Shown: positions 1 through 64,000, counted from the first letter of the stretch. The stretch is DNA of 64,000 nt from an uncultured Chloroflexia bacterium (GCA_963703155.1 OY969796.1:3175652-3239651); one strand, 5' to 3'. The notes: generated from the letters alone by a model not told the origin. Numbers and translations are program-made.

Positions 1-812
1 TCGCGAGCGCCACCCTGGGCGTGATCCTCGAGGACCTCGACGGCGCATCGGAGGCCGCCGCGACGCTCGCCGCCCGCCACCGCGCAACGCCCATCGCGGG
101 GCGGACCCTGTTGCAGCAGGCGGTCCCGACCACGTTCGGGCTGAAGGCCGCGAACTGGATGCTCGGCCTCGACCGCGCGGCCGACCGGCTGCGGGAGATC
201 CGCCTGACCGGGCTCGCGGTCCAGCTGGGCGGCGCGGCGGGGACCCTCGCGGCCTACGGCGGCAACGGGCAGCGCGTCGCAGCGCTGATGGCGGCGCAGC
301 TCGGCCTGTCGGTGCCGGTTGGGCCGTGGCACACGGAGCGCACCCGGATCGGCGACCTGGCCGCGGCGCTGGGCGTGGCATCGGGGGCCGTCGCCAAGCC
401 AGCTCGGGACATCACGCTCCTGGCCCAGACGGAGGTGGCCGAGGTCGAGGAGGGCGTCGCCGGTCGCGGCGGCTCCTCGGCGATGCCGCACAAACACAAT
501 CCGGTGGCAGCGATCTCGGCCGTCGCCTGCGCGCAGCGCTCGGTGGGGCTCGTGACGAGCCTGCTCGGCTCGATGGCGCAGGAGCACGAGCGCGGCGCCG
601 GCGGCTGGCAGGCGGAGTGGCTGCCCCTGCGCCAGCTCCTGGTGACGTCGGGGTCCGCGGCCGGCTGGCTGCGCGACAGCCTGGAGCACCTCGTCGTCCG
701 GCCGGAGATGATGACGCGGAACCTCGGATCCGGGGGACCGCCCGATGTCGGGGCTGCCCCAGAGCTGGTGGACGAGGCGCTGCGGGCGCATCGCTCGAGG
801 CGGCACGCGTGA
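1..812 (+). CDS. pcaB: 3-carboxy-cis,cis-muconate cycloisomerase (fumarate-lyase family), 5' end outside window
   Basis: ORF open to window start; fumarate-lyase signature GSSAMPHKHNP; directly followed by pcaD and pcaC in same orientation. Confidence 0.75.
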   Translation, partial: ASATLGVILEDLDGASEAAATLAARHRATPIAGRTLLQQAVPTTFGLKAANWMLGLDRAADRLREIRLTGLAVQLGGAAGTLAAYGGNGQRVAALMAAQLGLSVPVGPWHTERTRIGDLAAALGVASGAVAKPARDITLLAQTEVAEVEEGVAGRGGSSAMPHKHNPVAAISAVACAQRSVGLVTSLLGSMAQEHERGAGGWQAEWLPLRQLLVTSGSAAGWLRDSLEHLVVRPEMMTRNLGSGGPPDVGAAPELVDEALRAHRSRRHA

Positions 813-1570
813 CCGACCCCGTCGCGCTCCACTATCGGATTGACGGGCCCGACACGGCACCCGTCGTGGTGCTCATCCACGCGATCGGGACGTCGCTGGA
901 CATGTGGGCGCCGCAGATCCCGGCCCTGTCGCGGGACTACCGGGTGGTGTCGGTTGACCTGCGGGGACACGGCGGGTCGGGAGCTCCTGCCGGGCCGTAC
1001 GCCATGGGTGAGCTTGCAGCGGACGTCCTCGCCCTCCTCGACGCGCTCCACGTGGAGCGGGCGTCGGTGTGCGGCCTGTCGCTGGGCGGCATGGTCGGCA
1101 TCACCATGGCTGCGACCGCCCCGGACCGGGTCGAGCGGCTCGTCGCCGCGTGCGTCGTCGCGTTCCCAGCCATGCCGTCCGCCTGGCGGGACCGGGCACA
1201 GCGCGTCCTGGCCGGCGGCACGGCGGCCGTGTCGGACCTCGTCGCCGACCGATGGGGGTACCGGGACCGCGCACCCGAGATCGGCGCGCAGGTGCGCGCC
1301 ATGCTCGCCGCCACGTCGCCCGCGGGCTACGCCGCGTGCTGCGAGGCGATCGCCGCCATGGACCTCCGCCCGCTGCTCCCCCTCGTTGCAGCGCCGACGC
1401 TGCTGCTCGCCGGCAGCGAGGATCCGGCGGCGCCAGAATCCGTCGCTCGCGAACTGTCGGCCGCGATGCCCGACGCCCGCGTCCTGGTCATCGATGGCGC
1501 GGCACACCTGCTCAACGTGGAGTCCCCCGCCGCCACCACGGCGGCCATCCTCGAGCACCTGGGGAGGTAG
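809..1570 (+). CDS. pcaD: 3-oxoadipate enol-lactonase (alpha/beta hydrolase)
   Basis: GTG start overlapping pcaB stop (GTGA); alpha/beta-hydrolase motifs HGGS and GLSLGG; position between pcaB and pcaC. Confidence 0.75.
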   Translation: MTDPVALHYRIDGPDTAPVVVLIHAIGTSLDMWAPQIPALSRDYRVVSVDLRGHGGSGAPAGPYAMGELAADVLALLDALHVERASVCGLSLGGMVGITMAATAPDRVERLVAACVVAFPAMPSAWRDRAQRVLAGGTAAVSDLVADRWGYRDRAPEIGAQVRAMLAATSPAGYAACCEAIAAMDLRPLLPLVAAPTLLLAGSEDPAAPESVARELSAAMPDARVLVIDGAAHLLNVESPAATTAAILEHLGR

Positions 1571-1573
1571 GCG

Positions 1574-1990
1574 GTGTCCAGATCCGAAGAGGAGCGCTAC
1601 GACGCCGGAATGCGCGTCCGGCGCGAGGTCCTGGGCGACGCCCACGTTGACCGGGCCGTCGCTCGGACCGACACGTTCACCGAGCCCTTCCAGTCGTTCA
1701 TCACCCGCACCGCATGGGGCGACATCTGGGATCGGCCCGGTCTCGACCGCCGCTCCCGGTCGATGATCACGCTGGCGGTGCTGACGGCCCTTCGCGCGGA
1801 GGGGGAGATCGCCATGCACGTGCGGGCCGCGATCGCCAACGGGCTGACCCGCGACGAGATCGCCGAGGTGCTGCTCCACGTCACGGTCTACGCGGGCGTG
1901 CCCGCCGGGAACGCCGCCTTCGCCGCCGCCCAGGCCGCGCTCGACGCGATCGACGTGCTGGACGAGCCGGAGCCGTCAGCCGAGCGGTAG
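1574..1990 (+). CDS. pcaC: 4-carboxymuconolactone decarboxylase (CMD/AhpD-like)
   Basis: 138-aa ORF with carboxymuconolactone decarboxylase-like sequence (AWGDIWDRPGLD...); operon context pcaB-pcaD-pcaC. Confidence 0.75.
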   Translation: MSRSEEERYDAGMRVRREVLGDAHVDRAVARTDTFTEPFQSFITRTAWGDIWDRPGLDRRSRSMITLAVLTALRAEGEIAMHVRAAIANGLTRDEIAEVLLHVTVYAGVPAGNAAFAAAQAALDAIDVLDEPEPSAER

Positions 1991-3154
1991 GCCGACGTAG
2001 TTCACCGCGAGCGCCTGCGCCGCGGGCACCGAGACCGTCAAGGTCTCGAGGCGCGCCAGCTGCAAGCGGTCCCGGAAGGGGTCGTCGCCCGGGTAGCGGT
2101 GGAGCATCGCGCTCATGGAGTTGGAGAAGTCCTGGGCCCGCCAGACTCGCCGCAGGCACGTGTCCGAGTAGGCGTCGAGCTGGCCGCGGGAGCCGGTCCG
2201 ATACCAGGCCGCGAGCGCGCGCGTGAGGACGAAGACGTCCGCGACCGCCAGGTTGAGGCCCTTGGCCCCGGTCGCCGGGACGATGTGCGCAGCGTCGCCT
2301 GCAAGGAACAGCCGCCCGAACTGCATCGGCTCCACGACAAAGCTGCGCATGAGCGCGATGCCCTTCTCGATCACCGGCCCCTCGTGGAGCTCCCATCCCT
2401 CGGCCGCAAGGCGGAGGTGGAGCTGCCCCCAGATCCGGTCGTCCGACCAGTCCTCGATCCGCTCGACGGGGTCCACCTGGATGTAGAGGCGGCTGATCGA
2501 CGGGGAGCGGAGGCTGTGGAGGGCGAACCCCAGGTCATGCCGGGCGTAGATGAGCTCCTCGGTTGAGGGCGCCACGGCTGCCAGGATCCCGAGCCATGCG
2601 TACGGGTACTCGTGGTGGTACTCGGTCAGGACGCCGTCCGGGACGTGGCCGCGGGCCACGCCGTGGAACCCGTCACAGCCCGCGACGAAGTCGCACTCGA
2701 TGACGTCCTCCTGGCCGTCGCGCCGGTAGGCGATGGACGGGCGATCGCCGTCGATCCCGTCGATCCGGACCTCGTCGACCTCGAACCGGATGTCGCCACC
2801 CGCGGCGAGGCGGGCGGCGAGGAGGTCCTTGACCACCTCCTGCTGGCCGTAGATGGTGATCGTGCGGCCGCCCGCCAGGTCGGCCAGCGGCACCCGGAAC
2901 CTCTGCCCGCCGAACCTGATCTCAATTCCCCGGTGCACCAGTCCGGTGCGGTCCATGCGCTCGGCGAGGCCGGTCTCCCGCATGAGGTCAACCGTGCCCT
3001 GCTCCAGCACGCCGGCGCGGACCCGCTGCTCGACGTACTCCCGGGTTCGGCTCTCGATGACGATCGACTCGATCCCGGCCAGGTGGAGCAGGTGCGAGAG
3101 GAACAGGCCGGCGGGGCCAGCCCCGATGATCCCGACCTGCGTTCGCGAGCGCAT
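1976..3154 (-). CDS. pobA: 4-hydroxybenzoate 3-monooxygenase (FAD-dependent)
   Basis: 392 aa; N-terminal FAD fold VGIIGAGPAGL; length and overall sequence typical of PobA; adjacent to pca genes. Confidence 0.85.
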   Translation of the reverse strand: MRSRTQVGIIGAGPAGLFLSHLLHLAGIESIVIESRTREYVEQRVRAGVLEQGTVDLMRETGLAERMDRTGLVHRGIEIRFGGQRFRVPLADLAGGRTITIYGQQEVVKDLLAARLAAGGDIRFEVDEVRIDGIDGDRPSIAYRRDGQEDVIECDFVAGCDGFHGVARGHVPDGVLTEYHHEYPYAWLGILAAVAPSTEELIYARHDLGFALHSLRSPSISRLYIQVDPVERIEDWSDDRIWGQLHLRLAAEGWELHEGPVIEKGIALMRSFVVEPMQFGRLFLAGDAAHIVPATGAKGLNLAVADVFVLTRALAAWYRTGSRGQLDAYSDTCLRRVWRAQDFSNSMSAMLHRYPGDDPFRDRLQLARLETLTVSVPAAQALAVNYVGLPLG

Positions 3155-3160
3155 CGAGGC

Positions 3161-3895
3161 TCAGTCGTCGTCGGGCCCGGATTCGAACGGCGTCGCAGCG
3201 CGCCCGCGCAGGACGATGTCGAACCGGTACGCCAACGCCCAGTCGGGCACGGTGGTCGCGAGGTCCAGCCGGGCGATCAGCCGCTGTCGGGCAGCGGCGT
3301 CCGGCACGGAGTTGAGGATCGGGTCGAACGGGATCAGCGGATCGCCCGGGAAGTACATCTGCGTCACGAGCCGCTGCTCGAATGCCTGGCCGAAGAGCGA
3401 GAAGTGGATGTGCGCCGGGCGCCAGGCGTTGGGGTGGTTCCGCCACGGATAGGCGCCCGGCTTGATCGACACGAAGCGGAAGGAGCCGTCGTCGGCCGTG
3501 AGGCACCTGCCGAGGCCAGTGAAGTTCGGATCGAGGGGGGCCGGGTGATCGTCCAGCTCGTGGGCATAGCGGCCCGCGGCGTTGGCCTGCCAGGCCTCGA
3601 TCAGCGTCTGGCGCACGGGGCGGCCGTCGGAGTCGACGACGCGACCCAGGACGATGATCCGCTCGCCGTGCGGGTCGCCGTCGTGCTGGCGCGTCATGTC
3701 CGCATCCGAGGGTCGAACGCGGCTCGCGCCGAACACCGGCCCAGTGAGCTCGGTCATGCCCCGCGGGATGATCCCGAACGTCCGCGTGGGCGCGCGCAGG
3801 CGTGACCCGACGTAGTCCGGGTAGAGCAGTGGCGGGTCGACAGCCAGCGTTCGGAGGGGGAGGATCCTGGCGGCAGGATCGTCTGGGTTGCCCAA
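3161..3895 (-). CDS. pcaH: protocatechuate 3,4-dioxygenase beta-subunit-like intradiol dioxygenase (no adjacent alpha subunit)
   Basis: 244 aa; conserved Tyr/His iron-ligand region (GRYAHE, AYPW, PAHIHFSLF); 7 bp upstream of pobA. Confidence 0.7.
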   Translation of the reverse strand: MGNPDDPAARILPLRTLAVDPPLLYPDYVGSRLRAPTRTFGIIPRGMTELTGPVFGASRVRPSDADMTRQHDGDPHGERIIVLGRVVDSDGRPVRQTLIEAWQANAAGRYAHELDDHPAPLDPNFTGLGRCLTADDGSFRFVSIKPGAYPWRNHPNAWRPAHIHFSLFGQAFEQRLVTQMYFPGDPLIPFDPILNSVPDAAARQRLIARLDLATTVPDWALAYRFDIVLRGRAATPFESGPDDD

Positions 3896-4023
3896 GTGGC
3901 TGGGTACTCCGTCGAGGCAGGGGGGACGACACCTCGGTGCGCGGCAGGCCGCGGGCAGACGCTAACCGCACGTCGCGATGGTGGCAAGCCGAGAGTCCAC
4001 TGGTTGGACGGCCGCGGGCCTGC

Positions 4024-4806
4024 CTAACGGCTCGCCTCGGCCGAGGCCCAGAGGATCCCGACACGGCGGGTGAGCCCGCTCGCGACAGCCCGCACCGCCG
4101 GAGCCAGGGCAGCCGGATTGGCGCCCCTGCTCGCCACGACAAGGGACACGGCGCCGACCACGCCCCCGTCCGGCCCGAAGATCGCAGCGCCGACGGATGC
4201 CGCTCCGATGGTCATCTCGTCGTCGGTGATCGAGTAGCCGCGCTGGCGGACGAGGGCGAGATCACGACGCAGCACGTCACCATCGACAATCGTGAATGGG
4301 GTCATCGGCGCCAGGCCGCGCGCGATCACCTCATCGAGCACGGCCGGGGGCTCGTAGGCCAGGAGCGCCTTCCCGACGCCGGTCGCGTGGAGCGGCAGGC
4401 GGCCTCCAGGCCTCGACGCGATCGCGACGGACTTAGGCCCGCGGATGCGCTCGACGAACAGGGCGTCATAGCCATCGCGCACCGCAAGCTGCACGTTCTC
4501 GTGCGTGGTCTCGTAGAGGTCCTGCATGTAGGGGAGGGCGATCTCGCGAAGCGTCACTCGGCTGGCCGCCAACGTGCCGAGCTCCCAGAGCCAGGCCCCC
4601 AGGCGATAGGTCCCGTGGTCGTCGAGCTCGAGCGCGCCCACACTCCTCAACTCGGTCGCGATGCGCAGGACCGTGGTCATCGGAAGGCCGGTTCGCCGCG
4701 CGATCTGCGGCCGGGTGAGGCCCGTCTCTGCGGTCCTGAGGGCGCCCAAGATCGCGAATCCCTTGCTGAGCACGGAACGTCCGGGTTCTCGGTTCTGGCC
4801 GCTCAT
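4024..4806 (-). CDS. IclR-family transcriptional regulator (PcaR/PobR-like)
   Basis: 260 aa; N-terminal winged HTH and C-terminal IclR effector domain pattern; heads the pcaH-pobA strand. Confidence 0.8.
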   Translation of the reverse strand: MSGQNREPGRSVLSKGFAILGALRTAETGLTRPQIARRTGLPMTTVLRIATELRSVGALELDDHGTYRLGAWLWELGTLAASRVTLREIALPYMQDLYETTHENVQLAVRDGYDALFVERIRGPKSVAIASRPGGRLPLHATGVGKALLAYEPPAVLDEVIARGLAPMTPFTIVDGDVLRRDLALVRQRGYSITDDEMTIGAASVGAAIFGPDGGVVGAVSLVVASRGANPAALAPAVRAVASGLTRRVGILWASAEASR

Positions 4807-5018
4807 CGGACTGCGATCTTCATCATCGGGGGGCGGGACTTCCGCGGCAGATCCGGAAGCCGCGACAGCGCAACTGTAGACCGCGTCTCCGGCTCGTGCG
4901 GCGCGGGGCAGGTTCGCGCTTGCCGGACGTGGCCTCGCTGACCCGGGCCAACCACGCAGCGGGTCGGGGGATCAGGCTGACCCCGCCTCGGTCAACCCGG
5001 CCCAACCGAGCCTGTACG

Positions 5019-5702
5019 ATGGCGACCACACACAACGTCCCCGGCGCGCCCGCCGATGCGAGGCGAGGCCGCGAGCGAGATCTCCGGCCGTGCGCCCCGC
5101 TCACGGCCGCCGGCGCCCAGCCCAACGACGACGCGAGCGCGGAAGGCATGATCGACTTCCTCGGCTACGACATCTCGGACCACGTCGTGCACGCCCGCAT
5201 CGAGTTCGAGGGTGACCGGCTGGGCGACCTCCTGGCCACCTCCTCGTCGGTCGTCGGCGTCGACATCCGCTCCCGCTCGCTGGCGACCTCCCAGGTGGGC
5301 CGGCCGGCCGGCGGCGTGATCAGCCTCGCCGACATGGCGATTGTCGTGGCGACCGGGCCGCGCGGCTCGGACGTCAGGCGCATCCGGACCGTCATGGAGC
5401 CGGTGACCATCTATGCCGGCCCGTACATCGTGCACGGCTATCTCCATGCGCCGGAGTACGAGAGCGGCTTCGTCTACGAGAGCCCGCTCACCTTCTCGGA
5501 GCGCCGGGCCTGGCTTCCCGTGACCGAGGCGGTCTTCGAGTACTCCTTCCGGTGGCAGGCCGTCCGCGAGCGCCACGACGCGCTGCTGGTGAACCGCCTC
5601 CACGCCAAGGCCGTGGTCCTCAGCGACGAGCGTTCGCACGAGACGCGCTGGCTCGCGAGCGGCACGCCCATCGACTGGACGAACACGCGGGACCGGCTCT
5701 AG
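5019..5702 (+). CDS. hypothetical protein
   Basis: ORF 4896..5702; first in-frame ATG at 5019; no recognisable motif; divergent from IclR. Confidence 0.4.
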   Translation: MATTHNVPGAPADARRGRERDLRPCAPLTAAGAQPNDDASAEGMIDFLGYDISDHVVHARIEFEGDRLGDLLATSSSVVGVDIRSRSLATSQVGRPAGGVISLADMAIVVATGPRGSDVRRIRTVMEPVTIYAGPYIVHGYLHAPEYESGFVYESPLTFSERRAWLPVTEAVFEYSFRWQAVRERHDALLVNRLHAKAVVLSDERSHETRWLASGTPIDWTNTRDRL

Positions 5703-5783
5703 CAGGGACGTCGGCCGGCGGTCAGGGCGTCGGCCGCCTGGCTGGGTCGGGCCGGGCCGCGGAACGCCGGCGATGCCGCGGCC

Positions 5784-8726
5784 CTACCGCTCGCCTGGGC
5801 CCAAGCGTTCCGCGAGGATCTCCGCGAGATGCTGGGCGCGGCGCCCGTCGAGGAAGGCCACCTGCGTCCGGCACGAAAAGCCGTCGGCGAGGATTGCGGT
5901 CTCGTCGGCGGCCGCCCTCAGCGCCGGGAGGAGGCCCAACTCCGCCACGGCGCGGGTGATGGCCTCGTGCCCCGCCTCGGCGCCGAAATTGCCGGCCATG
6001 CCGCAGCAGCCGGTGAGCACGGTGTCGGCCTCGATGCCCGCGGCCGCCATGAGCCGCCGGTCGGCCGCGTCGCCCAGGACAGCCTGCTGATGGCAGTGCG
6101 GCTGAACGACGGCGTGCACCGGCTCGCCGACCGGTGGCTGCCAGCCGACGCGGTCGAGGAGCTCCGCAAGGGTGGTGACGCGGCTCGCGAAGGCCCGGGC
6201 GCGCGGATCGTGCGGAAGCAGGCCAACGAGGTCGCGGCGGAGCATCGTGGCGCACGAGGGCTCCAGCACCACCACCGGCTCCTCGCCGTCGAGCCCGCGG
6301 GCAGACAGCGTCCGGGCCAGCACCCGCCGAGCGCCGTCGAGCTGGCCGGTGGTGTGCCACGTGAGCCCGCAGCAGACGTCGTCCTGCGGGACTGCAACGT
6401 CGAACCCGGCAGCCTCGAGGACCCGGACGGCCGCATCGCCGACGCCGGGCGCGAGGTGGTTGGTGAACGTGTCCGGCCACAGGACGACGCGGGGGCGCGG
6501 GACGGGCGAAACGGCGCCCGACGTCGAAGCGCTCGCGACTCGCGCGACATATCCCTGCACGAACGTCCTCTGCGCCAGCTCGGGGATCCGCCGCTCCCCC
6601 GCCAGCCCGCCAACGAGCGCGCCCAGCCGGCGCGTCGGCGCGAACCCGGTGATGGCGTTGACGAATCGCGGCCCGGCGGGGAGCCGTCGCGCGAGGCGCA
6701 GCCACATCGGCAGCCGCCCTAGCAGGTAGTGGGCGCGCGGCCGCCGCCGGCCCCGGTAGTGGTGGTGGAGGAACTCCGCCTTGAGCGTCGCCATGTCCAC
6801 GCCCGTGGGACAGTCCGAGAGGCACGCGCGGCACGAAAGGCACAGGTCGAGCGCGCCGAGCACCTCGCGGCTCTGCCAGCCGGTGTCGGCCAGCGAGCCC
6901 GCGGCCATCTCCTGGAGGAGCCTGGCGCGGCCCCGGGTGGACTCGCGCTCCTCGCCTGTCGCGCGGTAGCTGGGGCACATCGGCGCGCTGCCCAGGTCCG
7001 ACACGCACTTCCCCACGCCGATGCACCGCTCCATGGCGCTCCGCGGGTCGCCGTCGTCGGCCTCGAACGACTGGCCGGGATCGAGCTCGATGAGCGTGGG
7101 ACGGGGCCGACGCAGGTCCGCGTCAAGCGGGACGGGGTCCACGATGATCCCGGGGTTGAGGGCGCCGGCCGGGTCCCAGGCGGTCTTCCAGTCGCGGAAC
7201 GCCGCCACGAGCGCCGGGCTGTACTGGCGCTCGAGCAGCGCGCCGCGCGCCCGCCCGTCGCCGTGCTCGCCCGAGAGCGTGCCGCCGTGGGCCACCACGA
7301 GATCGGCAGCCGCCCGCAGGAACGTCGTGAGCCGCTGCGTTCCGCCCGGCCGGTCCAGCCCGAAGCCAACGCGCAGGTGGATGCAGCCCTCGCCGAAGTG
7401 CCCGTACGTGATGCCGCGCAGGCCGTGGTCGGTGAGCAGCGCCTTGAGCTCGCCCAGGTACGCCGCCAGCCGATCGGGCGGGACCGCGGCGTCCTCGAAG
7501 CCGGGCCAGGCCGGCGTCCCGTCGGGCAGGCGCGCGGAGCGGCCGGCGCCATCCTCGCGCACGCGCCAGAGCGCCCGCTGCGCGCCGGGGTCCTCGAGCA
7601 GGGCGGCATCGCTTCGCCCCGGCGCCGTCCCGACCGTCGCTGCCAGGCGCGCCGCCTGGTCGCGCATCTGGGCCCCGTCCTCACCGCCGCTCTCGACCAG
7701 GAGCCAGGCCCCGCCGGCGGGGAGGCCGAGGCGTGGCGCAAGCGCGGCCGCGTCCGCGCCCAGGACCTCCGGCGTCAGGCTCTCGACGGTGAAGGGCCGC
7801 TCCACGAGCAATGCGGGCACCGCAGCCGCGGCCGCGACGTCGTCGGCGAAGGCCAGCACGAGCAACCCCTTGGACACCGGCATCCGCACGAGCCGCAGCG
7901 TCACGGCCGAGACGACGGCGCACGTGCCCTCCGTGCCCACGAGCGCTCGCGCCACGTCCGCGCCCCGCTCCGGCAGCAGCCAGTCCAGGGCGTAGCCGCT
8001 CACGCGTCGAGGCCACGGCGGCAGTTCGCGGCGGATCAGCTCCCCGTGACGCGCATAGAGGTCGCGGATGCGGGCTTCGATCGCCGGACCGGGCCCCTCA
8101 GTCGCACCCGGCGCCGTCGGCCCCAGCGCGCCAAGGCGTCGTCGAGCGCCATCGGCCGTCACCACCTCGAGCCCGAGCACGTTCTCTGCGGTCGTCCCCC
8201 AGCGGACCGAGTGCGAGCCGCACGCGTTGTTGCCCACCATGCCGCCCACCGTGGCGCGGTCGTGCGTGGACGGGTCGGGGCCGACGCGCAGGCCGTCCGG
8301 GGCGGCGGCCGCGTTGACCACGTCGAGCACCGTGCCCGGCAGGACGGTCGCGGTCATCGCCGCCGGGTCCAGCTCCAGGATCCCCCCCAGGTGCCGCCGG
8401 ACGTCCACCACCAGCCCAGTTCCGATCGCGTTGCCCGCGATGCTCGTCCCCGCACCCCGCATCGTCAGCGGCACGCTCGCCTCGGCCGCCAGCGACACGG
8501 TCGTCGCCAACTCGTCCACCGTCGCCGGCGCCGCCACCAGCGAAGGCAGCACCCGGTAGTTAGACGCGTCCGAGCTGTACAGGGCGCGCACCTCGCGGTC
8601 GTCCCGCACCTCACCGCGGATCGCGCGACGGAGGCGTGCCGCGAAAGTGGCAAGGTCAGCCGCGTCGGTGACGCGTCCCGGCTTCGTGGCGGTGATCGGC
8701 GGATCCTCCTGCAGCTCGGGGGACAA
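5784..8726 (-). CDS. FAD-binding and (Fe-S)-binding oxidoreductase, YdiJ/GlcD-GlpC fusion-like (FAD_binding_4 + FAD-oxidase_C + 4Fe-4S + two CCG domains)
   Basis: Open frame to 8897; PCMH-type FAD domain, two 4Fe-4S Cys clusters (CIGVGKC...CPSY, CLSCRACLSDCP) and two CCG motifs (CCGLTWH, CCGMAGNFG); start placed at TTG 8726 upstream of the conserved FAD-oxidase N-terminus; start uncertain. Confidence 0.65.
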   Translation of the reverse strand: MSPELQEDPPITATKPGRVTDAADLATFAARLRRAIRGEVRDDREVRALYSSDASNYRVLPSLVAAPATVDELATTVSLAAEASVPLTMRGAGTSIAGNAIGTGLVVDVRRHLGGILELDPAAMTATVLPGTVLDVVNAAAAPDGLRVGPDPSTHDRATVGGMVGNNACGSHSVRWGTTAENVLGLEVVTADGARRRLGALGPTAPGATEGPGPAIEARIRDLYARHGELIRRELPPWPRRVSGYALDWLLPERGADVARALVGTEGTCAVVSAVTLRLVRMPVSKGLLVLAFADDVAAAAAVPALLVERPFTVESLTPEVLGADAAALAPRLGLPAGGAWLLVESGGEDGAQMRDQAARLAATVGTAPGRSDAALLEDPGAQRALWRVREDGAGRSARLPDGTPAWPGFEDAAVPPDRLAAYLGELKALLTDHGLRGITYGHFGEGCIHLRVGFGLDRPGGTQRLTTFLRAAADLVVAHGGTLSGEHGDGRARGALLERQYSPALVAAFRDWKTAWDPAGALNPGIIVDPVPLDADLRRPRPTLIELDPGQSFEADDGDPRSAMERCIGVGKCVSDLGSAPMCPSYRATGEERESTRGRARLLQEMAAGSLADTGWQSREVLGALDLCLSCRACLSDCPTGVDMATLKAEFLHHHYRGRRRPRAHYLLGRLPMWLRLARRLPAGPRFVNAITGFAPTRRLGALVGGLAGERRIPELAQRTFVQGYVARVASASTSGAVSPVPRPRVVLWPDTFTNHLAPGVGDAAVRVLEAAGFDVAVPQDDVCCGLTWHTTGQLDGARRVLARTLSARGLDGEEPVVVLEPSCATMLRRDLVGLLPHDPRARAFASRVTTLAELLDRVGWQPPVGEPVHAVVQPHCHQQAVLGDAADRRLMAAAGIEADTVLTGCCGMAGNFGAEAGHEAITRAVAELGLLPALRAAADETAILADGFSCRTQVAFLDGRRAQHLAEILAERLGPGER

Positions 8727-8905
8727 GCGTACCGAGTCCGTGCCGGTCGCTAGGGCGCAGTCTGCGTCGGGGTCATGGGGGCGGGGATATCCTCGGGACC
8801 ACCCTCCCGCAACGGCGTCCCGTGCCCGGGGCCATTTGACCGCTGGAGCGATTCCTCTGACGATCCGACCAGCGCGAACGGCGCCTCGCAGCCACAAGGG
8901 GACTC

Positions 8906-9514
8906 ATGACGGCGCCGGATGACGAACTGCACGCGTCGGAGCGCGGCTCGGCCGCCCGCGGCTGCGTGCTCGAGCTGGTCGAGACGCTCGTCCTCACCCT
9001 CGTCATCTTCCTGGTCATCCAGAACTTCGTCGCCCAGCCGTTCCGGGTCCAGATGTCCTCGATGGAGCACACCTTCGAGCCCGACCAATACGTCCTGATC
9101 GACCGGATCTCGCACCTCTGGAGCCCGTACCAGCGCGGGCAGGTCATCGTGTTCCGGCCGCCGGAGAGCGCCAGCGAGCAGGGCGACCCGTTCATCAAGC
9201 GCGTCATCGGCGTGGCCGGCGACACCGTCGACATCCGGGGCGGGCAGGTGTACGTGAACGGCAAGGCCCTCGACGAGCCCTATCTCTTCCGCAACGACGC
9301 AGGCGAGGTCGAGCCCACCGAGGCCAACGGCGGCCAGTCGCACTGGGTGGTGCCCGACGGCCAGCTCTTCGTGATGGGCGACCACCGGCAGGTGTCGGTC
9401 GACAGCCGGGTGTTCGGCTTCGTCGCCGTCTCGTCGGTCATCGGCCGCGCCGTCCTCCGCTACTGGCCGCTGCCGACCTTCGAGGTGGTGCAGACGCCCA
9501 CGTACGGTCCGTAG
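8906..9514 (+). CDS. lepB: signal peptidase I
   Basis: N-terminal TM, Ser box (QMSSMEHT), Lys box (IKRVIGVAGD), GDHRQVSVDSR box; RBS AAGGGG before ATG. Confidence 0.8.
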   Translation: MTAPDDELHASERGSAARGCVLELVETLVLTLVIFLVIQNFVAQPFRVQMSSMEHTFEPDQYVLIDRISHLWSPYQRGQVIVFRPPESASEQGDPFIKRVIGVAGDTVDIRGGQVYVNGKALDEPYLFRNDAGEVEPTEANGGQSHWVVPDGQLFVMGDHRQVSVDSRVFGFVAVSSVIGRAVLRYWPLPTFEVVQTPTYGP

Positions 9515-9612
9515 CGCCTCCCCCTGCTGCGTTCTCCGTCTCGCGGCGCCGCCTCCGGGAGTCCCGCCCATACGGCCGCACGACCATCGGCATGGCACGC
9601 ACGCCTTGCCCC

Positions 9613-9653
9613 TTGACGCCGCGCCCCCCCGGTGAGATAGTTGCTCGTGCAAC
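9613..9653 (+). promoter_or_regulatory. putative promoter region upstream of pirin gene (-35 TTGACG) with CCCGGTGAGATAG motif copy and GTTGCtcgtGCAAC hairpin
   Basis: TTGACG at 9613..9618; motif-family copy and short palindrome between it and the ATG at 9675. Confidence 0.3.
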
Positions 9654-9674
9654 AACTCTCAGGAGCGTCCCGAC

Positions 9675-10676
9675 ATGCCGGCCGTCAGCGTTGACGACAT
9701 CACCGTCCTCCCCCGCATCCCCGCCCCGGACCCGATCGCCGCGAAGCACCGCGCCGTCGTCGCCCTGACCACGGCCCCATCGGGCTTCGAGGGCGAGGGC
9801 TTCCCCGTCCGGCGTGCGTTCGCGGGCGCCCTCCTCGAGGACCTCGACCCGTTCATCCACCTCGACCAGATGGGCGAGGTGGAGTACGCGCCCGGCGAGG
9901 CGAAGGGGACGCCGTGGCACCCCCACCGCGGCTTCGAGACCGTGACGTACATGCTCGACGGCGTCTTCGAGCACGCCGATTCCAATGGCGGCGGCGGCGT
10001 CATCACCAACGGCGACACGCAGTGGATGACCGCGGGTGCCGGGATCCTGCACATCGAGAAGCCCCCGGAGTGGCTGGTGGCCCAGGGGGGCCTGTTCCAC
10101 GGCTTCCAGCTGTGGGTGAACCTGCCGCGCGACCAGAAGCTCGCGACGCCGCGCTACCAGGACATCCGTGCCGGAGAGGTCGCGCTCGCGTCATCGCCCG
10201 ACGGCGGCGCGCTCGTCCGCGTCATCGCCGGCGAGGTCGCCGGCCACAAGGGGCCCGGCTCCACCTACACGCCCATCACGCTCGTCCACGCGACGCTCTC
10301 GCCGGGCGCGGAACTGGAGCTGCCGTGGCGCGCCGACTTCAACGCCCTCGGCTACGTGCTCGCGGGACACGGCACGGTGGGCGCCGAGCGACGGCCGGTG
10401 CGCATGGGCCAGCTCGCGGTCTTCGGTCCCGGCAACACGCTGACCTTCGCGGCTGACGCGGTCCAGGAGTCGCGCGCACCGACGCTCGACGTCCTGCTGC
10501 TCGGCGGGCGGCCGATCCGCGAGCCCATCGCCTGGATGGGCCCGTTCGTGATGAACACGCGCGAGGAGGTCCTCACGGCCTTCCGCGACTACCAGGCCGG
10601 GCGCCTGGGGACGATCCCCGCAGTCCACGGCGCGCCCACGACGATCCAGACATCAAGCCCATCGGAGCGTGCCTAG
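9675..10676 (+). CDS. pirin-family protein (bicupin, quercetinase-like)
   Basis: 333 aa; pirin N-terminal motif WHPHRGFETVTYMLDG and two cupin halves. Confidence 0.85.
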   Translation: MPAVSVDDITVLPRIPAPDPIAAKHRAVVALTTAPSGFEGEGFPVRRAFAGALLEDLDPFIHLDQMGEVEYAPGEAKGTPWHPHRGFETVTYMLDGVFEHADSNGGGGVITNGDTQWMTAGAGILHIEKPPEWLVAQGGLFHGFQLWVNLPRDQKLATPRYQDIRAGEVALASSPDGGALVRVIAGEVAGHKGPGSTYTPITLVHATLSPGAELELPWRADFNALGYVLAGHGTVGAERRPVRMGQLAVFGPGNTLTFAADAVQESRAPTLDVLLLGGRPIREPIAWMGPFVMNTREEVLTAFRDYQAGRLGTIPAVHGAPTTIQTSSPSERA

Positions 10677-10724
10677 CAAGGCCGTCGCTCGTCGCTCGTC
10701 GCGCGTCGTTCGTCCCGGCCGTCG

Positions 10725-10868
10725 CTCGTATCTCCTCCGGGAGGAAGTTGTCCGACGAACGTCGCTCGCATCTCCTCCCCACGAAGATGCGAGCGATGCG
10801 GGCGCCTCGCCGAGCACGAGGCCGCAGCCCGCTGGCTGCATAAGCTTCCCCGGGAGGAGATACGAGGG
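10725..10868. repeat. repeat-rich element: inverted terminal copies CTCGTATCTCCTCCGGGAGG (10725..10747) / CCCCGGGAGGAGATACGAGGG (10845..10868) flanking an 11-bp-stem hairpin (10762..10796); second direct copy of CGTCGCTCG(C/T)ATCTCCTCC
   Basis: Direct inspection: the two ends are near-perfect reverse complements; hairpin TCGCTCGCATC...GATGCGAGCGA; 292-bp intergenic region pirin/prolyl-oligopeptidase. Confidence 0.6.
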
Positions 10869-10968
10869 AACGGCGGGCGGTCTGGAGGCGAGGCAGACCA
10901 GCGTGGTCGCGGTATCGATCGCCGAGGGCAAGCGGCGAGACCCGACGCCCAGCGCCGCCCGATACGAT

Positions 10969-13045
10969 GGCGGCATGCCCACCTCGTACCCCATCCCGCC
11001 CACGTCCGACCAGGTTGACGACTACCACGGCACCCTGATCGCGGATCCCTACCGCCCGCTCGAGGATGCCGACGCGCCGGCAACGCGCGCCTGGATCGAC
11101 GCCGAGAACGTGCTCACGGAGTCGGTGCTCGGCGCCGTGCCGGGACGCGAGGCGATCCGGGCGCGGCTCGCGCAGCTCTGGGACGTCCCGCGCCGCGGGG
11201 TGCCCTGGCGTCGCGGCGAGCGCTGGTTCCAGCTCCGCAACACCGGCCTCCAGAACCAGGACGTGCTGTGGACGGCCGACGGGCCGCGGGCCGAGGGGCG
11301 CGTCCTGCTCGACCCGAACGCCCTCAACGCAGCCGGCACCACGACGCTCAACGCCATCTCCGTCTCGGAGAGTGGCCGCCTCGTCGCGATCGCGACCTCG
11401 GAGGCCGGCTCCGACTGGCAGACGTGGCGCGTGATCCGCGCGCGACGACGGCACCGAGCTGCCCGACCGCGTCCCGTGGAGCAAGTTCGCCGGCGCGGCG
11501 TGGACGCGCGACGAGGCCGGGTTCATCTACGGCCGCTTCCCCGAGCCCGCGGCCGGTGACGCCTTCGACGCGCCGAACCGCGGGATGCAGCTGTGCTACC
11601 ACCGGCTCGGATCGGATCCGGCCGACGACCCCGTCGTCCACGAGCGACCCGACCACGACGACTGGGGCTTCGAGCCCGAGGTCTCCGAGGACGGCGACCT
11701 GCTCGTCATCACGGTCTGGCGCGGCACGGACCCCGAGACGCGCATCCATGTCGCCGACCTGCGCGGGTTCACGGCTAGCGATCCGCTCGAGGTGCGCCCG
11801 CTGCTCGACGCAGCGGATGCGGAGTACGAGCTGATCGCCGCCGTCGGCCGAACCCTCTACCTGCGCACGAACCTCGGCGCGCCGAACCGCCGCCTCGTCG
11901 CGGTCGACGCCGACGATCCCGCCGTGATGCTCCGCGAGGTCATCGCCGAGGGCCCGGACGCGCTCGAGCGGGTCACGCTTGCGGGCGGGCGGTTCGCCGC
12001 CGTCACCCTTCACGACGCCCACAGCCGCCTCGCCCTGTTCGAGCTCGACGGCACGCCCGTCGGCCCGGTGGAGCTCCCGGGCGCCGGCACCATCGACGCC
12101 ACCTCCGGCCGTCGCGAGGATGAGAGGCTGTACCTCGCGCTGGACCAGTTCACGGCGCCCAAGCGGGTGCTGGCCGTTCGGGTCGCCGACGGCAGCGTCG
12201 AGAGCCCGCCTGACGAGGGCCTGCCGTGGGATCCCGCCGCCTTCGTCACCGAGGAGGTCTTCCCGGTCTCCGCTGACGGGACGCGCTTCCCGCTGTTCCT
12301 CGCCCATCGTCGCGACGTCCAGCCCAACGGCGACGTGCCGACGATGCTGTACGGCTACGGCGGGTTCAGCATCGCGGTGGGGCCCCGGTTCAAGCCGGAG
12401 TGGCTGGCCTGGATGGAGCGCGGCGGCCTGCTCGCAGTCGCCTCGCTGCGCGGCGGCTCGGAGTACGGCACGGCCTGGCACGACGCCGGGCGCCTCGCCA
12501 ACAAGCAGAACGTTTTCGACGATTTCGCGGCCGCCCTCCGCTGGCTCGCTGGCAGCGGGTGGACTCGGCCGGTCCGGATCGGCATCACGGGCCGCTCGAA
12601 TGGCGGGCTCCTCGTGGGCGCAGCGCTGACCCAGCACCCGGAACTGCTCGGTGCGGCCGTTCCCGAGGTCGGCGTGATGGACATGCTCCGGTTCCACCGG
12701 TTCACCATCGGCTGGGGCTGGACGAGCGACTACGGCAACCCCGACGACCCCGAGCAGTTCGCCTGGGTCCGGGCCTACTCGCCGCTCCACGGCATTCGGC
12801 CCGGCACCGCCTATCCGCCGACGCTGGTGACGACGGCCGACCACGACGATCGCGTGGTGCCCGGCCACTCGTTCAAGTTCGCCGCCGCGCTCCAGGCGGC
12901 CCAGGCGGGTGACGCCTGCGTGCTCATCCGGGTCGACACCGACGCCGGCCACGGCGCCGGCAAGCCGGTGAGCAAGCTGATCGCCGAGCGCGCCGACGTC
13001 CTCGCGTTCCTCGAGTCCGCGCTGGGCGACGCGCCGGGGGCATAG
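10969..13045 (+). pseudogene. prolyl oligopeptidase (S9A), frameshifted: N-terminal propeller in frame 1 (10969 to about 11440), remainder in frame 2 (to 13045)
   Basis: N-terminus YHGTLIADPYRPLED and C-terminal catalytic domain (GITGRSNGGLL, DHDDRV, HGAG) lie in two track ORFs (10669.. and 11585..); the frames join at a CGCGCGCG run at 11437..11444; total length is 3n+1. Confidence 0.7.
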
Positions 13046-13059
13046 CCCGCAGCACATTC

Positions 13060-13097
13060 CGCAATAAGTATTGCGCAATGGTTGTTGCGGATATATC
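13060..13097 (+). promoter_or_regulatory. putative ArsR-family operator (CGCAATAagTATTGCG palindrome plus overlapping TTGCGCAA) and -10-like TATATC placed for a leaderless transcript at ATG 13106
   Basis: AT-rich island in high-GC DNA directly upstream of the ArsR-like gene; perfect 7-bp inverted arms. Confidence 0.45.
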
Positions 13098-13105
13098 ATG
13101 ACGCC

Positions 13106-13690
13106 ATGAGCGAAGCGCGCGTCAAGCAGGTCACCGATCTGGCCGGGCTGCGGGCCCTCGGCCACCCCCTCCGGCTCCGGCTCCTCGGCCTGCTTCGCGC
13201 AGGCGGCCCCGCCACGGCAACGGTCCTCGGCGACAAGGTGGGAGCGGCGCCCAATGCCGTCAGCTACCACCTCCGGCAGCTCGCGAGGGCAGGCTTCATC
13301 GAGCCGGCCGAGACAGGTGGCGCTGACCGACGCGAGCACGCCTGGAAGGCCAGCCACGACGTGACGTCCTGGGAGCCGTCGGGCTTTGGCGATTCGCCCG
13401 AGTCGAGCGCCGCCGCAGACCTCCTCCGCCGCAGGATCTTCGACGCCTACGAGCAGGCCATCGAGGGGTACCTGCGCGGCGAATCGGAGGAGCCGGCCTC
13501 GTGGCGCGAAGCCGCCGGGTTCGGCGACCTCGCGTTCCGTGCGAGCCCGGACGACCTCAAGGCCGTGCTGGCAGAGGTGAACGCCGTCGTCGCCCGCCAC
13601 CAGCAGCGCGCCCGCAGTGCCGAGGACGACCCTGGCGCACGGACCGTCATGGTCATCTGGCACGGCATTCCGCTGCCGGCCGACCGATGA
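13106..13690 (+). CDS. ArsR/SmtB-like winged-helix transcriptional regulator
   Basis: ORF from TTG 13082, in-frame ATG 13106; HTH region LRLRLLGLL...NAVSYHLRQLARAGFI; stop overlaps downstream MFS start. Confidence 0.65.
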   Translation: MSEARVKQVTDLAGLRALGHPLRLRLLGLLRAGGPATATVLGDKVGAAPNAVSYHLRQLARAGFIEPAETGGADRREHAWKASHDVTSWEPSGFGDSPESSAAADLLRRRIFDAYEQAIEGYLRGESEEPASWREAAGFGDLAFRASPDDLKAVLAEVNAVVARHQQRARSAEDDPGARTVMVIWHGIPLPADR

Positions 13691-15006
13691 GCAGCCAGCC
13701 GCGTCCGAGCGTCGCCCGCCGCCTCGCGGGACGGCTCGTGTCTCCCCTGCTCCGCGAGGAGGACTTCCGGCATTTCTGGCTCGGCCAGACGATCTCGGTC
13801 TTCGGCGACCAGGTCACGCAGCTCGGCCTCCCGCTGGTCGCCGTGCTCGTGCTGGGCGCCGACGCGACGCAGATGGGGACGCTGCTCGCGGTGGGCCTCC
13901 TGCCGCACCTGCTGTTCTCGCTGCCGGCGGGCGTCTGGCTGGACCGGGTTCGCCATCGCCGCCGACTGATGATCGCCGCCGACATCGCCCGAGCTGCGCT
14001 CATCGCCAGCATCCCCGTCGCCTCCATCGCGGGTGTCCTGTCGATGGCCCAGCTCTACGTCGTCGGCTTCCTTGCCGGCTCAATGGCGGTCGTGTTCGAC
14101 ATCTCCTGGAACACGCTGCTGGTGGCGGTCGCGCGCCGCGACGCGTTCGTCCAGGCGAACGCGCTCTTCTCCGGCAGCCGCGCGCTCGCGTTCGTCGGCG
14201 GTCCGCCGCTGGCTGGCGTGCTGGTCCAGGTCCTGACGGCGCCGATCGCGCTGGTCGCCGACGCCCTGTCGTTCGTCGGCTCGGCGTTCTACCTGAGGCG
14301 CATCCACGCCGAGGAGCCGCCGATCGACATCGTCGAGGAATCGCTGCGCACGAGGCTCTCGACGGGCCTGCTGTTCATCTTCCGCGACTCGATCATGCGC
14401 CCGATCCTGCTGTCGGTCGCGACGATCAACCTGTTCAACTTCTGCTTCCAGGCGCTCTTCATCCTGTACGTCACGACTCGGCTCGGGGTGAGCCCGGGCG
14501 TGCTCGGCGCGGCCCTCGGCGCCGGGGCGGTCGGCGGGGTCATCGGGGCGCTGATCGCCTCGCGTGTCGGCAGGCGGCTGGGCCTGGGCGGGGCGTACAC
14601 GCTCGGCTGCGTGCTCTTCCCGGTCCCGATCATCCTCGTGCCGCTGGTCACCGGGCCATCCGAGGCCGTCATCGCGATGCTGTTCGCGGTGGAGTTCCTG
14701 GCAGGGCTCGGCGTGCAGATCCTCGACATCAACGTGGGGGCGGTCCTCGCGGCCCGGACCCCGGACGCGATCCGCTCCCGGTCGGGCGGCGCGTTCCGGT
14801 TCATCAACTACGGGATCCGGCCGGTCGGGGCGTTCCTCGGCGGGCTGCTGGGTGGCATCGTCGGGGTCCGCGAGACGCTGTTCGTGGTCACGATCGCGGC
14901 CTCGCTGGGCGTGGTGTGGCTGATCGGGTCGCCGATCCCGGGCCTGCGCGACATGCCGGAGCCTGCGCGGCTCGGGCCCGAACCGGCAGCGGAAGGCCCC
15001 GCGTAG
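13687..15006 (+). CDS. MFS transporter (EntS/MFS_3-like, 12 TM)
   Basis: ATG overlaps ArsR stop (ATGA); hydrophobic 12-helix pattern; MFS-type start [14 protein letters not shown]. Confidence 0.75.
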
Positions 15007-15081
15007 AGGCGGCGGCCTGGCCAGGGGCTCCCGGCCCGCGCCACGAGTGGCGTCCTGCCCCGCCGTCTCCGGGCGACGAGC

Positions 15082-16738
<1,657 letters not shown>

Positions 16739-16824
16739 CGGGGCCTCGATCTGGGCACGGCGGGGATCGTCGTGTGCACGATAGCGCTCCCCGCCGCCAC
16801 CCGGATGGTCAGGCGCCGACCAGC

Positions 16825-16963
16825 TCGCCCCCGGGGAGGCGCTTGTCCGCTCCGCGACCCCCCCCTATCGCCCCCGGGAGGCGATACGGGGCCAGGCGCC
16901 GAAGGTCCGAGCGTGGAGCCCGAGTCCGACTCGCGATAATCGCCTCCCGGGGGCGATAGGGGG
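16825..16963. repeat. 31-bp inverted repeat pair CCCCCTATCGCCCCCGGGAGGCGATACGGGG (16861..16891) / GCGATAATCGCCTCCCGGGGGCGATAGGGGG (16933..16963) with a partial third copy at 16825..16842; each copy internally palindromic around CCCGGG
   Basis: Direct inspection of the pgm / ABC-ATPase divergent intergenic region; same TATC-CCGGG-GATA architecture as the 10.7-kb and 42.7-kb elements but with compensatory TCC/GGA -> GCC/GGC changes. Confidence 0.6.
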
Positions 16964-17186
16964 ACGGATCGCGCAAGCCGCGGCCGCGCAATCTGCGGCA
17001 CGACGCGGTGCGACGGCACGACGCGGAGCGCCCTGGCGGCGCGAGGGCATGGCGCTGCGATGCGCGGCGTCGTACGATGCGCCTGACCCGAGCCAGCTCC
17101 TCGTACGGGGCTCGTCCTAGTCCGCCAGCTTGTTCCGGCGGCAGGATGCATGAGCCCGCGATGCCTGGGCGGGATGGAGGTTCCTC

Positions 17187-18287
<1,101 letters not shown>

Positions 18288-18360
18288 CCCAAACCCGTAC
18301 TTACGGCAACGGCCGGTCCGCCTGCGGCGGGCCGGTCGTTCCACGTCTGGGAGGCCAGCC

Positions 18361-18963
18361 ATGACCGACGAACCCGATCCCCTCCCCGCCGCGGACCCGC
18401 TGGCCGAGCGCGTCGTCGCGTCCGAGGTGGTGCACCGCGGGCGCTACATGGAGTTCCGGGTTGACACCGTCGAGCGCGCTGACGGCAGCCGGCACACGCG
18501 CGACATCGTGGGGCACCCGGGCGCAGTAGCGATCCTTGCGGTGGACGACCTGGGCCGCGTGCTGTTCGTGCGCCAGTGGCGCGTCGCCGCCGGGCAGGGC
18601 CTGCTGGAGATCCCGGCCGGCACGCTCGATGTGCACGATGGCATCACCGAGGACCCTGGCGTCGCCGCCCGCCGCGAACTCGAGGAGGAGACCGGCCACC
18701 GCGCCGACTCGTGGCGCAGGCTGGCGTCGTTCTGGACCGCTCCCGGCTTCGCGACCGAGAAGATGCACCTGTACCTCGCGGAGCGGCTGGTCCCGGCGCT
18801 CGACGCCGATCGGCTCGCGCCCGACGAGGACGAGGCGCTCGAGCTGCGGCATCTGTCTCTGGACGAAGCGCTCGGCCTCGTGGAAACTGGGCAGATCGCG
18901 GACGCGAAGTCCATCCTCGGCATCCTGTGGCTCGAGCGGATCCGCCGGGCAGACGAGCGCTGA
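18361..18963 (+). CDS. NUDIX hydrolase (ADP-ribose pyrophosphatase-like)
   Basis: Nudix box GTLDVHDGITEDPGVAARRELEEETG. Confidence 0.75.
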   Translation: MTDEPDPLPAADPLAERVVASEVVHRGRYMEFRVDTVERADGSRHTRDIVGHPGAVAILAVDDLGRVLFVRQWRVAAGQGLLEIPAGTLDVHDGITEDPGVAARRELEEETGHRADSWRRLASFWTAPGFATEKMHLYLAERLVPALDADRLAPDEDEALELRHLSLDEALGLVETGQIADAKSILGILWLERIRRADER

Positions 18964-18987
18964 GGGCGTCACACATCCGGGGGGACG

Positions 18988-19932
18988 ATGTCGACCGAGA
19001 CCATCGCTGCACGGGGACAGGCCCGGGCCACCCTCCGCGCCTCCCGAACCGCTGATGCCCCGCTGATCCTCGCGGCCATGTTCGACGCGCTCGCGCGAGG
19101 CGAGTACGACGCGACGGAGCGACACCAGCTCGAGCATGCCGCCGGCCGCATCGCGAGCAACCCCGAATGCTGCACCGTGGCCGAGGCGGACGGGCGCCTC
19201 GCAGGCTGGGTCGTGCCGGGCGATGGCGACCTGACGGTGCTGCCCGCGGACCGGCGGCAAGGGATCGGGCGCCAACTCCTCGCGGCGGGCCGCGCCATGG
19301 CTGCCGCGGATGGGCGCGAGGTGCTCCGCCTGTGGGTTCGCCGCCAGCCAGGGCCCGAAGCGTTCGCGAGCGCCTGCGGACTCCGCTACTCCTCGTCGCT
19401 GTGGCAGATGCGGCTGACCGGCCCTGACCTGGCCGCCGCGCCAGAACCGGCGTTCCCCGCCGGGACCGCGATCCGGAGCCTGCGCCTGGGCCAGGACGAG
19501 CCGTCGTTCGTGGCGCTCGTGAACCGGATCTTCGTGGACCACCCCTCCCCGATCTGCCTGACCGAGGATGAGGTCCGACGGGTGCCCGCCACGCCGGGTC
19601 CCGACGCGGGCGCGATCCTCGTGGTCGAGGATCTCTCGACGCGCGAGATGGTGGGCTTCTGCCGAGTCGTGCGCTACCGCGCCGGGAATGGCTCGCCCGA
19701 GGGCGAGATCCGCCTGCTGGGTGTCGACCGTCCGTGGCGTGGGCGGGGGCTCGGCCGGGCCGTGACCGCCTGGGGCCTGGCCGAGTTGCGGCGCCGCGGC
19801 GCGGAGGCCGTGGCCCTTGCCGTGGAGGGCGAGAACGAGAGCGCCCATCGCCTGTACGCCGCGCTCGGGTTCCGCTTCGGGGCGGAGTGGCCGCACTGGA
19901 CCATCGCCGCCGCGCCCGTCCCGGCCGACTGA
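18988..19932 (+). CDS. two-domain GNAT N-acetyltransferase (mycothiol synthase MshD-like)
   Basis: 314 aa with two tandem GNAT folds (RRQGIGRQLL and WRGRGLGRAV acetyl-CoA loops). Confidence 0.6.
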   Translation: MSTETIAARGQARATLRASRTADAPLILAAMFDALARGEYDATERHQLEHAAGRIASNPECCTVAEADGRLAGWVVPGDGDLTVLPADRRQGIGRQLLAAGRAMAAADGREVLRLWVRRQPGPEAFASACGLRYSSSLWQMRLTGPDLAAAPEPAFPAGTAIRSLRLGQDEPSFVALVNRIFVDHPSPICLTEDEVRRVPATPGPDAGAILVVEDLSTREMVGFCRVVRYRAGNGSPEGEIRLLGVDRPWRGRGLGRAVTAWGLAELRRRGAEAVALAVEGENESAHRLYAALGFRFGAEWPHWTIAAAPVPAD

Positions 19933-19969
19933 GCTCGCGACACCGCGCCTACGCCCGTCGGCGGTCGCC

Positions 19970-20398
19970 TCAGGATCGGGGCGCCCCGCCCCCGCGACCG
20001 GCGACCGCCCGCTCCAGCGCTCCTCGGTAGAGGGCCGAGTCGGGCGCCAGCGCGCACGCGAGCCGCAGGTGGGTCACGGCCTCGGGCACGCGTCCCAGCT
20101 TGCGCAGGCTCTGGGCCAGCGCGTAGTGCCCGTAGGGCGATGACGGGTCCACCTCGAGCAGGGCTTCGAAGACCTCGTGAGCGCGATCGTGCTGGCCCCC
20201 GTTGAAGCACGCACGGCCGAGCGCCTCCAGGATCGAACCCCGGCCCGGCTCCAGGCTGGCCGCGCGCTCGAGCACGATCGCCGCCTGCGCGTTGTGGCGA
20301 CCGTGCATCAGGGCTTGGCCGCGCTGGAGGAGCTCATAGGCGGATTCGGGCTCTGCGGGCTGGGGCTCGCCGTCGGGACGGGGCGATTCGTCCTGCAT
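19970..20398 (-). CDS. TPR-repeat protein
   Basis: 142 aa, tetratricopeptide-like helical repeats (AxxxxxxAL...P pattern). Confidence 0.5.
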   Translation of the reverse strand: MQDESPRPDGEPQPAEPESAYELLQRGQALMHGRHNAQAAIVLERAASLEPGRGSILEALGRACFNGGQHDRAHEVFEALLEVDPSSPYGHYALAQSLRKLGRVPEAVTHLRLACALAPDSALYRGALERAVAGRGGGAPRS

Positions 20399-20446
20399 GG
20401 GGCGATGCTCGCACGGACGGCCCGAGCCCGCAGATGGGCGCCGCGG

Positions 20447-21466
20447 TCAGTCGCGCCAGGTCGTCAGGTCGAGTGCCTTGAGTCGCGGGCTGTCCGTCAC
20501 GCCGGGGATCCGCCCGCGCTTGGCGATCGGCTGCCCGTCGATCTCCTTGATGTCGCCGGTGAAGTCGATCGGCGTCGCCCCCGAGATGTAGCTGCCCACC
20601 GCGAACGAGTCGACCGGGGCGGCCTTCTCCTTGAAGTAGAGGATCCGCTCGGGCGTCAGGCCGCCGGACACGACGATGCGGACGTGGCCGTAGCCCTCGC
20701 GGTCGAGGCGCGCCCGGACCTCGGTCACGAGGTCGGCGGTGACGCGACCGCGCTCGGACGGCGTGTCGAGGCGGACCCCGTAGAGCCGGTCGCCCAGCGC
20801 GTGGGCCACGCGGAGCGCCTCCTCGGCCTCGTCCTTGAACGTGTCCACGAGCACGATCCGGGGGACGTCGGGGGGCATGTCCCGGTCGAACGCCTCGGCG
20901 GCGCGAACGGTGTCCCCGAAGATCAGCACCAGCGAGTGGGGCATCGTCCCGGTGGGGTTGAGCTTCGCGAGGCGCGCGCCGGCTGGAGTGGACGCGCCGA
21001 CGCAGCCGCCGACGATCGCGGCGTAGTCGAGCACATCGGTGATGTCCGGGTGCACGTGGCGGGCGCCGAAGGAGATCACCGGCTGCGGGGCGGCGGCCTC
21101 GACGCACCGGCGGGCGGCGGTCGCCCATCCCGTCGACTGCGAGAGCATGCCGAGCATGGCGGTCTCGTACAGGGCGAAGGCACGGTACCGGGCGTGGATG
21201 CGGAGGACCACTTCCTTGGGCGTGACGAGGTCGCCGTCCTCCATGGCCTCGACAACCGCGCCGGGCTCATCCGCGAGCACGTGGCCGATCAGGTTGGTGG
21301 CCTCGCCCATCCCGCACAGGACGGCGTCCTCGCGGCAGAAGACCTCCATCGTCACGACCGGGTCGATCCCTTCGCGGTCGAGGATGCTGTTGGCGCGCGC
21401 GAAGTAGACATCGGCCGTCGCGCCGGAGAGGATCTCGATCGACGGTCGCGTGCGCTGGAGACCCAT
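20447..21466 (-). CDS. nicotinate phosphoribosyltransferase (type II PRTase family)
   Basis: ATG at 21466 inside longer track ORF; NAPRTase-like motifs (GTMPHS, VLVDTFKD, SGGL). Confidence 0.65.
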   Translation of the reverse strand: MGLQRTRPSIEILSGATADVYFARANSILDREGIDPVVTMEVFCREDAVLCGMGEATNLIGHVLADEPGAVVEAMEDGDLVTPKEVVLRIHARYRAFALYETAMLGMLSQSTGWATAARRCVEAAAPQPVISFGARHVHPDITDVLDYAAIVGGCVGASTPAGARLAKLNPTGTMPHSLVLIFGDTVRAAEAFDRDMPPDVPRIVLVDTFKDEAEEALRVAHALGDRLYGVRLDTPSERGRVTADLVTEVRARLDREGYGHVRIVVSGGLTPERILYFKEKAAPVDSFAVGSYISGATPIDFTGDIKEIDGQPIAKRGRIPGVTDSPRLKALDLTTWRD

Positions 21467-21503
21467 CAAGCGCTCACCGCGTCCCGGGCGCTGGCCATGA
21501 CGA

Positions 21504-24194
21504 TCACTGCGCTCCTTCGTCCTGCCGGTCGGCTGAGGACTGGGGCGTGGGCCCGGCCGCCGCATTGGCCGGGAGTATAGGGTACGGCCCGGGTGGCGCC
21601 GAGGGTGCTGACGGCACGGTGGGCCGCCACCACGGCGGCGGCGGGGGCGGGGCGAGGCTCGGGTCGATCCAGTCGTCGACACCGGCCGTGGCCGCTGCGG
21701 GTGCCGAGACGAGACTCGGGGAGGTCGATACGGCGGCACTCGGGGGAGCCTCGGCGGGGCGAGATGCGACCGGCACGACCCCCTGACACGAGCTCTCGAC
21801 CAGACCGCCGACGGGACCGCCGACCGGCCACGCCGTGCCCGGGGAGGCCGACAGCGAGACGCCGGGTGTCGATGCTCGTCGCCTCGCGGCCGATCGTCGA
21901 CGGACGATCGTCATCCCGAGGACCATCAGCAGCGCAAGGGCGACAAGCGCGGCGCCGATCGCGACGAGTCGCAGCCTGCCCGCATCGGCGGCCACCGCGA
22001 GCGCGCCGTGGGCACTCGCCGCCTCCTCGGCGGCCGTGGAGGCGTCGCCCGATGTCCACGCGACCCGCGCCGCGATGAGGTCGCCCGAGGGGTCCTGGCC
22101 GACGAGGCCAAGCGTGACCAGCCAGTCGCGCGGCGCCTGGAGCGCGGCATCGGCGGCCGCCACGGCGTCGAGCGACCGGTGCAGCGCCTGCTCGTCCGCG
22201 GCGGCCTTCATGAGCGCCGCGGGGCTCGAGGCCGCCTGGTAGGCGCTCCGGAGTGTGGCCGGGACAACGAGATGCTCCGCCGCAGCCTCGCCACGGATCG
22301 CATCCCGCACGGCGAGCACGGCCCTCGCGTCCGCGATGGCGCTCGAGGCTCCGGCGAAGTCCCAGGCGTCGAGGTCCATCCGGATGACCGCGGGCGCTGC
22401 CCATTCCCCGCCCCTCGCGAGGAGGTCGTGGTAGGCAGCCCTCGCCGCGGCGCGCGGCGCGAGCAGCTTTCGCTCCGCGGTCGTCAGGACCCACGGCCCG
22501 ATCATCTCTGCGATCCCGCGCCCTCCGCCAACCTCTTCTGCCAAGTCCACGAAGCGTCGCCAGTCCGCGGCCCGAGTGCTCTTCTCGGGCGCGCCCGGCG
22601 CCGCGTATGCGGTGGTCCCGGCCTTCGCGGCGGCGAACACCGCCGCCATCGTGGCCTCGCCGAGCTTGGTGACGGCCTGCCGGACCACGGTCCACGAGGC
22701 GTCGTAGCCCCACTGCTCGTGGGCGTCCTGGGTCCTGGTCTTGATGGGCGCCGGCGTGCCCCAGGTGTCCAGCGGGAAGGCGGCCGATGCGTTCGCGCGG
22801 ACCTTGGGCGGCCCGTCGACTGCCACGCCGAGGCCGACCAGGGTCCGGTAGGCGTACTCGTCTGCAAGCCCCTCCGTGATCCATCGGTCCGTGAACAGCG
22901 CCGAGTTGAACCAGGCGTGCGAGGCCTCGTGGACAACCGTGAGGGGGTCGACCGCCTCGCTGATGGTGATCTGCTGGGAGCTGGGCGAGTAGAAGCCCGC
23001 GTACCCCTCGAGCAGGGCGCTCGAGACCTCGAGCACCGACAGCTGGCCGTTCACTGGCCAGGGCAGGCCGATGCGCTTCACCAGCGCCGGGATGGCGGAG
23101 GTCAGCGTGCTCGAGACGTCCTTCTCCCAGGTCGGGTCCTCGGGCCAGGCGCGGACCACCACCTGCTCGCCGTCCGGGAGCTTGAGGGAGCGGCTGGTGA
23201 GCGCGCTGTCGTCGCGGGCATCGATCCAGGCGTACCAGCTGCCGGGGTCACCCGCGCTCGCCGAAAGGACGCTGTCGCCGCCGGCTCCGGTCCCCTGCTC
23301 CATGGGGCCGCCCGAGACGTCCACCGTGTACTGCGACGGCACGTCCACCTCGACCGTCCCGCGGTCGCCGAATGCCCACGCAACGAAGGTCGTGTAGGCG
23401 GCGCCGACGCGAACCTGGCTCGAGGACCGCGGGGCGCCCGCGGGAAGCACGTACGAGACGTGGACCTGCGCCGTCTGGCCGACATACAGGCGCGTCGCGA
23501 ACTGGACGGCCAGCAGGCGGTAGCCGGTCTGCGCCTTGCTGGTGGTGCGGTCGCGGGATCCGCCTTCATCGGCGATGAACTGGCGGGCCTCGAGCTGGAC
23601 CGCGAGGTTGACGCCCGGGTAGTAGTACCGCGCGCCGGCGGTCACCGGGAGCCGGTTGACCGCGGTGATGTCAACGGCGACGCGGACCACGCGCGCTGCG
23701 GGGTCGACCACGTAGGTCGTGGCGGTGGCGACGTCCAGGCCGTCGGCTGCGGCCAGGACCGAACGCGGGGCGACGCCGCGAAGCGGGAACGGCGCCTCGA
23801 GGACCGGCTCCTGCGGGGTGGTTCGGGCGGGCGGGGCGTCGTGGGCCGGGCCGGGTGATGCTGCACTGGGTGAGAGCGCGTTGCCCGCGCCGTTGATGCC
23901 CGCGGATTGCCCGGCAACCGGGCCGGTGGGCCCGAGGTCCTCGTTCGGCGGCGATCCGGTCGTGGCGGCCGGGCTCGTCCCTGCAGCCGCGCTCGTCCCT
24001 GCTGCCTTGCTCGTGCCTGCAGCCGGGTCCTGGATCGTCCGGGCGGCTGCGGCCGGAACCGCGATCGTCCGGGCAGCTGCGGCCGAGCCGGAGCCAGGGC
24101 CCTGCGCTGCGCCCGGGACGAGCGTCGCCGCAGCGATTGCCACGGCGCCCAGCACGGCGACCAGCCGGGACCGCCACCCCCCAGCGCTGTTCAC
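21504..24194 (-). CDS. membrane-anchored putative zinc metallopeptidase (gluzincin HEXXH-X18-E), paralog 2 of tandem pair, Pro-rich C-terminal tail
   Basis: GTG start in GTGA overlap with upstream paralog; N-terminal signal/TM; HEASHAWF...EGLADEYAY zinc site; C-terminal TM then PPPPPPWW-rich tail. Confidence 0.65.
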   Translation of the reverse strand: MNSAGGWRSRLVAVLGAVAIAAATLVPGAAQGPGSGSAAAARTIAVPAAAARTIQDPAAGTSKAAGTSAAAGTSPAATTGSPPNEDLGPTGPVAGQSAGINGAGNALSPSAASPGPAHDAPPARTTPQEPVLEAPFPLRGVAPRSVLAAADGLDVATATTYVVDPAARVVRVAVDITAVNRLPVTAGARYYYPGVNLAVQLEARQFIADEGGSRDRTTSKAQTGYRLLAVQFATRLYVGQTAQVHVSYVLPAGAPRSSSQVRVGAAYTTFVAWAFGDRGTVEVDVPSQYTVDVSGGPMEQGTGAGGDSVLSASAGDPGSWYAWIDARDDSALTSRSLKLPDGEQVVVRAWPEDPTWEKDVSSTLTSAIPALVKRIGLPWPVNGQLSVLEVSSALLEGYAGFYSPSSQQITISEAVDPLTVVHEASHAWFNSALFTDRWITEGLADEYAYRTLVGLGVAVDGPPKVRANASAAFPLDTWGTPAPIKTRTQDAHEQWGYDASWTVVRQAVTKLGEATMAAVFAAAKAGTTAYAAPGAPEKSTRAADWRRFVDLAEEVGGGRGIAEMIGPWVLTTAERKLLAPRAAARAAYHDLLARGGEWAAPAVIRMDLDAWDFAGASSAIADARAVLAVRDAIRGEAAAEHLVVPATLRSAYQAASSPAALMKAAADEQALHRSLDAVAAADAALQAPRDWLVTLGLVGQDPSGDLIAARVAWTSGDASTAAEEAASAHGALAVAADAGRLRLVAIGAALVALALLMVLGMTIVRRRSAARRRASTPGVSLSASPGTAWPVGGPVGGLVESSCQGVVPVASRPAEAPPSAAVSTSPSLVSAPAAATAGVDDWIDPSLAPPPPPPWWRPTVPSAPSAPPGPYPILPANAAAGPTPQSSADRQDEGAQ

Positions 24195-26293
24195 CGGGCG
24201 GGCGCCTCGGGCCGGATCCGCGAGGATCGACGGGGACGCAGCAGCCGGCTGGCGAGCGACAGGGCCAGGACACTGAGCGCCACGACCAGCGCGACCGCCA
24301 TCAGCACGCGCCGCCGGCCCTCGCCGTGGGCGTCGCCCCACATCTGCGCGGAGGCCTGGGCAGAGGACGTCGCGGTGACCGTGTCGCCGGCCGCAAGGGC
24401 CGCCCTTGCCGCCGCCAGCTCGCGCTCCGGATCCTGGCCGATCATCCCCACATTCGCCAGCGTGTCGCCGCGGCCCTGGGCCTGCCCCTCGGCCGCCGCG
24501 CCGATCGCCGCGATGGCCGCCTCCTCATGCTGCGCCTCCCTCGCCGCGCCCGCGAGGTCGCCGGCCTCGAACAGCTGCTGCACCGCGGGCGGCAGGGCCA
24601 GACCGGCCACCGACGCCTGGGCCTCGAGCGTCGTCCGCTCCGCGAGCGCGGTCCGCGCCTGCGCAAGGAGCGACGTCGCAACATCGAACCGCCACGCCCG
24701 CAGCGCGTCCCGGATCGATCGGGGCAGCGCCCAGCCGTCCGCTGCCGCGAGCGCGCCCTGATACGCCGTCCGGGCTGCAGCCCGCTGGTCGAGCAGGCCA
24801 GCCTCGCCGGGCCGGACCACCCAGGTCCGCCACAGCGTGGTGAAGTCGAGGCCGGTCTCGGCCTCCAGCAGGTCGAGGAAGCCGCGCCAGTCGGGCGCTC
24901 CGTCCACGGTTTCGGGCGTCGGGGACTGCCCTGACGGCGGTTGATACGCGCCGGTCCGCGCTGCGGCGTCTGCCCAGACCCGCGCGAGGGCGTCTGGGCC
25001 CGCCTGGTTGAGGATCAGCGTGGCCAGCGCGTAGGACGCGGCGTAGCCATAGGATTCCGCGGCGGTGGTCGGCGCCGGGGTGGCGGGCCAGTCGTTGAGC
25101 GGGAAGGCGGCCGCCCGGAGCTTCGCTGTCAGCGCGGGTGCGGACGACTTGATCTTGAGCGCCACGAGCGCCCGCTGCGCGTAGAGGCTCGCGAACCCCT
25201 CGACCTCCCAGCGGTCCGCGAGGAGCGTGCCGTTGAACCACCCGTGGGCGGCCTCGTGGACCACCGTCGCGGAGTTCGCCCAGTACGCCACCTGGATCAT
25301 CGACGCCGTGGGGTCGTACAGCCCCGCAAAGCCGCCCGTGCTGCGGCTGACCGCCTCCTGGACCACGACTGCACCGTCATGGGGCCACGCCAGCCCGATG
25401 TCCGAGCGCAGGAGCGGCAGTGACCGCGTGAAGAGCGGGCCCACGCGCCCTGCCCAGGAGCGGTCGTCCTTCCAGGCGCGAATCGTGAGCGGGATCGTGC
25501 CGTCCTCGACCTTCACCGAGAGGTTCGTGGCTCGATACGTCGCCGGCTGCTGCGCCGAGACGAAGGCGAAGAACCCGAGTGGGTTGGCGAGGGCGTTCGT
25601 GGCGAGAACGACGCCGCCGTCCGACGCGTGGGTCTGCGTCGTGAACGTGCCGGACTCGACGCTGACGTCATAGCCCTTGGGGAACCGCACGGTCACGCGG
25701 CTGCCAGAGGCCCCGTCCGAGGCGTAGGCCCAGACCGGGAAGGTGACGAGGCTCGTGCCGACGCGGACCAGGCGCTGGACGGCGGTGCTGGTGTCCTTGA
25801 GGTCGAAGGCGAACCGAAACGACGTGGTGTGGCCACCGAACAGCTGGGCGAAGTCGAGACGGAGGGTCGTGGCGTTCGCACCCCGCGAACTGATGTGCAC
25901 CGAGGCGCCGCTCGGGCCCTTGGTGACCCTCGGGTTGGCCGCACCGGGCTGCACGTTGAGGAACGCGTGGTCGAAGTAGAAGCGGTTGACCCGCGTGTCG
26001 GCCCGGTGGTTGGCAATCGACACGTCCACCACGACGCTGACCCGCCCCTGGCTCGGCAGGACCGAGTAGATGGCGGCGGTCACGATCGTCAGGTCGGTGC
26101 TGGCGCCACGGGCCGTCGGGGCCGGCACGATGCCCGCCGGGCCGAGCAGCAGTCCGAGCAGACTGAGCACGCCGATCGCGAACGCCAGCGACGCTGCCCG
26201 CTGGCGAAGGCGGGACAGGCGCGCGGGGCGCCACTCGGCCGATCGCGGCTGGTCACGGCGCTCGGCGCCGCTCGATGCGGGCGAACCCGTCAC
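24191..26293 (-). CDS. membrane-anchored putative zinc metallopeptidase (gluzincin HEXXH-X18-E), paralog 1 of tandem pair
   Basis: GTG start in GTGA overlap with YbjN-like gene; N-terminal TM (LAFAIGVLSLLGLLLG); HEAAHGWFN...EVEGFASLY; C-terminal TM. Confidence 0.65.
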   Translation of the reverse strand: MTGSPASSGAERRDQPRSAEWRPARLSRLRQRAASLAFAIGVLSLLGLLLGPAGIVPAPTARGASTDLTIVTAAIYSVLPSQGRVSVVVDVSIANHRADTRVNRFYFDHAFLNVQPGAANPRVTKGPSGASVHISSRGANATTLRLDFAQLFGGHTTSFRFAFDLKDTSTAVQRLVRVGTSLVTFPVWAYASDGASGSRVTVRFPKGYDVSVESGTFTTQTHASDGGVVLATNALANPLGFFAFVSAQQPATYRATNLSVKVEDGTIPLTIRAWKDDRSWAGRVGPLFTRSLPLLRSDIGLAWPHDGAVVVQEAVSRSTGGFAGLYDPTASMIQVAYWANSATVVHEAAHGWFNGTLLADRWEVEGFASLYAQRALVALKIKSSAPALTAKLRAAAFPLNDWPATPAPTTAAESYGYAASYALATLILNQAGPDALARVWADAAARTGAYQPPSGQSPTPETVDGAPDWRGFLDLLEAETGLDFTTLWRTWVVRPGEAGLLDQRAAARTAYQGALAAADGWALPRSIRDALRAWRFDVATSLLAQARTALAERTTLEAQASVAGLALPPAVQQLFEAGDLAGAAREAQHEEAAIAAIGAAAEGQAQGRGDTLANVGMIGQDPERELAAARAALAAGDTVTATSSAQASAQMWGDAHGEGRRRVLMAVALVVALSVLALSLASRLLRPRRSSRIRPEAPAR

Positions 26294-26835
26294 GAGCGCT
26301 CCCCGCCGGGTTCGGCCAGCAGCTCCGCCAGCTCCGCCGAGTAGCGCGCGACGAGGCGCATTCCGGGGCCGTCCGGGTCGGCAGGGGGCGTCGTTCGCCA
26401 GCCGCCCGCCTTGAGCCACTCGACCGACTCGGCGTGGAAGCGGTCCGCGACGGCCACCTGCCGGGCGAGCGCGAGGCCGAGGTCCTCTCGTCCGACGGTG
26501 GCGGCGGGCAGCTCCGCCACCAGCAGCGGGCGCTCATCCTCGCCCACGCTGAACTTCACGAACGGCAGCTCGTCGTTCCAGCGCAGCAGCTTGCGATATG
26601 ACTTGCGGAAGTTGTCGTTGACCGGCGGCGCGAAGTGGCACCAGCAGATCAGGGCGAGACCCGGATCGAGGATCAGCGTGATCCGGAGCGCGGCGCGGCG
26701 CCGGCCGTCGAGAACGATGTCCCACGAGGTGACGCCCTCGCGGTCGCTGCGCTCGAGCGGGGTGACGCCAAGGTCGGCGAGCCAGGCCTCGACGTCGGCC
26801 GGACCGCACGCCGCCGCCCGGGGAGCGATGGACAT
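26290..26835 (-). CDS. YbjN-domain protein (putative sensory transduction regulator / chaperone-like)
   Basis: 181 aa from ATG 26835; YbjN-like fold pattern (WDIVLDGRRRAALRITLILDPGLALICWCHF...); first gene of a 3-gene translationally coupled operon. Confidence 0.5.
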   Translation of the reverse strand: MSIAPRAAACGPADVEAWLADLGVTPLERSDREGVTSWDIVLDGRRRAALRITLILDPGLALICWCHFAPPVNDNFRKSYRKLLRWNDELPFVKFSVGEDERPLLVAELPAATVGREDLGLALARQVAVADRFHAESVEWLKAGGWRTTPPADPDGPGMRLVARYSAELAELLAEPGGERS

Positions 26836-27230
26836 GGCCCGCAGTCTACCCGAGGGCGCGAAACGGCCGATCAGCGACGTTCGCGGATGTTCCTCTGGAG
26901 GCGACGGCACTCCGTGAATTCGCGACCGGCGTCGGGCTAGGTCGCCGACACGGCCTCGCCCGCCCCGGCGACGCCAGCGCGTGCACAGGCGCGTGCTGAA
27001 ACGGCAGGAGTTGTCACGCAGTCGAAGGACGACTGCTCGACCATGGTCCGGCCGCGAAGTCCCGTCAGGGAGTCCGACGACGGGTGCCTGTCAGCGGGTT
27101 CGCCGCTGAAGCGGCTCTCGAAGCCGAAGCCGACCTTTCCCGCGCCGACCACCACTCGTGCTTCGACTGCCTGTCAGAAACGGGCCGTGAGAATCGACGC
27201 GGCTGCGCGGCAGGGCCGGCGACGACCCGA

Positions 27231-28532
27231 TCAGCCTCCGGCCGACGACAGCTCCTCATCGTCCGAGCTGCGGTCCGGCCGCCGGTCGACCGTCCCGCCG
27301 GAGCGGACGATGCGAGTCGAGAAGTCCGACGAGCGCACCTGGCCGCCCACCTTGACGTTGCGGCCCAGGCGCGCGCCGCGCGGGATGATCGACTGCTTGC
27401 CGATCACCGTGATGCCGGTGTTGAGTCGGCCCGGCTCGCCCTTGTTCGGCGTGTCGAAGTCAGGCCCGTCGCCGACGATCGCGCCCTGGCCGACGGTGAC
27501 CTCCTTGTCGAGGATCGCGCGGTCCACCACAGCACCGCTGCGCACGACCGTGTCGAACATCAGGATGGAGTCACGGACAACGGCGCCCACGTCCACGCGA
27601 ACGCCCGGCGAGAGCACGCTGTTGACCACGGTGCCGTTGATCACGCAGCCGTGCGAGATGAGGCTCCGGTGCACCTGCGCCGTCGGGCCCACCTTGGCGG
27701 GGGCGCGCTCCTCGGATCGCGTGTGGATCAGCCACTCGCGGTCGTACAGGTCAAGCTCGGGGTTGTCGTCCAGGAGCGCCATGTTGGCCTCCCAGAACGT
27801 CTGGATGGTCCCCACGTCCTGCCAGTAGCCGTCGAACCGATAGCCGAAGACGCGGGCACCCTCCTCGAGCATCGCCGGCACGACGTGACCGCCGAAGTCC
27901 GTCCGCTCCTCGGACAGGAACCGCCGCAGCGCCCGCTTCGAGAACACGTACACGCCCATCGACGCGAGGTCGCTCTTGGGCTGCTTGGGCTTCTCCTGCC
28001 ACTCGATGACGCGCTCCTGGTCGTCCATGGCCAGGATGCCCATCCGGCTGGCCTCGGACAGCGGCACGCGCCGGACCGCGATCGTCACGTCCGCCCGCTT
28101 GCGCCGGTGCGCCGCAATGAACGGCGTGTAGTCCATCTTGTAGATGTGGTCGCCGGCCAGGACCAGCACGGTGTCGCCCGCGTCGTGCTCGATGACGTTG
28201 AAGTTCTGGAGGACCGCGTCCGCCGTGCCGCGGTACCACTCGGCAACGCGCCCACGCTTCACGTACGGCTGGAGCATCTTCACGCCGCCGGTGTTGCGGT
28301 CGAGGTCCCACGGGCGCCCTAGGCCGATGTGGTCGTTGAGGGAGCGGGGGTTGTACTGCGTGAGCACCATCACGTCCGTGATGCCGGAGTTCACGCAGTT
28401 CGACAGGGTGAAGTCGATGATCCGGTACTTGCCGCCGAATGGCACGGCTGGCTTGGCGCGCACAGAGGACAGGATCGACAGCCGCTCGCCCTCACCGCCA
28501 GCGAGGATGATCGCCATGACCGGCTTGACCAA
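27231..28532 (-). CDS. glgC: glucose-1-phosphate adenylyltransferase
   Basis: AIILAGGEGERL, PAVPFGG, C-terminal left-handed beta-helix repeats. Confidence 0.85.
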   Translation of the reverse strand: MVKPVMAIILAGGEGERLSILSSVRAKPAVPFGGKYRIIDFTLSNCVNSGITDVMVLTQYNPRSLNDHIGLGRPWDLDRNTGGVKMLQPYVKRGRVAEWYRGTADAVLQNFNVIEHDAGDTVLVLAGDHIYKMDYTPFIAAHRRKRADVTIAVRRVPLSEASRMGILAMDDQERVIEWQEKPKQPKSDLASMGVYVFSKRALRRFLSEERTDFGGHVVPAMLEEGARVFGYRFDGYWQDVGTIQTFWEANMALLDDNPELDLYDREWLIHTRSEERAPAKVGPTAQVHRSLISHGCVINGTVVNSVLSPGVRVDVGAVVRDSILMFDTVVRSGAVVDRAILDKEVTVGQGAIVGDGPDFDTPNKGEPGRLNTGITVIGKQSIIPRGARLGRNVKVGGQVRSSDFSTRIVRSGGTVDRRPDRSSDDEELSSAGG

Positions 28533-28612
28533 CGTCGTTCCTCCGGACCTGCGGGGACCTTCCCCGATCCTAACACCGCCCGACGTCAGCCAAGTGACCC
28601 GTCGGAGTGCTG

Positions 28613-29968
28613 CTAGGTGAACAGAAGCGGGTTAACGAACGTCCCGTTGAACTCCACCATCCAGTGGAGGTGGGCGCCGGTCGAGTGGCCGGTGCTGCCC
28701 TCGTAGCCGATGACCTGGCCCTGGCTCACGTGATCCCCCGCGCGAACGGGGTACGTGGGCTGCATGTGGGCGTACCAGGTCACCAGTGAGGTGCTGTGGG
28801 CGATGATCACGATCCAGGCCGGGTCCGCGCCATCGGCGTAGTTCCAGCCCACGTACACCACGGTGCCGGCGCCGGCCGAGCGGATCGGGGTCCCATAGGG
28901 CGCAACCAGGTCGATCCCATTGTGGTAGTGGGCGCAGTTGCCGTAAGGCGGCTCCCAGCTGAACCCGGTGCAGCCGAACGGCTGGGTGATCGACCCGGAC
29001 ATCGGCCACTGCAGCGAGCCGTTGTACTGGCTCGGGATGTTCCCGTGGCTCGCCTGCGCGGCGATGATCGAGTCGATCTTCTTCTGGAGCTTGGCCCTCG
29101 AGGCGCTGGCCTTGGCGAGGGACGCGCGGAGGGCGGCCTTGTTGGCCGATGCCTTGGCGTACTGCGCCTTCTGGGCGGCGAGCGCGGCCTTGGCGGCCGC
29201 CTCGAGCGCGTTGAGGCGCTTGGTCGCGGCGGCGAGGTCGGCGATCTTGCGGTCCAGCGCCTGCTTCTGGACGGCCGCCTGCTGGCTCAGGACGCCGGTC
29301 TGGTCGCGGGTCTCCGAGACGGTCTGGTGGAGCGCGAGCAGCGTCGCCTGGTCGGAGGCGACCTGCTGGGCGAGCTGCTGGTCCTGCGCGGCGGCGTCGA
29401 GCTGGGTCGACATCGCGGCGAGCATGTCGGTGAACGACGCGCCCGAGAGCAGGGTCTCGAGCATCGAGGTGCGCTGGTCCTCGTAGGCCACCCGGACGCG
29501 CTCTGCCAGCTGCGTCTGGTGCTGGCCCAGCTCCACCCGCTTGGCCGCCTCCTGGGCCTCGATCGACACGAGCTGCGCGTCAAGGTCCGCGAGGCTCGAC
29601 ACGAGGGAGTCGTACTGCGCCTGGACGCTGGCGAGGTCCTGGGACAGGGCCGTGACCTGCTTGCGGGTGGCCGCAAGGTTCTGCGTGATCCCCGCGAGCT
29701 GCGTCTTGGTCTGGTCGATCTGGCCGGACAGCGTGGCCTGGGACGCGCTGAGCGCCGCGATCTGCGACTTCTCCGCGGCGATCTTCGCCTCGAGCGCCTT
29801 CTTCTGCGCCTGGGCGTCCGAGAGCTGGTCCGCGAAGGCGGGCGAGGGCGCGGCCACGTGGCCGGCGAACGTGCCCATCAGCAGCGGGACGATGAGCAGG
29901 GCAATGATGGTGCGTCGCCCGAGGCCACGCCGGGCTCGGGGGAAGTGCTGCGCAACGGTGCGGGTCAA
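28613..29968 (-). CDS. M23-family peptidoglycan endopeptidase with N-terminal coiled-coil (EnvC-like)
   Basis: Signal/TM, long Q/A-rich coiled-coil, C-terminal M23 motifs HYHNGIDL and GHSTGAHLHW. Confidence 0.8.
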   Translation of the reverse strand: MTRTVAQHFPRARRGLGRRTIIALLIVPLLMGTFAGHVAAPSPAFADQLSDAQAQKKALEAKIAAEKSQIAALSASQATLSGQIDQTKTQLAGITQNLAATRKQVTALSQDLASVQAQYDSLVSSLADLDAQLVSIEAQEAAKRVELGQHQTQLAERVRVAYEDQRTSMLETLLSGASFTDMLAAMSTQLDAAAQDQQLAQQVASDQATLLALHQTVSETRDQTGVLSQQAAVQKQALDRKIADLAAATKRLNALEAAAKAALAAQKAQYAKASANKAALRASLAKASASRAKLQKKIDSIIAAQASHGNIPSQYNGSLQWPMSGSITQPFGCTGFSWEPPYGNCAHYHNGIDLVAPYGTPIRSAGAGTVVYVGWNYADGADPAWIVIIAHSTSLVTWYAHMQPTYPVRAGDHVSQGQVIGYEGSTGHSTGAHLHWMVEFNGTFVNPLLFT

Positions 29969-30240
29969 CGAAGGGGCGTCCTCATCTCGTGCGAGCTGTC
30001 TCCGTCATCGTCGACGCCCCTCGGCGTCGGGGTGCTCGGCTACCACGCTCGCCGGATACGGCGCCGCCTCGGAAGGGCACGCCCGAGACGACAGTGAACC
30101 GGCGCTTTCGGGAGTGTAACAGCGGGATCAACTCCGGCCCATGGTCCGTTGGTCCCGCATTTCACGTGTGCCGCCGCGGTGCGAAGGACGCGCGGCGGCG
30201 TCGGACGCTGCGCAGCCGGCGGACGCCGCAGACGCGAAAC

Positions 30241-30269
30241 GGCCCCGGGTCCGCGTGGAGCCCGGGGCC
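30241..30269 (-). terminator. GC-rich hairpin downstream of proX (GGCCCCGGGtCC...GGaGCCCGGGGCC) followed by short U-tract on the minus-strand transcript
   Basis: About 10-bp inverted repeat 20 bp after proX stop; GUUUC follows on the minus strand. Confidence 0.5.
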
Positions 30270-30287
30270 GTCGTCGAGGTCAGGGGA

Positions 30288-31409
30288 TCAGCTGCCGGTC
30301 CAGCCGGTGCCGGCCATCCAGGCCTTCCAGACGTCGGGGTGGGCATCGACCCACTTCTTGGCGGCGTCATCGTCGGACATCTTGTTGGAGATGTCGGTGG
30401 CGACCGCGTTCTGGTCGTCGTTGGTCCACTTGAAGTTCTTGATGAACGCGACGGCGGGACTGCCGCTGTTCACGAAGGTGGTGGAGGCGACCTTGTTGAG
30501 GTTGTACGGCGGGTAGTCGCAGGTCATCGACTTCGCGTTGCTGTCGCAGCCTGCCGTGTAGGCCGGCAGCTGGAGGTGGACCAGCCCGTCGTTGATCTGG
30601 CTGTCGAACCAGTTGGGCTCCCAGTAGTAGGCCAGGATCGGCTTGTTGGCGCCGATGGCGGACTTGATCGCCGCGTCGGAGGCCGCCTCGGAGCCCGAGT
30701 AGACGACCTTGAAGTTGAGGCCGAGGCCCTTGACCAGCGCCTCGTCGTTGGTCACGTACGAGGGGTCGCCGTCGAGGATCTGGCCCTTGCCCCCGGACTC
30801 GCTGGTCACGAAGTCAGCCGAGAGCTTGTTGAGGGCAGCCGTGAAGGCAGCGGGAGAGGAGTTGGCCGCCATGAGCTCGGGGTGGGCGTCGGCGTAGTAC
30901 TTGGGGATGAACCAGCCGATGATCCCGACGTTGCCCTGCGAGCCCAGGTCCACCGCGACCTTCTGGTCGGTGATGTACTGCTTGGCGAGGTCCTCGTGGC
31001 CCCAGTTCTCGAGGATCACGTCCACGTCGCCGGTCGGGAAGCCCTGCCAGCTCACCTGCTCGCTCAGGGCCTTGATGCTGGTCGTGCAGCCGAGCTGCGT
31101 CCGGAGCAGGTAGTCCACGACGGCCACGTCGGCCTCGTAGCCCACCCACGGGTTGTCGGCGATGTTGACCGTGCCGCAGGGCGCCATCGAGGTGGCGGCG
31201 GCCTGGCTCGGCGAGGCGGCCGCCGATTCGGGGGCCATGCTCGCGGGCGACGCGGAGGTGGCCGCCGGAGCAGCCGACGCGGGTGTCACGGACGGGCTTG
31301 CGGCGCTGCCGCTGCAGGCCGACACGAGGATTGACAGGACGGCCGCCCCTGCGGCGAGCCGTCGGACGGTGCTGTCTGCGAGATTCAAGCCAGATCCCCT
31401 TCCTTCCAT
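30288..31409 (-). CDS. proX: glycine betaine/proline ABC transporter substrate-binding lipoprotein (ProX/OpuAC)
   Basis: Lipobox LVSAC, Ser/Ala-rich linker, ProX-like SBP domain; downstream of proV and proW. Confidence 0.7.
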   Translation of the reverse strand: MEGRGSGLNLADSTVRRLAAGAAVLSILVSACSGSAASPSVTPASAAPAATSASPASMAPESAAASPSQAAATSMAPCGTVNIADNPWVGYEADVAVVDYLLRTQLGCTTSIKALSEQVSWQGFPTGDVDVILENWGHEDLAKQYITDQKVAVDLGSQGNVGIIGWFIPKYYADAHPELMAANSSPAAFTAALNKLSADFVTSESGGKGQILDGDPSYVTNDEALVKGLGLNFKVVYSGSEAASDAAIKSAIGANKPILAYYWEPNWFDSQINDGLVHLQLPAYTAGCDSNAKSMTCDYPPYNLNKVASTTFVNSGSPAVAFIKNFKWTNDDQNAVATDISNKMSDDDAAKKWVDAHPDVWKAWMAGTGWTGS

Positions 31410-31572
31410 ACCGGCCTCATGCTCCTCCAGGCCGGATCGCGCATTGTGACCTGTCGCGGGCTTCCCCGCTTGCGAGCCCCCGTGCCCGGTGAGCGGGCGG
31501 TCTGCTCTGTGCCGTGTCTCCTCCTGCTTGGCGCCGACCCGGCCGAGGCCCGGCGGACGACGCGGTGGGGCG

Positions 31573-33522
31573 CTATTCCTCCTCGACTCGCCGGACCTCG
31601 CGCCGCGCGCCGGCCCCCTGGGTGATGCGGTCGAGCATCACGCCCAGGAGCACGATGGCAATGGCCGCGGCGAAGCCGACGCCGAAGTCCGTTCCCTGCA
31701 CCAGCCCCTGCACAACCCGGTAGCCGAGCGCCTGGCCGCCGACCAGGCCGCCCACGACGACCATCGCGAGGATCAGCACGACCCCCTGGTTCGTGGCCGC
31801 CAGCAGCGACCGCCGGGCCATGGGCAGCTGGACCTTGGTGATGACCTGGAGCGGAGTCGAGCCCGCGGACTCCGCCGCCTCGGTGGTGGTGGCCGACACG
31901 CCGCGGACGCCGTCCTCGACCAGTCGGATCACCGCCGGGATCGCATAGATGACGGCGGCCAGGATCGCCGTGAAGCGCGACGGCCCGAACAGGGCGAGGG
32001 CGGGGATGAGGTACACGAATGCGGGCATCGTCTGGAGCGCGTCGTTGATCGGGCGGACGATCTGCGAGACCAGGCTTGAGCGGGCGGCCAAGGTCCCGAT
32101 CACCACGCCCACGGCCATCGCGATCGCGACGCCGAACAGCACCTGGGTCAGCGTCTCCATCGCCGGCTCCCAGACCTGGAGCGCCACCACGAGCAGGCCC
32201 GCCAGGACGACCACGACCGCCGCGCGGCGGCCCGTGATGATCAGGGCGAGGCCCGAGGCCAGACCAATGACGAGCCAGAACGGCGACGCCGTCAGCGCGG
32301 TCTGGAGCAGGTCGATCACCCAGCCGCTGGCCGTGTCCTTGACCCAGCTGGTGAGCCACGCGAAGTTGGTGGTGAGCCAGGTGACGAACGCGTTGACCGG
32401 ATCGGCGAAGGAGAGGCTCAGACCGGTCGGGAACTCGTGCCCCCAGGGCTGCGTGATGCCCAGGGCCACGCCCACGACCGCGATCGCCCCTCCCACCGCC
32501 GCCATCTGCCGGTGGGAGGCCTTGGTCACGCGCTCCGCGCCGGTGTGGCGGCGGTCCGAGACCTGGCTCGCGCTCGCCGTGAGCCGGTCGAGGACCATGG
32601 CCAGCAGGACGATGGCGAGGCCCGCATCGAACGAGCCGCCCACATCCTGGATCTCGAGGGCCTTGAGCAGCTTCTCGCCCAGGCCGCCCGCGCCGACGAA
32701 GGCGGTGATGACCACCATCGAGAGCGCCATCATGATCGTCTGGTTGACCGCCAGGCCGATCGTGGTGCGCGCCATCGGCATCTGGACCTTGCGCAGGACC
32801 TGTCGGCCGGTCGAGCCGAGCGAGGTGGCCGCCTCGACCGTCTCGGCCGGGACGCCGCGGATGCCCAGCGCGGTGAGGCGGATGGCGGGCGGGATGGCGT
32901 AGATCATCGTCGCGATCGTCGCCGTCCCGTTGCCGATGAAGAACAGGATCGTCAGCGGGACGAGGTACGCGAACGTGGGCATGATCTGCATCAGGTCCAG
33001 GATCGGCGTCACCACGCGGAGCACGCGGTCGCTGCGGCCGGCCAGAATCCCGATCGGGATGCCGACGACCAGCGACAGGGCGACGGCCACGATCATCTGG
33101 CCGAGCGTGGTCATGGTCGGGTCCCACAGGCCGAGCAGCCCGATCATCACCAGCGCCAGGGCTGCGGCCAGCCCGGTCCGCCAGGTCACGAACACGAAGC
33201 CGAGCGCCCCGGCGATGGCGGTGATGCCGAGCCAGCCGAGCGTCGTCAGCCAGTCGGTCACGAAACCCACGAGCCCCGCTGTGCCGGTCCGGATGGGCGT
33301 GAAGAAGAGCGTGAAGTACCACTCGTTGTGGTGCAGCGCCATCCAGTTCTTGAAGTCGGTCAGGGCCTGGAACAGCGGCGTCTGCGAATCGAACGGCAGC
33401 GTCATCGTGTCGTGGAGCAGCGCGAACAGGACGGCGAATGCCGCGAGCAGGAGCGCAACGGCCTGGGGCTTGGTGATCCGGGGTCGCATCGGTCGCCGGG
33501 CGGCAACCGCGAGCGTTGTCAC
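31573..33522 (-). CDS. proW: fused tandem ProW/OpuAB-type ABC permease (two permease domains in one about 650-aa protein)
   Basis: GTG start overlaps proV stop (GTGA; alternative ATG 33489); two successive permease units each with the EAA-like loop ([20 protein letters not shown] and [20 protein letters not shown]). Confidence 0.75.
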
Positions 33523-34616
33523 GCCTCCGACTCGGTGCCCGCGATGGCCGACAGGATCAGCCGCCGGTCTACCATGCCCACCAGCCTCCCGTCGTCGACA
33601 ACTCTGACCGGGGCGTCCGCGGTGGCTGCAGCGTGGACCGCGGTGCGGATGACGGCGGTCGAGGGGAACTCGGGGCCGTCGAGGCGGTCGTCCGGGCGCA
33701 CCTCGCGCATGATCCAGCCAAGCGTGAGGACGTACGACTTGGGGACGTCCTGGACGAAGTCGGCCACGTAGTCGTCGGCGGGGGCGCCCACGATCTCCTC
33801 GGGCCGGCCGATCTGGACGATCTCGCCCGCCCGCATGATCGCGACGTGGTCGCCCAGCTTGAGCGCCTCGGCGAGGTCGTGGGTGATGAAGATCATCGTC
33901 TTGCCCACCTCGTGGTGGAGCCGGATGACCTCGTTCTGCATGTCCCGCCGGATGAGCGGGTCGAGCGCGCTGAACGGCTCGTCGAACAGCATGACCTCGG
34001 GGTCCACCGCGAGCGCCCGGGCCAGGCCCACCCGCTGCTGCATGCCGCCCGAGAGCTGGTCCGGGTAGCGCATCTCCTGGCCCTCGAGGCCGACGAGCGA
34101 GAGCATGTGGGCCGCCTTGTCGCGGCGCGCCTTCTTGGGCTCGCCGCGGATCTCCAGGCCGAACGCCACGTTGTCGATCACCCGCCGGTGAGGCAGCAGG
34201 CCGAAGTGCTGGAACACCATGGAGAACCGGTGGCGGCGCAGCTCCCGGAGGCGGGCCTGGGACGCCTTGCCGATGTCCTCCTTGTCCAGGAGCACCTCGC
34301 CCGCGGTGGGCTCGATGAGGCGCGTGAGGCAGCGGATGAGCGTGGACTTGCCCGAGCCGGACAGGCCCATCACCACGAACACCTCGCCCGGGCGGACGTC
34401 GAAGCTCACGTCGCGGACGGCCACGTTCGAGCCGGTGGCGAGTCGCAGCTCGTCCCGCGGGAGCTCGGCGAGGGCCGTGCCGATGATCTTGTGCTCGCCG
34501 GGCCCGAAGATCTTCCACAGGCCCTTGACCGAGATCGCCGTCTGGGCGACGGGCTCCTGCGCCGCAGCGAGGCGGGCCTGCGCGAACGGTCCAGGGGCGG
34601 GGAAGGTGGCGGTCAT
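33519..34616 (-). CDS. proV: glycine betaine/proline ABC transporter ATP-binding protein with C-terminal CBS pair (ProV/OpuAA)
   Basis: Walker [19 protein letters not shown], Walker [13 protein letters not shown]-terminal CBS domains. Confidence 0.85.
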
Positions 34617-34782
34617 GCCCGTGAGCCCCGACAGGTCTCCGGCGGTGTGTGGGCGAGAGACACGAGGTCAGCTCCTCCATGGAATGCGTCGCCCCGCTCC
34701 CGGGCGACGAAGCGCACAGAGTAGGCGCTGACGGCCAGGAGCGTCAGGCTCGTTGTGCAGGCCGCGTTGGTCCTGCCGCGGG

Positions 34783-35574
34783 TCATGCCGCCCCCCTCCG
34801 GTCGCGCCAGCCGAGCCTGCGCCCGATCTCGTCGCCCGCCGCCATCACGGCCGCGGCAACGGCCTCGAACCGATCCGGGCCCAGCCGGTACGAGGGGCCA
34901 GACGCGCTGACCGCGGCCACCACGGCGCCGTCGTGGCCGCGGATGGGCGCCGCGATCGCATTGAGCCCCACCTCCAGCTCTTCGCGCGTGGAGGCCCAGC
35001 CGGACGCCGCCACGCCGGCAAGCTCGCGCTCGAGGGCGGAGCGGTCGGTGATGGTCGTCGGCGTGAAGCGCTCCAGCGGTCGGGCCAGCAGGCGGGCGCG
35101 CTCCGCGGGGTCGGAGGAGGACAGCAGCACCTTGCCGCTCGAGGTGGCGTGGAGCGGGGTCCGCTGGCCCACCCAGTTCTGGGTCGCGACGGTGGCGCCG
35201 CCGAGCACCTGGTCCAGGTTGACCACCGCATCGCCCTCGAGGCGGGCCACGTTGACGGTCTCCCCCACCTCGGCGGCCAGGCGGCGCGAGACGGGCCGGC
35301 TCTGCTCCACCAGGTCGAGGCGTCCGGCGGTGGCGCCAGCGAGACGGACGATCCCGAAGCCGAGGCGGTAGCGCCCGCGCTCGCTGACCTGCTCCACGAG
35401 GCCGCGGGCCTCGAGCACGGCGAGCAGCCGGTGGGCGGTGCTCTTGTGCACGCCCAGGGCCGCGGCCAAGTCGGTCACGGCTCCGTCCTCGCGCTCGGCG
35501 AGGTACTCGAGCACGTCGATGGCGCGGTCCACCGACTGGATCACGGCCGGCACCTCGAGGCGGCCCTCAGCCAT
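34783..35574 (-). CDS. IclR-family transcriptional regulator (last gene of corrinoid methyltransferase operon)
   Basis: ATG 35574 inside longer track ORF; HTH plus IclR effector domain; start overlaps upstream gene stop. Confidence 0.8.
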   Translation of the reverse strand: MAEGRLEVPAVIQSVDRAIDVLEYLAEREDGAVTDLAAALGVHKSTAHRLLAVLEARGLVEQVSERGRYRLGFGIVRLAGATAGRLDLVEQSRPVSRRLAAEVGETVNVARLEGDAVVNLDQVLGGATVATQNWVGQRTPLHATSSGKVLLSSSDPAERARLLARPLERFTPTTITDRSALERELAGVAASGWASTREELEVGLNAIAAPIRGHDGAVVAAVSASGPSYRLGPDRFEAVAAAVMAAGDEIGRRLGWRDRRGAA

Positions 35575-36106
35575 GCCCGGCCCCCGCTCCCCCGGCGACC
35601 CCGGACGACAGCGCCGCGACGGCTTCCGCCAGTGATGCCAAGTGCCCGGCGTCGTGGCGCAGGACCTCGCCCAGAAGCCCCACCGCGTCCAGTTCACCGA
35701 ACCTGGCGTGGACCCCCGTGCAGCGCAGGGCGGCCTCGTCCATCGCCGCGACGGTCTCCACCACCTTGGCCCGAGCGGCGCAGAAGGCTTCGGACGCCTC
35801 GTCCGGGCTCGGGTCGGGTCGCCCGGCGAGGTCTGGCTCCGTCCACGGCCAGGACGGGTGGTCGTGCGCCGCCAGCTGGCGGAAGCGCGGCGTCCAGACC
35901 TCGGCGTCGACCGCCGCCAGGTGGACGACGATCCGGACCGGCGTCCAGCCGCCGTCAGGCCCCGGCGCGGTCGCCGCGTCGCCCAGCCTGTGGAGCATCG
36001 CGCCCGCCCACTCCGCCGCCTCACGCAGCGCGGGCACGAGGGCGGCCACGTCGGCAGCGCGGTTGGCGGCTCGTCCGTCGTCAGGGTCCGGGGCGGCCAG
36101 CGGCAT
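35567..36106 (-). CDS. DinB/YfiT-like (TIGR03083-type) putative metal-binding protein
   Basis: 179 aa from ATG 36106; DinB_2-like helical bundle with His-containing motifs (HLAAVDAEV, HDHPSW, HDAGHLASL); 2 bp after MttB stop. Confidence 0.45.
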   Translation of the reverse strand: MPLAAPDPDDGRAANRAADVAALVPALREAAEWAGAMLHRLGDAATAPGPDGGWTPVRIVVHLAAVDAEVWTPRFRQLAAHDHPSWPWTEPDLAGRPDPSPDEASEAFCAARAKVVETVAAMDEAALRCTGVHARFGELDAVGLLGEVLRHDAGHLASLAEAVAALSSGVAGGAGAGHG

Positions 36107-36108
36107 CG

Positions 36109-37650
36109 TCACTCCGCCGCGTCGGGCATGGACGCCTTCCGGCGCGCGATGAAGTCGAGGAGCGCCTCGTCCACCGCGGGGTCGATCGCCGGCGCCTCGT
36201 AGTCGGCGAGCATCTTCTTCCAGACTCGATTGGCGCGCGCCCGGGCGTCGAGCTCGCCGTCCTCGAGCCACTGCTCGTAGCTGTTGTTGTCGGCGATCTC
36301 CGAGCGGTAGAACGCGGTCTCGAAGTTGGCGAGGGTGTGCGCGGTGCCCAGGAAGTGCTGGCCCGGGCCGTTCTCGCGGATCGCGTCGAGCGCCTGCCCG
36401 TTCTCCGAGAGGTCCACGCCCTTGGCGAACACGCTCATCATCCCGAGCTGGTCGGCGTCCATGACGAACTTCTCGTAGCCGATCGTCAGGCCGCCCTCGA
36501 GCCAGCCCGCGGCGTGGAGGACGAAGTTCGTCCCGGCGAGGACCGTGGGCTGGAGCGTCGCCGCCGACTCATAGGCCGCCTGCGCGTCCTCGATCTTGGA
36601 CGCGGTCAGGCTGCCGCCGGAGCGGAACGGGACGCCGAGACGGCGGGCGAGCGCCGCCATCGTGTACAGCACCAGCGCGGGCTCCGGCGTGCCGAAGGTG
36701 GGCGCGCCCGACTGCATCGACATCGAGCTCGCGAAGGAGCCCAGGATCACCGGCGCCCCGGGGCGCACGAGCTGGGCGAGGGTCATGCCGCCGAGCGCCT
36801 CGGCGAGAGTCTGGGCGGCGACGCCGGCGGAGGTCACCGGGGCCATGGCGCCCGCCAGGATGAACGGCGTGACGATGCACGCCTGGTTCGCCGCCGCGTA
36901 GGTCCGCAGCGCGCCGAGCATCGTCGCGTCCCAGACGAGCGGCGAGTTGGCGTTGATGAGGCTGGTGACGACCGCGTTCTGGTCGACGAACTCCGCGCCG
37001 AACACGATCTTGGCCATCTCGACGGTGTCGGCGGCGCGCTCGGGCGCGGTGACCGAGCCCATGAACGGCTTGTCCGAGTACCGGATGTGGGCGTAGACCA
37101 TGTCGAGGTGGCGCTTGTTGACGGCGACGTCAGTGGGCTCGCAGACCGTGCCGCCCGAGTGGTGGAGGTTCGGCGAGGCGTAGGCGAGCTTGACGAAGTT
37201 CTCGAAGTCCTCGAGCGTCGCGTACCGCCGACCGCCCTCAAGGTCCCGCACGAACGGCGAGCCGTAATTGGGCGCGAAGACCGTGTTCATCCCACCGATC
37301 GTCACGCTGCGCTCGGGGTTCCGGGCGTACTGGACGTAGGTGCGCGGGGCGCTGGCCTGGACGATCGAGCGGCACAGGCCGGCCGGGAATCGGACCCGCT
37401 CGCCGTTGACATCGGCGCCGGCGTCGCGCAGCAGGCGGAGCGCCTCCGGATCACCGCGGAACTCGAGGCCCACCTCCTGGAGGATGACGTCGGCGTTGTG
37501 CTCGATGAGCGAGAGGCCCTCCTCGGAGAGCACCTCGAACGGCGCCATGGTCCGGGTGAGGAACGGGGCGCGCGCCACGGCCGAATGGGCACGGGCCGCC
37601 TGGCGCCCGGCACGACCGCCGCTGCGCCGGCCGTGGAGATCGTCGGTCAT
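36109..37650 (-). CDS. MttB-superfamily (trimethylamine methyltransferase family, non-pyrrolysine) substrate:corrinoid methyltransferase; MtgB-like, predicted glycine betaine or related quaternary amine
   Basis: 513 aa uninterrupted (no in-frame amber); Arg-rich N-terminus RRSGGRAGRQAARA typical of non-Pyl MttB homologues; TIM-barrel family sequence; ATGA coupling to upstream gene. Confidence 0.75.
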   Translation of the reverse strand: MTDDLHGRRSGGRAGRQAARAHSAVARAPFLTRTMAPFEVLSEEGLSLIEHNADVILQEVGLEFRGDPEALRLLRDAGADVNGERVRFPAGLCRSIVQASAPRTYVQYARNPERSVTIGGMNTVFAPNYGSPFVRDLEGGRRYATLEDFENFVKLAYASPNLHHSGGTVCEPTDVAVNKRHLDMVYAHIRYSDKPFMGSVTAPERAADTVEMAKIVFGAEFVDQNAVVTSLINANSPLVWDATMLGALRTYAAANQACIVTPFILAGAMAPVTSAGVAAQTLAEALGGMTLAQLVRPGAPVILGSFASSMSMQSGAPTFGTPEPALVLYTMAALARRLGVPFRSGGSLTASKIEDAQAAYESAATLQPTVLAGTNFVLHAAGWLEGGLTIGYEKFVMDADQLGMMSVFAKGVDLSENGQALDAIRENGPGQHFLGTAHTLANFETAFYRSEIADNNSYEQWLEDGELDARARANRVWKKMLADYEAPAIDPAVDEALLDFIARRKASMPDAAE

Positions 37651-39686
37651 CGTTCCTCCTCGTGGGCGGCGACGGGCTGGCGCCGCCGGCGTCGTTCGGT
37701 TCGCTCGTCCCGGCCCGCACGGCCCGCCGCCGGCCGCGCCGGCAGCTCCACCACGCGCCCGAGGTTGGGGTACGCAGCGGTCCTGTGCGGGATCGCCAGC
37801 GCATCGACGAAGTGCTCCTGGAAGCGCGGCTCGATCGCGGTCTCGAGCTTGTTGACCTCGCGGACCACGGTCTCGATCTCGCGCCGCGCCGCGCCCGACA
37901 GCAGCGCGATCAGGGCGCCGGCGCCCGCGGCGTTGCCCGCCGACCCCACCCGCGCGAGGTCACAGTCGGGCACCAGGCCCAGCACCATGGCGTGCGTCGT
38001 GTCGATGTGGCTCCCGAAGGCGCCCGCGAGGCGGACCTCGTCGACCGCGTCCACGCCGTAGGCGTCCATCAGCAGCCGCGCCCCCGCGTACAGGGCGGCC
38101 TTGGCGAGCTGGATCGCGCGAACGTCGTTCTGGGTGACGAGGACGCGCGGCTCGCCCTCGTGCAGGACGTAGCTGAAGGTGCGCCCGTCGGCGATCACGC
38201 GGGGTGTCCTTGCGGCCAGCGACCCGTCGATGATCCCGTCAGCGGTGATGACCCCCGCGAGGAACAGCTCCGCGATCACCTCGATGATCCCCGAGCCGCA
38301 GATGCCGGTGATCCCGGTGTCGGCAGTGACCTCGGCGAAGCCCGGCTCGTCGGACCACAGCGTGGAGCCGATGACACGGAAGCGCGGCTCGAGCGTTCCG
38401 CGGTCGATGCGGACGCGCTCGATGGCGCCCGGCGCGGCGCGCTGCCCGGACGAGATCTGCGCGCCCTCGAACGCCGGCCCCGTGGGGCTGGACGCCGCGA
38501 GCAGGCGGTGGCGGTTGCCCAGCACGAGCTCCGCGTTCGTCCCCACGTCCACGATGAGCGTGACGGCCTCTGCGAGGTGCGGCTGCTCGGAGAGGATCAC
38601 GCCGGCGGTGTCGGCGCCCACGTGCCCGGCGATGCAGGGCAGCACGTAGACGCGGGCGCCCGGGTGGACGCCGAGCCTGAGCTCCGCAGCGGTGGTGTGG
38701 ACGGCGCGCTCGGTCGCCAGCGTGAACGGCGCCTGGCCCAGCGGCGTCGGGTCGAGGCCCAGCACGAGGTGGTGCATGATCGGGTTGCCGACGAGCGCGA
38801 TCTCGAGGATCTCCTCGCGCTCCACGCCGGCGGTCGTCGCCAGGCTGCCGATCAGCTCCCGCAGCGCCGTGCGCACTGCCGTGGTCATCTCGGCCGCGCC
38901 CCGCTCGTGGAGCATGGCGTACGAGACCCGGCTCATCAGGTCCTCGCCAAAGCGGATCTGGGGGTTCATCACGCCGGCCGACGCGAGGACGGTCCCGTCG
39001 AGCAGGCTTGCCAGGTGCGCCGCGATGGTGGTCGACCCGATGTCGACCGCCACGCCGTACGCGCGGTCGCGGAACCCTGGCCACGCGGCGATCAGCGTGT
39101 GGCCGTCGTGGACGGCGACCGTCACCTTGCCGGCGCCCGCCTCGACCGCGGCCTGGAGCGCGCGCGTCGCCGCAAGGTCGGCATCGAGCGTCTCGATCCC
39201 CCACTCCCGCGCCAGCGCCTGCTGCACGCGCACGAGGTCAGAGGCGGGCGAGGCGAGGTCTGGCAGCGCGGCCTCGACGTAGTGGAGCCTCGTGACCGGG
39301 TCGAGCTCGAACGGGCGGACCTCGAGCTCCTTGCGGACCACCTGGCGGTGCACCTGCGAGGCGGCCGGCACGTCGATGACGGCGTCACCCAGCAGGCCAG
39401 CCGTGCAGGCGAGCCGGCGCTTGGGCGCCAGGCCCTTGCGCGCGGCGTAGTCGGCCTCCACCGCGTCGGGCGCCGACACGTTGGCCGGGGCCGAGGTGAT
39501 GCCGTGCTTGGGGAACTCGCCGACGCTCTGCTCCACCTGGCAGCGGCCGCAGATCCCCCGCCCGCCGCACACCGAATCGATGTCCACGCCCAGCTTGCGG
39601 GCCGCGTCGAGCACGGTCGTGCCCACGGGGAAGTGCCCCCGGCGGCCCGAGGGCGTGAAGATCAGCAGGGGATCGGGCGATCCCAC
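37647..39686 (-). CDS. corrinoid reductive activation protein (N-terminal 2Fe-2S ferredoxin + ASKHA/DUF4445 ATPase; RamA/RACo-like)
   Basis: Plant-type ferredoxin Cys pattern CGGRGICGRCQ...C; large ASKHA-like ATPase body; coordinates taken from ORF track (the printed sequence appears off by one base in this region by my count). Confidence 0.7.
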   Translation of the reverse strand: MGSPDPLLIFTPSGRRGHFPVGTTVLDAARKLGVDIDSVCGGRGICGRCQVEQSVGEFPKHGITSAPANVSAPDAVEADYAARKGLAPKRRLACTAGLLGDAVIDVPAASQVHRQVVRKELEVRPFELDPVTRLHYVEAALPDLASPASDLVRVQQALAREWGIETLDADLAATRALQAAVEAGAGKVTVAVHDGHTLIAAWPGFRDRAYGVAVDIGSTTIAAHLASLLDGTVLASAGVMNPQIRFGEDLMSRVSYAMLHERGAAEMTTAVRTALRELIGSLATTAGVEREEILEIALVGNPIMHHLVLGLDPTPLGQAPFTLATERAVHTTAAELRLGVHPGARVYVLPCIAGHVGADTAGVILSEQPHLAEAVTLIVDVGTNAELVLGNRHRLLAASSPTGPAFEGAQISSGQRAAPGAIERVRIDRGTLEPRFRVIGSTLWSDEPGFAEVTADTGITGICGSGIIEVIAELFLAGVITADGIIDGSLAARTPRVIADGRTFSYVLHEGEPRVLVTQNDVRAIQLAKAALYAGARLLMDAYGVDAVDEVRLAGAFGSHIDTTHAMVLGLVPDCDLARVGSAGNAAGAGALIALLSGAARREIETVVREVNKLETAIEPRFQEHFVDALAIPHRTAAYPNLGRVVELPARPAAGRAGRDERTERRRRRQPVAAHEEER

Positions 39687-39699
39687 GACCGGCTCGGCC

Positions 39700-40611
39700 T
39701 CAGCCAGCCGCGACCGCGGACCGGCGCTTGTTCACGCGCCGCTCGCGACCATCAGCCGCCTCGGCATTGGGATCCCGGTTGGCGCGGATCCAGGCGGCGG
39801 CGTCAGCGTCGTTGCCCAGCAGCACGTCGGCGGCCATGATGGCCTTGCGGACGTCGGGCAGCAGCGGGTTGGTGATCGCCGAGGTCAGGCCGTTGCTGAT
39901 GGCCATGGCCAGGAACGCCGAGTTGATCCCCTCGCGGGCCGGCAGGCCGAAGCTGACATTCGACGCGCCGCAGGTGGTGTTCACCTTGAGCTCGTCGCGC
40001 AGGCGGTTGAGCAGCGCGAACACCTGGCGGCCGGCGGTGCGCATGGCGCCGATGGGCATGACCAGCGGGTCCACGATCACGTCCTCGCGCGGAATCCCGT
40101 GGTCGGCGGCGCGCTCGACGATCCGCTTGGCCACGGCGAACCGCACGTCGGGGTCGATGGAGATGCCGGTGTCGTCGTTGGAGATGGCCACCACCGCCGC
40201 GCCGTACTTCTTCACCAGCGGCAGGACGCGCTCCATGCGCTCCTCCTCGCCGGTGACCGAGTTGACCAGCGCCTTTCCCTGGTAGACCGAGAGCCCGGCC
40301 TCGAGCGCGTCCATGATCGACGAGTCGATCGAGAGCGGCAGGTCGGTCAGCGACTGGACGAGCTTGACGGTGCGGGCCAGGATCCCGGGCTCGTCGGCGA
40401 GCGGGATGCCGGCGTTGACGTCGAGCATGTGGGCGCCGGCCTCGACCTGGGCCAGCACGTCGCGCTCCACTCGGCTGAAGTCGCCGTTGCGCATCTCCTC
40501 GCCCAGCAGCTTGCGGCCGGTGGGGTTGATCCGCTCGCCGATGACCACGAACGGGAGGTCACCGCTGATGACCACCTCGCGGGTCGCCGAGCTGATGACG
40601 GTGCGGGTCAT
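39700..40611 (-). CDS. pterin-binding methyltransferase (MtrH/MtgA-like methylcorrinoid:tetrahydrofolate methyltransferase)
   Basis: 303 aa TIM-barrel pterin-binding (DHPS-like) pattern; ATGA coupling with upstream small gene. Confidence 0.6.
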   Translation of the reverse strand: MTRTVISSATREVVISGDLPFVVIGERINPTGRKLLGEEMRNGDFSRVERDVLAQVEAGAHMLDVNAGIPLADEPGILARTVKLVQSLTDLPLSIDSSIMDALEAGLSVYQGKALVNSVTGEEERMERVLPLVKKYGAAVVAISNDDTGISIDPDVRFAVAKRIVERAADHGIPREDVIVDPLVMPIGAMRTAGRQVFALLNRLRDELKVNTTCGASNVSFGLPAREGINSAFLAMAISNGLTSAITNPLLPDVRKAIMAADVLLGNDADAAAWIRANRDPNAEAADGRERRVNKRRSAVAAG

Positions 40612-40958
40612 GGGGCCTCCGTGGGGACTGGCGCCGGGGATGCGGTCGGCGTGGCGGGCGGGGCGGCCTCGAAACCGCGGTTGGCGGTGAGCGCAGCGAG
40701 GCGCGCCCGGGGGAATTCGGCTTCGATGCGGGCGACCTCGGCGGCCACCTCCGCCTCCAGGTCCTCACCGCAGGGCCGGCTGGTTCGGCGCCACTCGGCG
40801 AGGTACTCGTCCATGTCCTTCTTGCCGGCCCTGGTGGCGGCCTTGTCGATGGCCATCTGGAACCGGAGCGGCAGCATCGCCTTGGCCGTGCGGCGGCTCT
40901 CCTTGGCCGTGACCTGGGCCGGGATGTCGCGCCACGAGATCAGCGTGAGGGTGGCCAT
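40608..40958 (-). CDS. small conserved accessory protein ('virulence factor'-family-like) of corrinoid methyltransferase clusters
   Basis: 116 aa; translationally coupled on both sides; position between DUF1638 and MtrH-like genes as in alphaproteobacterial MttB clusters (family name from memory). Confidence 0.4.
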   Translation of the reverse strand: MATLTLISWRDIPAQVTAKESRRTAKAMLPLRFQMAIDKAATRAGKKDMDEYLAEWRRTSRPCGEDLEAEVAAEVARIEAEFPRARLAALTANRGFEAAPPATPTASPAPVPTEAP

Positions 40959-41710
40959 CAGGCGACGGCCTCGTCCGGGTCGTCTGCGGCGTCCGGGGCG
41001 GTCGTTCCCGGGTCCGCGTCCCTCCCCGCGCCGTCCGCGTCGGCCACCCCGCGCCCGTCGCCTGCCTTCACGGCCAGTCCGCCGGCCAGCCCCGCAATCG
41101 CGGTGCCAAGCTCGCCATACCCCGTGGGCCGATGCTCGAACGCCAGTCCCAGCCGGACGGCCGCCCGGCGCGCCATGTCCAGGACCTCGGGGTCGTCGTG
41201 CTGGGAGAGGTAGACCACCCGCTGGTAGCCCGCGAAGTACACGGGCAGCAGCTCCGGGTGGCGGTCGAGCCCGAGGCCGCGGACCACCAGCGCATCGAAG
41301 CTGCGCGCCAGGAAGTCCGTCAGGTAGAAGGTGCCCGGCTCCTCAGCCGCGAGTGCCGTGAACGCTGCGAGGCCCGTGAACGCGGCATAGCAGTGGGCGC
41401 CCGGCAGGCGGTCGGCGCCATGCTTGGCCAGCACCGTGTCCAGCGCGCCGCCTGTGCCGCAGTCCGCGTAGGCCACGAACACCCGGTCGTAGCCCGCGCC
41501 GAGCTCCGAGAGCTTCGCGTCGACCGCGGGCGCGATCTGCTCCGGCCGGTTGTGGAGCTGCGCGGGCAGGCAGCGCACGTCGACGGCCGCGGCCAGCCCG
41601 TTGCGCTCGACGAGCTCGAGCAGCTCGCGGGCGAGCGCACCACAGCCCACGACGAGCGTGGGGGCGTGGGCGGCAGGGGACGCGCCGGGCTGGCGCCCGC
41701 GATCGGTCAC
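40958..41710 (-). CDS. DUF1638-domain protein
   Basis: 250 aa; GTG start in GTGA overlap with corrinoid protein stop; conserved YADCGTGG...PGAHCY pattern. Confidence 0.5.
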   Translation of the reverse strand: MTDRGRQPGASPAAHAPTLVVGCGALARELLELVERNGLAAAVDVRCLPAQLHNRPEQIAPAVDAKLSELGAGYDRVFVAYADCGTGGALDTVLAKHGADRLPGAHCYAAFTGLAAFTALAAEEPGTFYLTDFLARSFDALVVRGLGLDRHPELLPVYFAGYQRVVYLSQHDDPEVLDMARRAAVRLGLAFEHRPTGYGELGTAIAGLAGGLAVKAGDGRGVADADGAGRDADPGTTAPDAADDPDEAVA

Positions 41711-42384
41711 GCGACGAACTTGCGGGCCGTTTCTGCGGCGATGGCGGCGTCGCGGCAGTAGGCGTCGGCGCCGACCGCCATCGCGAACTCCTCGTTGAGC
41801 GGCGCGCCGCCCACGAGGACCACGTACTTCTCGCGGATGCCGCGGTCCTTGAGCGCCTGGATCACGACCTTCATGTACGGCATCGTGGTGGTGAGCAGCG
41901 CGGACATGCCCAGGATGTCGGGCTTGTGCTCCTCGAGCGCGGCGAGGAACTTCTCCGCGTCCGTGTTGACGCCGAGGTCGATGACCTCGAAGCCCGCGCC
42001 CTCGAGCATCATCCCGACCAGGTTCTTGCCGATGTCGTGGATGTCGCCCTTCACCGTGCCGATGACGACCTTGCCGACGGGCTTGGCGCCGGTCTCGGCG
42101 AGCAGCGGACGCAGGATGGCCATGCCGGCCTTCATCGCGTTGGCGGCGAGCAGCACCTCCGGGACGAACAGGATGCCGTCGCGGAAGTCGACGCCCACGA
42201 TGCGCATGCCCTCGACGAGTGCCTCGGCAAGGACCTTGTCGGCGCCCCAGCCGCGCCCGAGAAGGATCTTGGTGCCCTCGACCGTCTCCGGCGCGAGGCC
42301 GTCATACAGGTCGTCATGCATCTGGCTGACCAGTTCCTCGTCGCTCAGCGAGGCGAGGTCCAGTTCCTGCTCGTCGGTTCCCAT
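41707..42384 (-). CDS. cobalamin-binding corrinoid protein (B12-binding domain plus N-terminal cap; MtgC/MtbC-like)
   Basis: ATG 42384; B12-binding motifs DIHDIGKN (DxHxxG), SALLTT (SxL) and VLVGGAP (GG). Confidence 0.85.
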   Translation of the reverse strand: MGTDEQELDLASLSDEELVSQMHDDLYDGLAPETVEGTKILLGRGWGADKVLAEALVEGMRIVGVDFRDGILFVPEVLLAANAMKAGMAILRPLLAETGAKPVGKVVIGTVKGDIHDIGKNLVGMMLEGAGFEVIDLGVNTDAEKFLAALEEHKPDILGMSALLTTTMPYMKVVIQALKDRGIREKYVVLVGGAPLNEEFAMAVGADAYCRDAAIAAETARKFVA

Positions 42385-42664
42385 TGGCTCCTGCCGGTGG
42401 CGCTTTGTCGCGGATGGCGCAACGAGTTGCGGATTGCGCAACGGACAATAGACGAAGGCCGCGGGCGTGTCCAGACGGTTCCGCGCGCCGCGCCAACGGC
42501 GGGTTTCGCCTACCGGGCCGCGCCCCATTCCGCAGCACCGGCACCGGGACGGTGGTGTCGCGTCCCCAAACCCGTGGCCACGGTCACCGCCCTCGCGTAC
42601 ACCACAGGGGCGGTGGCCGCGGCGGTGGCGGGCACACCCGAGTGGGAGCCCGCTGGAGCACCGC

Positions 42665-42807
42665 ACCTATCTCCCCCCGGAGACGGTTATCCAATCGTCG
42701 CCGCGGCACTCGTGCTCAGTGCCCAGCGCGGGGACCCTTCTGACTAACCCCCGGGAGGAGATAGGAGCGCAATTCGCGTGACAAGCCGCGTCGGGAGGAG
42801 ATACGAG
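42665..42807. repeat. three copies of the TATCTCC-CCGG-GAGGAGATA palindromic motif (42665..42687 inverted/degenerate; 42747..42765; 42789..42807 direct)
   Basis: Direct inspection of the 463-bp intergenic region between gntR 3' end and the corrinoid operon start. Confidence 0.55.
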
Positions 42808-42847
42808 TGCGATTGCCGGGAGCGACGTACGCCAGCGCGGGCGGCCC

Positions 42848-43504
42848 TCAGGCCTCGGCGGCGCTCAACCGGTCCTGGGTGTACTGGTAGTGCGAGCCCA
42901 CCGCATCGCAAGCGGCAGAGGCGTCGCGAGCGCGGATCCCGTCGGCGATGTGCCGGTGGAACTCGACCGGTGGCGTCCAGCCGAGCGAGGCGTGGGTCCC
43001 GAGCGCGGTCCGCATCAGCAGCACCGTCTGCGAGGCCAACTCCTCGTAGAGCGCGAGCAGCCGGCCGTTGCCCGACATCCGGCAGTAGGCGCGGTGGAAC
43101 GCCATGTCGGCATCCCAGGCGGCAGCCAGGTCGCCAGCCGCGTAGGCGTGCTCGGTGGCGTCGAGCGCCGCGTACAGCCCGGCGATGTCCTCGTCGGTGG
43201 CGAGCTCGATGGCCTGGCGGACGGCCGCCTCCTCGATCGCCCGGCGGATCACGTAGACCTCTGCCAGGTCGCGCTCCGTCAGCGAGGAGACGAAGGTCCC
43301 CCGCCGGGGCAGGTCCACCGCGAGGCCGGACCGGGCCAACTCGGCCAGCGCGTCTCGCACGGGCCCGCGCGAGACCCCGAAGCGCTCCGCGAGCTCGGTC
43401 TCCACCAGCCGGGTGCCAGCCGGCAGGCGCCCGTCGAGGATCTCGTCGCGCAGCAGCTCCGCGACCGATTCCCAGAGTTGCTTGTGGGTGAACGAAGCCC
43501 TCAT
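42848..43504 (-). CDS. GntR-family (FadR-subfamily) transcriptional regulator
   Basis: ATG 43504; N-terminal GntR winged HTH (ERFGVSRGPVRDAL) and all-helical FCD-like C-terminus; divergent from DMGDH. Confidence 0.8.
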   Translation of the reverse strand: MRASFTHKQLWESVAELLRDEILDGRLPAGTRLVETELAERFGVSRGPVRDALAELARSGLAVDLPRRGTFVSSLTERDLAEVYVIRRAIEEAAVRQAIELATDEDIAGLYAALDATEHAYAAGDLAAAWDADMAFHRAYCRMSGNGRLLALYEELASQTVLLMRTALGTHASLGWTPPVEFHRHIADGIRARDASAACDAVGSHYQYTQDRLSAAEA

Positions 43505-43522
43505 CACAGTGCAGGATCGCCG

Positions 43523-43552
43523 TTGACACCGCGGATTGTCAACAGTTAGCAT
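43523..43552 (+). promoter_or_regulatory. GntR-type operator palindrome TTGACAccgcggatTGTCAA overlapping a sigma70-like promoter (-35 TTGACA, 18-bp spacer, -10 TAGCAT) for the DMGDH-etfBA operon
   Basis: Perfect 6-bp inverted arms with the t.GT...AC.a core typical of GntR/FadR sites, in the 115-bp divergent gntR/DMGDH intergenic region. Confidence 0.6.
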
Positions 43553-43619
43553 CCCGCCACTGTCCGCCCCGTCACGGGCTCCCACGCGCGCAACCCCAAT
43601 CCCCCAAGGAGTCGCCTCG

Positions 43620-46127
43620 ATGGCCAGCCTCCCGTCCCACGCCAAGGTCGTGATCATCGGCGCCGGAATCGTCGGCAACAGCATCGCCTACCACCTGGCG
43701 AACCTGGGCTGGAAGGACATCGTCCAGATCGACAAGGGGCCCATGCCCAATCCTGGCGGCTCGACCGGCCACGCCAGCAACTTCATCTACTACGTCGACC
43801 ACAACAAGGAGATGACCGCGCTCACGATCGAGAGCGCCAACCAGTACCGCGCGTGGGACGTGTACACCGAGTGCGGCGGCCTCGAGGTCGCGCGCACCGA
43901 GACGCGCATGAACGAGCTCCGCCGGCGCATGGACTCGGCCAAGAACTGGGGCGTCGACTCGGCTCGCCTGGTCACCCCGGCCGAGATCAAGGAGATGGTC
44001 CCGTTCATCAACGAGGAGATCCTCGTCGGCGGGTTCTGGGTCCCCGAGGTGGGCGTCTGCGACTCGCTCCGCTTCGGCACGATGTGCCGCGAGAAGGCCG
44101 AGGAGATGGGCGCGCTCACGGTCCTCGCCAACACCGAGGTCCTCGACATGGTGGTCGAGGACGAGCGGATCAAGAGCGTCGTGACCACGCGCGGCACCAT
44201 CGACGCCGACTACGTGGTCATCGCCTGCGGCGTCTGGGCGCCCAAGCTGGCCGAGATGGCCGGCGCCCACATCCCGCTGACCCCGGTCGTCCACCAGATG
44301 GCGGACTACGGCCCCGTCCCGATCTTCGAGAAGTCGTCCAAGGCGATCGAGTACCCGATCGTGCGCGACATGGACGTGCTGATGTACGAGCGCCAGGACG
44401 GGATCGGCTTCGAGGTGGGCTCCTACGCCCACCGCTCGATCCTGCACGATCCGGAGGAGATCCCCTCCATCGAGGAGGCGAAGCTCTCCCCGACGGAGCT
44501 GCCCTTCACGCAGGACGACTTCGACCCGCAGCTCGAGGACGCGCTCGAGCTGTTCCCCGAGATCCTCGGCGACGAGCGGGTCGGCCAGAAGTACGCCATC
44601 AACGGCCTGATCGCCCTCACCCCCGACGGCATGCCGCTCCTGGGCGAGACGCCCGAGGTCCAGGGCCTGTGGTCGGCCGCCGCGGTGTGGGTCAAGGAGG
44701 GTCCGGCGGTTGGCAAGTGCATCGCCGAGTGGATGGTCCACGGCGAGCCCTCGATCGACTGCAACCAGAGCGACATCAGCCGCTTCCACGCCCACCAGAA
44801 GACGCGCCAGCACACCAAGCGCCGCGCGTTCGAGGCGTTCCCCAAGACCTACGGCATCGTCCACCCGGCCGAGCAGTACCTCTCCGACCGCCCGCTCCGC
44901 AAGTCGCCGATGTACGACTGGCACCGGGAGCACGACGCGGAGCTGTTCGAGGTCGCCGGCTGGGAGCGGGCGCAGTGGTACAACAGCAACGCCCCGCTGG
45001 TCGAGAAGTACGGCGTCACCACGCGCCCCAACGAGTGGGACGCCCGGTGGTGGAGCCCCATCATCAACGCCGAGCACCTCGCCATGCGCGAGGCGGCGGG
45101 CATCTTCGACCTCTCCGCGTTCGCCGTCTTCGACATTCTGGGCACGGGCGCCCTCGACAGCGTCCAGGGCGTGTGCCTGCGCCAGATGGACGTGGCCGTC
45201 GGCAAGGTGGTGTACACGCCGGTCCTCTCCGAGCGCGGCGGTTTCAAGAGCGACCTCACCGTGATGCGCCTGGGCAAGCACCACTTCCGGGTGGTGACCG
45301 GCGGCGCCCACGGCATGGCCGACCTCAAGTGGTTCAAGGACCACCTGCAGCCCATGGCGTCGATCGTGGACCTCACCGACGCGTACACGACGATCGGCGT
45401 CTGGGGGCCGAAGGCGCGCGACATCGTGCAGTCGATCACCCGGGCCGACATGAGCGGCGCGGCGTTCAAGTTCGGCACCTGTCGCAAGGTCGAGATCGGC
45501 AGCCAGCTCGTGCTGGCCTCGCGGATCAGCTACGTCGGCGACCTCGGCTGGGAGCTCTACGTCCCGATGGAGCAGGGCCAGCGGCTGTGGGACGAGCTGT
45601 GGGCAGCCGGCCAGGCGCATGGCCTGGTGGCCTGCGGCATGGGCGTCTACGGCACGACCGGCCGCCTCGAGAAGGGCTACCGCGCGTACGGCGCGGAGCT
45701 CGACGACGACTACACCGTGGTCGAGGCCGACATGGCGCCGGCGCGGCTCAAGGCACAGGACTTCGTGGGCCGCGACGCCCTGGAGCGCCAGCTGGGCCAG
45801 CCGGCGGCGGCGCGCTGCTGCACCCTCACCGTCGACGACCACACCTCCAAGACTGGCGAGCGTCGCTACATGCTGGGCCGCCAGCCGATCACCCTTGCCG
45901 ACGGCTCCCCGATCACCGACCGCAAGGGCCGCCGCTCGTACGCGACGTCGGCCGGCGCGGGCCCGAGCCTCGGCAAGCACCTGCTGATGGCGTACCTGCC
46001 GCCGGAGCACGCCGTCGAGGGCAACCAGCTCTTCGTCCAGTACTTCGACGAGCTCTACCCCGTCACCGTCGCGCGGGTCGGCGCGCTGCCGCTGTTCGAC
46101 CCCGAGAACGACCGAATCCGGGCCTGA
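43620..46127 (+). CDS. dimethylglycine/sarcosine dehydrogenase family protein (DAO FAD domain + GcvT folate-binding domain)
   Basis: RBS AAGGAG; VVIIGAGIVGNSIAYHL FAD fold; C-terminal aminomethyltransferase (GcvT-like) fold; followed by etfBA. Confidence 0.8.
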   Translation: MASLPSHAKVVIIGAGIVGNSIAYHLANLGWKDIVQIDKGPMPNPGGSTGHASNFIYYVDHNKEMTALTIESANQYRAWDVYTECGGLEVARTETRMNELRRRMDSAKNWGVDSARLVTPAEIKEMVPFINEEILVGGFWVPEVGVCDSLRFGTMCREKAEEMGALTVLANTEVLDMVVEDERIKSVVTTRGTIDADYVVIACGVWAPKLAEMAGAHIPLTPVVHQMADYGPVPIFEKSSKAIEYPIVRDMDVLMYERQDGIGFEVGSYAHRSILHDPEEIPSIEEAKLSPTELPFTQDDFDPQLEDALELFPEILGDERVGQKYAINGLIALTPDGMPLLGETPEVQGLWSAAAVWVKEGPAVGKCIAEWMVHGEPSIDCNQSDISRFHAHQKTRQHTKRRAFEAFPKTYGIVHPAEQYLSDRPLRKSPMYDWHREHDAELFEVAGWERAQWYNSNAPLVEKYGVTTRPNEWDARWWSPIINAEHLAMREAAGIFDLSAFAVFDILGTGALDSVQGVCLRQMDVAVGKVVYTPVLSERGGFKSDLTVMRLGKHHFRVVTGGAHGMADLKWFKDHLQPMASIVDLTDAYTTIGVWGPKARDIVQSITRADMSGAAFKFGTCRKVEIGSQLVLASRISYVGDLGWELYVPMEQGQRLWDELWAAGQAHGLVACGMGVYGTTGRLEKGYRAYGAELDDDYTVVEADMAPARLKAQDFVGRDALERQLGQPAAARCCTLTVDDHTSKTGERRYMLGRQPITLADGSPITDRKGRRSYATSAGAGPSLGKHLLMAYLPPEHAVEGNQLFVQYFDELYPVTVARVGALPLFDPENDRIRA

Positions 46128-46129
46128 CG

Positions 46130-46894
46130 ATGCGCGTCCTCGTCTGCGTCAAGCGCGTCCCCGCGGTCGCCGGGCGCCTCACCCTCACCGAGGACGAGCG
46201 CGCCCTCGACACCAAGTACGTGGGGTTCCAGGTGGGGCCCCACGAGGAGTGCGCGGTCGAGGAGGCCGTCCGCCTGGTCGAGGCGCACGGCGGCGAGGCC
46301 GTCGTGCTCACCCTGGGCCCGGCCGAGGCGGCCGAGCAGCTGCGCGAGGCGATGGCGATTGGCGCGGCCCGCGCGATCCACCTCGTCACCGACGGCGAGG
46401 AGTGGGACGCCGAGTCCACGGCCGGCGCGATCACTGACGCCCTCCGCGAGGACGAGGCGGCGAACGGCCCGTTCGACCTCGTGCTGCTGGGCAACGAGGC
46501 CGCCGACTCGGGCGGCTACCAGGTGGGCGTGCGCATCGGGCGGGCGCTCGGCCGGCCCGTCGTGACCGGGATCAAGGCGCTGTCGGTGACCGACGGCACC
46601 GCCCGCTGCGAGCAGGAGGCCGCTGGCGGCCGCGACGTCTACGAGGTCCGGACGCCGGCCGTGGTCGCGGTGCTGGAGGGCATCAACCTCCCGCGCTACC
46701 CGTCGGTGCCGGGGCGCATCCGGGCAAAGTCGAAGCCGGTGGCGACGTCGACGCCCGCCCGCCCGGCGCAGCGCCTCGAGATGCTGCGCCTGGTGGTGCC
46801 GGTGACCGAGGCGAAGCAGGCGCAGGTGCTGGGCCACGGGGCCGCCGCCGCGCCCGCCGTGGTGGAGCTCCTCGCCAGCGTGGGGGTGCTCTAG
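46130..46894 (+). CDS. etfB: electron transfer flavoprotein beta subunit
   Basis: MRVLVCVKRVP start typical of EtfB; 2 bp after DMGDH stop. Confidence 0.85.
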   Translation: MRVLVCVKRVPAVAGRLTLTEDERALDTKYVGFQVGPHEECAVEEAVRLVEAHGGEAVVLTLGPAEAAEQLREAMAIGAARAIHLVTDGEEWDAESTAGAITDALREDEAANGPFDLVLLGNEAADSGGYQVGVRIGRALGRPVVTGIKALSVTDGTARCEQEAAGGRDVYEVRTPAVVAVLEGINLPRYPSVPGRIRAKSKPVATSTPARPAQRLEMLRLVVPVTEAKQAQVLGHGAAAAPAVVELLASVGVL

Positions 46895-46896
46895 CC

Positions 46897-47856
46897 ATGG
46901 CGACCGTCCTGGTCCTCGTCACCGCCGCCGACGGCGCGCCCGACAAGGTCGCGCTCCAGGCGCTCACCCTCGGCGGCCAGCTGGCCGCCGGCGGCCCCGT
47001 CCACGCGCTGGTCCTCGGCGACGACGCCGTCGCCGCCGGGCTCGGGGCGTGGGGCGCCAGCAGCGTCCACGTCGCGAAGCACCCAGCGCTCGACATGCCG
47101 GCGCCCGATGCCGCGGCCCGGACCGTCGACGACCTCGCGCGCTCGCTCGGCGCGGACTTCGTGGTCGGCCCCGGCACCGAGGAGGGCAACACGGTCCTCG
47201 CTCGGGCCGCCGCCCGCGCCGGCCTGCCGTTCGCCGCCAACTGCCTCGCCGTGACGCCCGGGTCGCCGGTCACCGTCACCCGGTCCCGATGGGGCGGCTC
47301 GCTCCTCGAGCAGGCCGCGATCCACGCCGATCGCGCGGTCCTCACCGCGGCGCCGCACGCCATCGAGGCATCCCAGACCGGGGGCTCCGCTCCCGTCGAG
47401 GTGTTCACCCCGCAGCTCGACGACGCCGACCTCGCCGTCCGCGTCGTGGGCCGCGTCCCGGCGCCCGCTGGCGGCGTGTCGCTCGCCGACGCCAAGGTGG
47501 TGGTCTCGGGTGGGCGCGGCGCGGGTTCCGCGGAGGGCTTCGCGCCGATCGTCGAGCTGGCCTCGCTCCTCGGGGCGGCCGTCGGCTGCTCGCGCGCGGT
47601 CACGATCGCGGGCTGGCGACCGCACACCGAGCAGGTTGGCCAGACCGGCACGAAGATCGCGCCGGACCTCTACATCGCAGCCGGGATCTCTGGCGCCACG
47701 CAGCACCTTGCCGGGTGCAAGGGCGCCAAGCGGATCCTCGCGATCAACAAGGATGCCGAGTCGCCCATCATGGCCTCCGCCGACTACGCGGTCATCGGCG
47801 ACCTGGCCGAGGTGCTGCCCGCGATCAGCGCCGCGATCCGGCAGCGACGCGGGTAG
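46897..47856 (+). CDS. etfA: electron transfer flavoprotein alpha subunit
   Basis: FAD-binding signature PDLYIAAGISGATQHLAGCKGAKRILAINKD. Confidence 0.85.
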   Translation: MATVLVLVTAADGAPDKVALQALTLGGQLAAGGPVHALVLGDDAVAAGLGAWGASSVHVAKHPALDMPAPDAAARTVDDLARSLGADFVVGPGTEEGNTVLARAAARAGLPFAANCLAVTPGSPVTVTRSRWGGSLLEQAAIHADRAVLTAAPHAIEASQTGGSAPVEVFTPQLDDADLAVRVVGRVPAPAGGVSLADAKVVVSGGRGAGSAEGFAPIVELASLLGAAVGCSRAVTIAGWRPHTEQVGQTGTKIAPDLYIAAGISGATQHLAGCKGAKRILAINKDAESPIMASADYAVIGDLAEVLPAISAAIRQRRG

Positions 47857-47962
47857 CTTCGGCGCCTGCCGCTCCCGACACAGCGACGCCGGGCCCGCGA
47901 GGGACCCGGCGTTCTGATGCCCGGTGGTGCAGCGCGGCGCCGGCCCCCGCGACGGGGAGTGA

Positions 47963-48217
47963 TCAGCCCCGGCGCCCGCGGATCGCCGGGTGGTGCGGCA
48001 GGAGGTTGTGGGCGCCGCACTGGGGACACCCCACCCAGGACAGCCGGGACCCCCAGAGGAGCTCCACCAGCATGCGCCGGAACCGCGCCCGGCACGACCC
48101 GCAGGTGACCTCCCAGCGGCTGATCAGCCCGAGGTTGCCGGGCAGCCAGCCCACCTGCACGGGGTTGATCCCCTCCACCTCGACGGGGACGAGGCGTCGA
48201 TCCTGGCCGGCTGGCAT
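47963..48217 (-). CDS. small zinc-ribbon protein (two CxxC pairs), hypothetical
   Basis: 84 aa; CGSC...CPQC; ATG 17 bp after the dsbA-like stop with AAGGGG RBS. Confidence 0.35.
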   Translation of the reverse strand: MPAGQDRRLVPVEVEGINPVQVGWLPGNLGLISRWEVTCGSCRARFRRMLVELLWGSRLSWVGCPQCGAHNLLPHHPAIRGRRG

Positions 48218-48233
48218 GGGCGGTCTACCCCCT

Positions 48234-49130
48234 TCAGCTCCCCGACGGTGCGGCCGAACTCGACGCGGGTGCGGCCGACCCGGAGCCGGCGACGGCGTTC
48301 ACGGCGGCCGCGATTTCGGCATAGGTCGCGTTGACGAAGGTCCCGTTCACGAGCACCGAGGGCGTGCCATGGCCCGAGACGGAGGTCGGCAGGCTCTGCT
48401 GCTCGGCCGCGATCTCCGCATTGTGCGTGCCGCCCTGCAGGCAGGACGTGTAGCTCGTCATGTCCAGGCCCGCCGCCTGGCCGATCTTGAGCAGCCTGTC
48501 CATGGTGAACACGGATGCTGCCTCGCTCGTCTGGTTCGCATACAGGTAGTCGTGCATGACCCAGAACTTGTTCTGGTCGGCAGCACACCAGGCGGCGTTC
48601 GCGGCGTTGCGTGACGCTTGCGACCCGTCGCCGTCGATGATCGTGAAGTCGTGCCAGACCAGCTTCGCCTTCCCGGTTGCGACGAGCAGGGTGTCGACCT
48701 GTCTCGCGGTGCCGCCCTCGGTGAACGAGTAGCAGGCCGAGCAGCGGAAGTCGCCGTACAGGTCGATGGTGGCGGGAGCATTCGCGTTGCCCAGCGTGCG
48801 GCCGTCGCTGGGGATCGACGCGGGGGTGGAGTTGGCTGCGCCGGGCGCGATCACGGAGGCGTCGTTGACGACCGCCGGGTTGGAGCCCAGCTGCTGGATC
48901 GCGACGAAGGCCACGATCAGCACGCCGACGATGATGCCGCCGATGGTCATGATCGCCGTTCGGCTCGGCCCCGACGACGACTTCGTTGCGCTCACGCGGT
49001 TCGGCTGCCAGGGCTCGCTCGGCTTGCGGCCCGCGGGGCGCTGGCCGGCGGGCCGGTTCGACGGCGCCGAGGGCGCGGGGGTCGCGGGACGGTTCGCGGC
49101 GCGGTTGCTGCCGCGGGATTGCTTGGCCAT
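48234..49130 (-). CDS. DsbA-family thiol:disulfide oxidoreductase with disordered N-terminus and TM anchor
   Basis: ATG 49130 with GGAGG RBS; TM IMTIGGIIVGVLIVAFVAI; thioredoxin-fold CSAC active site. Confidence 0.6.
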   Translation of the reverse strand: MAKQSRGSNRAANRPATPAPSAPSNRPAGQRPAGRKPSEPWQPNRVSATKSSSGPSRTAIMTIGGIIVGVLIVAFVAIQQLGSNPAVVNDASVIAPGAANSTPASIPSDGRTLGNANAPATIDLYGDFRCSACYSFTEGGTARQVDTLLVATGKAKLVWHDFTIIDGDGSQASRNAANAAWCAADQNKFWVMHDYLYANQTSEAASVFTMDRLLKIGQAAGLDMTSYTSCLQGGTHNAEIAAEQQSLPTSVSGHGTPSVLVNGTFVNATYAEIAAAVNAVAGSGSAAPASSSAAPSGS

Positions 49131-49138
49131 GGTCTCCT

Positions 49139-50587
49139 CTAGCCCAGGTTGATGACGACGGTCTTGAGCTCGGTCAGCCGCTCCATCGAGAAGCGGCCGC
49201 CGACGCGACCCACGCCGCTGTCGGCGCCGGCGCCGCCGCCGAACGGGAGGTGTGACTCCCAGTAGTTGGTGCCCTCGTTGATGTTGACCCATCCGGTCCG
49301 GACGGCCTCGGCGAACCGCAGCCCCCGGGCGAGGTCGCGGGTGAAGATACCCGCAAGCAGCCCGAAGGGCGAGTCGTTGACGATCCTGAGCGCGTCGGCT
49401 TCGGATTCGATGACAGTGATGGGCGCCACCGGCCCGAACGTCTCGTCGCGGGCGATCTCCATGGCGTCGGTGACGCCGTCGAGCACCGTGGGCTCGTAGA
49501 AGAGCCCAGTGGCGAAGCCCGGGGCGCGCCGACCGCCGGCGACCACCCGGGCCCCCTGGCCGATGGCGTCCTGGACGTGGCGCTCGGTCTTCGCGGCCTG
49601 CGCCTCGTTGTTGACCGGGCCCATCGTGGTGGCCTCGTCGGCCGGGTCGCCGAGGTGGATGCGGGCGGCGACGGCCGCGGCCAGCTTCGCGAGGTAGGCG
49701 TCGTGGACCCCGGCCTGGACAAGGATGCGCTCGCCCGCCGTGCAGCTCTGGCCAGCGTTGAGGAAGCATGCGGTCAGGGTGGCCTCGACCGCCTTGTCGA
49801 GGTCCGCATCGTCGAGCACGATCAGCGGTCCGTTGCCGCCCAGCTCGAGCAGCACGTCCTTGCCGACGGCACGGGTGCCGACCTTCTTGCCCGCCTCGAC
49901 GGAGCCCACGAACCCCACGGCGCCCACGTCCCGATGCCCGGCGATCTCGTCGCCCACCACCGAGCCCGGCCCGGTGACCAGGTTGAACACGCCAGCCGGC
50001 AGCCCCGCGTCGACGAAGCAGCGGGCCATCTCGATCGAGCAGGCCGACGTGTTCGACGCCGGGTTCCACACGACGGCGTTCCCGGCCGCGAGGGCCGGGG
50101 CGATGATCTCGCCGGCCATCGTGTAGGGCCAGTTCCAGGGCGTGATGACCGACACGACGCCGCGCGGCACGCGGTAGACCAGCACGCGCTTCGCTGCGTC
50201 AACCGACGGCAGGATGAGCCCCTCGATCCTCGTCGCGTCGGCCGCGGCCATCTTGAAGTAGGCCAGCAGCTCCTCGACCTCGCCGCGCGCCTCGGTGATC
50301 GGCTTGCCCTGGTCGCGGCACAGGGCCTGCGCCATCACCTCTCTCCGCTCCACGACGAGCGCCCCGACCCGCTCGAGCGCGGCCGCCCGGTCGAAGGCGG
50401 ACAGCTTGGCCCAGACGACCTGACCCGCCCTGGCCGCGGCGATCGCGCGCTGCGCGTCCGCCCGGTTGCCCTTGGGGATCGAGGCGAAGACCTCGCCCGT
50501 CGCCGGGTTCCTCGCGTCGAAGGTCTCGCCGGACTCGGCGGCGCACCATGCGCCGTCCACGTGCATGGCCATCTGGTCGACCGCCAT
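49139..50587 (-). CDS. betB: betaine-aldehyde dehydrogenase (NAD-dependent aldehyde dehydrogenase family)
   Basis: ATG 50587 with GGGAGGG RBS; ALDH motifs ELGGNGP and catalytic QSCTAGER; immediately downstream of betA. Confidence 0.7.
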   Translation of the reverse strand: MAVDQMAMHVDGAWCAAESGETFDARNPATGEVFASIPKGNRADAQRAIAAARAGQVVWAKLSAFDRAAALERVGALVVERREVMAQALCRDQGKPITEARGEVEELLAYFKMAAADATRIEGLILPSVDAAKRVLVYRVPRGVVSVITPWNWPYTMAGEIIAPALAAGNAVVWNPASNTSACSIEMARCFVDAGLPAGVFNLVTGPGSVVGDEIAGHRDVGAVGFVGSVEAGKKVGTRAVGKDVLLELGGNGPLIVLDDADLDKAVEATLTACFLNAGQSCTAGERILVQAGVHDAYLAKLAAAVAARIHLGDPADEATTMGPVNNEAQAAKTERHVQDAIGQGARVVAGGRRAPGFATGLFYEPTVLDGVTDAMEIARDETFGPVAPITVIESEADALRIVNDSPFGLLAGIFTRDLARGLRFAEAVRTGWVNINEGTNYWESHLPFGGGAGADSGVGRVGGRFSMERLTELKTVVINLG

Positions 50588-50619
50588 TTCGCCCTCCCGG
50601 GTTGCTGCTGTGAGCCCGG

Positions 50620-52284
50620 TCAGGCGGGCGTGTGACGGTAGAACGCCTCGCGCTCCGGGGGGAGCGGCGTGTTGCCGAGGAGCAGGTCGGCTGCCTTCTC
50701 GGCCAGCATCATGACCGGCGCGTAGATGTTGCCGTTGGTGACGTAGGGCATCGAGGAGGCGTCCACCACCTTGAGCCCCTCGACCCCGTGGACCCCCATC
50801 GTGAGCGGGTCGAGCACGGACATGTCGTCGACGCCCATGCGGGCGGTGCATGACGGGTGCAGCGCGGTCTCGCCGTCGCGGGCCACCCAGTCCAGGATCT
50901 CGTCGTCGGTGCTGACCTTCGGCCCGGGCGACGTCTCGCCCGCGTTGAACGGCTCGAACGCCTTCTGGCCCAGGATGGTGCGGGCGACGTGGATCGCCTC
51001 GACCCACTCGCGGCGGTCCTGGTCGGTGGACAGGTAGTTGAACCGCAGCGCCGGGTGGACCGCGGGGTCGGCACTCTTGATCTTGAGCGTGCCGCGGGCG
51101 TCGGAGTACATCGGGCCCACGTGGACCTGGTAGCCGTGGCCGCCCTTCGGCTTGCTGCCGTCGTAGCGGATCGCCAGCGGCAGGAAGTGGAACATCAGGT
51201 TGGGGTAGGCCACGTCGTCGTTGCTGCGGACGAAGCCACCCGCCTCGAAGTGGTTGGTGGCCCCCGGTCCCTTGCGCAGGAACAGCCACTGGAAGCCGAT
51301 CCACGGACGGCGCCACGTCTGGAGCGCGGGCTGCATCGAGACCGGCAGCTTCGAGGCGTACTGGACGTAGACCTCGAGGTGGTCCTGGAGGTGCTCGCCG
51401 ACGCCCTTGACGTCAGCGACCGGGCTGATGCCCAGCGCCTTGAGCTCATCGGCGTTGCCCACGCCCGAGAGCTGGAGGAGCTGTGGCGAGTTGATGGAGC
51501 CTCCGGCGAGGACCACGGTGCCGGCGCGGGCCTCATGGCGCTCGTCGCCGCCCTTGCCCGTGGTGTACTCGACGCCGACGGCGCGCTTGCCCTCGAAGAT
51601 GACCTTGGCGACGAAGGCGCCGGTCTTGACGGTCAGGTTCCTGCGGTCCATCACCGGGTGGAGGTACGCGCGGGCCGCGGACAGGCGGCGGCCATTGCGG
51701 ATGTTCCGGTCAAACGGGGCGAAGCCCTCCTGGCGGAAGCCGTTGACGTCCTCGGTGAGCGGGTAGCCGGCCTGCTGGACGGCCTCGAAGAAGGCGCCGA
51801 AGAGCGGGCTGCTGGCCGGGCCGCGCTCGAGGTGGAGCGGGCCGGAGTGGCCGCGCCACGGATCTGCGAGGTCCGCGGCGGTGCAGCTCTCCATGCGCCG
51901 GAAGTACGGCAGGCAGTGGGCGTAGTCCCAGCTGTCCATGCCGGGATCGCTCGCCCAGCGCTCGTAGTCCATCGGGTTGCCGCGCTGGAAGATCATCCCG
52001 TTGATCGACGAGCTGCCGCCGAGGATCTTGCCGCGCGCGTGGTAGATCCGGCGGTTGTGCATGAACGGCTCGGGCTCCGACTCGTACTTCCAGTCGTAGT
52101 ACTTGGAGCCGATCGGGAAGGTCAGCGCGGCCGGCATGTGGACGAAGACGTCGAACAGGTAGTCCGGGCGCCCGGCCTCCAGCACCAGCACCTTCGTCCC
52201 CGGTTCCGCACTCAGCCGATTGGCGAGCACCGAGCCCGCGGAGCCACCCCCGACGATGACGAAGTCGTAGCGCGTGCTTGCCAT
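50620..52284 (-). CDS. betA: choline dehydrogenase (GMC oxidoreductase)
   Basis: [23 protein letters not shown] fold; GMC signatures; 554 aa. Confidence 0.8.
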
Positions 52285-52323
52285 TGACGGATCGTACCCA
52301 ATCGCCCGGCGCCGAATTGCTTA

Positions 52324-52349
52324 GCGCGCGCGTGATGGGACGCGCGCGA
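52324..52349 (-). terminator. hairpin GCGCGCGCGT-gatggg-ACGCGCGCG downstream of the prepilin peptidase gene, separating it from betA
   Basis: 9-10-bp perfect inverted repeat in a 120-bp intergenic region. Confidence 0.5.
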
Positions 52350-52404
52350 GCGCGCGTGGGCCGGGCAACTGGCGAGGGGCCCGGCACACGAGGGTGGCGC
52401 GCTG

Positions 52405-53052
52405 TCAGCCGGGCCCGAGCAGCCCCCAGAACGCCCCGATGATCAGGAACGGCCCGTAGGGGATGAAGCTGTGCAGCGTGATCCGGCGCGCGAGCAGCAG
52501 CACCACGATCACCACGCCCGCCAGCAGACAGCCGTCGATGACCCCCACGATCAGCCGCCAGCCGCCGGCCATCAGCCCCACCGACACGAGCAGCTTGAGG
52601 TCGCCCTGCCCGATCGCCCCCGGCCCGAACGGGATTGCGATCAACGCCAGCACCAGCGGCACCGCGAGTGCGATCCCCGCGGTCACGAGCAGCGCGCCCG
52701 ATGGCACCATCGGGTTGAGGCCCGCCAGGACGAGCACGAGCGCAATCGGGATCGCAGGCAGCGTGATCTCGTCGGGCAGCAGGCGCTGGTCGAGGTCGGT
52801 CGCGAGCAGCAGCGTCAGCGCCACGACGTACAGGCCGAAGACGGCGATCGGCAGTGGATCGGCGAAGCGCACGGGCACCGCCCCCAGCCCGGCCGCCCCG
52901 ATCAGGACCGTGACGGCTGTGCGCCAGCCCGGGGCGCGACCGCCCGGCAGCTCCGCCTCGTCATGCTCGGGCCAGCGCACGGCAATCCGGTCGGCGACGA
53001 GGCCCCAGGCCCCGCCGGCAACCGCGAACAGGATCGCGAGCGGCGTCAGCAC
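52405..53052 (-). CDS. prepilin peptidase (A24 family, CpaA/TadV-like)
   Basis: Polytopic membrane protein with catalytic Asp motifs (ATDLDQRLLPD, GQGDLKLL). Confidence 0.6.
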   Translation of the reverse strand: MLTPLAILFAVAGGAWGLVADRIAVRWPEHDEAELPGGRAPGWRTAVTVLIGAAGLGAVPVRFADPLPIAVFGLYVVALTLLLATDLDQRLLPDEITLPAIPIALVLVLAGLNPMVPSGALLVTAGIALAVPLVLALIAIPFGPGAIGQGDLKLLVSVGLMAGGWRLIVGVIDGCLLAGVVIVVLLLARRITLHSFIPYGPFLIIGAFWGLLGPG

Positions 53053-53098
53053 CGGGCGAGTCTACGAGAGCGCGGCGCCCCGGCGAGTGGCCCGAAAG

Positions 53099-54608
53099 TC
53101 AGCCCCTGCCCGCGAGCGCCAGCTCCACGAGCGTCGCGTGGGCCACACCGCAGGCGCCCCGCGGCGCAAACGGATACCGCTTGGTGTAGTAGGCGGTCCC
53201 GGCGATGTCGAGGTGGGCCCACGGCACCGTGTGGAACCGGTCGAGGAACATCCCGCTCCGAACGAGCGAGCCCTCCGCCGTGCCCGAGTTCACGATGTCG
53301 CCGTAGATCGACTCCATCTCGGGCGCGTAGTCGGGGACGAGCGGGAGGCGCCAGAAGCGCTCGCCAGCACGATCGGCCGCCGCGGCAACCTCGCCCCACC
53401 ACGGGTCGGAAGAGGCGAACGCGCCGCTGACCATGTTGCCCAGCGCCCGCGCGACCGCGCCGGTGAGCGTGGCGACGTCCACCATGTGCGTGGCGCCGAG
53501 CTGCTCAGCGTAGGTCATCGCGTCGCCCAGGATCAGGCGGCCCTCGGCGTCGGTGTTGGTGATGTCCACCCACTTCCCGTTCAGCGCCCGGACCACGTCG
53601 CCGGGCCGCGACGAGTGGGCGCCGGGCATGTTCTCGACGGCCGGCGCGACGGCAAGCATCGGCAAGCCGGGCGCGAGGCGCGAGACGGTGGCGATGGCCG
53701 CGATCACGGTGCACGCACCGGTCTTGTCCATCTTCATCTCTTCCATACCGGCGGCCGGCTTGATGCTGATGCCGCCGGAGTCGAAGCAGACCCCCTTGCC
53801 GATCAGCGCGAGCCGGCGGCCGAGGCTGTCCTGCGCGCCCTCCTCGCCCGAGCGCAGGACGATCATCCGCGGCGGGTTGTCGCTGCCCTTGCCCACGGCG
53901 AGGAACATGCCCATGCCCATCTCGGCCGCGCGATGCTCGTCGATGACGTCGATCGAGAGCCCATGGGCCTCGGCGATCGCGGACGCCTCCTCGGCGAGGA
54001 CGACCGGCGTGACGTCGTTTGCGGAGCGGTTGGCGAGGCCGCGGGCGAGGTTGGCGCCCTCGCCGATGATCCGTCCACGCTCCGCCGCGGCTGACAGCGC
54101 TGCCACGCCGCTGTCCGGCGCGGCGACCAGGATCAGCTCGTCGAGCGCCGGCGGTGCCTCGTCGGTGTCCGGGCGGTAGATGGCCTTCGGCTCGAAGCCG
54201 CCCTCGACGATTCCGCGCGCTGCCTGCTCTGCGGCCACGGCCTCGTCGCCGCCCAGCGCCTTCGCGATCGGCCCGAGCCAGATCGCCATGGAGCTGGCCG
54301 ACCGGCCAGCCAGCCGACGCATCGCGCTCGCGGCGACCCGGCGGGCCGTCTCCCGGTCGAATGCCTCCGCCTTGCCCGACCACACCACCATGACGCGCCG
54401 GACGGGCAGCTCGCCCGGGGCGCCCAGCGCCGTGCTGTACGCCTTGGTGCGCACTTCCCCCAGCGCATGAAGGGTGCTGGAGCTCGCCACCGGATCGCCG
54501 GTCGATCTCGCCGAGCTCGTCGGTGAAGATGGGCTCCCCGGCAACCGGGACGACGAGGAGGTCGGCCGGAACTTCCCACGGACGAGCGGCAACGACGCGG
54601 ATCTGCAC
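53099..54608 (-). pseudogene. pepA: leucyl aminopeptidase (M17), frameshifted near codon 45
   Basis: C-terminal catalytic domain with NTDAEGRL in track ORF 53099..55138; conserved N-terminus (LSVQIRVVAARPWEVPADLLVVPVAGEP...GGELQ) in a different frame (track ORF 53505..54701); junction about 54470..54490; length 3n+1. Confidence 0.7.
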
Positions 54609-54893
54609 GGACAGGACCTCCGGTCCCGAGTTCGACGGCACGCGGGATTGGTGCCGGCTGGAAGGCTGGATCGCGCTCCCGAGTGTACCGCCGCCGGGCA
54701 CCGCTCCTGGGCGTGCCCGGGCGCTGCCGCGCTCGCCGCGGTCGGCGAATCGGCCCCGAATCTGGCCATGCGCGCCGGGGACGGCGCGGTCGGCGGATCG
54801 GCCCCGACCATGCCCGTGCCCACCGAGGGCGGCGACGAGGCTGGCACCCAGTCCGGCTGGGTGGCAGCCGTCGCCGGCAGACCGCGACCGCCC

Positions 54894-56036
54894 CTACGGC
54901 GGCGGCGTGAGCTGGGATGCGCCCGGCGAAGCCGCCGACGTCCCCGGTTTCGCGGTCCCGGCGGGGCTCGCCGGCGATCCGGGACCCGAAGCGCTCGGGC
55001 TGGGCGAGGAGACGGGGGCGGAGGAGCCGGAGGGCGCGGACGACGCCTCGGGGGCGGCCGATGGGGCGCCCGACCCTTCAGGCGACGCGGGCTGCGGGCT
55101 CTGCGGCTGCGCCTCGATCGCCGCCGCAAGGGCGCCACGCGCGATCTCGATGTCGATCACGGCCTGGTTCAGCCCGCCGCGCGCGATGTCGCCCATGATC
55201 ACAACGACGACCTTGTTGTCCGTGGGCAGCGCCGCCTTCGCCGCCTCCTCGGCCGCGAACGCGTCGCGGAGGTCTTTGGTGACCTTGCCCTTCGCCGCCA
55301 GCATCGCCTGGTAGAGATTGCGGAGGGCCGCGTCGTAGGCAGTGTTGCGGTCGATCCAGGCCGTGAGCGTGGTCACGTCGGCGGTCTCGGCCAGGCTGTC
55401 TCGCAGCTTCCCGATTTGGACCAGCGTTGCGTCGGGCGCGTCGAGCAGCGCGATCGCCTGCTGGTAGCGGGCGGCCCCGCCCTCTTTCGCCGCGGCGGCC
55501 GTCTGCTGGTCGTGCCTGGCGAGCAGGTCGGGCAGGACCGATGCGGCCATTGCGCGCGCCGACAGCACGTTCCAGTCGTATTCGAGGTTCGAGGTCAGCC
55601 CGACCGTCCCCGCCAGCTGCTGATACCGCGCGATCGTGGCGGCCGAGACGCGGAGCCCGGCGTCCTCCCCGGTGTCGGGCACCGCGGCCAGCGCCGACGT
55701 GAGATCGTCACGCGCGGCGGCTACCGCAGCCAGCTGCGTCGTGCCCTTGGCAAGCGTCGAGGTGAGCGTGTCGGTGTTGCCCGCGACCACGCTGACCAGC
55801 GCCTGCCTGGACGAGGCGCCCAGCGCATCGACAGCATCGGACAGGGCCTGGAGCTTGGCGGCCGCGACGTCCAGGGCGGACGCGGCCTGCTGGTCGCCGG
55901 CCCACGTGAGCTCGGGGCGCGAATCGGTGGCGGGCGCATGGTTGAGGGCGCTGGCCATGCCGGCCCCGCCGAGCGCGATGACGACCGCGACCCCGAACCA
56001 GGCCAGCGCGACAACCAGACGGCGGAGCCTTCTCAC
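54894..56036 (-). CDS. hypothetical membrane-anchored protein with Ser/Pro/Ala-rich C-terminal tail
   Basis: N-terminal TM LVVALAWFGVAVVIALGG; helical body; low-complexity SAPSxS tail. Confidence 0.45.
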   Translation of the reverse strand: MRRLRRLVVALAWFGVAVVIALGGAGMASALNHAPATDSRPELTWAGDQQAASALDVAAAKLQALSDAVDALGASSRQALVSVVAGNTDTLTSTLAKGTTQLAAVAAARDDLTSALAAVPDTGEDAGLRVSAATIARYQQLAGTVGLTSNLEYDWNVLSARAMAASVLPDLLARHDQQTAAAAKEGGAARYQQAIALLDAPDATLVQIGKLRDSLAETADVTTLTAWIDRNTAYDAALRNLYQAMLAAKGKVTKDLRDAFAAEEAAKAALPTDNKVVVVIMGDIARGGLNQAVIDIEIARGALAAAIEAQPQSPQPASPEGSGAPSAAPEASSAPSGSSAPVSSPSPSASGPGSPASPAGTAKPGTSAASPGASQLTPPP

Positions 56037-56124
56037 GCCGCGCAGGGTAGCCGGTCGCTGGCCGCGGCGCGCTCCGGGCCCGCCCCCAACCGGTGCGTCC
56101 CGGCGCGCGAATCAGGCGGGCGAA

Positions 56125-57075
56125 TCAGGCGGGCTCCGCGGGCTCCTGGTCCTTGAGCCGGCGCCGGAGGTGGGTGAGCCCGCCCTCCATCGGCCGCGGA
56201 TCGAAGCCGAAGCCGGCGCGAACGCTGTCGAGGGGGCCGATGTTGTCGTGGCGGAGCTGGCGGAGCTGGTCGGTGGCCACCGGGAACGGCGCCCGGACCG
56301 CCTCGGCAGCGCCCGCGACGACCCGGATCACGGCCACCGGCATCGGCATGAGGAGCCGCCGCGCGCCCATCCCCCGGAGCACCTCCTCGACGATCTCGCG
56401 GTACGTCCAGTAGCGCGGCCCGCCGAGCAGCAGCTCCCGGCCCGCGGACGCGTCGTCCCCCAGGGCGATCACGCACGCGCGGGCGAGATCCTCGATCGCC
56501 AGCGGCTGGAACCGCGCCCGCCCGCTGCCGGTGATCGGCACGATCCCGGGCGACATCCGGACGAGGCCCGCGAGCAGGTTGAAGAACCCGTCGCGCGCCC
56601 CGAACAGCAGCGATGGAGCAAGGATCGTCCAGCGCAGCCCGCTGTCGCGGACGATCGCCATCGCCTTGGCCTTCGAGCTCCCGTAGTGGAGGTCGGGCTC
56701 GTCGGTCACGCCCAGTGCGCCCAGGTGGACCAGCCGCTCCACGCCGGCCGCGCGCATGGCCGCCACCACGTTCCTCGTGCCCTCGGTGTTGACCAGGCGC
56801 AGGGTCTCGCCGCCGTCCCAGTCGCGGGGGACCGCGGCCAGGTGCACCACCGCGTCCACCCCGGCGAGGGCCGCGGGCAGGGTGGCCGGCTTCGTGATGT
56901 CGCCCAGGCGAATCTCCATGCGTTCGCGCTGCGCGGTGGGCAGGCGTCGCCTGACGACGGCGCCCCCCTCGTCATCCCGGACAAGGGCTACCACGCGGTG
57001 GCCCGCGTCGAGCAGGGCTGGGACCACATGGCTGCCCACGAAGCCGTTGGCGCCGGTGACGAGGATGGTGCTCAT
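56125..57075 (-). CDS. NAD(P)-binding NmrA/complex-I-NDUFA9-like epimerase/dehydratase family protein
   Basis: ILVTGANGFVGSHV Rossmann motif; YGSSK; alternative ATG 57087. Confidence 0.7.
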   Translation of the reverse strand: MSTILVTGANGFVGSHVVPALLDAGHRVVALVRDDEGGAVVRRRLPTAQRERMEIRLGDITKPATLPAALAGVDAVVHLAAVPRDWDGGETLRLVNTEGTRNVVAAMRAAGVERLVHLGALGVTDEPDLHYGSSKAKAMAIVRDSGLRWTILAPSLLFGARDGFFNLLAGLVRMSPGIVPITGSGRARFQPLAIEDLARACVIALGDDASAGRELLLGGPRYWTYREIVEEVLRGMGARRLLMPMPVAVIRVVAGAAEAVRAPFPVATDQLRQLRHDNIGPLDSVRAGFGFDPRPMEGGLTHLRRRLKDQEPAEPA

Positions 57076-57159
57076 GGCGTGCAGCATAAACTGGCTACCA
57101 GAAGCGCGCAAGATATGGAACGCCGCATGGCCGCCGTCTGCACGGCCTACCATCGCGCC

Positions 57160-58221
57160 ATGAGCGAACTGGACCCCCGGACCCTGCGCGCGCTGGCCGG
57201 CGCGATGCCCAAGGCGGAGCTCCACCTGCACCTCGACGGCTCGCTGCGCGCCGAGACCGCGCTCGACGTCGCGCGGACCAGGGGCGTGGACGCGCCGCGC
57301 ACCTACGCCGCGATGCGCGGCGTGCTCGTGGGCCCGGAGCAGTCCGAGGACCAGGCGGCGCTGCTGCTCGCCTTCGACCTGCCGATCGCGCTGATGCAGG
57401 ACGCCGAGGCGCTTGAGCGGTTCGCCGCCGACCTGGTCGAGGACAAGGCGGCCGAGCACGTCCGATACGCGGAGGTCCGCTGGGCGCCCCTCCTCCACAC
57501 GGATCGCGGGCTGACGGGCCGCCAGGTGGTGGAGGCCGTCGCGCGGGGTGCGGCGCGTGCCGCGGCGGGCCGGGACATCGAGGTCCGGCTGATCGCCACG
57601 CTGATGCGCAGCCACGCGCCGGAGCGCAACCTCGCGTTCGTCGCGGACATGGAGGCGCACGGCATTCCCGCCGGTCTGGTTGCCGTCGACCTGGCCGGCC
57701 AGGAGGCGCGGTTCCCCGACCCGGAGCTCCACCGCGCGGCGATCGAGCTCGCCCGCTCCATCGGCCTGCACGTCACGGTCCATGCCGGCGAGTGGGGCGG
57801 TGCGGCGCAGGTGCGGCGGGCCCTTGCGCTCGAGCCCGAGCGGATCGCGCACGGCCCGCTGGCGATCGACGACCCCACCCTCGTCGCGGAGCTCATCGCG
57901 CGCGGCACCTGGCTCGACCTCTGCCCCACGTCCAACGTCCAGGCGAGCATCGTCCCCACACTCGACGCGCACCCGCTCCGCCGGCTCCTGCACGCGGGCG
58001 TGCGCGTGACGCTCAACACCGACGACCTCACGGTGTCCGACGTCACGCTGACCGAGGAGTACGTGCGCGCCGTCGAGCGGATCGGGCTCACCGTGCCGGA
58101 GCTCTGGGCGGTCGACCTCGCGGCGCTCGACGCGGCGTTCTGCGATGCGGCCACGAGGGAGCGGCTGAAGGTCGCGTTCCGCACGTGGGCGGCGAACGTG
58201 CCGGAGCTGACGCGCGACTGA
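57160..58221 (+). CDS. add: adenosine deaminase
   Basis: PKAELHLHLDGSL, HAGE, SLNTDD-like (TLNTDDL) motifs. Confidence 0.85.
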   Translation: MSELDPRTLRALAGAMPKAELHLHLDGSLRAETALDVARTRGVDAPRTYAAMRGVLVGPEQSEDQAALLLAFDLPIALMQDAEALERFAADLVEDKAAEHVRYAEVRWAPLLHTDRGLTGRQVVEAVARGAARAAAGRDIEVRLIATLMRSHAPERNLAFVADMEAHGIPAGLVAVDLAGQEARFPDPELHRAAIELARSIGLHVTVHAGEWGGAAQVRRALALEPERIAHGPLAIDDPTLVAELIARGTWLDLCPTSNVQASIVPTLDAHPLRRLLHAGVRVTLNTDDLTVSDVTLTEEYVRAVERIGLTVPELWAVDLAALDAAFCDAATRERLKVAFRTWAANVPELTRD

Positions 58222-58245
58222 CGCCGGCGCGCCCAGGGCGACTCG

Positions 58246-59091
58246 TCAGGCTTCCGCGGCGAGCTCCCTGAGGGCGGCCTCGAGCTCGGCGGCATCGGCG
58301 GCGACGCGGTTCGGGCGCTGATCGGGCGGGATCAGCTCGGCCATCTCGCGCGTGGTGACGCCGGTGAGCATCAGGATCGTCCGCGCGCCCACCGCCCGAC
58401 CCGCCGCGACGTCCGTCAGCGCGTCGCCGATCATGACCGCCCGCCGCACGTCGGTGCCGACCAGGCGGGCACCGGCCTCGAGCAGGTACGGCCCCGGCTT
58501 GCCGATCACCACCTGGGGCTCGGCGCGGGACGCCGTCGCCACCGCCGCGACCACCGCCCCAGCGCCGGGCCGGAACCCCTGGGCGGTCGGGTAGACGGGG
58601 TCGCGATTCGTGGCGACGAAGGCGGCACCGGCGCGCACGCAGTCGGCTGCCGCGGCAACGCGCAGGTACGACATCTGCGGGTCGAGGCCAACCACCACCG
58701 CATCGGGATGCCCGGCGGCAGCCCAGCCGTCGATCCCCTCCTCGTGCATGCGGGTGGCGGCGTGGCCGACCGTCACGACGTCGAAACCGGCCTCGCGCAG
58801 CTCGCGCTCGAGCCCCGATGCGCCCACGGCCAGCACGCGGCGCACCTTCGGCAGGTGGTCGTGGATCCACACGGCCGCGGCGCTCGCGGACGTGACCACC
58901 CGGTCCGGGCCGACGGGCGCCCCATGGCTGGCAAGCCTGGGCAGGTAGTCGGCGCTGTACGCCATCGCGTTGTTCGTGACGTACACGACGTCGTCGCCGG
59001 CCGCCGCCCGGGCAGCCAGCACGGAGGGCACGCCGGGCACCGTCTCGGTGCTGCGGTAGACGACGCCATCGAGATCAACGAGCAGGAGCAC
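58246..59091 (-). CDS. HAD-superfamily IIA hydrolase (NagD/sugar-phosphatase-like)
   Basis: LVDLDGVVY motif I, VTNN motif II, GD..TD motif IV; GTG start. Confidence 0.65.
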   Translation of the reverse strand: MLLLVDLDGVVYRSTETVPGVPSVLAARAAAGDDVVYVTNNAMAYSADYLPRLASHGAPVGPDRVVTSASAAAVWIHDHLPKVRRVLAVGASGLERELREAGFDVVTVGHAATRMHEEGIDGWAAAGHPDAVVVGLDPQMSYLRVAAAADCVRAGAAFVATNRDPVYPTAQGFRPGAGAVVAAVATASRAEPQVVIGKPGPYLLEAGARLVGTDVRRAVMIGDALTDVAAGRAVGARTILMLTGVTTREMAELIPPDQRPNRVAADAAELEAALRELAAEA

Positions 59092-59113
59092 GCACCGATG
59101 CTACCGTCTGCCC

Positions 59114-59725
59114 ATGCCCGCAGCCTCCCGCTCCCCGCTCGACGACACCGACCGTTTGATCGTCGACGGCACCAACATGCTCCGCCGGATCGGCCCGACG
59201 GCGCCGGCGTCGACCATCATCGGTCGCATCCGTGCTGCGGTCCCGCTGACGATCGCCGTGGAGCTCGTGTTCGACGGGGTGGGCCACGGGGTGAACGGGC
59301 GCCTCGCCCAGGCGATGCACGTGCGGTACTCGGGCCGCCGGACGGCCGACGAGGCGATCCTCGAGCTCGTGGGCGATCCGGCGACGGGTGGGCCCGGGCC
59401 CCTGGTGGCGGCACGGACGCTGGTCGTCACCGATGACCGTGCGCTCCGGATCGCGCTCACAGGTCGCGGCGCGCGAACGGCGGGCGTGGCCTGGCTGCTC
59501 GGGCGGATCCAGGTCGAGGCCGTCGGGTATCCGGCGGGCCGCCGCTCCTCGTCGATCGGCTCCGGGCGGCCGCCGACGATCCTCGGGTCGGCTGGTGTCG
59601 GCGCGGCGTCCGGCAAGGATGAGGCCGACGCCCGGCCGGGCTGGAAGCCGGGTCGCGGCGCGACGGCGAAAACGGGCACGCCGAAGCGCGTGGCGCGACA
59701 CCGGCGGCATCCGCGCCAGCCCTGA
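59114..59725 (+). CDS. NYN-domain (YacP-like) putative RNase
   Basis: RLIVDGTNMLRR resembles the YacP/NYN LIVDGYN motif; basic C-terminal tail. Confidence 0.45.
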   Translation: MPAASRSPLDDTDRLIVDGTNMLRRIGPTAPASTIIGRIRAAVPLTIAVELVFDGVGHGVNGRLAQAMHVRYSGRRTADEAILELVGDPATGGPGPLVAARTLVVTDDRALRIALTGRGARTAGVAWLLGRIQVEAVGYPAGRRSSSIGSGRPPTILGSAGVGAASGKDEADARPGWKPGRGATAKTGTPKRVARHRRHPRQP

Positions 59726-59770
59726 CCCGCGCAAACCCACCGTTGCCGATCGGGCTGTTAGGATGCGCCC

Positions 59771-60244
59771 GTGATCCTCGACCAGTTGAACCAGTTCTGG
59801 ACGGGCGTGCTGCAGTTCCTCGCCCAGATCGTCACGCCCGACTGGGGCAAGCTCATCGTCGTGATCCCAGTGCTCCTCGTGCTGGCGGTGGTCGGGCCCA
59901 TCCTGACGATCCTGGCACTCGCGTGGCTCCGGTACGGCGCCGTCCGCCCGCGCCGCCACGTGCGGTTCGCCGACACTCGGCGCCTGGCCGAGCTCGACGC
60001 TGCGGGCCAGCCGGTCTACCCCTCCGGTGAGCCGTACTCGCCCACGGAGCGGATGGTCTACGAACCCGGCGCAACGCGGTCCCTCTCGGGCGAGACGCTG
60101 GTCGTCGCCTGCCCCAAGTGCGGACTGGTCCGCAGCGCCGAGCGCGAGACGTGCGGCAACTGCGGCCTGTCGTTCCACCTCAAGCCTGTTGTCCGCTCGA
60201 GCGGCGCTGCCAACCGTCCTTCCGGCGGGGCCGCGGCCGCCTGA
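59771..60244 (+). CDS. hypothetical membrane protein with C-terminal zinc ribbon
   Basis: GTG start; TM LIVVIPVLLVLAVVGPILTILALAWL; CPKC...CGNC. Confidence 0.4.
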   Translation: MILDQLNQFWTGVLQFLAQIVTPDWGKLIVVIPVLLVLAVVGPILTILALAWLRYGAVRPRRHVRFADTRRLAELDAAGQPVYPSGEPYSPTERMVYEPGATRSLSGETLVVACPKCGLVRSAERETCGNCGLSFHLKPVVRSSGAANRPSGGAAAA

Positions 60245-60333
60245 GCCCCCTTCGGGCCCCTCGCTCGGGCTGAGCGTCCAACCCGCCGTTCCCGCTGTCG
60301 AGGCGAGGCGGCCCAAGCGTCCCGGGTCATGCC

Positions 60334-61281
60334 ATGGCACAAGCGTCCTCGCTGATGTTCATCCTCGGCGCGATCGTCACGGCGGTCGCGCTCGGCCTGC
60401 ACGTTGGGCACGCCGTCCTGCTCGCGAACGGCCGGCGGATCGCCACGGCCTTCGCGCCGTCGCCGTCGCGCCAGCCCACGCTCGCGGCGGCCGGCGTCAC
60501 GGGCTCCTTCGTGACGGCGCGCGCCTCGCGCGATTCGGGTGGCCTGTCCATCTCCGCCTCGGCCACCGGGCTGTCGCGGGCTGCGACGCTCACGGCCGCG
60601 GTCGCCTTCGCGCTCCTGCTCGGGTCGCTCGTGGCGCGCGCGGTCGTTGTGGGGCGTGGTCCGTACGGCAACCTGTACGAGTTCAGCGAGGCCTTCGGGA
60701 CCACGATCCTGGGCGGCTACCTGTTCCTCGCGCAGCGCTACTCGATCCGCCAGATCGGCTTCATTCCGGTGGGCGTCGCGCTGGCCGTGCTGCTGTACGC
60801 GTCGTCACTGCCCGGCGACGTCTCGCCCCTGGTTCCGGCGCTGCAGAACGCCCCCCTCCTGACCATCCATGTCGGGATGGCGGTGCTCTCGTACGGGATC
60901 TTCGCGACCGCGTTCGCCGCAGGTGTCGGCTACCTCGTCCAGGGCACGGGGGACCGGTTCTCGTGGCTGCCGTCGCACCGGACGCTCGACGAGGTCGCCT
61001 ACCGGTCCGTGATCATTGCGTTCCCGATCTTCGCGACGATGATCGTGCTGGGCTCGTGGTGGGCGTCGATCGCCTGGTCCGCCTACTGGAGCTGGGACCC
61101 GAAGGAGACCTCGGCGCTCGTGACGTGGCTCACCTACGCGATCTACCTGCACGCGCGCAACCAGCGTCGCTGGGCCGGGCGACCGGCCGCGCTGCTGCTG
61201 GTGGTGGGCTTCGGGATGGTGCTGGTCACCTACTCCGGTTCGCTCTGGTTCACCGGGCTCCACTCGTACAGCGGGCTGTAA
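60334..61281 (+). CDS. ccsA: cytochrome c-type biogenesis protein CcsA/ResC (heme handling, WWD domain)
   Basis: Polytopic; WWD motif WSAYWSWDPKETSALVTWL. Confidence 0.7.
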   Translation: MAQASSLMFILGAIVTAVALGLHVGHAVLLANGRRIATAFAPSPSRQPTLAAAGVTGSFVTARASRDSGGLSISASATGLSRAATLTAAVAFALLLGSLVARAVVVGRGPYGNLYEFSEAFGTTILGGYLFLAQRYSIRQIGFIPVGVALAVLLYASSLPGDVSPLVPALQNAPLLTIHVGMAVLSYGIFATAFAAGVGYLVQGTGDRFSWLPSHRTLDEVAYRSVIIAFPIFATMIVLGSWWASIAWSAYWSWDPKETSALVTWLTYAIYLHARNQRRWAGRPAALLLVVGFGMVLVTYSGSLWFTGLHSYSGL

Positions 61282-61342
61282 GGCGCGCCCACGGCGTCAA
61301 CCCCAATCCTGTCCGCTCCACCGCGGCCCCACTCGCGCCGGC

Positions 61343-61387
61343 GCTCCTCCCCCGCGCGGCCCGTGCTCCTCCCCCGCGCGGCCCCGT
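61343..61387. repeat. tandem 22/23-bp direct repeat GCTCCTCCCCCGCGCGGCCC(C)GT x2
   Basis: Two adjacent near-identical units in the 430-bp noncoding region after ccsA. Confidence 0.5.
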
Positions 61388-61709
61388 GCTTCATCGCCAT
61401 GGCCGGCTGCACTTCCCAGCCGCCGCGACTCGCGCTTTCGACCGCGCCAGACACGCGGCAAGCGAGTGCTGGGCGACTCCCATGTCTCATGCACTCGACT
61501 GCCGAGTGTCTGGGGCTCGTGGAGAGCCATGTACTCGCCGTGCGCGTACATGGCAATCCGGCTCCGTCCAACACTCGCGGCGCGCGTGACTGGGGCGGGC
61601 CGAGGCGGCGAGGTCGAGGGCGGCCTGGCCGCGGCGCCGCCGTAGGGCGGGAGAGGTGCCACGTGTCGTGCCAAAGCGGGCGGTAAGTGGCTCGCGGCAG
61701 AATCCGGCG

Positions 61710-62440
61710 ATGACCGACAAGGAGATCGGGCGGGCGATCCGCGCTGTGCGGGTCAAGAAGCGTCTGCGCCAGGTCGACGTCGCGCATGCGGCCAAGATCT
61801 CCCAGCAAACGGTCTCACGCATCGAGCGCGGCGTGCTCGGAGAGGTGAGCCTCGCTGATCATCCGGCGCGTCGCCGACGCTCTCGACGCGCGGCTGGTCC
61901 TCGGCCTCGACCTGGCAGGCAGCCGACCTCGATCGCCTCCTCGGCGCGCGACACTCGGGCATGCACGAGGTGCTCGCCGGCATCTTCTCCGGCCTGCCCG
62001 AGTGGGTCTCACTCCCCGAGGTCAGCTTCTCGATCTACGGCGAGCGCGGGATCATCGACATCCTGGCCTGGCACGCACCAACGCGGAGCCTGCTGGTGAT
62101 CGAGCTCAAGACGGAGCTCGCGGACATCCAAGAGACGCTCGGGACGCTCGACCGCAAGGTGAGACTGGCGCGGGCCATCGCGAAGGATCGCGGCTGGGAC
62201 GCCAAGACCGTGAGCGCGTGGCTCGTGGTCGCGGACGGATCGACCAATCGGAGGCGCGTCGCGGCGCACAGCGCCACGTTTCGGGCGGCACTCCCCGACG
62301 ACGGGCCGGCGGTTCGCGCGTGGCTTCGGCAGCCTGCCGCGCAGGTCCGCGCGCTGAGCTTCCTCGCGGCATCCGGCGCGAGGCATTCGTTTGCCCAGAC
62401 GCATCGGGTCGCCATCCGGAGGTCGAGCGGCCCTGCCTGA
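61710..62440 (+). pseudogene. XRE-family HTH joined to PD-(D/E)xK nuclease-like domain, disrupted by two +1 frame changes (HTH 61710 to about 61850; helix 4-5 segment in next frame; nuclease-like domain ORF 61961..62440)
   Basis: HTH QVDVAHAAKISQQTVSRIERG in frame 0; HTH completion LIIRRVADALDARLVLGLDL in frame +1; ORF starting MHEVLAG...IIDILAW...VIELK (D, ExK motifs) in frame +2; total length 3n+2. Confidence 0.4.
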
Positions 62441-62616
62441 GTCGCCGGCGCGTGTCCGTTTTCGCACGCCCGTTCGATTCGCTATCGTGGACAAGTGCGT
62501 GGACAACCCCGACGAGCGCGTGGAAACGCTGCGCGCGGAACGTGGACGAACGGGTCCGGAGTGTGGACGGACGAGCCGGGACCGTGGACGGGCGCAGGAG
62601 ACGCTCGAACCACGAT

Positions 62617-62667
62617 TTCCCCACATCTTGCGATTGGTGCACCCATCGGACCACAACATCTTGTGGT
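62617..62667. promoter_or_regulatory. two NrdR-box-like palindromes (cCACATCTTGcG and aCCACAACATCTTGTGGt) spaced about 32 bp apart
   Basis: Second box is a near-perfect 16-18 bp palindrome matching the CACa..ATaT..TGTG NrdR-box pattern; about 320 bp upstream of nrdJ. Confidence 0.55.
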
Positions 62668-62674
62668 TTTGGGC

Positions 62675-62703
62675 TTGACCTCCATCCCTCCTGCGCGTAG
62701 ATT
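62675..62703 (+). promoter_or_regulatory. putative sigma70-type promoter for nrdJ (-35 TTGACC, 17-bp spacer, -10 TAGATT)
   Basis: Consensus-like hexamers immediately downstream of the NrdR boxes; leaves an about 280-nt leader. Confidence 0.5.
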
Positions 62704-62983
62704 CACCAAGTCGCCCTGACGCCGGACGACCTTCGAAGGGCCCCGTCGGGAGGTCGGCAACAGCCGCTGGACGGACCCGGAGACCCCCCGGCGCCGACGA
62801 CCCGACGGAAGCCCTCGCAGCTACGCGCCACCCCCATCCGTGGACCGCGAGGACGCCACCGCTCGGAGCCCGCTCCACGCAGAGTGCGTCCCGGCCGGCA
62901 CCCGGGCTTCTGCGCCCGGGACCCGAGAGGACCATCGGCCAGGGAGGTCCCGCGCCCCTGCGGGAACGGAGGAGACGGAAGAG

Positions 62984-64000
62984 ATGGCGCAGGCTCGAGA
63001 GGTTGTCCCGGTCATGGATCCCAAGGTCACATCCAAGCGGTCGAAGCACGCTGTCGCGGGGGCGGCGGCGACCCGGAGCGGGCTCGGGGGCCCCTACGGC
63101 GCCAGCTTCACCGGCGAGGGCACGCGCGGGCTCACCTTCGAGCGCCGCTGGACGCGGCCGGGCGTCCACCCGTACGACGAGATCAGCTGGGAGTACCGGA
63201 CCGCGGGCATCAGCTCCGAGAGCGGCAAGACCGTCTTCGAGCAGAAGGACGTCGAGGTCCCGACGTTCTGGAGCCAGCTCGCCACCAACGTCGTGGTCAG
63301 CAAGTACTTCCGCGGCCACGTCGGCACGCCCGAGCGGGAGCACAGCGTCAGGCAGCTGATCGACCGCGTCGTCACCACCATCGCCGCGTGGGCGGAGACC
63401 AACCGCTACTTCGCCACCGACGAGGACCTCGCCGCGTTCCAGGCCGAGCTGACCCACCTCCTGGTCCACCAGAAGATGAGCTTCAACTCGCCGGTCTGGT
63501 TCAACGTGGGCATCGAGGCGAAGCCGCAGTGCTCGGCGTGCTTCATCAACTCGGTCCAGGACAACATGAGCAGCATCATGGACCTCGCCAAGACCGAGGC
63601 CATGCTGTTCAAGTACGGCTCGGGCGCGGGCGTCAACCTGTCGGCCATCCGCAGCTCCAAGGCCAAGATGTCGGGCGGCGGCATCGCCAGCGGCCCCGTC
63701 AGCTTCATGCGCGGCTACGACGCGTTCGCCGGGGTCATCAAGTCGGGCGGCAAGACCCGCCGCGCGGCCAAGATGGTCATCCTCGACGTCGACCACCCCG
63801 ACGTCATGGACTTCATCGAGTCCAAGGCCAAGGAGGAGCAGAAGGCCTGGGCCCTGATCGAGCAGGGCTACGACCCCAGCTTCACCGGCGAGGCCTACGG
63901 CAGCGTCTTCTTCCAGAACGCCAACCACAGCGTTCGCGTGACCGACGAGTTCATGCGCGCCGTCGAGCGCGACGCCGAGTGGCAGACCCACGAGGTCACC
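62984..64000 (+). CDS. nrdJ: adenosylcobalamin-dependent ribonucleoside-diphosphate reductase (class II), 3' end outside window
   Basis: RBS GGAGA; class II RNR N-terminal region (VVSKYFRGHVGTPEREHSVRQLIDRV..., NSPVWFN, CSACFI); ORF open to window end. Confidence 0.8.
   Translation, partial: MAQAREVVPVMDPKVTSKRSKHAVAGAAATRSGLGGPYGASFTGEGTRGLTFERRWTRPGVHPYDEISWEYRTAGISSESGKTVFEQKDVEVPTFWSQLATNVVVSKYFRGHVGTPEREHSVRQLIDRVVTTIAAWAETNRYFATDEDLAAFQAELTHLLVHQKMSFNSPVWFNVGIEAKPQCSACFINSVQDNMSSIMDLAKTEAMLFKYGSGAGVNLSAIRSSKAKMSGGGIASGPVSFMRGYDAFAGVIKSGGKTRRAAKMVILDVDHPDVMDFIESKAKEEQKAWALIEQGYDPSFTGEAYGSVFFQNANHSVRVTDEFMRAVERDAEWQTHEVT

Follow-up and report, generated by a model that had tools for sequence, protein, structure and literature searches.

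An intact operon predicted to encode cobalamin-dependent glycine betaine demethylation in a Limnocylindrales-like Chloroflexota bacterium

To judge from its sequence, the minus-strand segment 34783-42384 of the DNA analyzed here (64,000 nucleotides in all, hereafter the window) is an intact operon for cobalamin-dependent glycine betaine demethylation. With a probability of about 0.72, its products make up a three-component cobalamin-dependent methyltransferase plus the machinery for its repair, an orthologue of the MtgBCD glycine betaine demethylase that aerobic Alphaproteobacteria use. Three kinds of evidence bear on this reading: the components themselves, the choline and betaine genes around them, and the kinship of the cassette with systems studied genetically in aerobic bacteria.

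Gene content of the operon

The segment holds eight tightly packed genes, each verified as an open reading frame without internal stops:

41707-42384, minus strand: corrinoid (cobalamin-binding) protein, mtgC-like, operon gene 1; 225 aa, Pfam B12-binding (1.8e-29) and B12-binding_2 (2.2e-13)
40958-41710, minus strand: DUF1638 protein; 250 aa, Pfam 2.8e-27, GTG start, 4-nt overlap with the mtgC stop
40608-40958, minus strand: PF13769 ("Virulence_fact") protein; 116 aa, Pfam 4.7e-21
39700-40611, minus strand: mtgD-like methyl-corrinoid:tetrahydrofolate methyltransferase; 303 aa, pterin-binding TIM barrel, Pterin_bind 6.3e-29
37647-39686, minus strand: RACo-type ATP-dependent reductive activator of the corrinoid protein; 679 aa, Fer2, RACo_linker, RACo_middle, RACo_C_ter
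36109-37650, minus strand: MttB-superfamily substrate:corrinoid methyltransferase, non-pyrrolysine, MtgB-like; 513 aa, PF06253
35567-36106, minus strand: DinB_2 superfamily protein; 179 aa, PF12867 2e-09, starts 2 nt past the mttB stop
34783-35574, minus strand: IclR-family transcriptional regulator; 263 aa, HTH_IclR and IclR_C, 8-nt overlap with the DinB_2 stop

From mtgC to the IclR gene, the junctions run -4 (GTGA), -1 (TGATG), -4 (ATGA), +13, -4 (ATGA), +2, and -8 nt, matching the ATGA/GTGA/TGATG overlaps described in a first-pass annotation of this DNA; the PF13769 gene is translationally coupled to both of its neighbors (TGATG, ATGA). That annotation counted seven genes in one operon; the predicted operon stands, while the number becomes eight, as many as it had itself listed. 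Its proposal that the module is complete for corrinoid-dependent methyl transfer, with a dedicated activase and a non-Pyl MttB, is supported, and the profile searches it suggested for MttB, B12-binding, Pterin_bind, and DUF1638 each matched a protein of the operon.

Corrinoid protein, folate methyltransferase, and activase

The corrinoid protein carries the DxHxxG (GDIHDIG), SxL (MSALL), and GG (VGGAPL) motifs of a base-off/His-on cobalamin-binding domain, as had been noticed by eye and as the alignment with PDB 1Y80 (187 bits) shows. It scores below both NCBIfam MtgC models of anaerobes (NF047995, 169.6 bits against a cutoff of 310; NF047996, 208.6 against 370), which agrees with the published statement that MtgC of aerobes forms a lineage of its own (Mausz et al. 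2025, PMC12478193).

The pterin-binding enzyme, labeled MtrH/MtgA-like at first, is instead of the MeTr/AcsE/MetH type: it exceeds NF005719 for MeTr/AcsE-type methyl-THF:corrinoid methyltransferases (354 bits, cutoff 259), and its best PDB matches are MeTr of C. hydrogenoformans and M. thermoacetica (2YCI, 1F6Y) and the MetH folate domain. An MtrH-type assignment was rejected (NF002142, 23.7 bits against a cutoff of 287), and the Desulfitobacterium hafniense MtgA chain was not found among the PDB matches of this enzyme at E <= 1e-10. The activase had been described as a 2Fe-2S plus ASKHA protein, and this holds: it has Fer2 and three RACo domains and matches PDB 3ZYY over its full length (residues 6-623 aligned with residues 8-636 here, 290 bits), with an N-terminal [2Fe-2S] ferredoxin domain that reads CX5CX2C...C in the sequence. 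It remains below the model TIGR04270 for RamA, the methylamine corrinoid activase of methanogens (97.6 bits, cutoff 500), and the AcsV model (351 bits, cutoff 800). For the PF13769 protein, we found no discussion in the literature consulted; conserved and undescribed, it is the one fresh lead.

Flanking choline and betaine genes

On either side of the operon lie genes of choline, betaine, and dimethylglycine metabolism:

30288-31409, minus strand: OpuAC-type binding protein of an ABC transporter; OpuAC
31573-33489, minus strand: fused double permease of the ABC transporter; BPD_transp_1 twice, TIGR03416 choline permease 410 bits (cutoff 363)
33519-34616, minus strand: ProV-like ATPase of the betaine/choline-family ABC transporter; ABC_tran, TIGR01186 proV 353 bits (cutoff 326.6)
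42848-43684, minus strand: GntR/FCD regulator; GntR and FCD
about 43599-46127, plus strand: dimethylglycine oxidase/dehydrogenase-like gene, divergent; DAO, FAO_M, GCV_T, GCV_T_C
46130-46894, plus strand: ETF beta; ETF
46897-47856, plus strand: ETF alpha; ETF_alpha
49139-50617, minus strand: aldehyde dehydrogenase adjoining BetA; betaine aldehyde dehydrogenase model 389 bits (cutoff 668.6)
50620-52284, minus strand: choline dehydrogenase BetA; TIGR01810 betA 815 bits (cutoff 732, equivalog)

The transporter (30288-34616) lies 166 nt downstream of the IclR gene on the same strand and may carry choline, as its permease tops the choline-transporter cutoff. The dimethylglycine oxidase-like protein has its best PDB match, over the full length, in the dimethylglycine oxidase of Arthrobacter (1PJ5, 488 bits); this and the Pfam and NCBIfam matches confirm the betaine transport and dimethylglycine oxidation neighbors reported in the first-pass annotation. 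Only its position marks the aldehyde dehydrogenase as a betaine aldehyde dehydrogenase.

Within the 64-kb window, we found no second glycine betaine-demethylating enzyme. Because the flanking genes make glycine betaine, use dimethylglycine, and leave the step between them open, the operon would be expected to act on the conversion of glycine betaine to dimethylglycine. Searches for MetF, MetV, MtgE/Bmt-like, and MetH found none of these in the same 64 kb; the earlier suggestion that N-methyl groups are channeled into the THF pool is plausible, but no MetF accompanies the operon in the window.

Host and oxygen

The host, once called actinobacterium-like, belongs by its sequence to the Chloroflexota: it is Limnocylindrales-like, high in GC, aerobic, and from soil. 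Its MttB homologue shares 97% identity with a protein encoded in a "Candidatus Limnocylindrales" MAG, whereas Actinomycetota orthologues reach only 70-76%; named homologues of PepA, an unrelated housekeeping protein, all belong to Limnocylindrales or Chloroflexota; and relatives share ~90% nucleotide identity over 21 kb, unrelated flanking genes included. The host is taken to be aerobic because the window holds genes for O2-dependent enzymes, an intradiol dioxygenase and a flavin monooxygenase, along with the choline dehydrogenase. The idea of an oxygen-tolerant cobalamin route fits the host and its O2-dependent enzymes, but the route is not new: aerobic corrinoid glycine betaine demethylation by the same system in aerobic bacteria was published in 2025.

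Conservation and kinship with the aerobic MtgBCD system

The MttB protein served as query to collect related loci, and of those 15 kb or longer the six core genes keep the same order in 6/6 from Chloroflexota, 19/23 from Actinomycetota, and 10/22 from Pseudomonadota (35/51 over these three main phyla), so that the gene arrangement is not a matter of chance. Many Chloroflexota, Actinomycetota, and Gammaproteobacteria genomes have the colinear cassette, and its linkage to choline, betaine, and dimethylglycine genes recurs in 15 of the 23 long Actinomycetota loci.

In Sinorhizobium meliloti, homologues of all six core genes fall within about 12 kb, with identities of 67% (MttB), 76% (MtgC), 63% (MtgD), 58% (RACo), 51% (DUF1638), and 49% (PF13769). 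The MtgD counterpart there is labeled "methyltetrahydrofolate cobalamin methyltransferase," the RACo counterpart is an ASKHA protein, the MtgC counterpart adjoins the MttB homologue, and the latter is the protein of PDB 4YYC. This cluster is the one described as MtgBCDE plus reactivation modules by Mausz et al. (PNAS 2025, PMC12478193). The proteins that define the aerobic system in Ruegeria pomeroyi are SPO2108/SPO2134, SPO2160, and SPO1863; knockouts of mtgC and mtgD neither grew on nor consumed glycine betaine, complementation confirming the need for these genes, and the MttB-family proteins, the RamA-like protein, and DUF1638 were induced (PMC12478193). The knockouts covered MtgC and MtgD, the MttB paralogues not being among them (PMC12478193). 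Orthologues of MtgB, MtgC, MtgD, the RamA-like activase, and DUF1638 are all present here, the link running via the S. meliloti cluster. The statement that such a route is inferred in alphaproteobacteria is accordingly outdated, the need for MtgC and MtgD having been demonstrated genetically in aerobic R. pomeroyi (Mausz et al. 2025).

Substrate and alternative functions

The MttB homologue covers PF06253 completely (768 bits, 3e-231, profile positions 1-500 of 500). Its PDB matches include 4YYC of S. meliloti (741 bits), D. hafniense MtgB (425 bits, 45.5% identity), and Pyl-MttB (112 bits). By alignment, the experimentally defined glycine betaine-binding residues Y97, R312, and H348 of D. hafniense MtgB are conserved as Y129, R343, and H379, three of four; the fourth, F356, is Gly387, and Y355 is Gly386. 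The carboxylate-binding pair is thus retained, with R343 and H379 invariant across the clade, while only Y129 is kept of the aromatic pair Y97/F356 that binds the trimethylammonium group through cation-pi contacts. In D. hafniense MtgB, replacing either of two aromatic residues, F356 among them, raised the Km several hundred-fold (Picking et al. 2026, PMC13080624). Trp383, clade-invariant and aligned with Ile352 of the D. hafniense enzyme, may stand in for the lost aromatic. The label "MtgB-type" thus applies to the equivalents of Y97, R312, and H348 but not fully at the level of residues. Of 85 homologous MttB matches within the fetched loci, 77 carry this signature unchanged; paralogues 42-61% identical in other loci have T or G at the Y97 position, which suggests that these are the ones with other substrates.

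It is conceivable, though unlikely, that the same corrinoid machinery serves an MttB enzyme acting on another quaternary amine, for example proline betaine, carnitine, gamma-butyrobetaine, choline, or phosphocholine. The two glycines at positions 386 and 387 speak for this reading, as does the choline-type permease, and R312 and H348 are also retained by enzymes for other acidic quaternary amines. Nor is sequence identity decisive for specificity in this superfamily, since MtyB and MtcB are 53% identical and prefer different substrates; the present protein and D. hafniense MtgB, at 45.5%, lie below that. Against this stand the retained Y97 equivalent, neighbors that leave open exactly the step from glycine betaine to dimethylglycine, the recurrence of the choline and dimethylglycine linkage in other phyla, and the need for the orthologous system in R. 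pomeroyi growing on glycine betaine. On pathway context and orthology to S. meliloti and R. pomeroyi MtgBCD, glycine betaine is the best-supported candidate substrate.

A second possibility, which we regard as quite improbable, is that the corrinoid protein, the MeTr-type enzyme, RACo, and DUF1638 form mainly a split cobalamin-dependent methionine synthase like that of Phaeobacter inhibens. Methyl groups would pass from methyl-THF via the corrinoid onto homocysteine, and the MttB enzyme would be an additional, dispensable source of them. Both P. inhibens and R. pomeroyi do need their MtgC, MtgD, RamA-like, and DUF1638 proteins for methionine (PMC12478193, PMC5764234), and three loci of Actinomycetota (L035, L074, L075) have MtgE-like genes beside the cassette. 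In the 64-kb window, however, no homocysteine-binding MtgE/Bmt-like gene was found, and a setting among choline and betaine catabolic genes with dedicated regulators fits inducible catabolism rather than housekeeping. The two functions are compatible, dual function being the published model.

A trimethylamine:corrinoid methyltransferase system, as JGI/NCBI homologue names ("trimethylamine--corrinoid protein Co-methyltransferase") and the sole NCBIfam match (TIGR02369) would have it, is scarcely credible, given a score of 271 bits against a cutoff of 525, Leu348 in place of the pyrrolysine ("X") of M. barkeri MttB (PDB 7XCL), and a D. hafniense MtgB that does not use trimethylamine. The absence of an in-frame amber codon, noted at first pass for the 513-aa protein, is upheld; the kinship with TMA-specific pyrrolysine enzymes that was named there as the contrary case does not appear, the scores for Pyl-MttB and MtgB being far apart.

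Regulation and the DinB_2 gene

Two candidate control elements (42426-42473) lie upstream of mtgC:

42473-42445, minus strand: promoter-like site TGGACA-17-TATTGT, from a consensus scan (2 sites against 0.1 expected)
42442-42426, minus strand: palindrome GTTGCGCAATCCGCAAC, 3' of the promoter-like site, candidate operator about 40-60 nt upstream of mtgC

The palindrome is identical in loci L081-083 and retained as TTGCGCGATACGCAA in L002, although the remainder of that leader has diverged; it is a candidate operator on this pattern. The IclR gene is also within the operon in these same four loci, whereas in most other lineages it is divergent and upstream of mtgC. Control probably falls to the IclR protein of the operon and to the GntR/FCD protein encoded upstream. 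The linkage of DinB_2 is sporadic in relatives (loci L005, L007, L031, about 40%), and the closest relatives have a shorter 127-aa ORF at its position.

Proposed mechanism

While the domain assignments above are direct results, the chemistry that follows is modeled on characterized homologues. The neighboring ABC transporter would import glycine betaine, or BetA and the aldehyde dehydrogenase would produce it from choline. The MttB-family enzyme would bind it, and Co(I) of the corrinoid protein would take one N-methyl group, yielding dimethylglycine and methyl-Co(III); the MeTr-type enzyme would then methylate tetrahydrofolate, so that 5-methyl-THF is formed and Co(I) restored. Oxidation to inactive Co(II), which would be frequent in an aerobe, could be reversed by the RACo-type [2Fe-2S]/ASKHA activase with ATP; DUF1638 probably aids this step, and the small PF13769 protein possibly does too. 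Dimethylglycine would be oxidized by the divergently encoded flavoprotein, with electrons passing to ETF.

Comparison with known systems

The closest known counterparts are the aerobic MtgBCD(E) systems of R. pomeroyi, P. inhibens, and S. meliloti (PMC12478193; Price et al. 2018, PMC5764234), which share the component set (PF06253 methyltransferase, small corrinoid protein, MeTr-type enzyme, ferredoxin plus DUF4445 activase, and DUF1638), the link to dimethylglycine catabolism, and an aerobic host. The present operon differs in its Chloroflexota host, a phylum absent from Mausz et al. (PMC12478193); in its translational coupling as one operon, where the R. pomeroyi components are scattered; in having no MetF/MetV or MtgE nearby (64-kb window); in the PF13769 gene embedded in the cassette; and in its regulators, an in-operon IclR and GntR/FCD.

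The D. hafniense MtgB/MtgC/MtgA system (Ticak et al. 2014; PMC13080624; PDB 2QNE/9YCE) likewise has a non-Pyl TIM barrel with Leu at the Pyl position and the three conserved binding residues, and passes methyl groups via a corrinoid protein to THF. The present system is set apart from it by Gly in place of F356, by a corrinoid protein that falls short of both MtgC cutoffs, by a MeTr-type THF methyltransferase with no D. hafniense MtgA chain among its PDB matches at E <= 1e-10, and by an aerobic host whose pathway has no link to anaerobic respiration or acetogenesis.

RACo of Carboxydothermus hydrogenoformans (3ZYY) has the same layout of [2Fe-2S] ferredoxin, linker, middle domain, and ASKHA ATPase, but its partner is CoFeSP; here it is a methyltransferase corrinoid protein. 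The present activase scores below the cutoffs of AcsV and of methanogen RamA and is encoded with DUF1638 and PF13769. Acetogen RACo systems are not known to require either protein. Pyrrolysine-dependent MttB of Methanosarcina barkeri (7XCL), finally, shares the PF06253 family and fold, and is separated from the present enzyme by the leucine that replaces pyrrolysine, by the low mutual score, and by another class of substrate.

Operon structure and enzyme identities

Eight open reading frames on the minus strand, spanning 34783-42384, have high third-position GC and are free of internal stops. Pfam searches assign them as follows, in order of transcription, and the first six are referred to here as the cassette.

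41707-42384, minus strand: B12-binding_2 and B12-binding, an mtgC-like corrinoid protein
40958-41710, minus strand: DUF1638
40608-40958, minus strand: PF13769 ("Virulence_fact"), 116 aa
39700-40611, minus strand: Pterin_bind, mtgD-like
37647-39686, minus strand: Fer2, RACo_linker, RACo_middle and RACo_C_ter
36109-37650, minus strand: MTTB, 768 bits across the whole profile
35567-36106, minus strand: DinB_2
34783-35574, minus strand: HTH_IclR and IclR_C

The junctions measure, in order, -4, -1, -4, +13, -4, +2 and -8 nt, and no terminator-like site was found on the minus strand within the operon. The reading frames, domains and GTGA, TGATG and ATGA overlaps described in the first-pass annotation are all present; its list of eight genes holds, while its word "seven" for their number does not. 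The operon is genuine and unbroken, and it is well conserved.

Bit scores to four solved family members, together with residue mapping, place the MttB protein. Its best solved relative is PDB 4YYC (741 bits), and it scores 425 bits (45.5% identity) against Desulfitobacterium hafniense MtgB (2QNE, 9YCE). A reading as trimethylamine:corrinoid methyltransferase is rejected on a score of 112 bits to pyrrolysine-containing MttB and on Leu348 at the pyrrolysine position; this residue and the uninterrupted frame bear out the earlier view that the enzyme lacks pyrrolysine.

The pterin-binding enzyme had been labeled MtrH/MtgA-like, a label that gives way to a MeTr/AcsE/MetH type: it passes model NF005719 (354 bits, cutoff 259), its best PDB matches are MeTr, and it falls far below the cutoff of the MtrH-type model (23.7 bits, cutoff 287). 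In the 2025 nomenclature (PMC12478193) this enzyme is "MtgD". The activase is of the RACo type: its match to 3ZYY is full-length (290 bits), it has an N-terminal CX5CX2C...C ferredoxin domain, and it scores below the cutoffs of both the RamA and AcsV models. The DxHxxG, SxL and GG motifs first read from the sequence are present in the corrinoid protein; it does not reach the cutoff of either NCBIfam MtgC model, both built on anaerobes, which is consistent with published work that puts aerobic MtgC in a separate lineage.

Pathway context and substrate

Genes for betaine transport and dimethylglycine oxidation do adjoin the operon, as first proposed. Downstream on the same strand, after a gap of 166 nt, lies a betaine/choline-family ABC transporter made up of a ProV-like ATPase (above the TIGR01186 cutoff), a fused double permease (passing the cutoff of TIGR03416, a choline-permease model) and an OpuAC-type binding protein. 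Upstream is a GntR/FCD regulator gene, and diverging from it is the gene for a DAO+FAO_M+GCV_T protein (842-863 aa) whose best solved relative, over the full length, is Arthrobacter dimethylglycine oxidase (488 bits); ETF beta and then ETF alpha follow. Farther out, choline dehydrogenase BetA (815 bits, cutoff 732) is coupled to an aldehyde dehydrogenase.

From these flanking genes, the island encodes conversion of choline through betaine aldehyde to glycine betaine, and of dimethylglycine to sarcosine. The step left open by its other genes is glycine betaine to dimethylglycine, and the 64-kb window holds neither a GbcAB-like Rieske oxygenase nor a homocysteine S-methyltransferase-type (BHMT-like) gene. 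We conclude that the operon's most likely function is aerobic, cobalamin-dependent methyl transfer from glycine betaine to THF, served by an activase of its own. The resulting 5-methyl-THF would have two candidate fates, oxidation by MetF encoded elsewhere or use in methionine synthesis; MetF/MetV and MtgE-like genes were not found in the 64-kb window.

The active site bears on the substrate less simply. In D. hafniense MtgB, mutagenesis and a glycine betaine-bound structure define Y97 and F356 as cation-pi contacts and R312 and H348 as holding the carboxylate (PMC13080624). In HMMER alignments, Y97, R312 and H348 map to Y129, R343 and H379 of the window protein, and F356, Y355 and Ile352 to Gly387, Gly386 and Trp383. 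The first-pass description "MtgB-type" therefore stands for three of the four contacts and fails at F356. The signature Y-R-L-H-W-G-G recurs in 77 of the 85 homologous MttB matches of the loci fetched with the window protein, and in this clade Tyr129 and Trp383 may form an aromatic pair, different from that of Desulfitobacterium MtgB, that binds glycine betaine. With one motif residue differing, and identity a weak guide to specificity (MtyB and MtcB share 53% identity and prefer different substrates), the assignment rests mainly on pathway context, on recurrence (dimethylglycine, choline or betaine genes adjoin the cassette in 15 of 23 long Actinomycetota loci) and on the genetics of the orthologous system. 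Taken together, we put the probability that glycine betaine is the substrate of the MttB-family enzyme at about 0.7.

Two side observations concern related loci. Additional MttB genes, paralogues at 42-61% identity, stand beside the cassettes of L025, L037, L047 and L068; they keep R, H and W, and the equivalent of Tyr129 or Leu348 is changed (T, G or F), making them candidates for other quaternary-amine specificities served by one shared corrinoid protein. Among the closest fetched relatives of the window (L081-083, about 90% nucleotide identity), L081 and L083 have lost all of the betaine/choline ABC transporter but a 99-aa OpuAC remnant at 12727-13026 (compare window 30288-34616), and L082, like the window, has kept the transporter, which indicates recent gene loss beside the operon.

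Accessory proteins

DUF1638 has invariant C23, H53, D83, C84, H106 and C107; its model (pLDDT 81.7) is an alpha/beta, Rossmann-like fold with generic structural neighbors only. The 116-aa protein belongs to a family, PF13769, of 789 clusters at 50% identity (E <= 1e-3). It is modeled (pLDDT 92.8) as three strands, two helices, a strand and two helices.

Tentatively, and at somewhat less than even odds, we propose that PF13769 is an unrecognized component dedicated to aerobic corrinoid methyltransferase systems, with RACo, DUF1638 and the pterin-binding enzyme as its physical partners; its task might be, for example, that of an adaptor or protector while the corrinoid protein is reductively reactivated in O2. 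The proposal draws on a position inside the cassette conserved across three phyla, on an S. meliloti orthologue that adjoins MetF/MetV, and on other predicted proteins in which PF13769 is fused to RACo (P0369, P0417), DUF1638 (P0430) or Pterin_bind (P0484), some of which could be artefacts, as they come from metagenome gene calls. It draws also on a confident predicted fold for which no solved structural relative was found, and on the family's absence from the literature searched, Mausz et al. 2025 (PMC12478193) included. Against an essential role count in-frame deletions in L081-083 (L081:6187-7035 and the same positions in L082 and L083; compare window 40608-41034). These remove residues 1-15 and 33-77, most of the protein, and with them invariant W9, R10, P13, F33, D38 and Y52. 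The remnant is fused to DUF1638, and every operon gene save this fusion is intact.

Regulation

Some 60 nt ahead of mtgC, the first gene, is a sigma-70-like site, and just past its -10 element comes the palindrome GTTGCGCAATCCGCAAC, conserved in L081-083 and present as TTGCGCGATACGCAA in L002. In most other lineages an IclR gene runs divergently and mtgC is preceded by a motif of the TTCCAC...GTGGAA type, which suggests, from sequence comparison, that regulation has been rewired in the window's lineage. The motif, of type GTTCCAnnATACGG...GTTCCnCATnGTGGAAC, stands with the divergent IclR gene just upstream of mtgC in many Chloroflexota and Actinomycetota cassettes (L001, L003, L005, L009-L012, L014, L032, L044, L065, L068, L070 and others); the window lineage has IclR within the operon, the GntR/FCD gene upstream and the other palindrome, TTGCGCAATCCGCAA.

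Control by a cobalamin riboswitch is rejected, since an Rfam search of the 463-nt mtgC leader gives no riboswitch match at the gathering threshold or at E <= 1. Two copies of TATCTCCTCCC about 48 nt apart form a direct repeat at 42750-42815 (minus strand), where the long leader separating mtgC from the GntR gene is not conserved.

Host

The host had been called actinobacterium-like; the MttB protein, the flanking genes and a leucyl aminopeptidase point instead to Limnocylindrales/Chloroflexota. A protein from a "Candidatus Limnocylindrales" MAG, NCBI MHB8959494.1, shares 97% identity with the MttB protein. Among the genome-collection matches listed, the best are Limnocylindrales or Chloroflexia MAGs (78-85% identity), and Actinomycetota proteins reach 70-76%. 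Over 21 kb, unrelated flanking genes included (peptidase M23, nucleotidyl transferase, YbjN, QRPTase), the nucleotide identity of the window to three independent assemblies is 84-91%, so the host signal does not merely reflect horizontal transfer of the cassette. Named homologues of the leucyl aminopeptidase are all from Limnocylindrales or Chloroflexota.

Oxygen use by the host follows from an intradiol dioxygenase and a flavin monooxygenase in the window. An aromatic catabolic cluster of the protocatechuate/4-hydroxybenzoate type at 3-5000 (Lyase_1, carboxymuconolactone decarboxylase, FAD_binding_3 monooxygenase, intradiol dioxygenase, IclR regulator) is likewise a sign of O2-dependent metabolism.

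Other features of the window may be recorded here. Positions 62720-64000 (plus strand) hold the N-terminal part of a ribonucleotide reductase of class II, which depends on vitamin B12 and so is a second B12-dependent enzyme in 64 kb; the window end cuts it, and no cobalamin riboswitch was detected upstream at the Rfam gathering threshold. The only Rfam match at that threshold in the window is a malK-III motif at 17089-17189 (plus strand; 78.9 bits, gathering score 50), directly upstream of a MalK-like ABC ATPase frame (17154-18287), whose start it overlaps. Two long high-GC3 frames without a Pfam match at E <= 1e-6 (21504-26533, minus strand) are counterparts of 704-aa and 871-aa Pfam-less genes in L081 and L083, with a conserved position between QRPTase and YbjN.

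Distribution and relation to known systems

Among fetched loci 15 kb or longer, 6/6 from Chloroflexota and 19/23 from Actinomycetota keep the cassette order mtgC, DUF1638, PF13769, mtgD, RACo, mttB; the cassette's genes occur in 10/22 from Pseudomonadota, where mttB is often divergent. Among fetched loci, MetF/MetV adjoin the cassette only in Pseudomonadota, and an MtgE-like gene does so in three Actinomycetota loci. MttB relatives are encoded at 586 or more places in species-representative genomes. One Chloroflexota locus (L007:11500-15700) has, directly after MttB, a second pterin-binding gene (32%) and a second corrinoid gene (39%), both weakly similar, followed by MtgE-like (34%) and MetF-like (29%) genes, which may be a separate split methionine synthase beside the betaine cassette.

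Aerobic B12-dependent glycine betaine demethylation would thus range beyond marine Proteobacteria to soil Chloroflexota (Limnocylindrales-like), with the same compact cassette widespread among Actinomycetota and Gammaproteobacteria MAGs, and vitamin B12 demand and osmolyte turnover may be coupled in soils as proposed for the ocean. The name "trimethylamine methyltransferase" in public records would steer reconstructions toward TMA use or anaerobic methylotrophy.

The closest described counterpart is in S. meliloti. 4YYC is an MttB-family protein of that species, its gene adjoins one for a cobalamin-binding protein, and orthologues of the remaining core genes lie within about 12 kb. Identities between window and S. 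meliloti cluster are 67% for MttB, 76% for the corrinoid protein, 63% for the pterin methyltransferase, 58% for the ASKHA activase, 51% for DUF1638 and 49% for the "Virulence factor" (PF13769). The S. meliloti stretch also carries MetF/MetV, with bmt about 6 kb past the MttB gene, and has been described as MtgBCDE with two reactivation modules (Mausz et al., PMC12478193). In aerobic Ruegeria pomeroyi, mtgC and mtgD knockouts neither grow on nor consume glycine betaine, and two PF06253 proteins, a RamA-like protein and DUF1638 are induced on glycine betaine, choline and carnitine (PMC12478193). This orthology and these genetics place the window operon in a system already described in aerobes. 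The novelty claimed in the first-pass annotation accordingly falls away: the MtgBCD system was published in 2025, and the operon is a new member of it in Chloroflexota, not a new kind of system.
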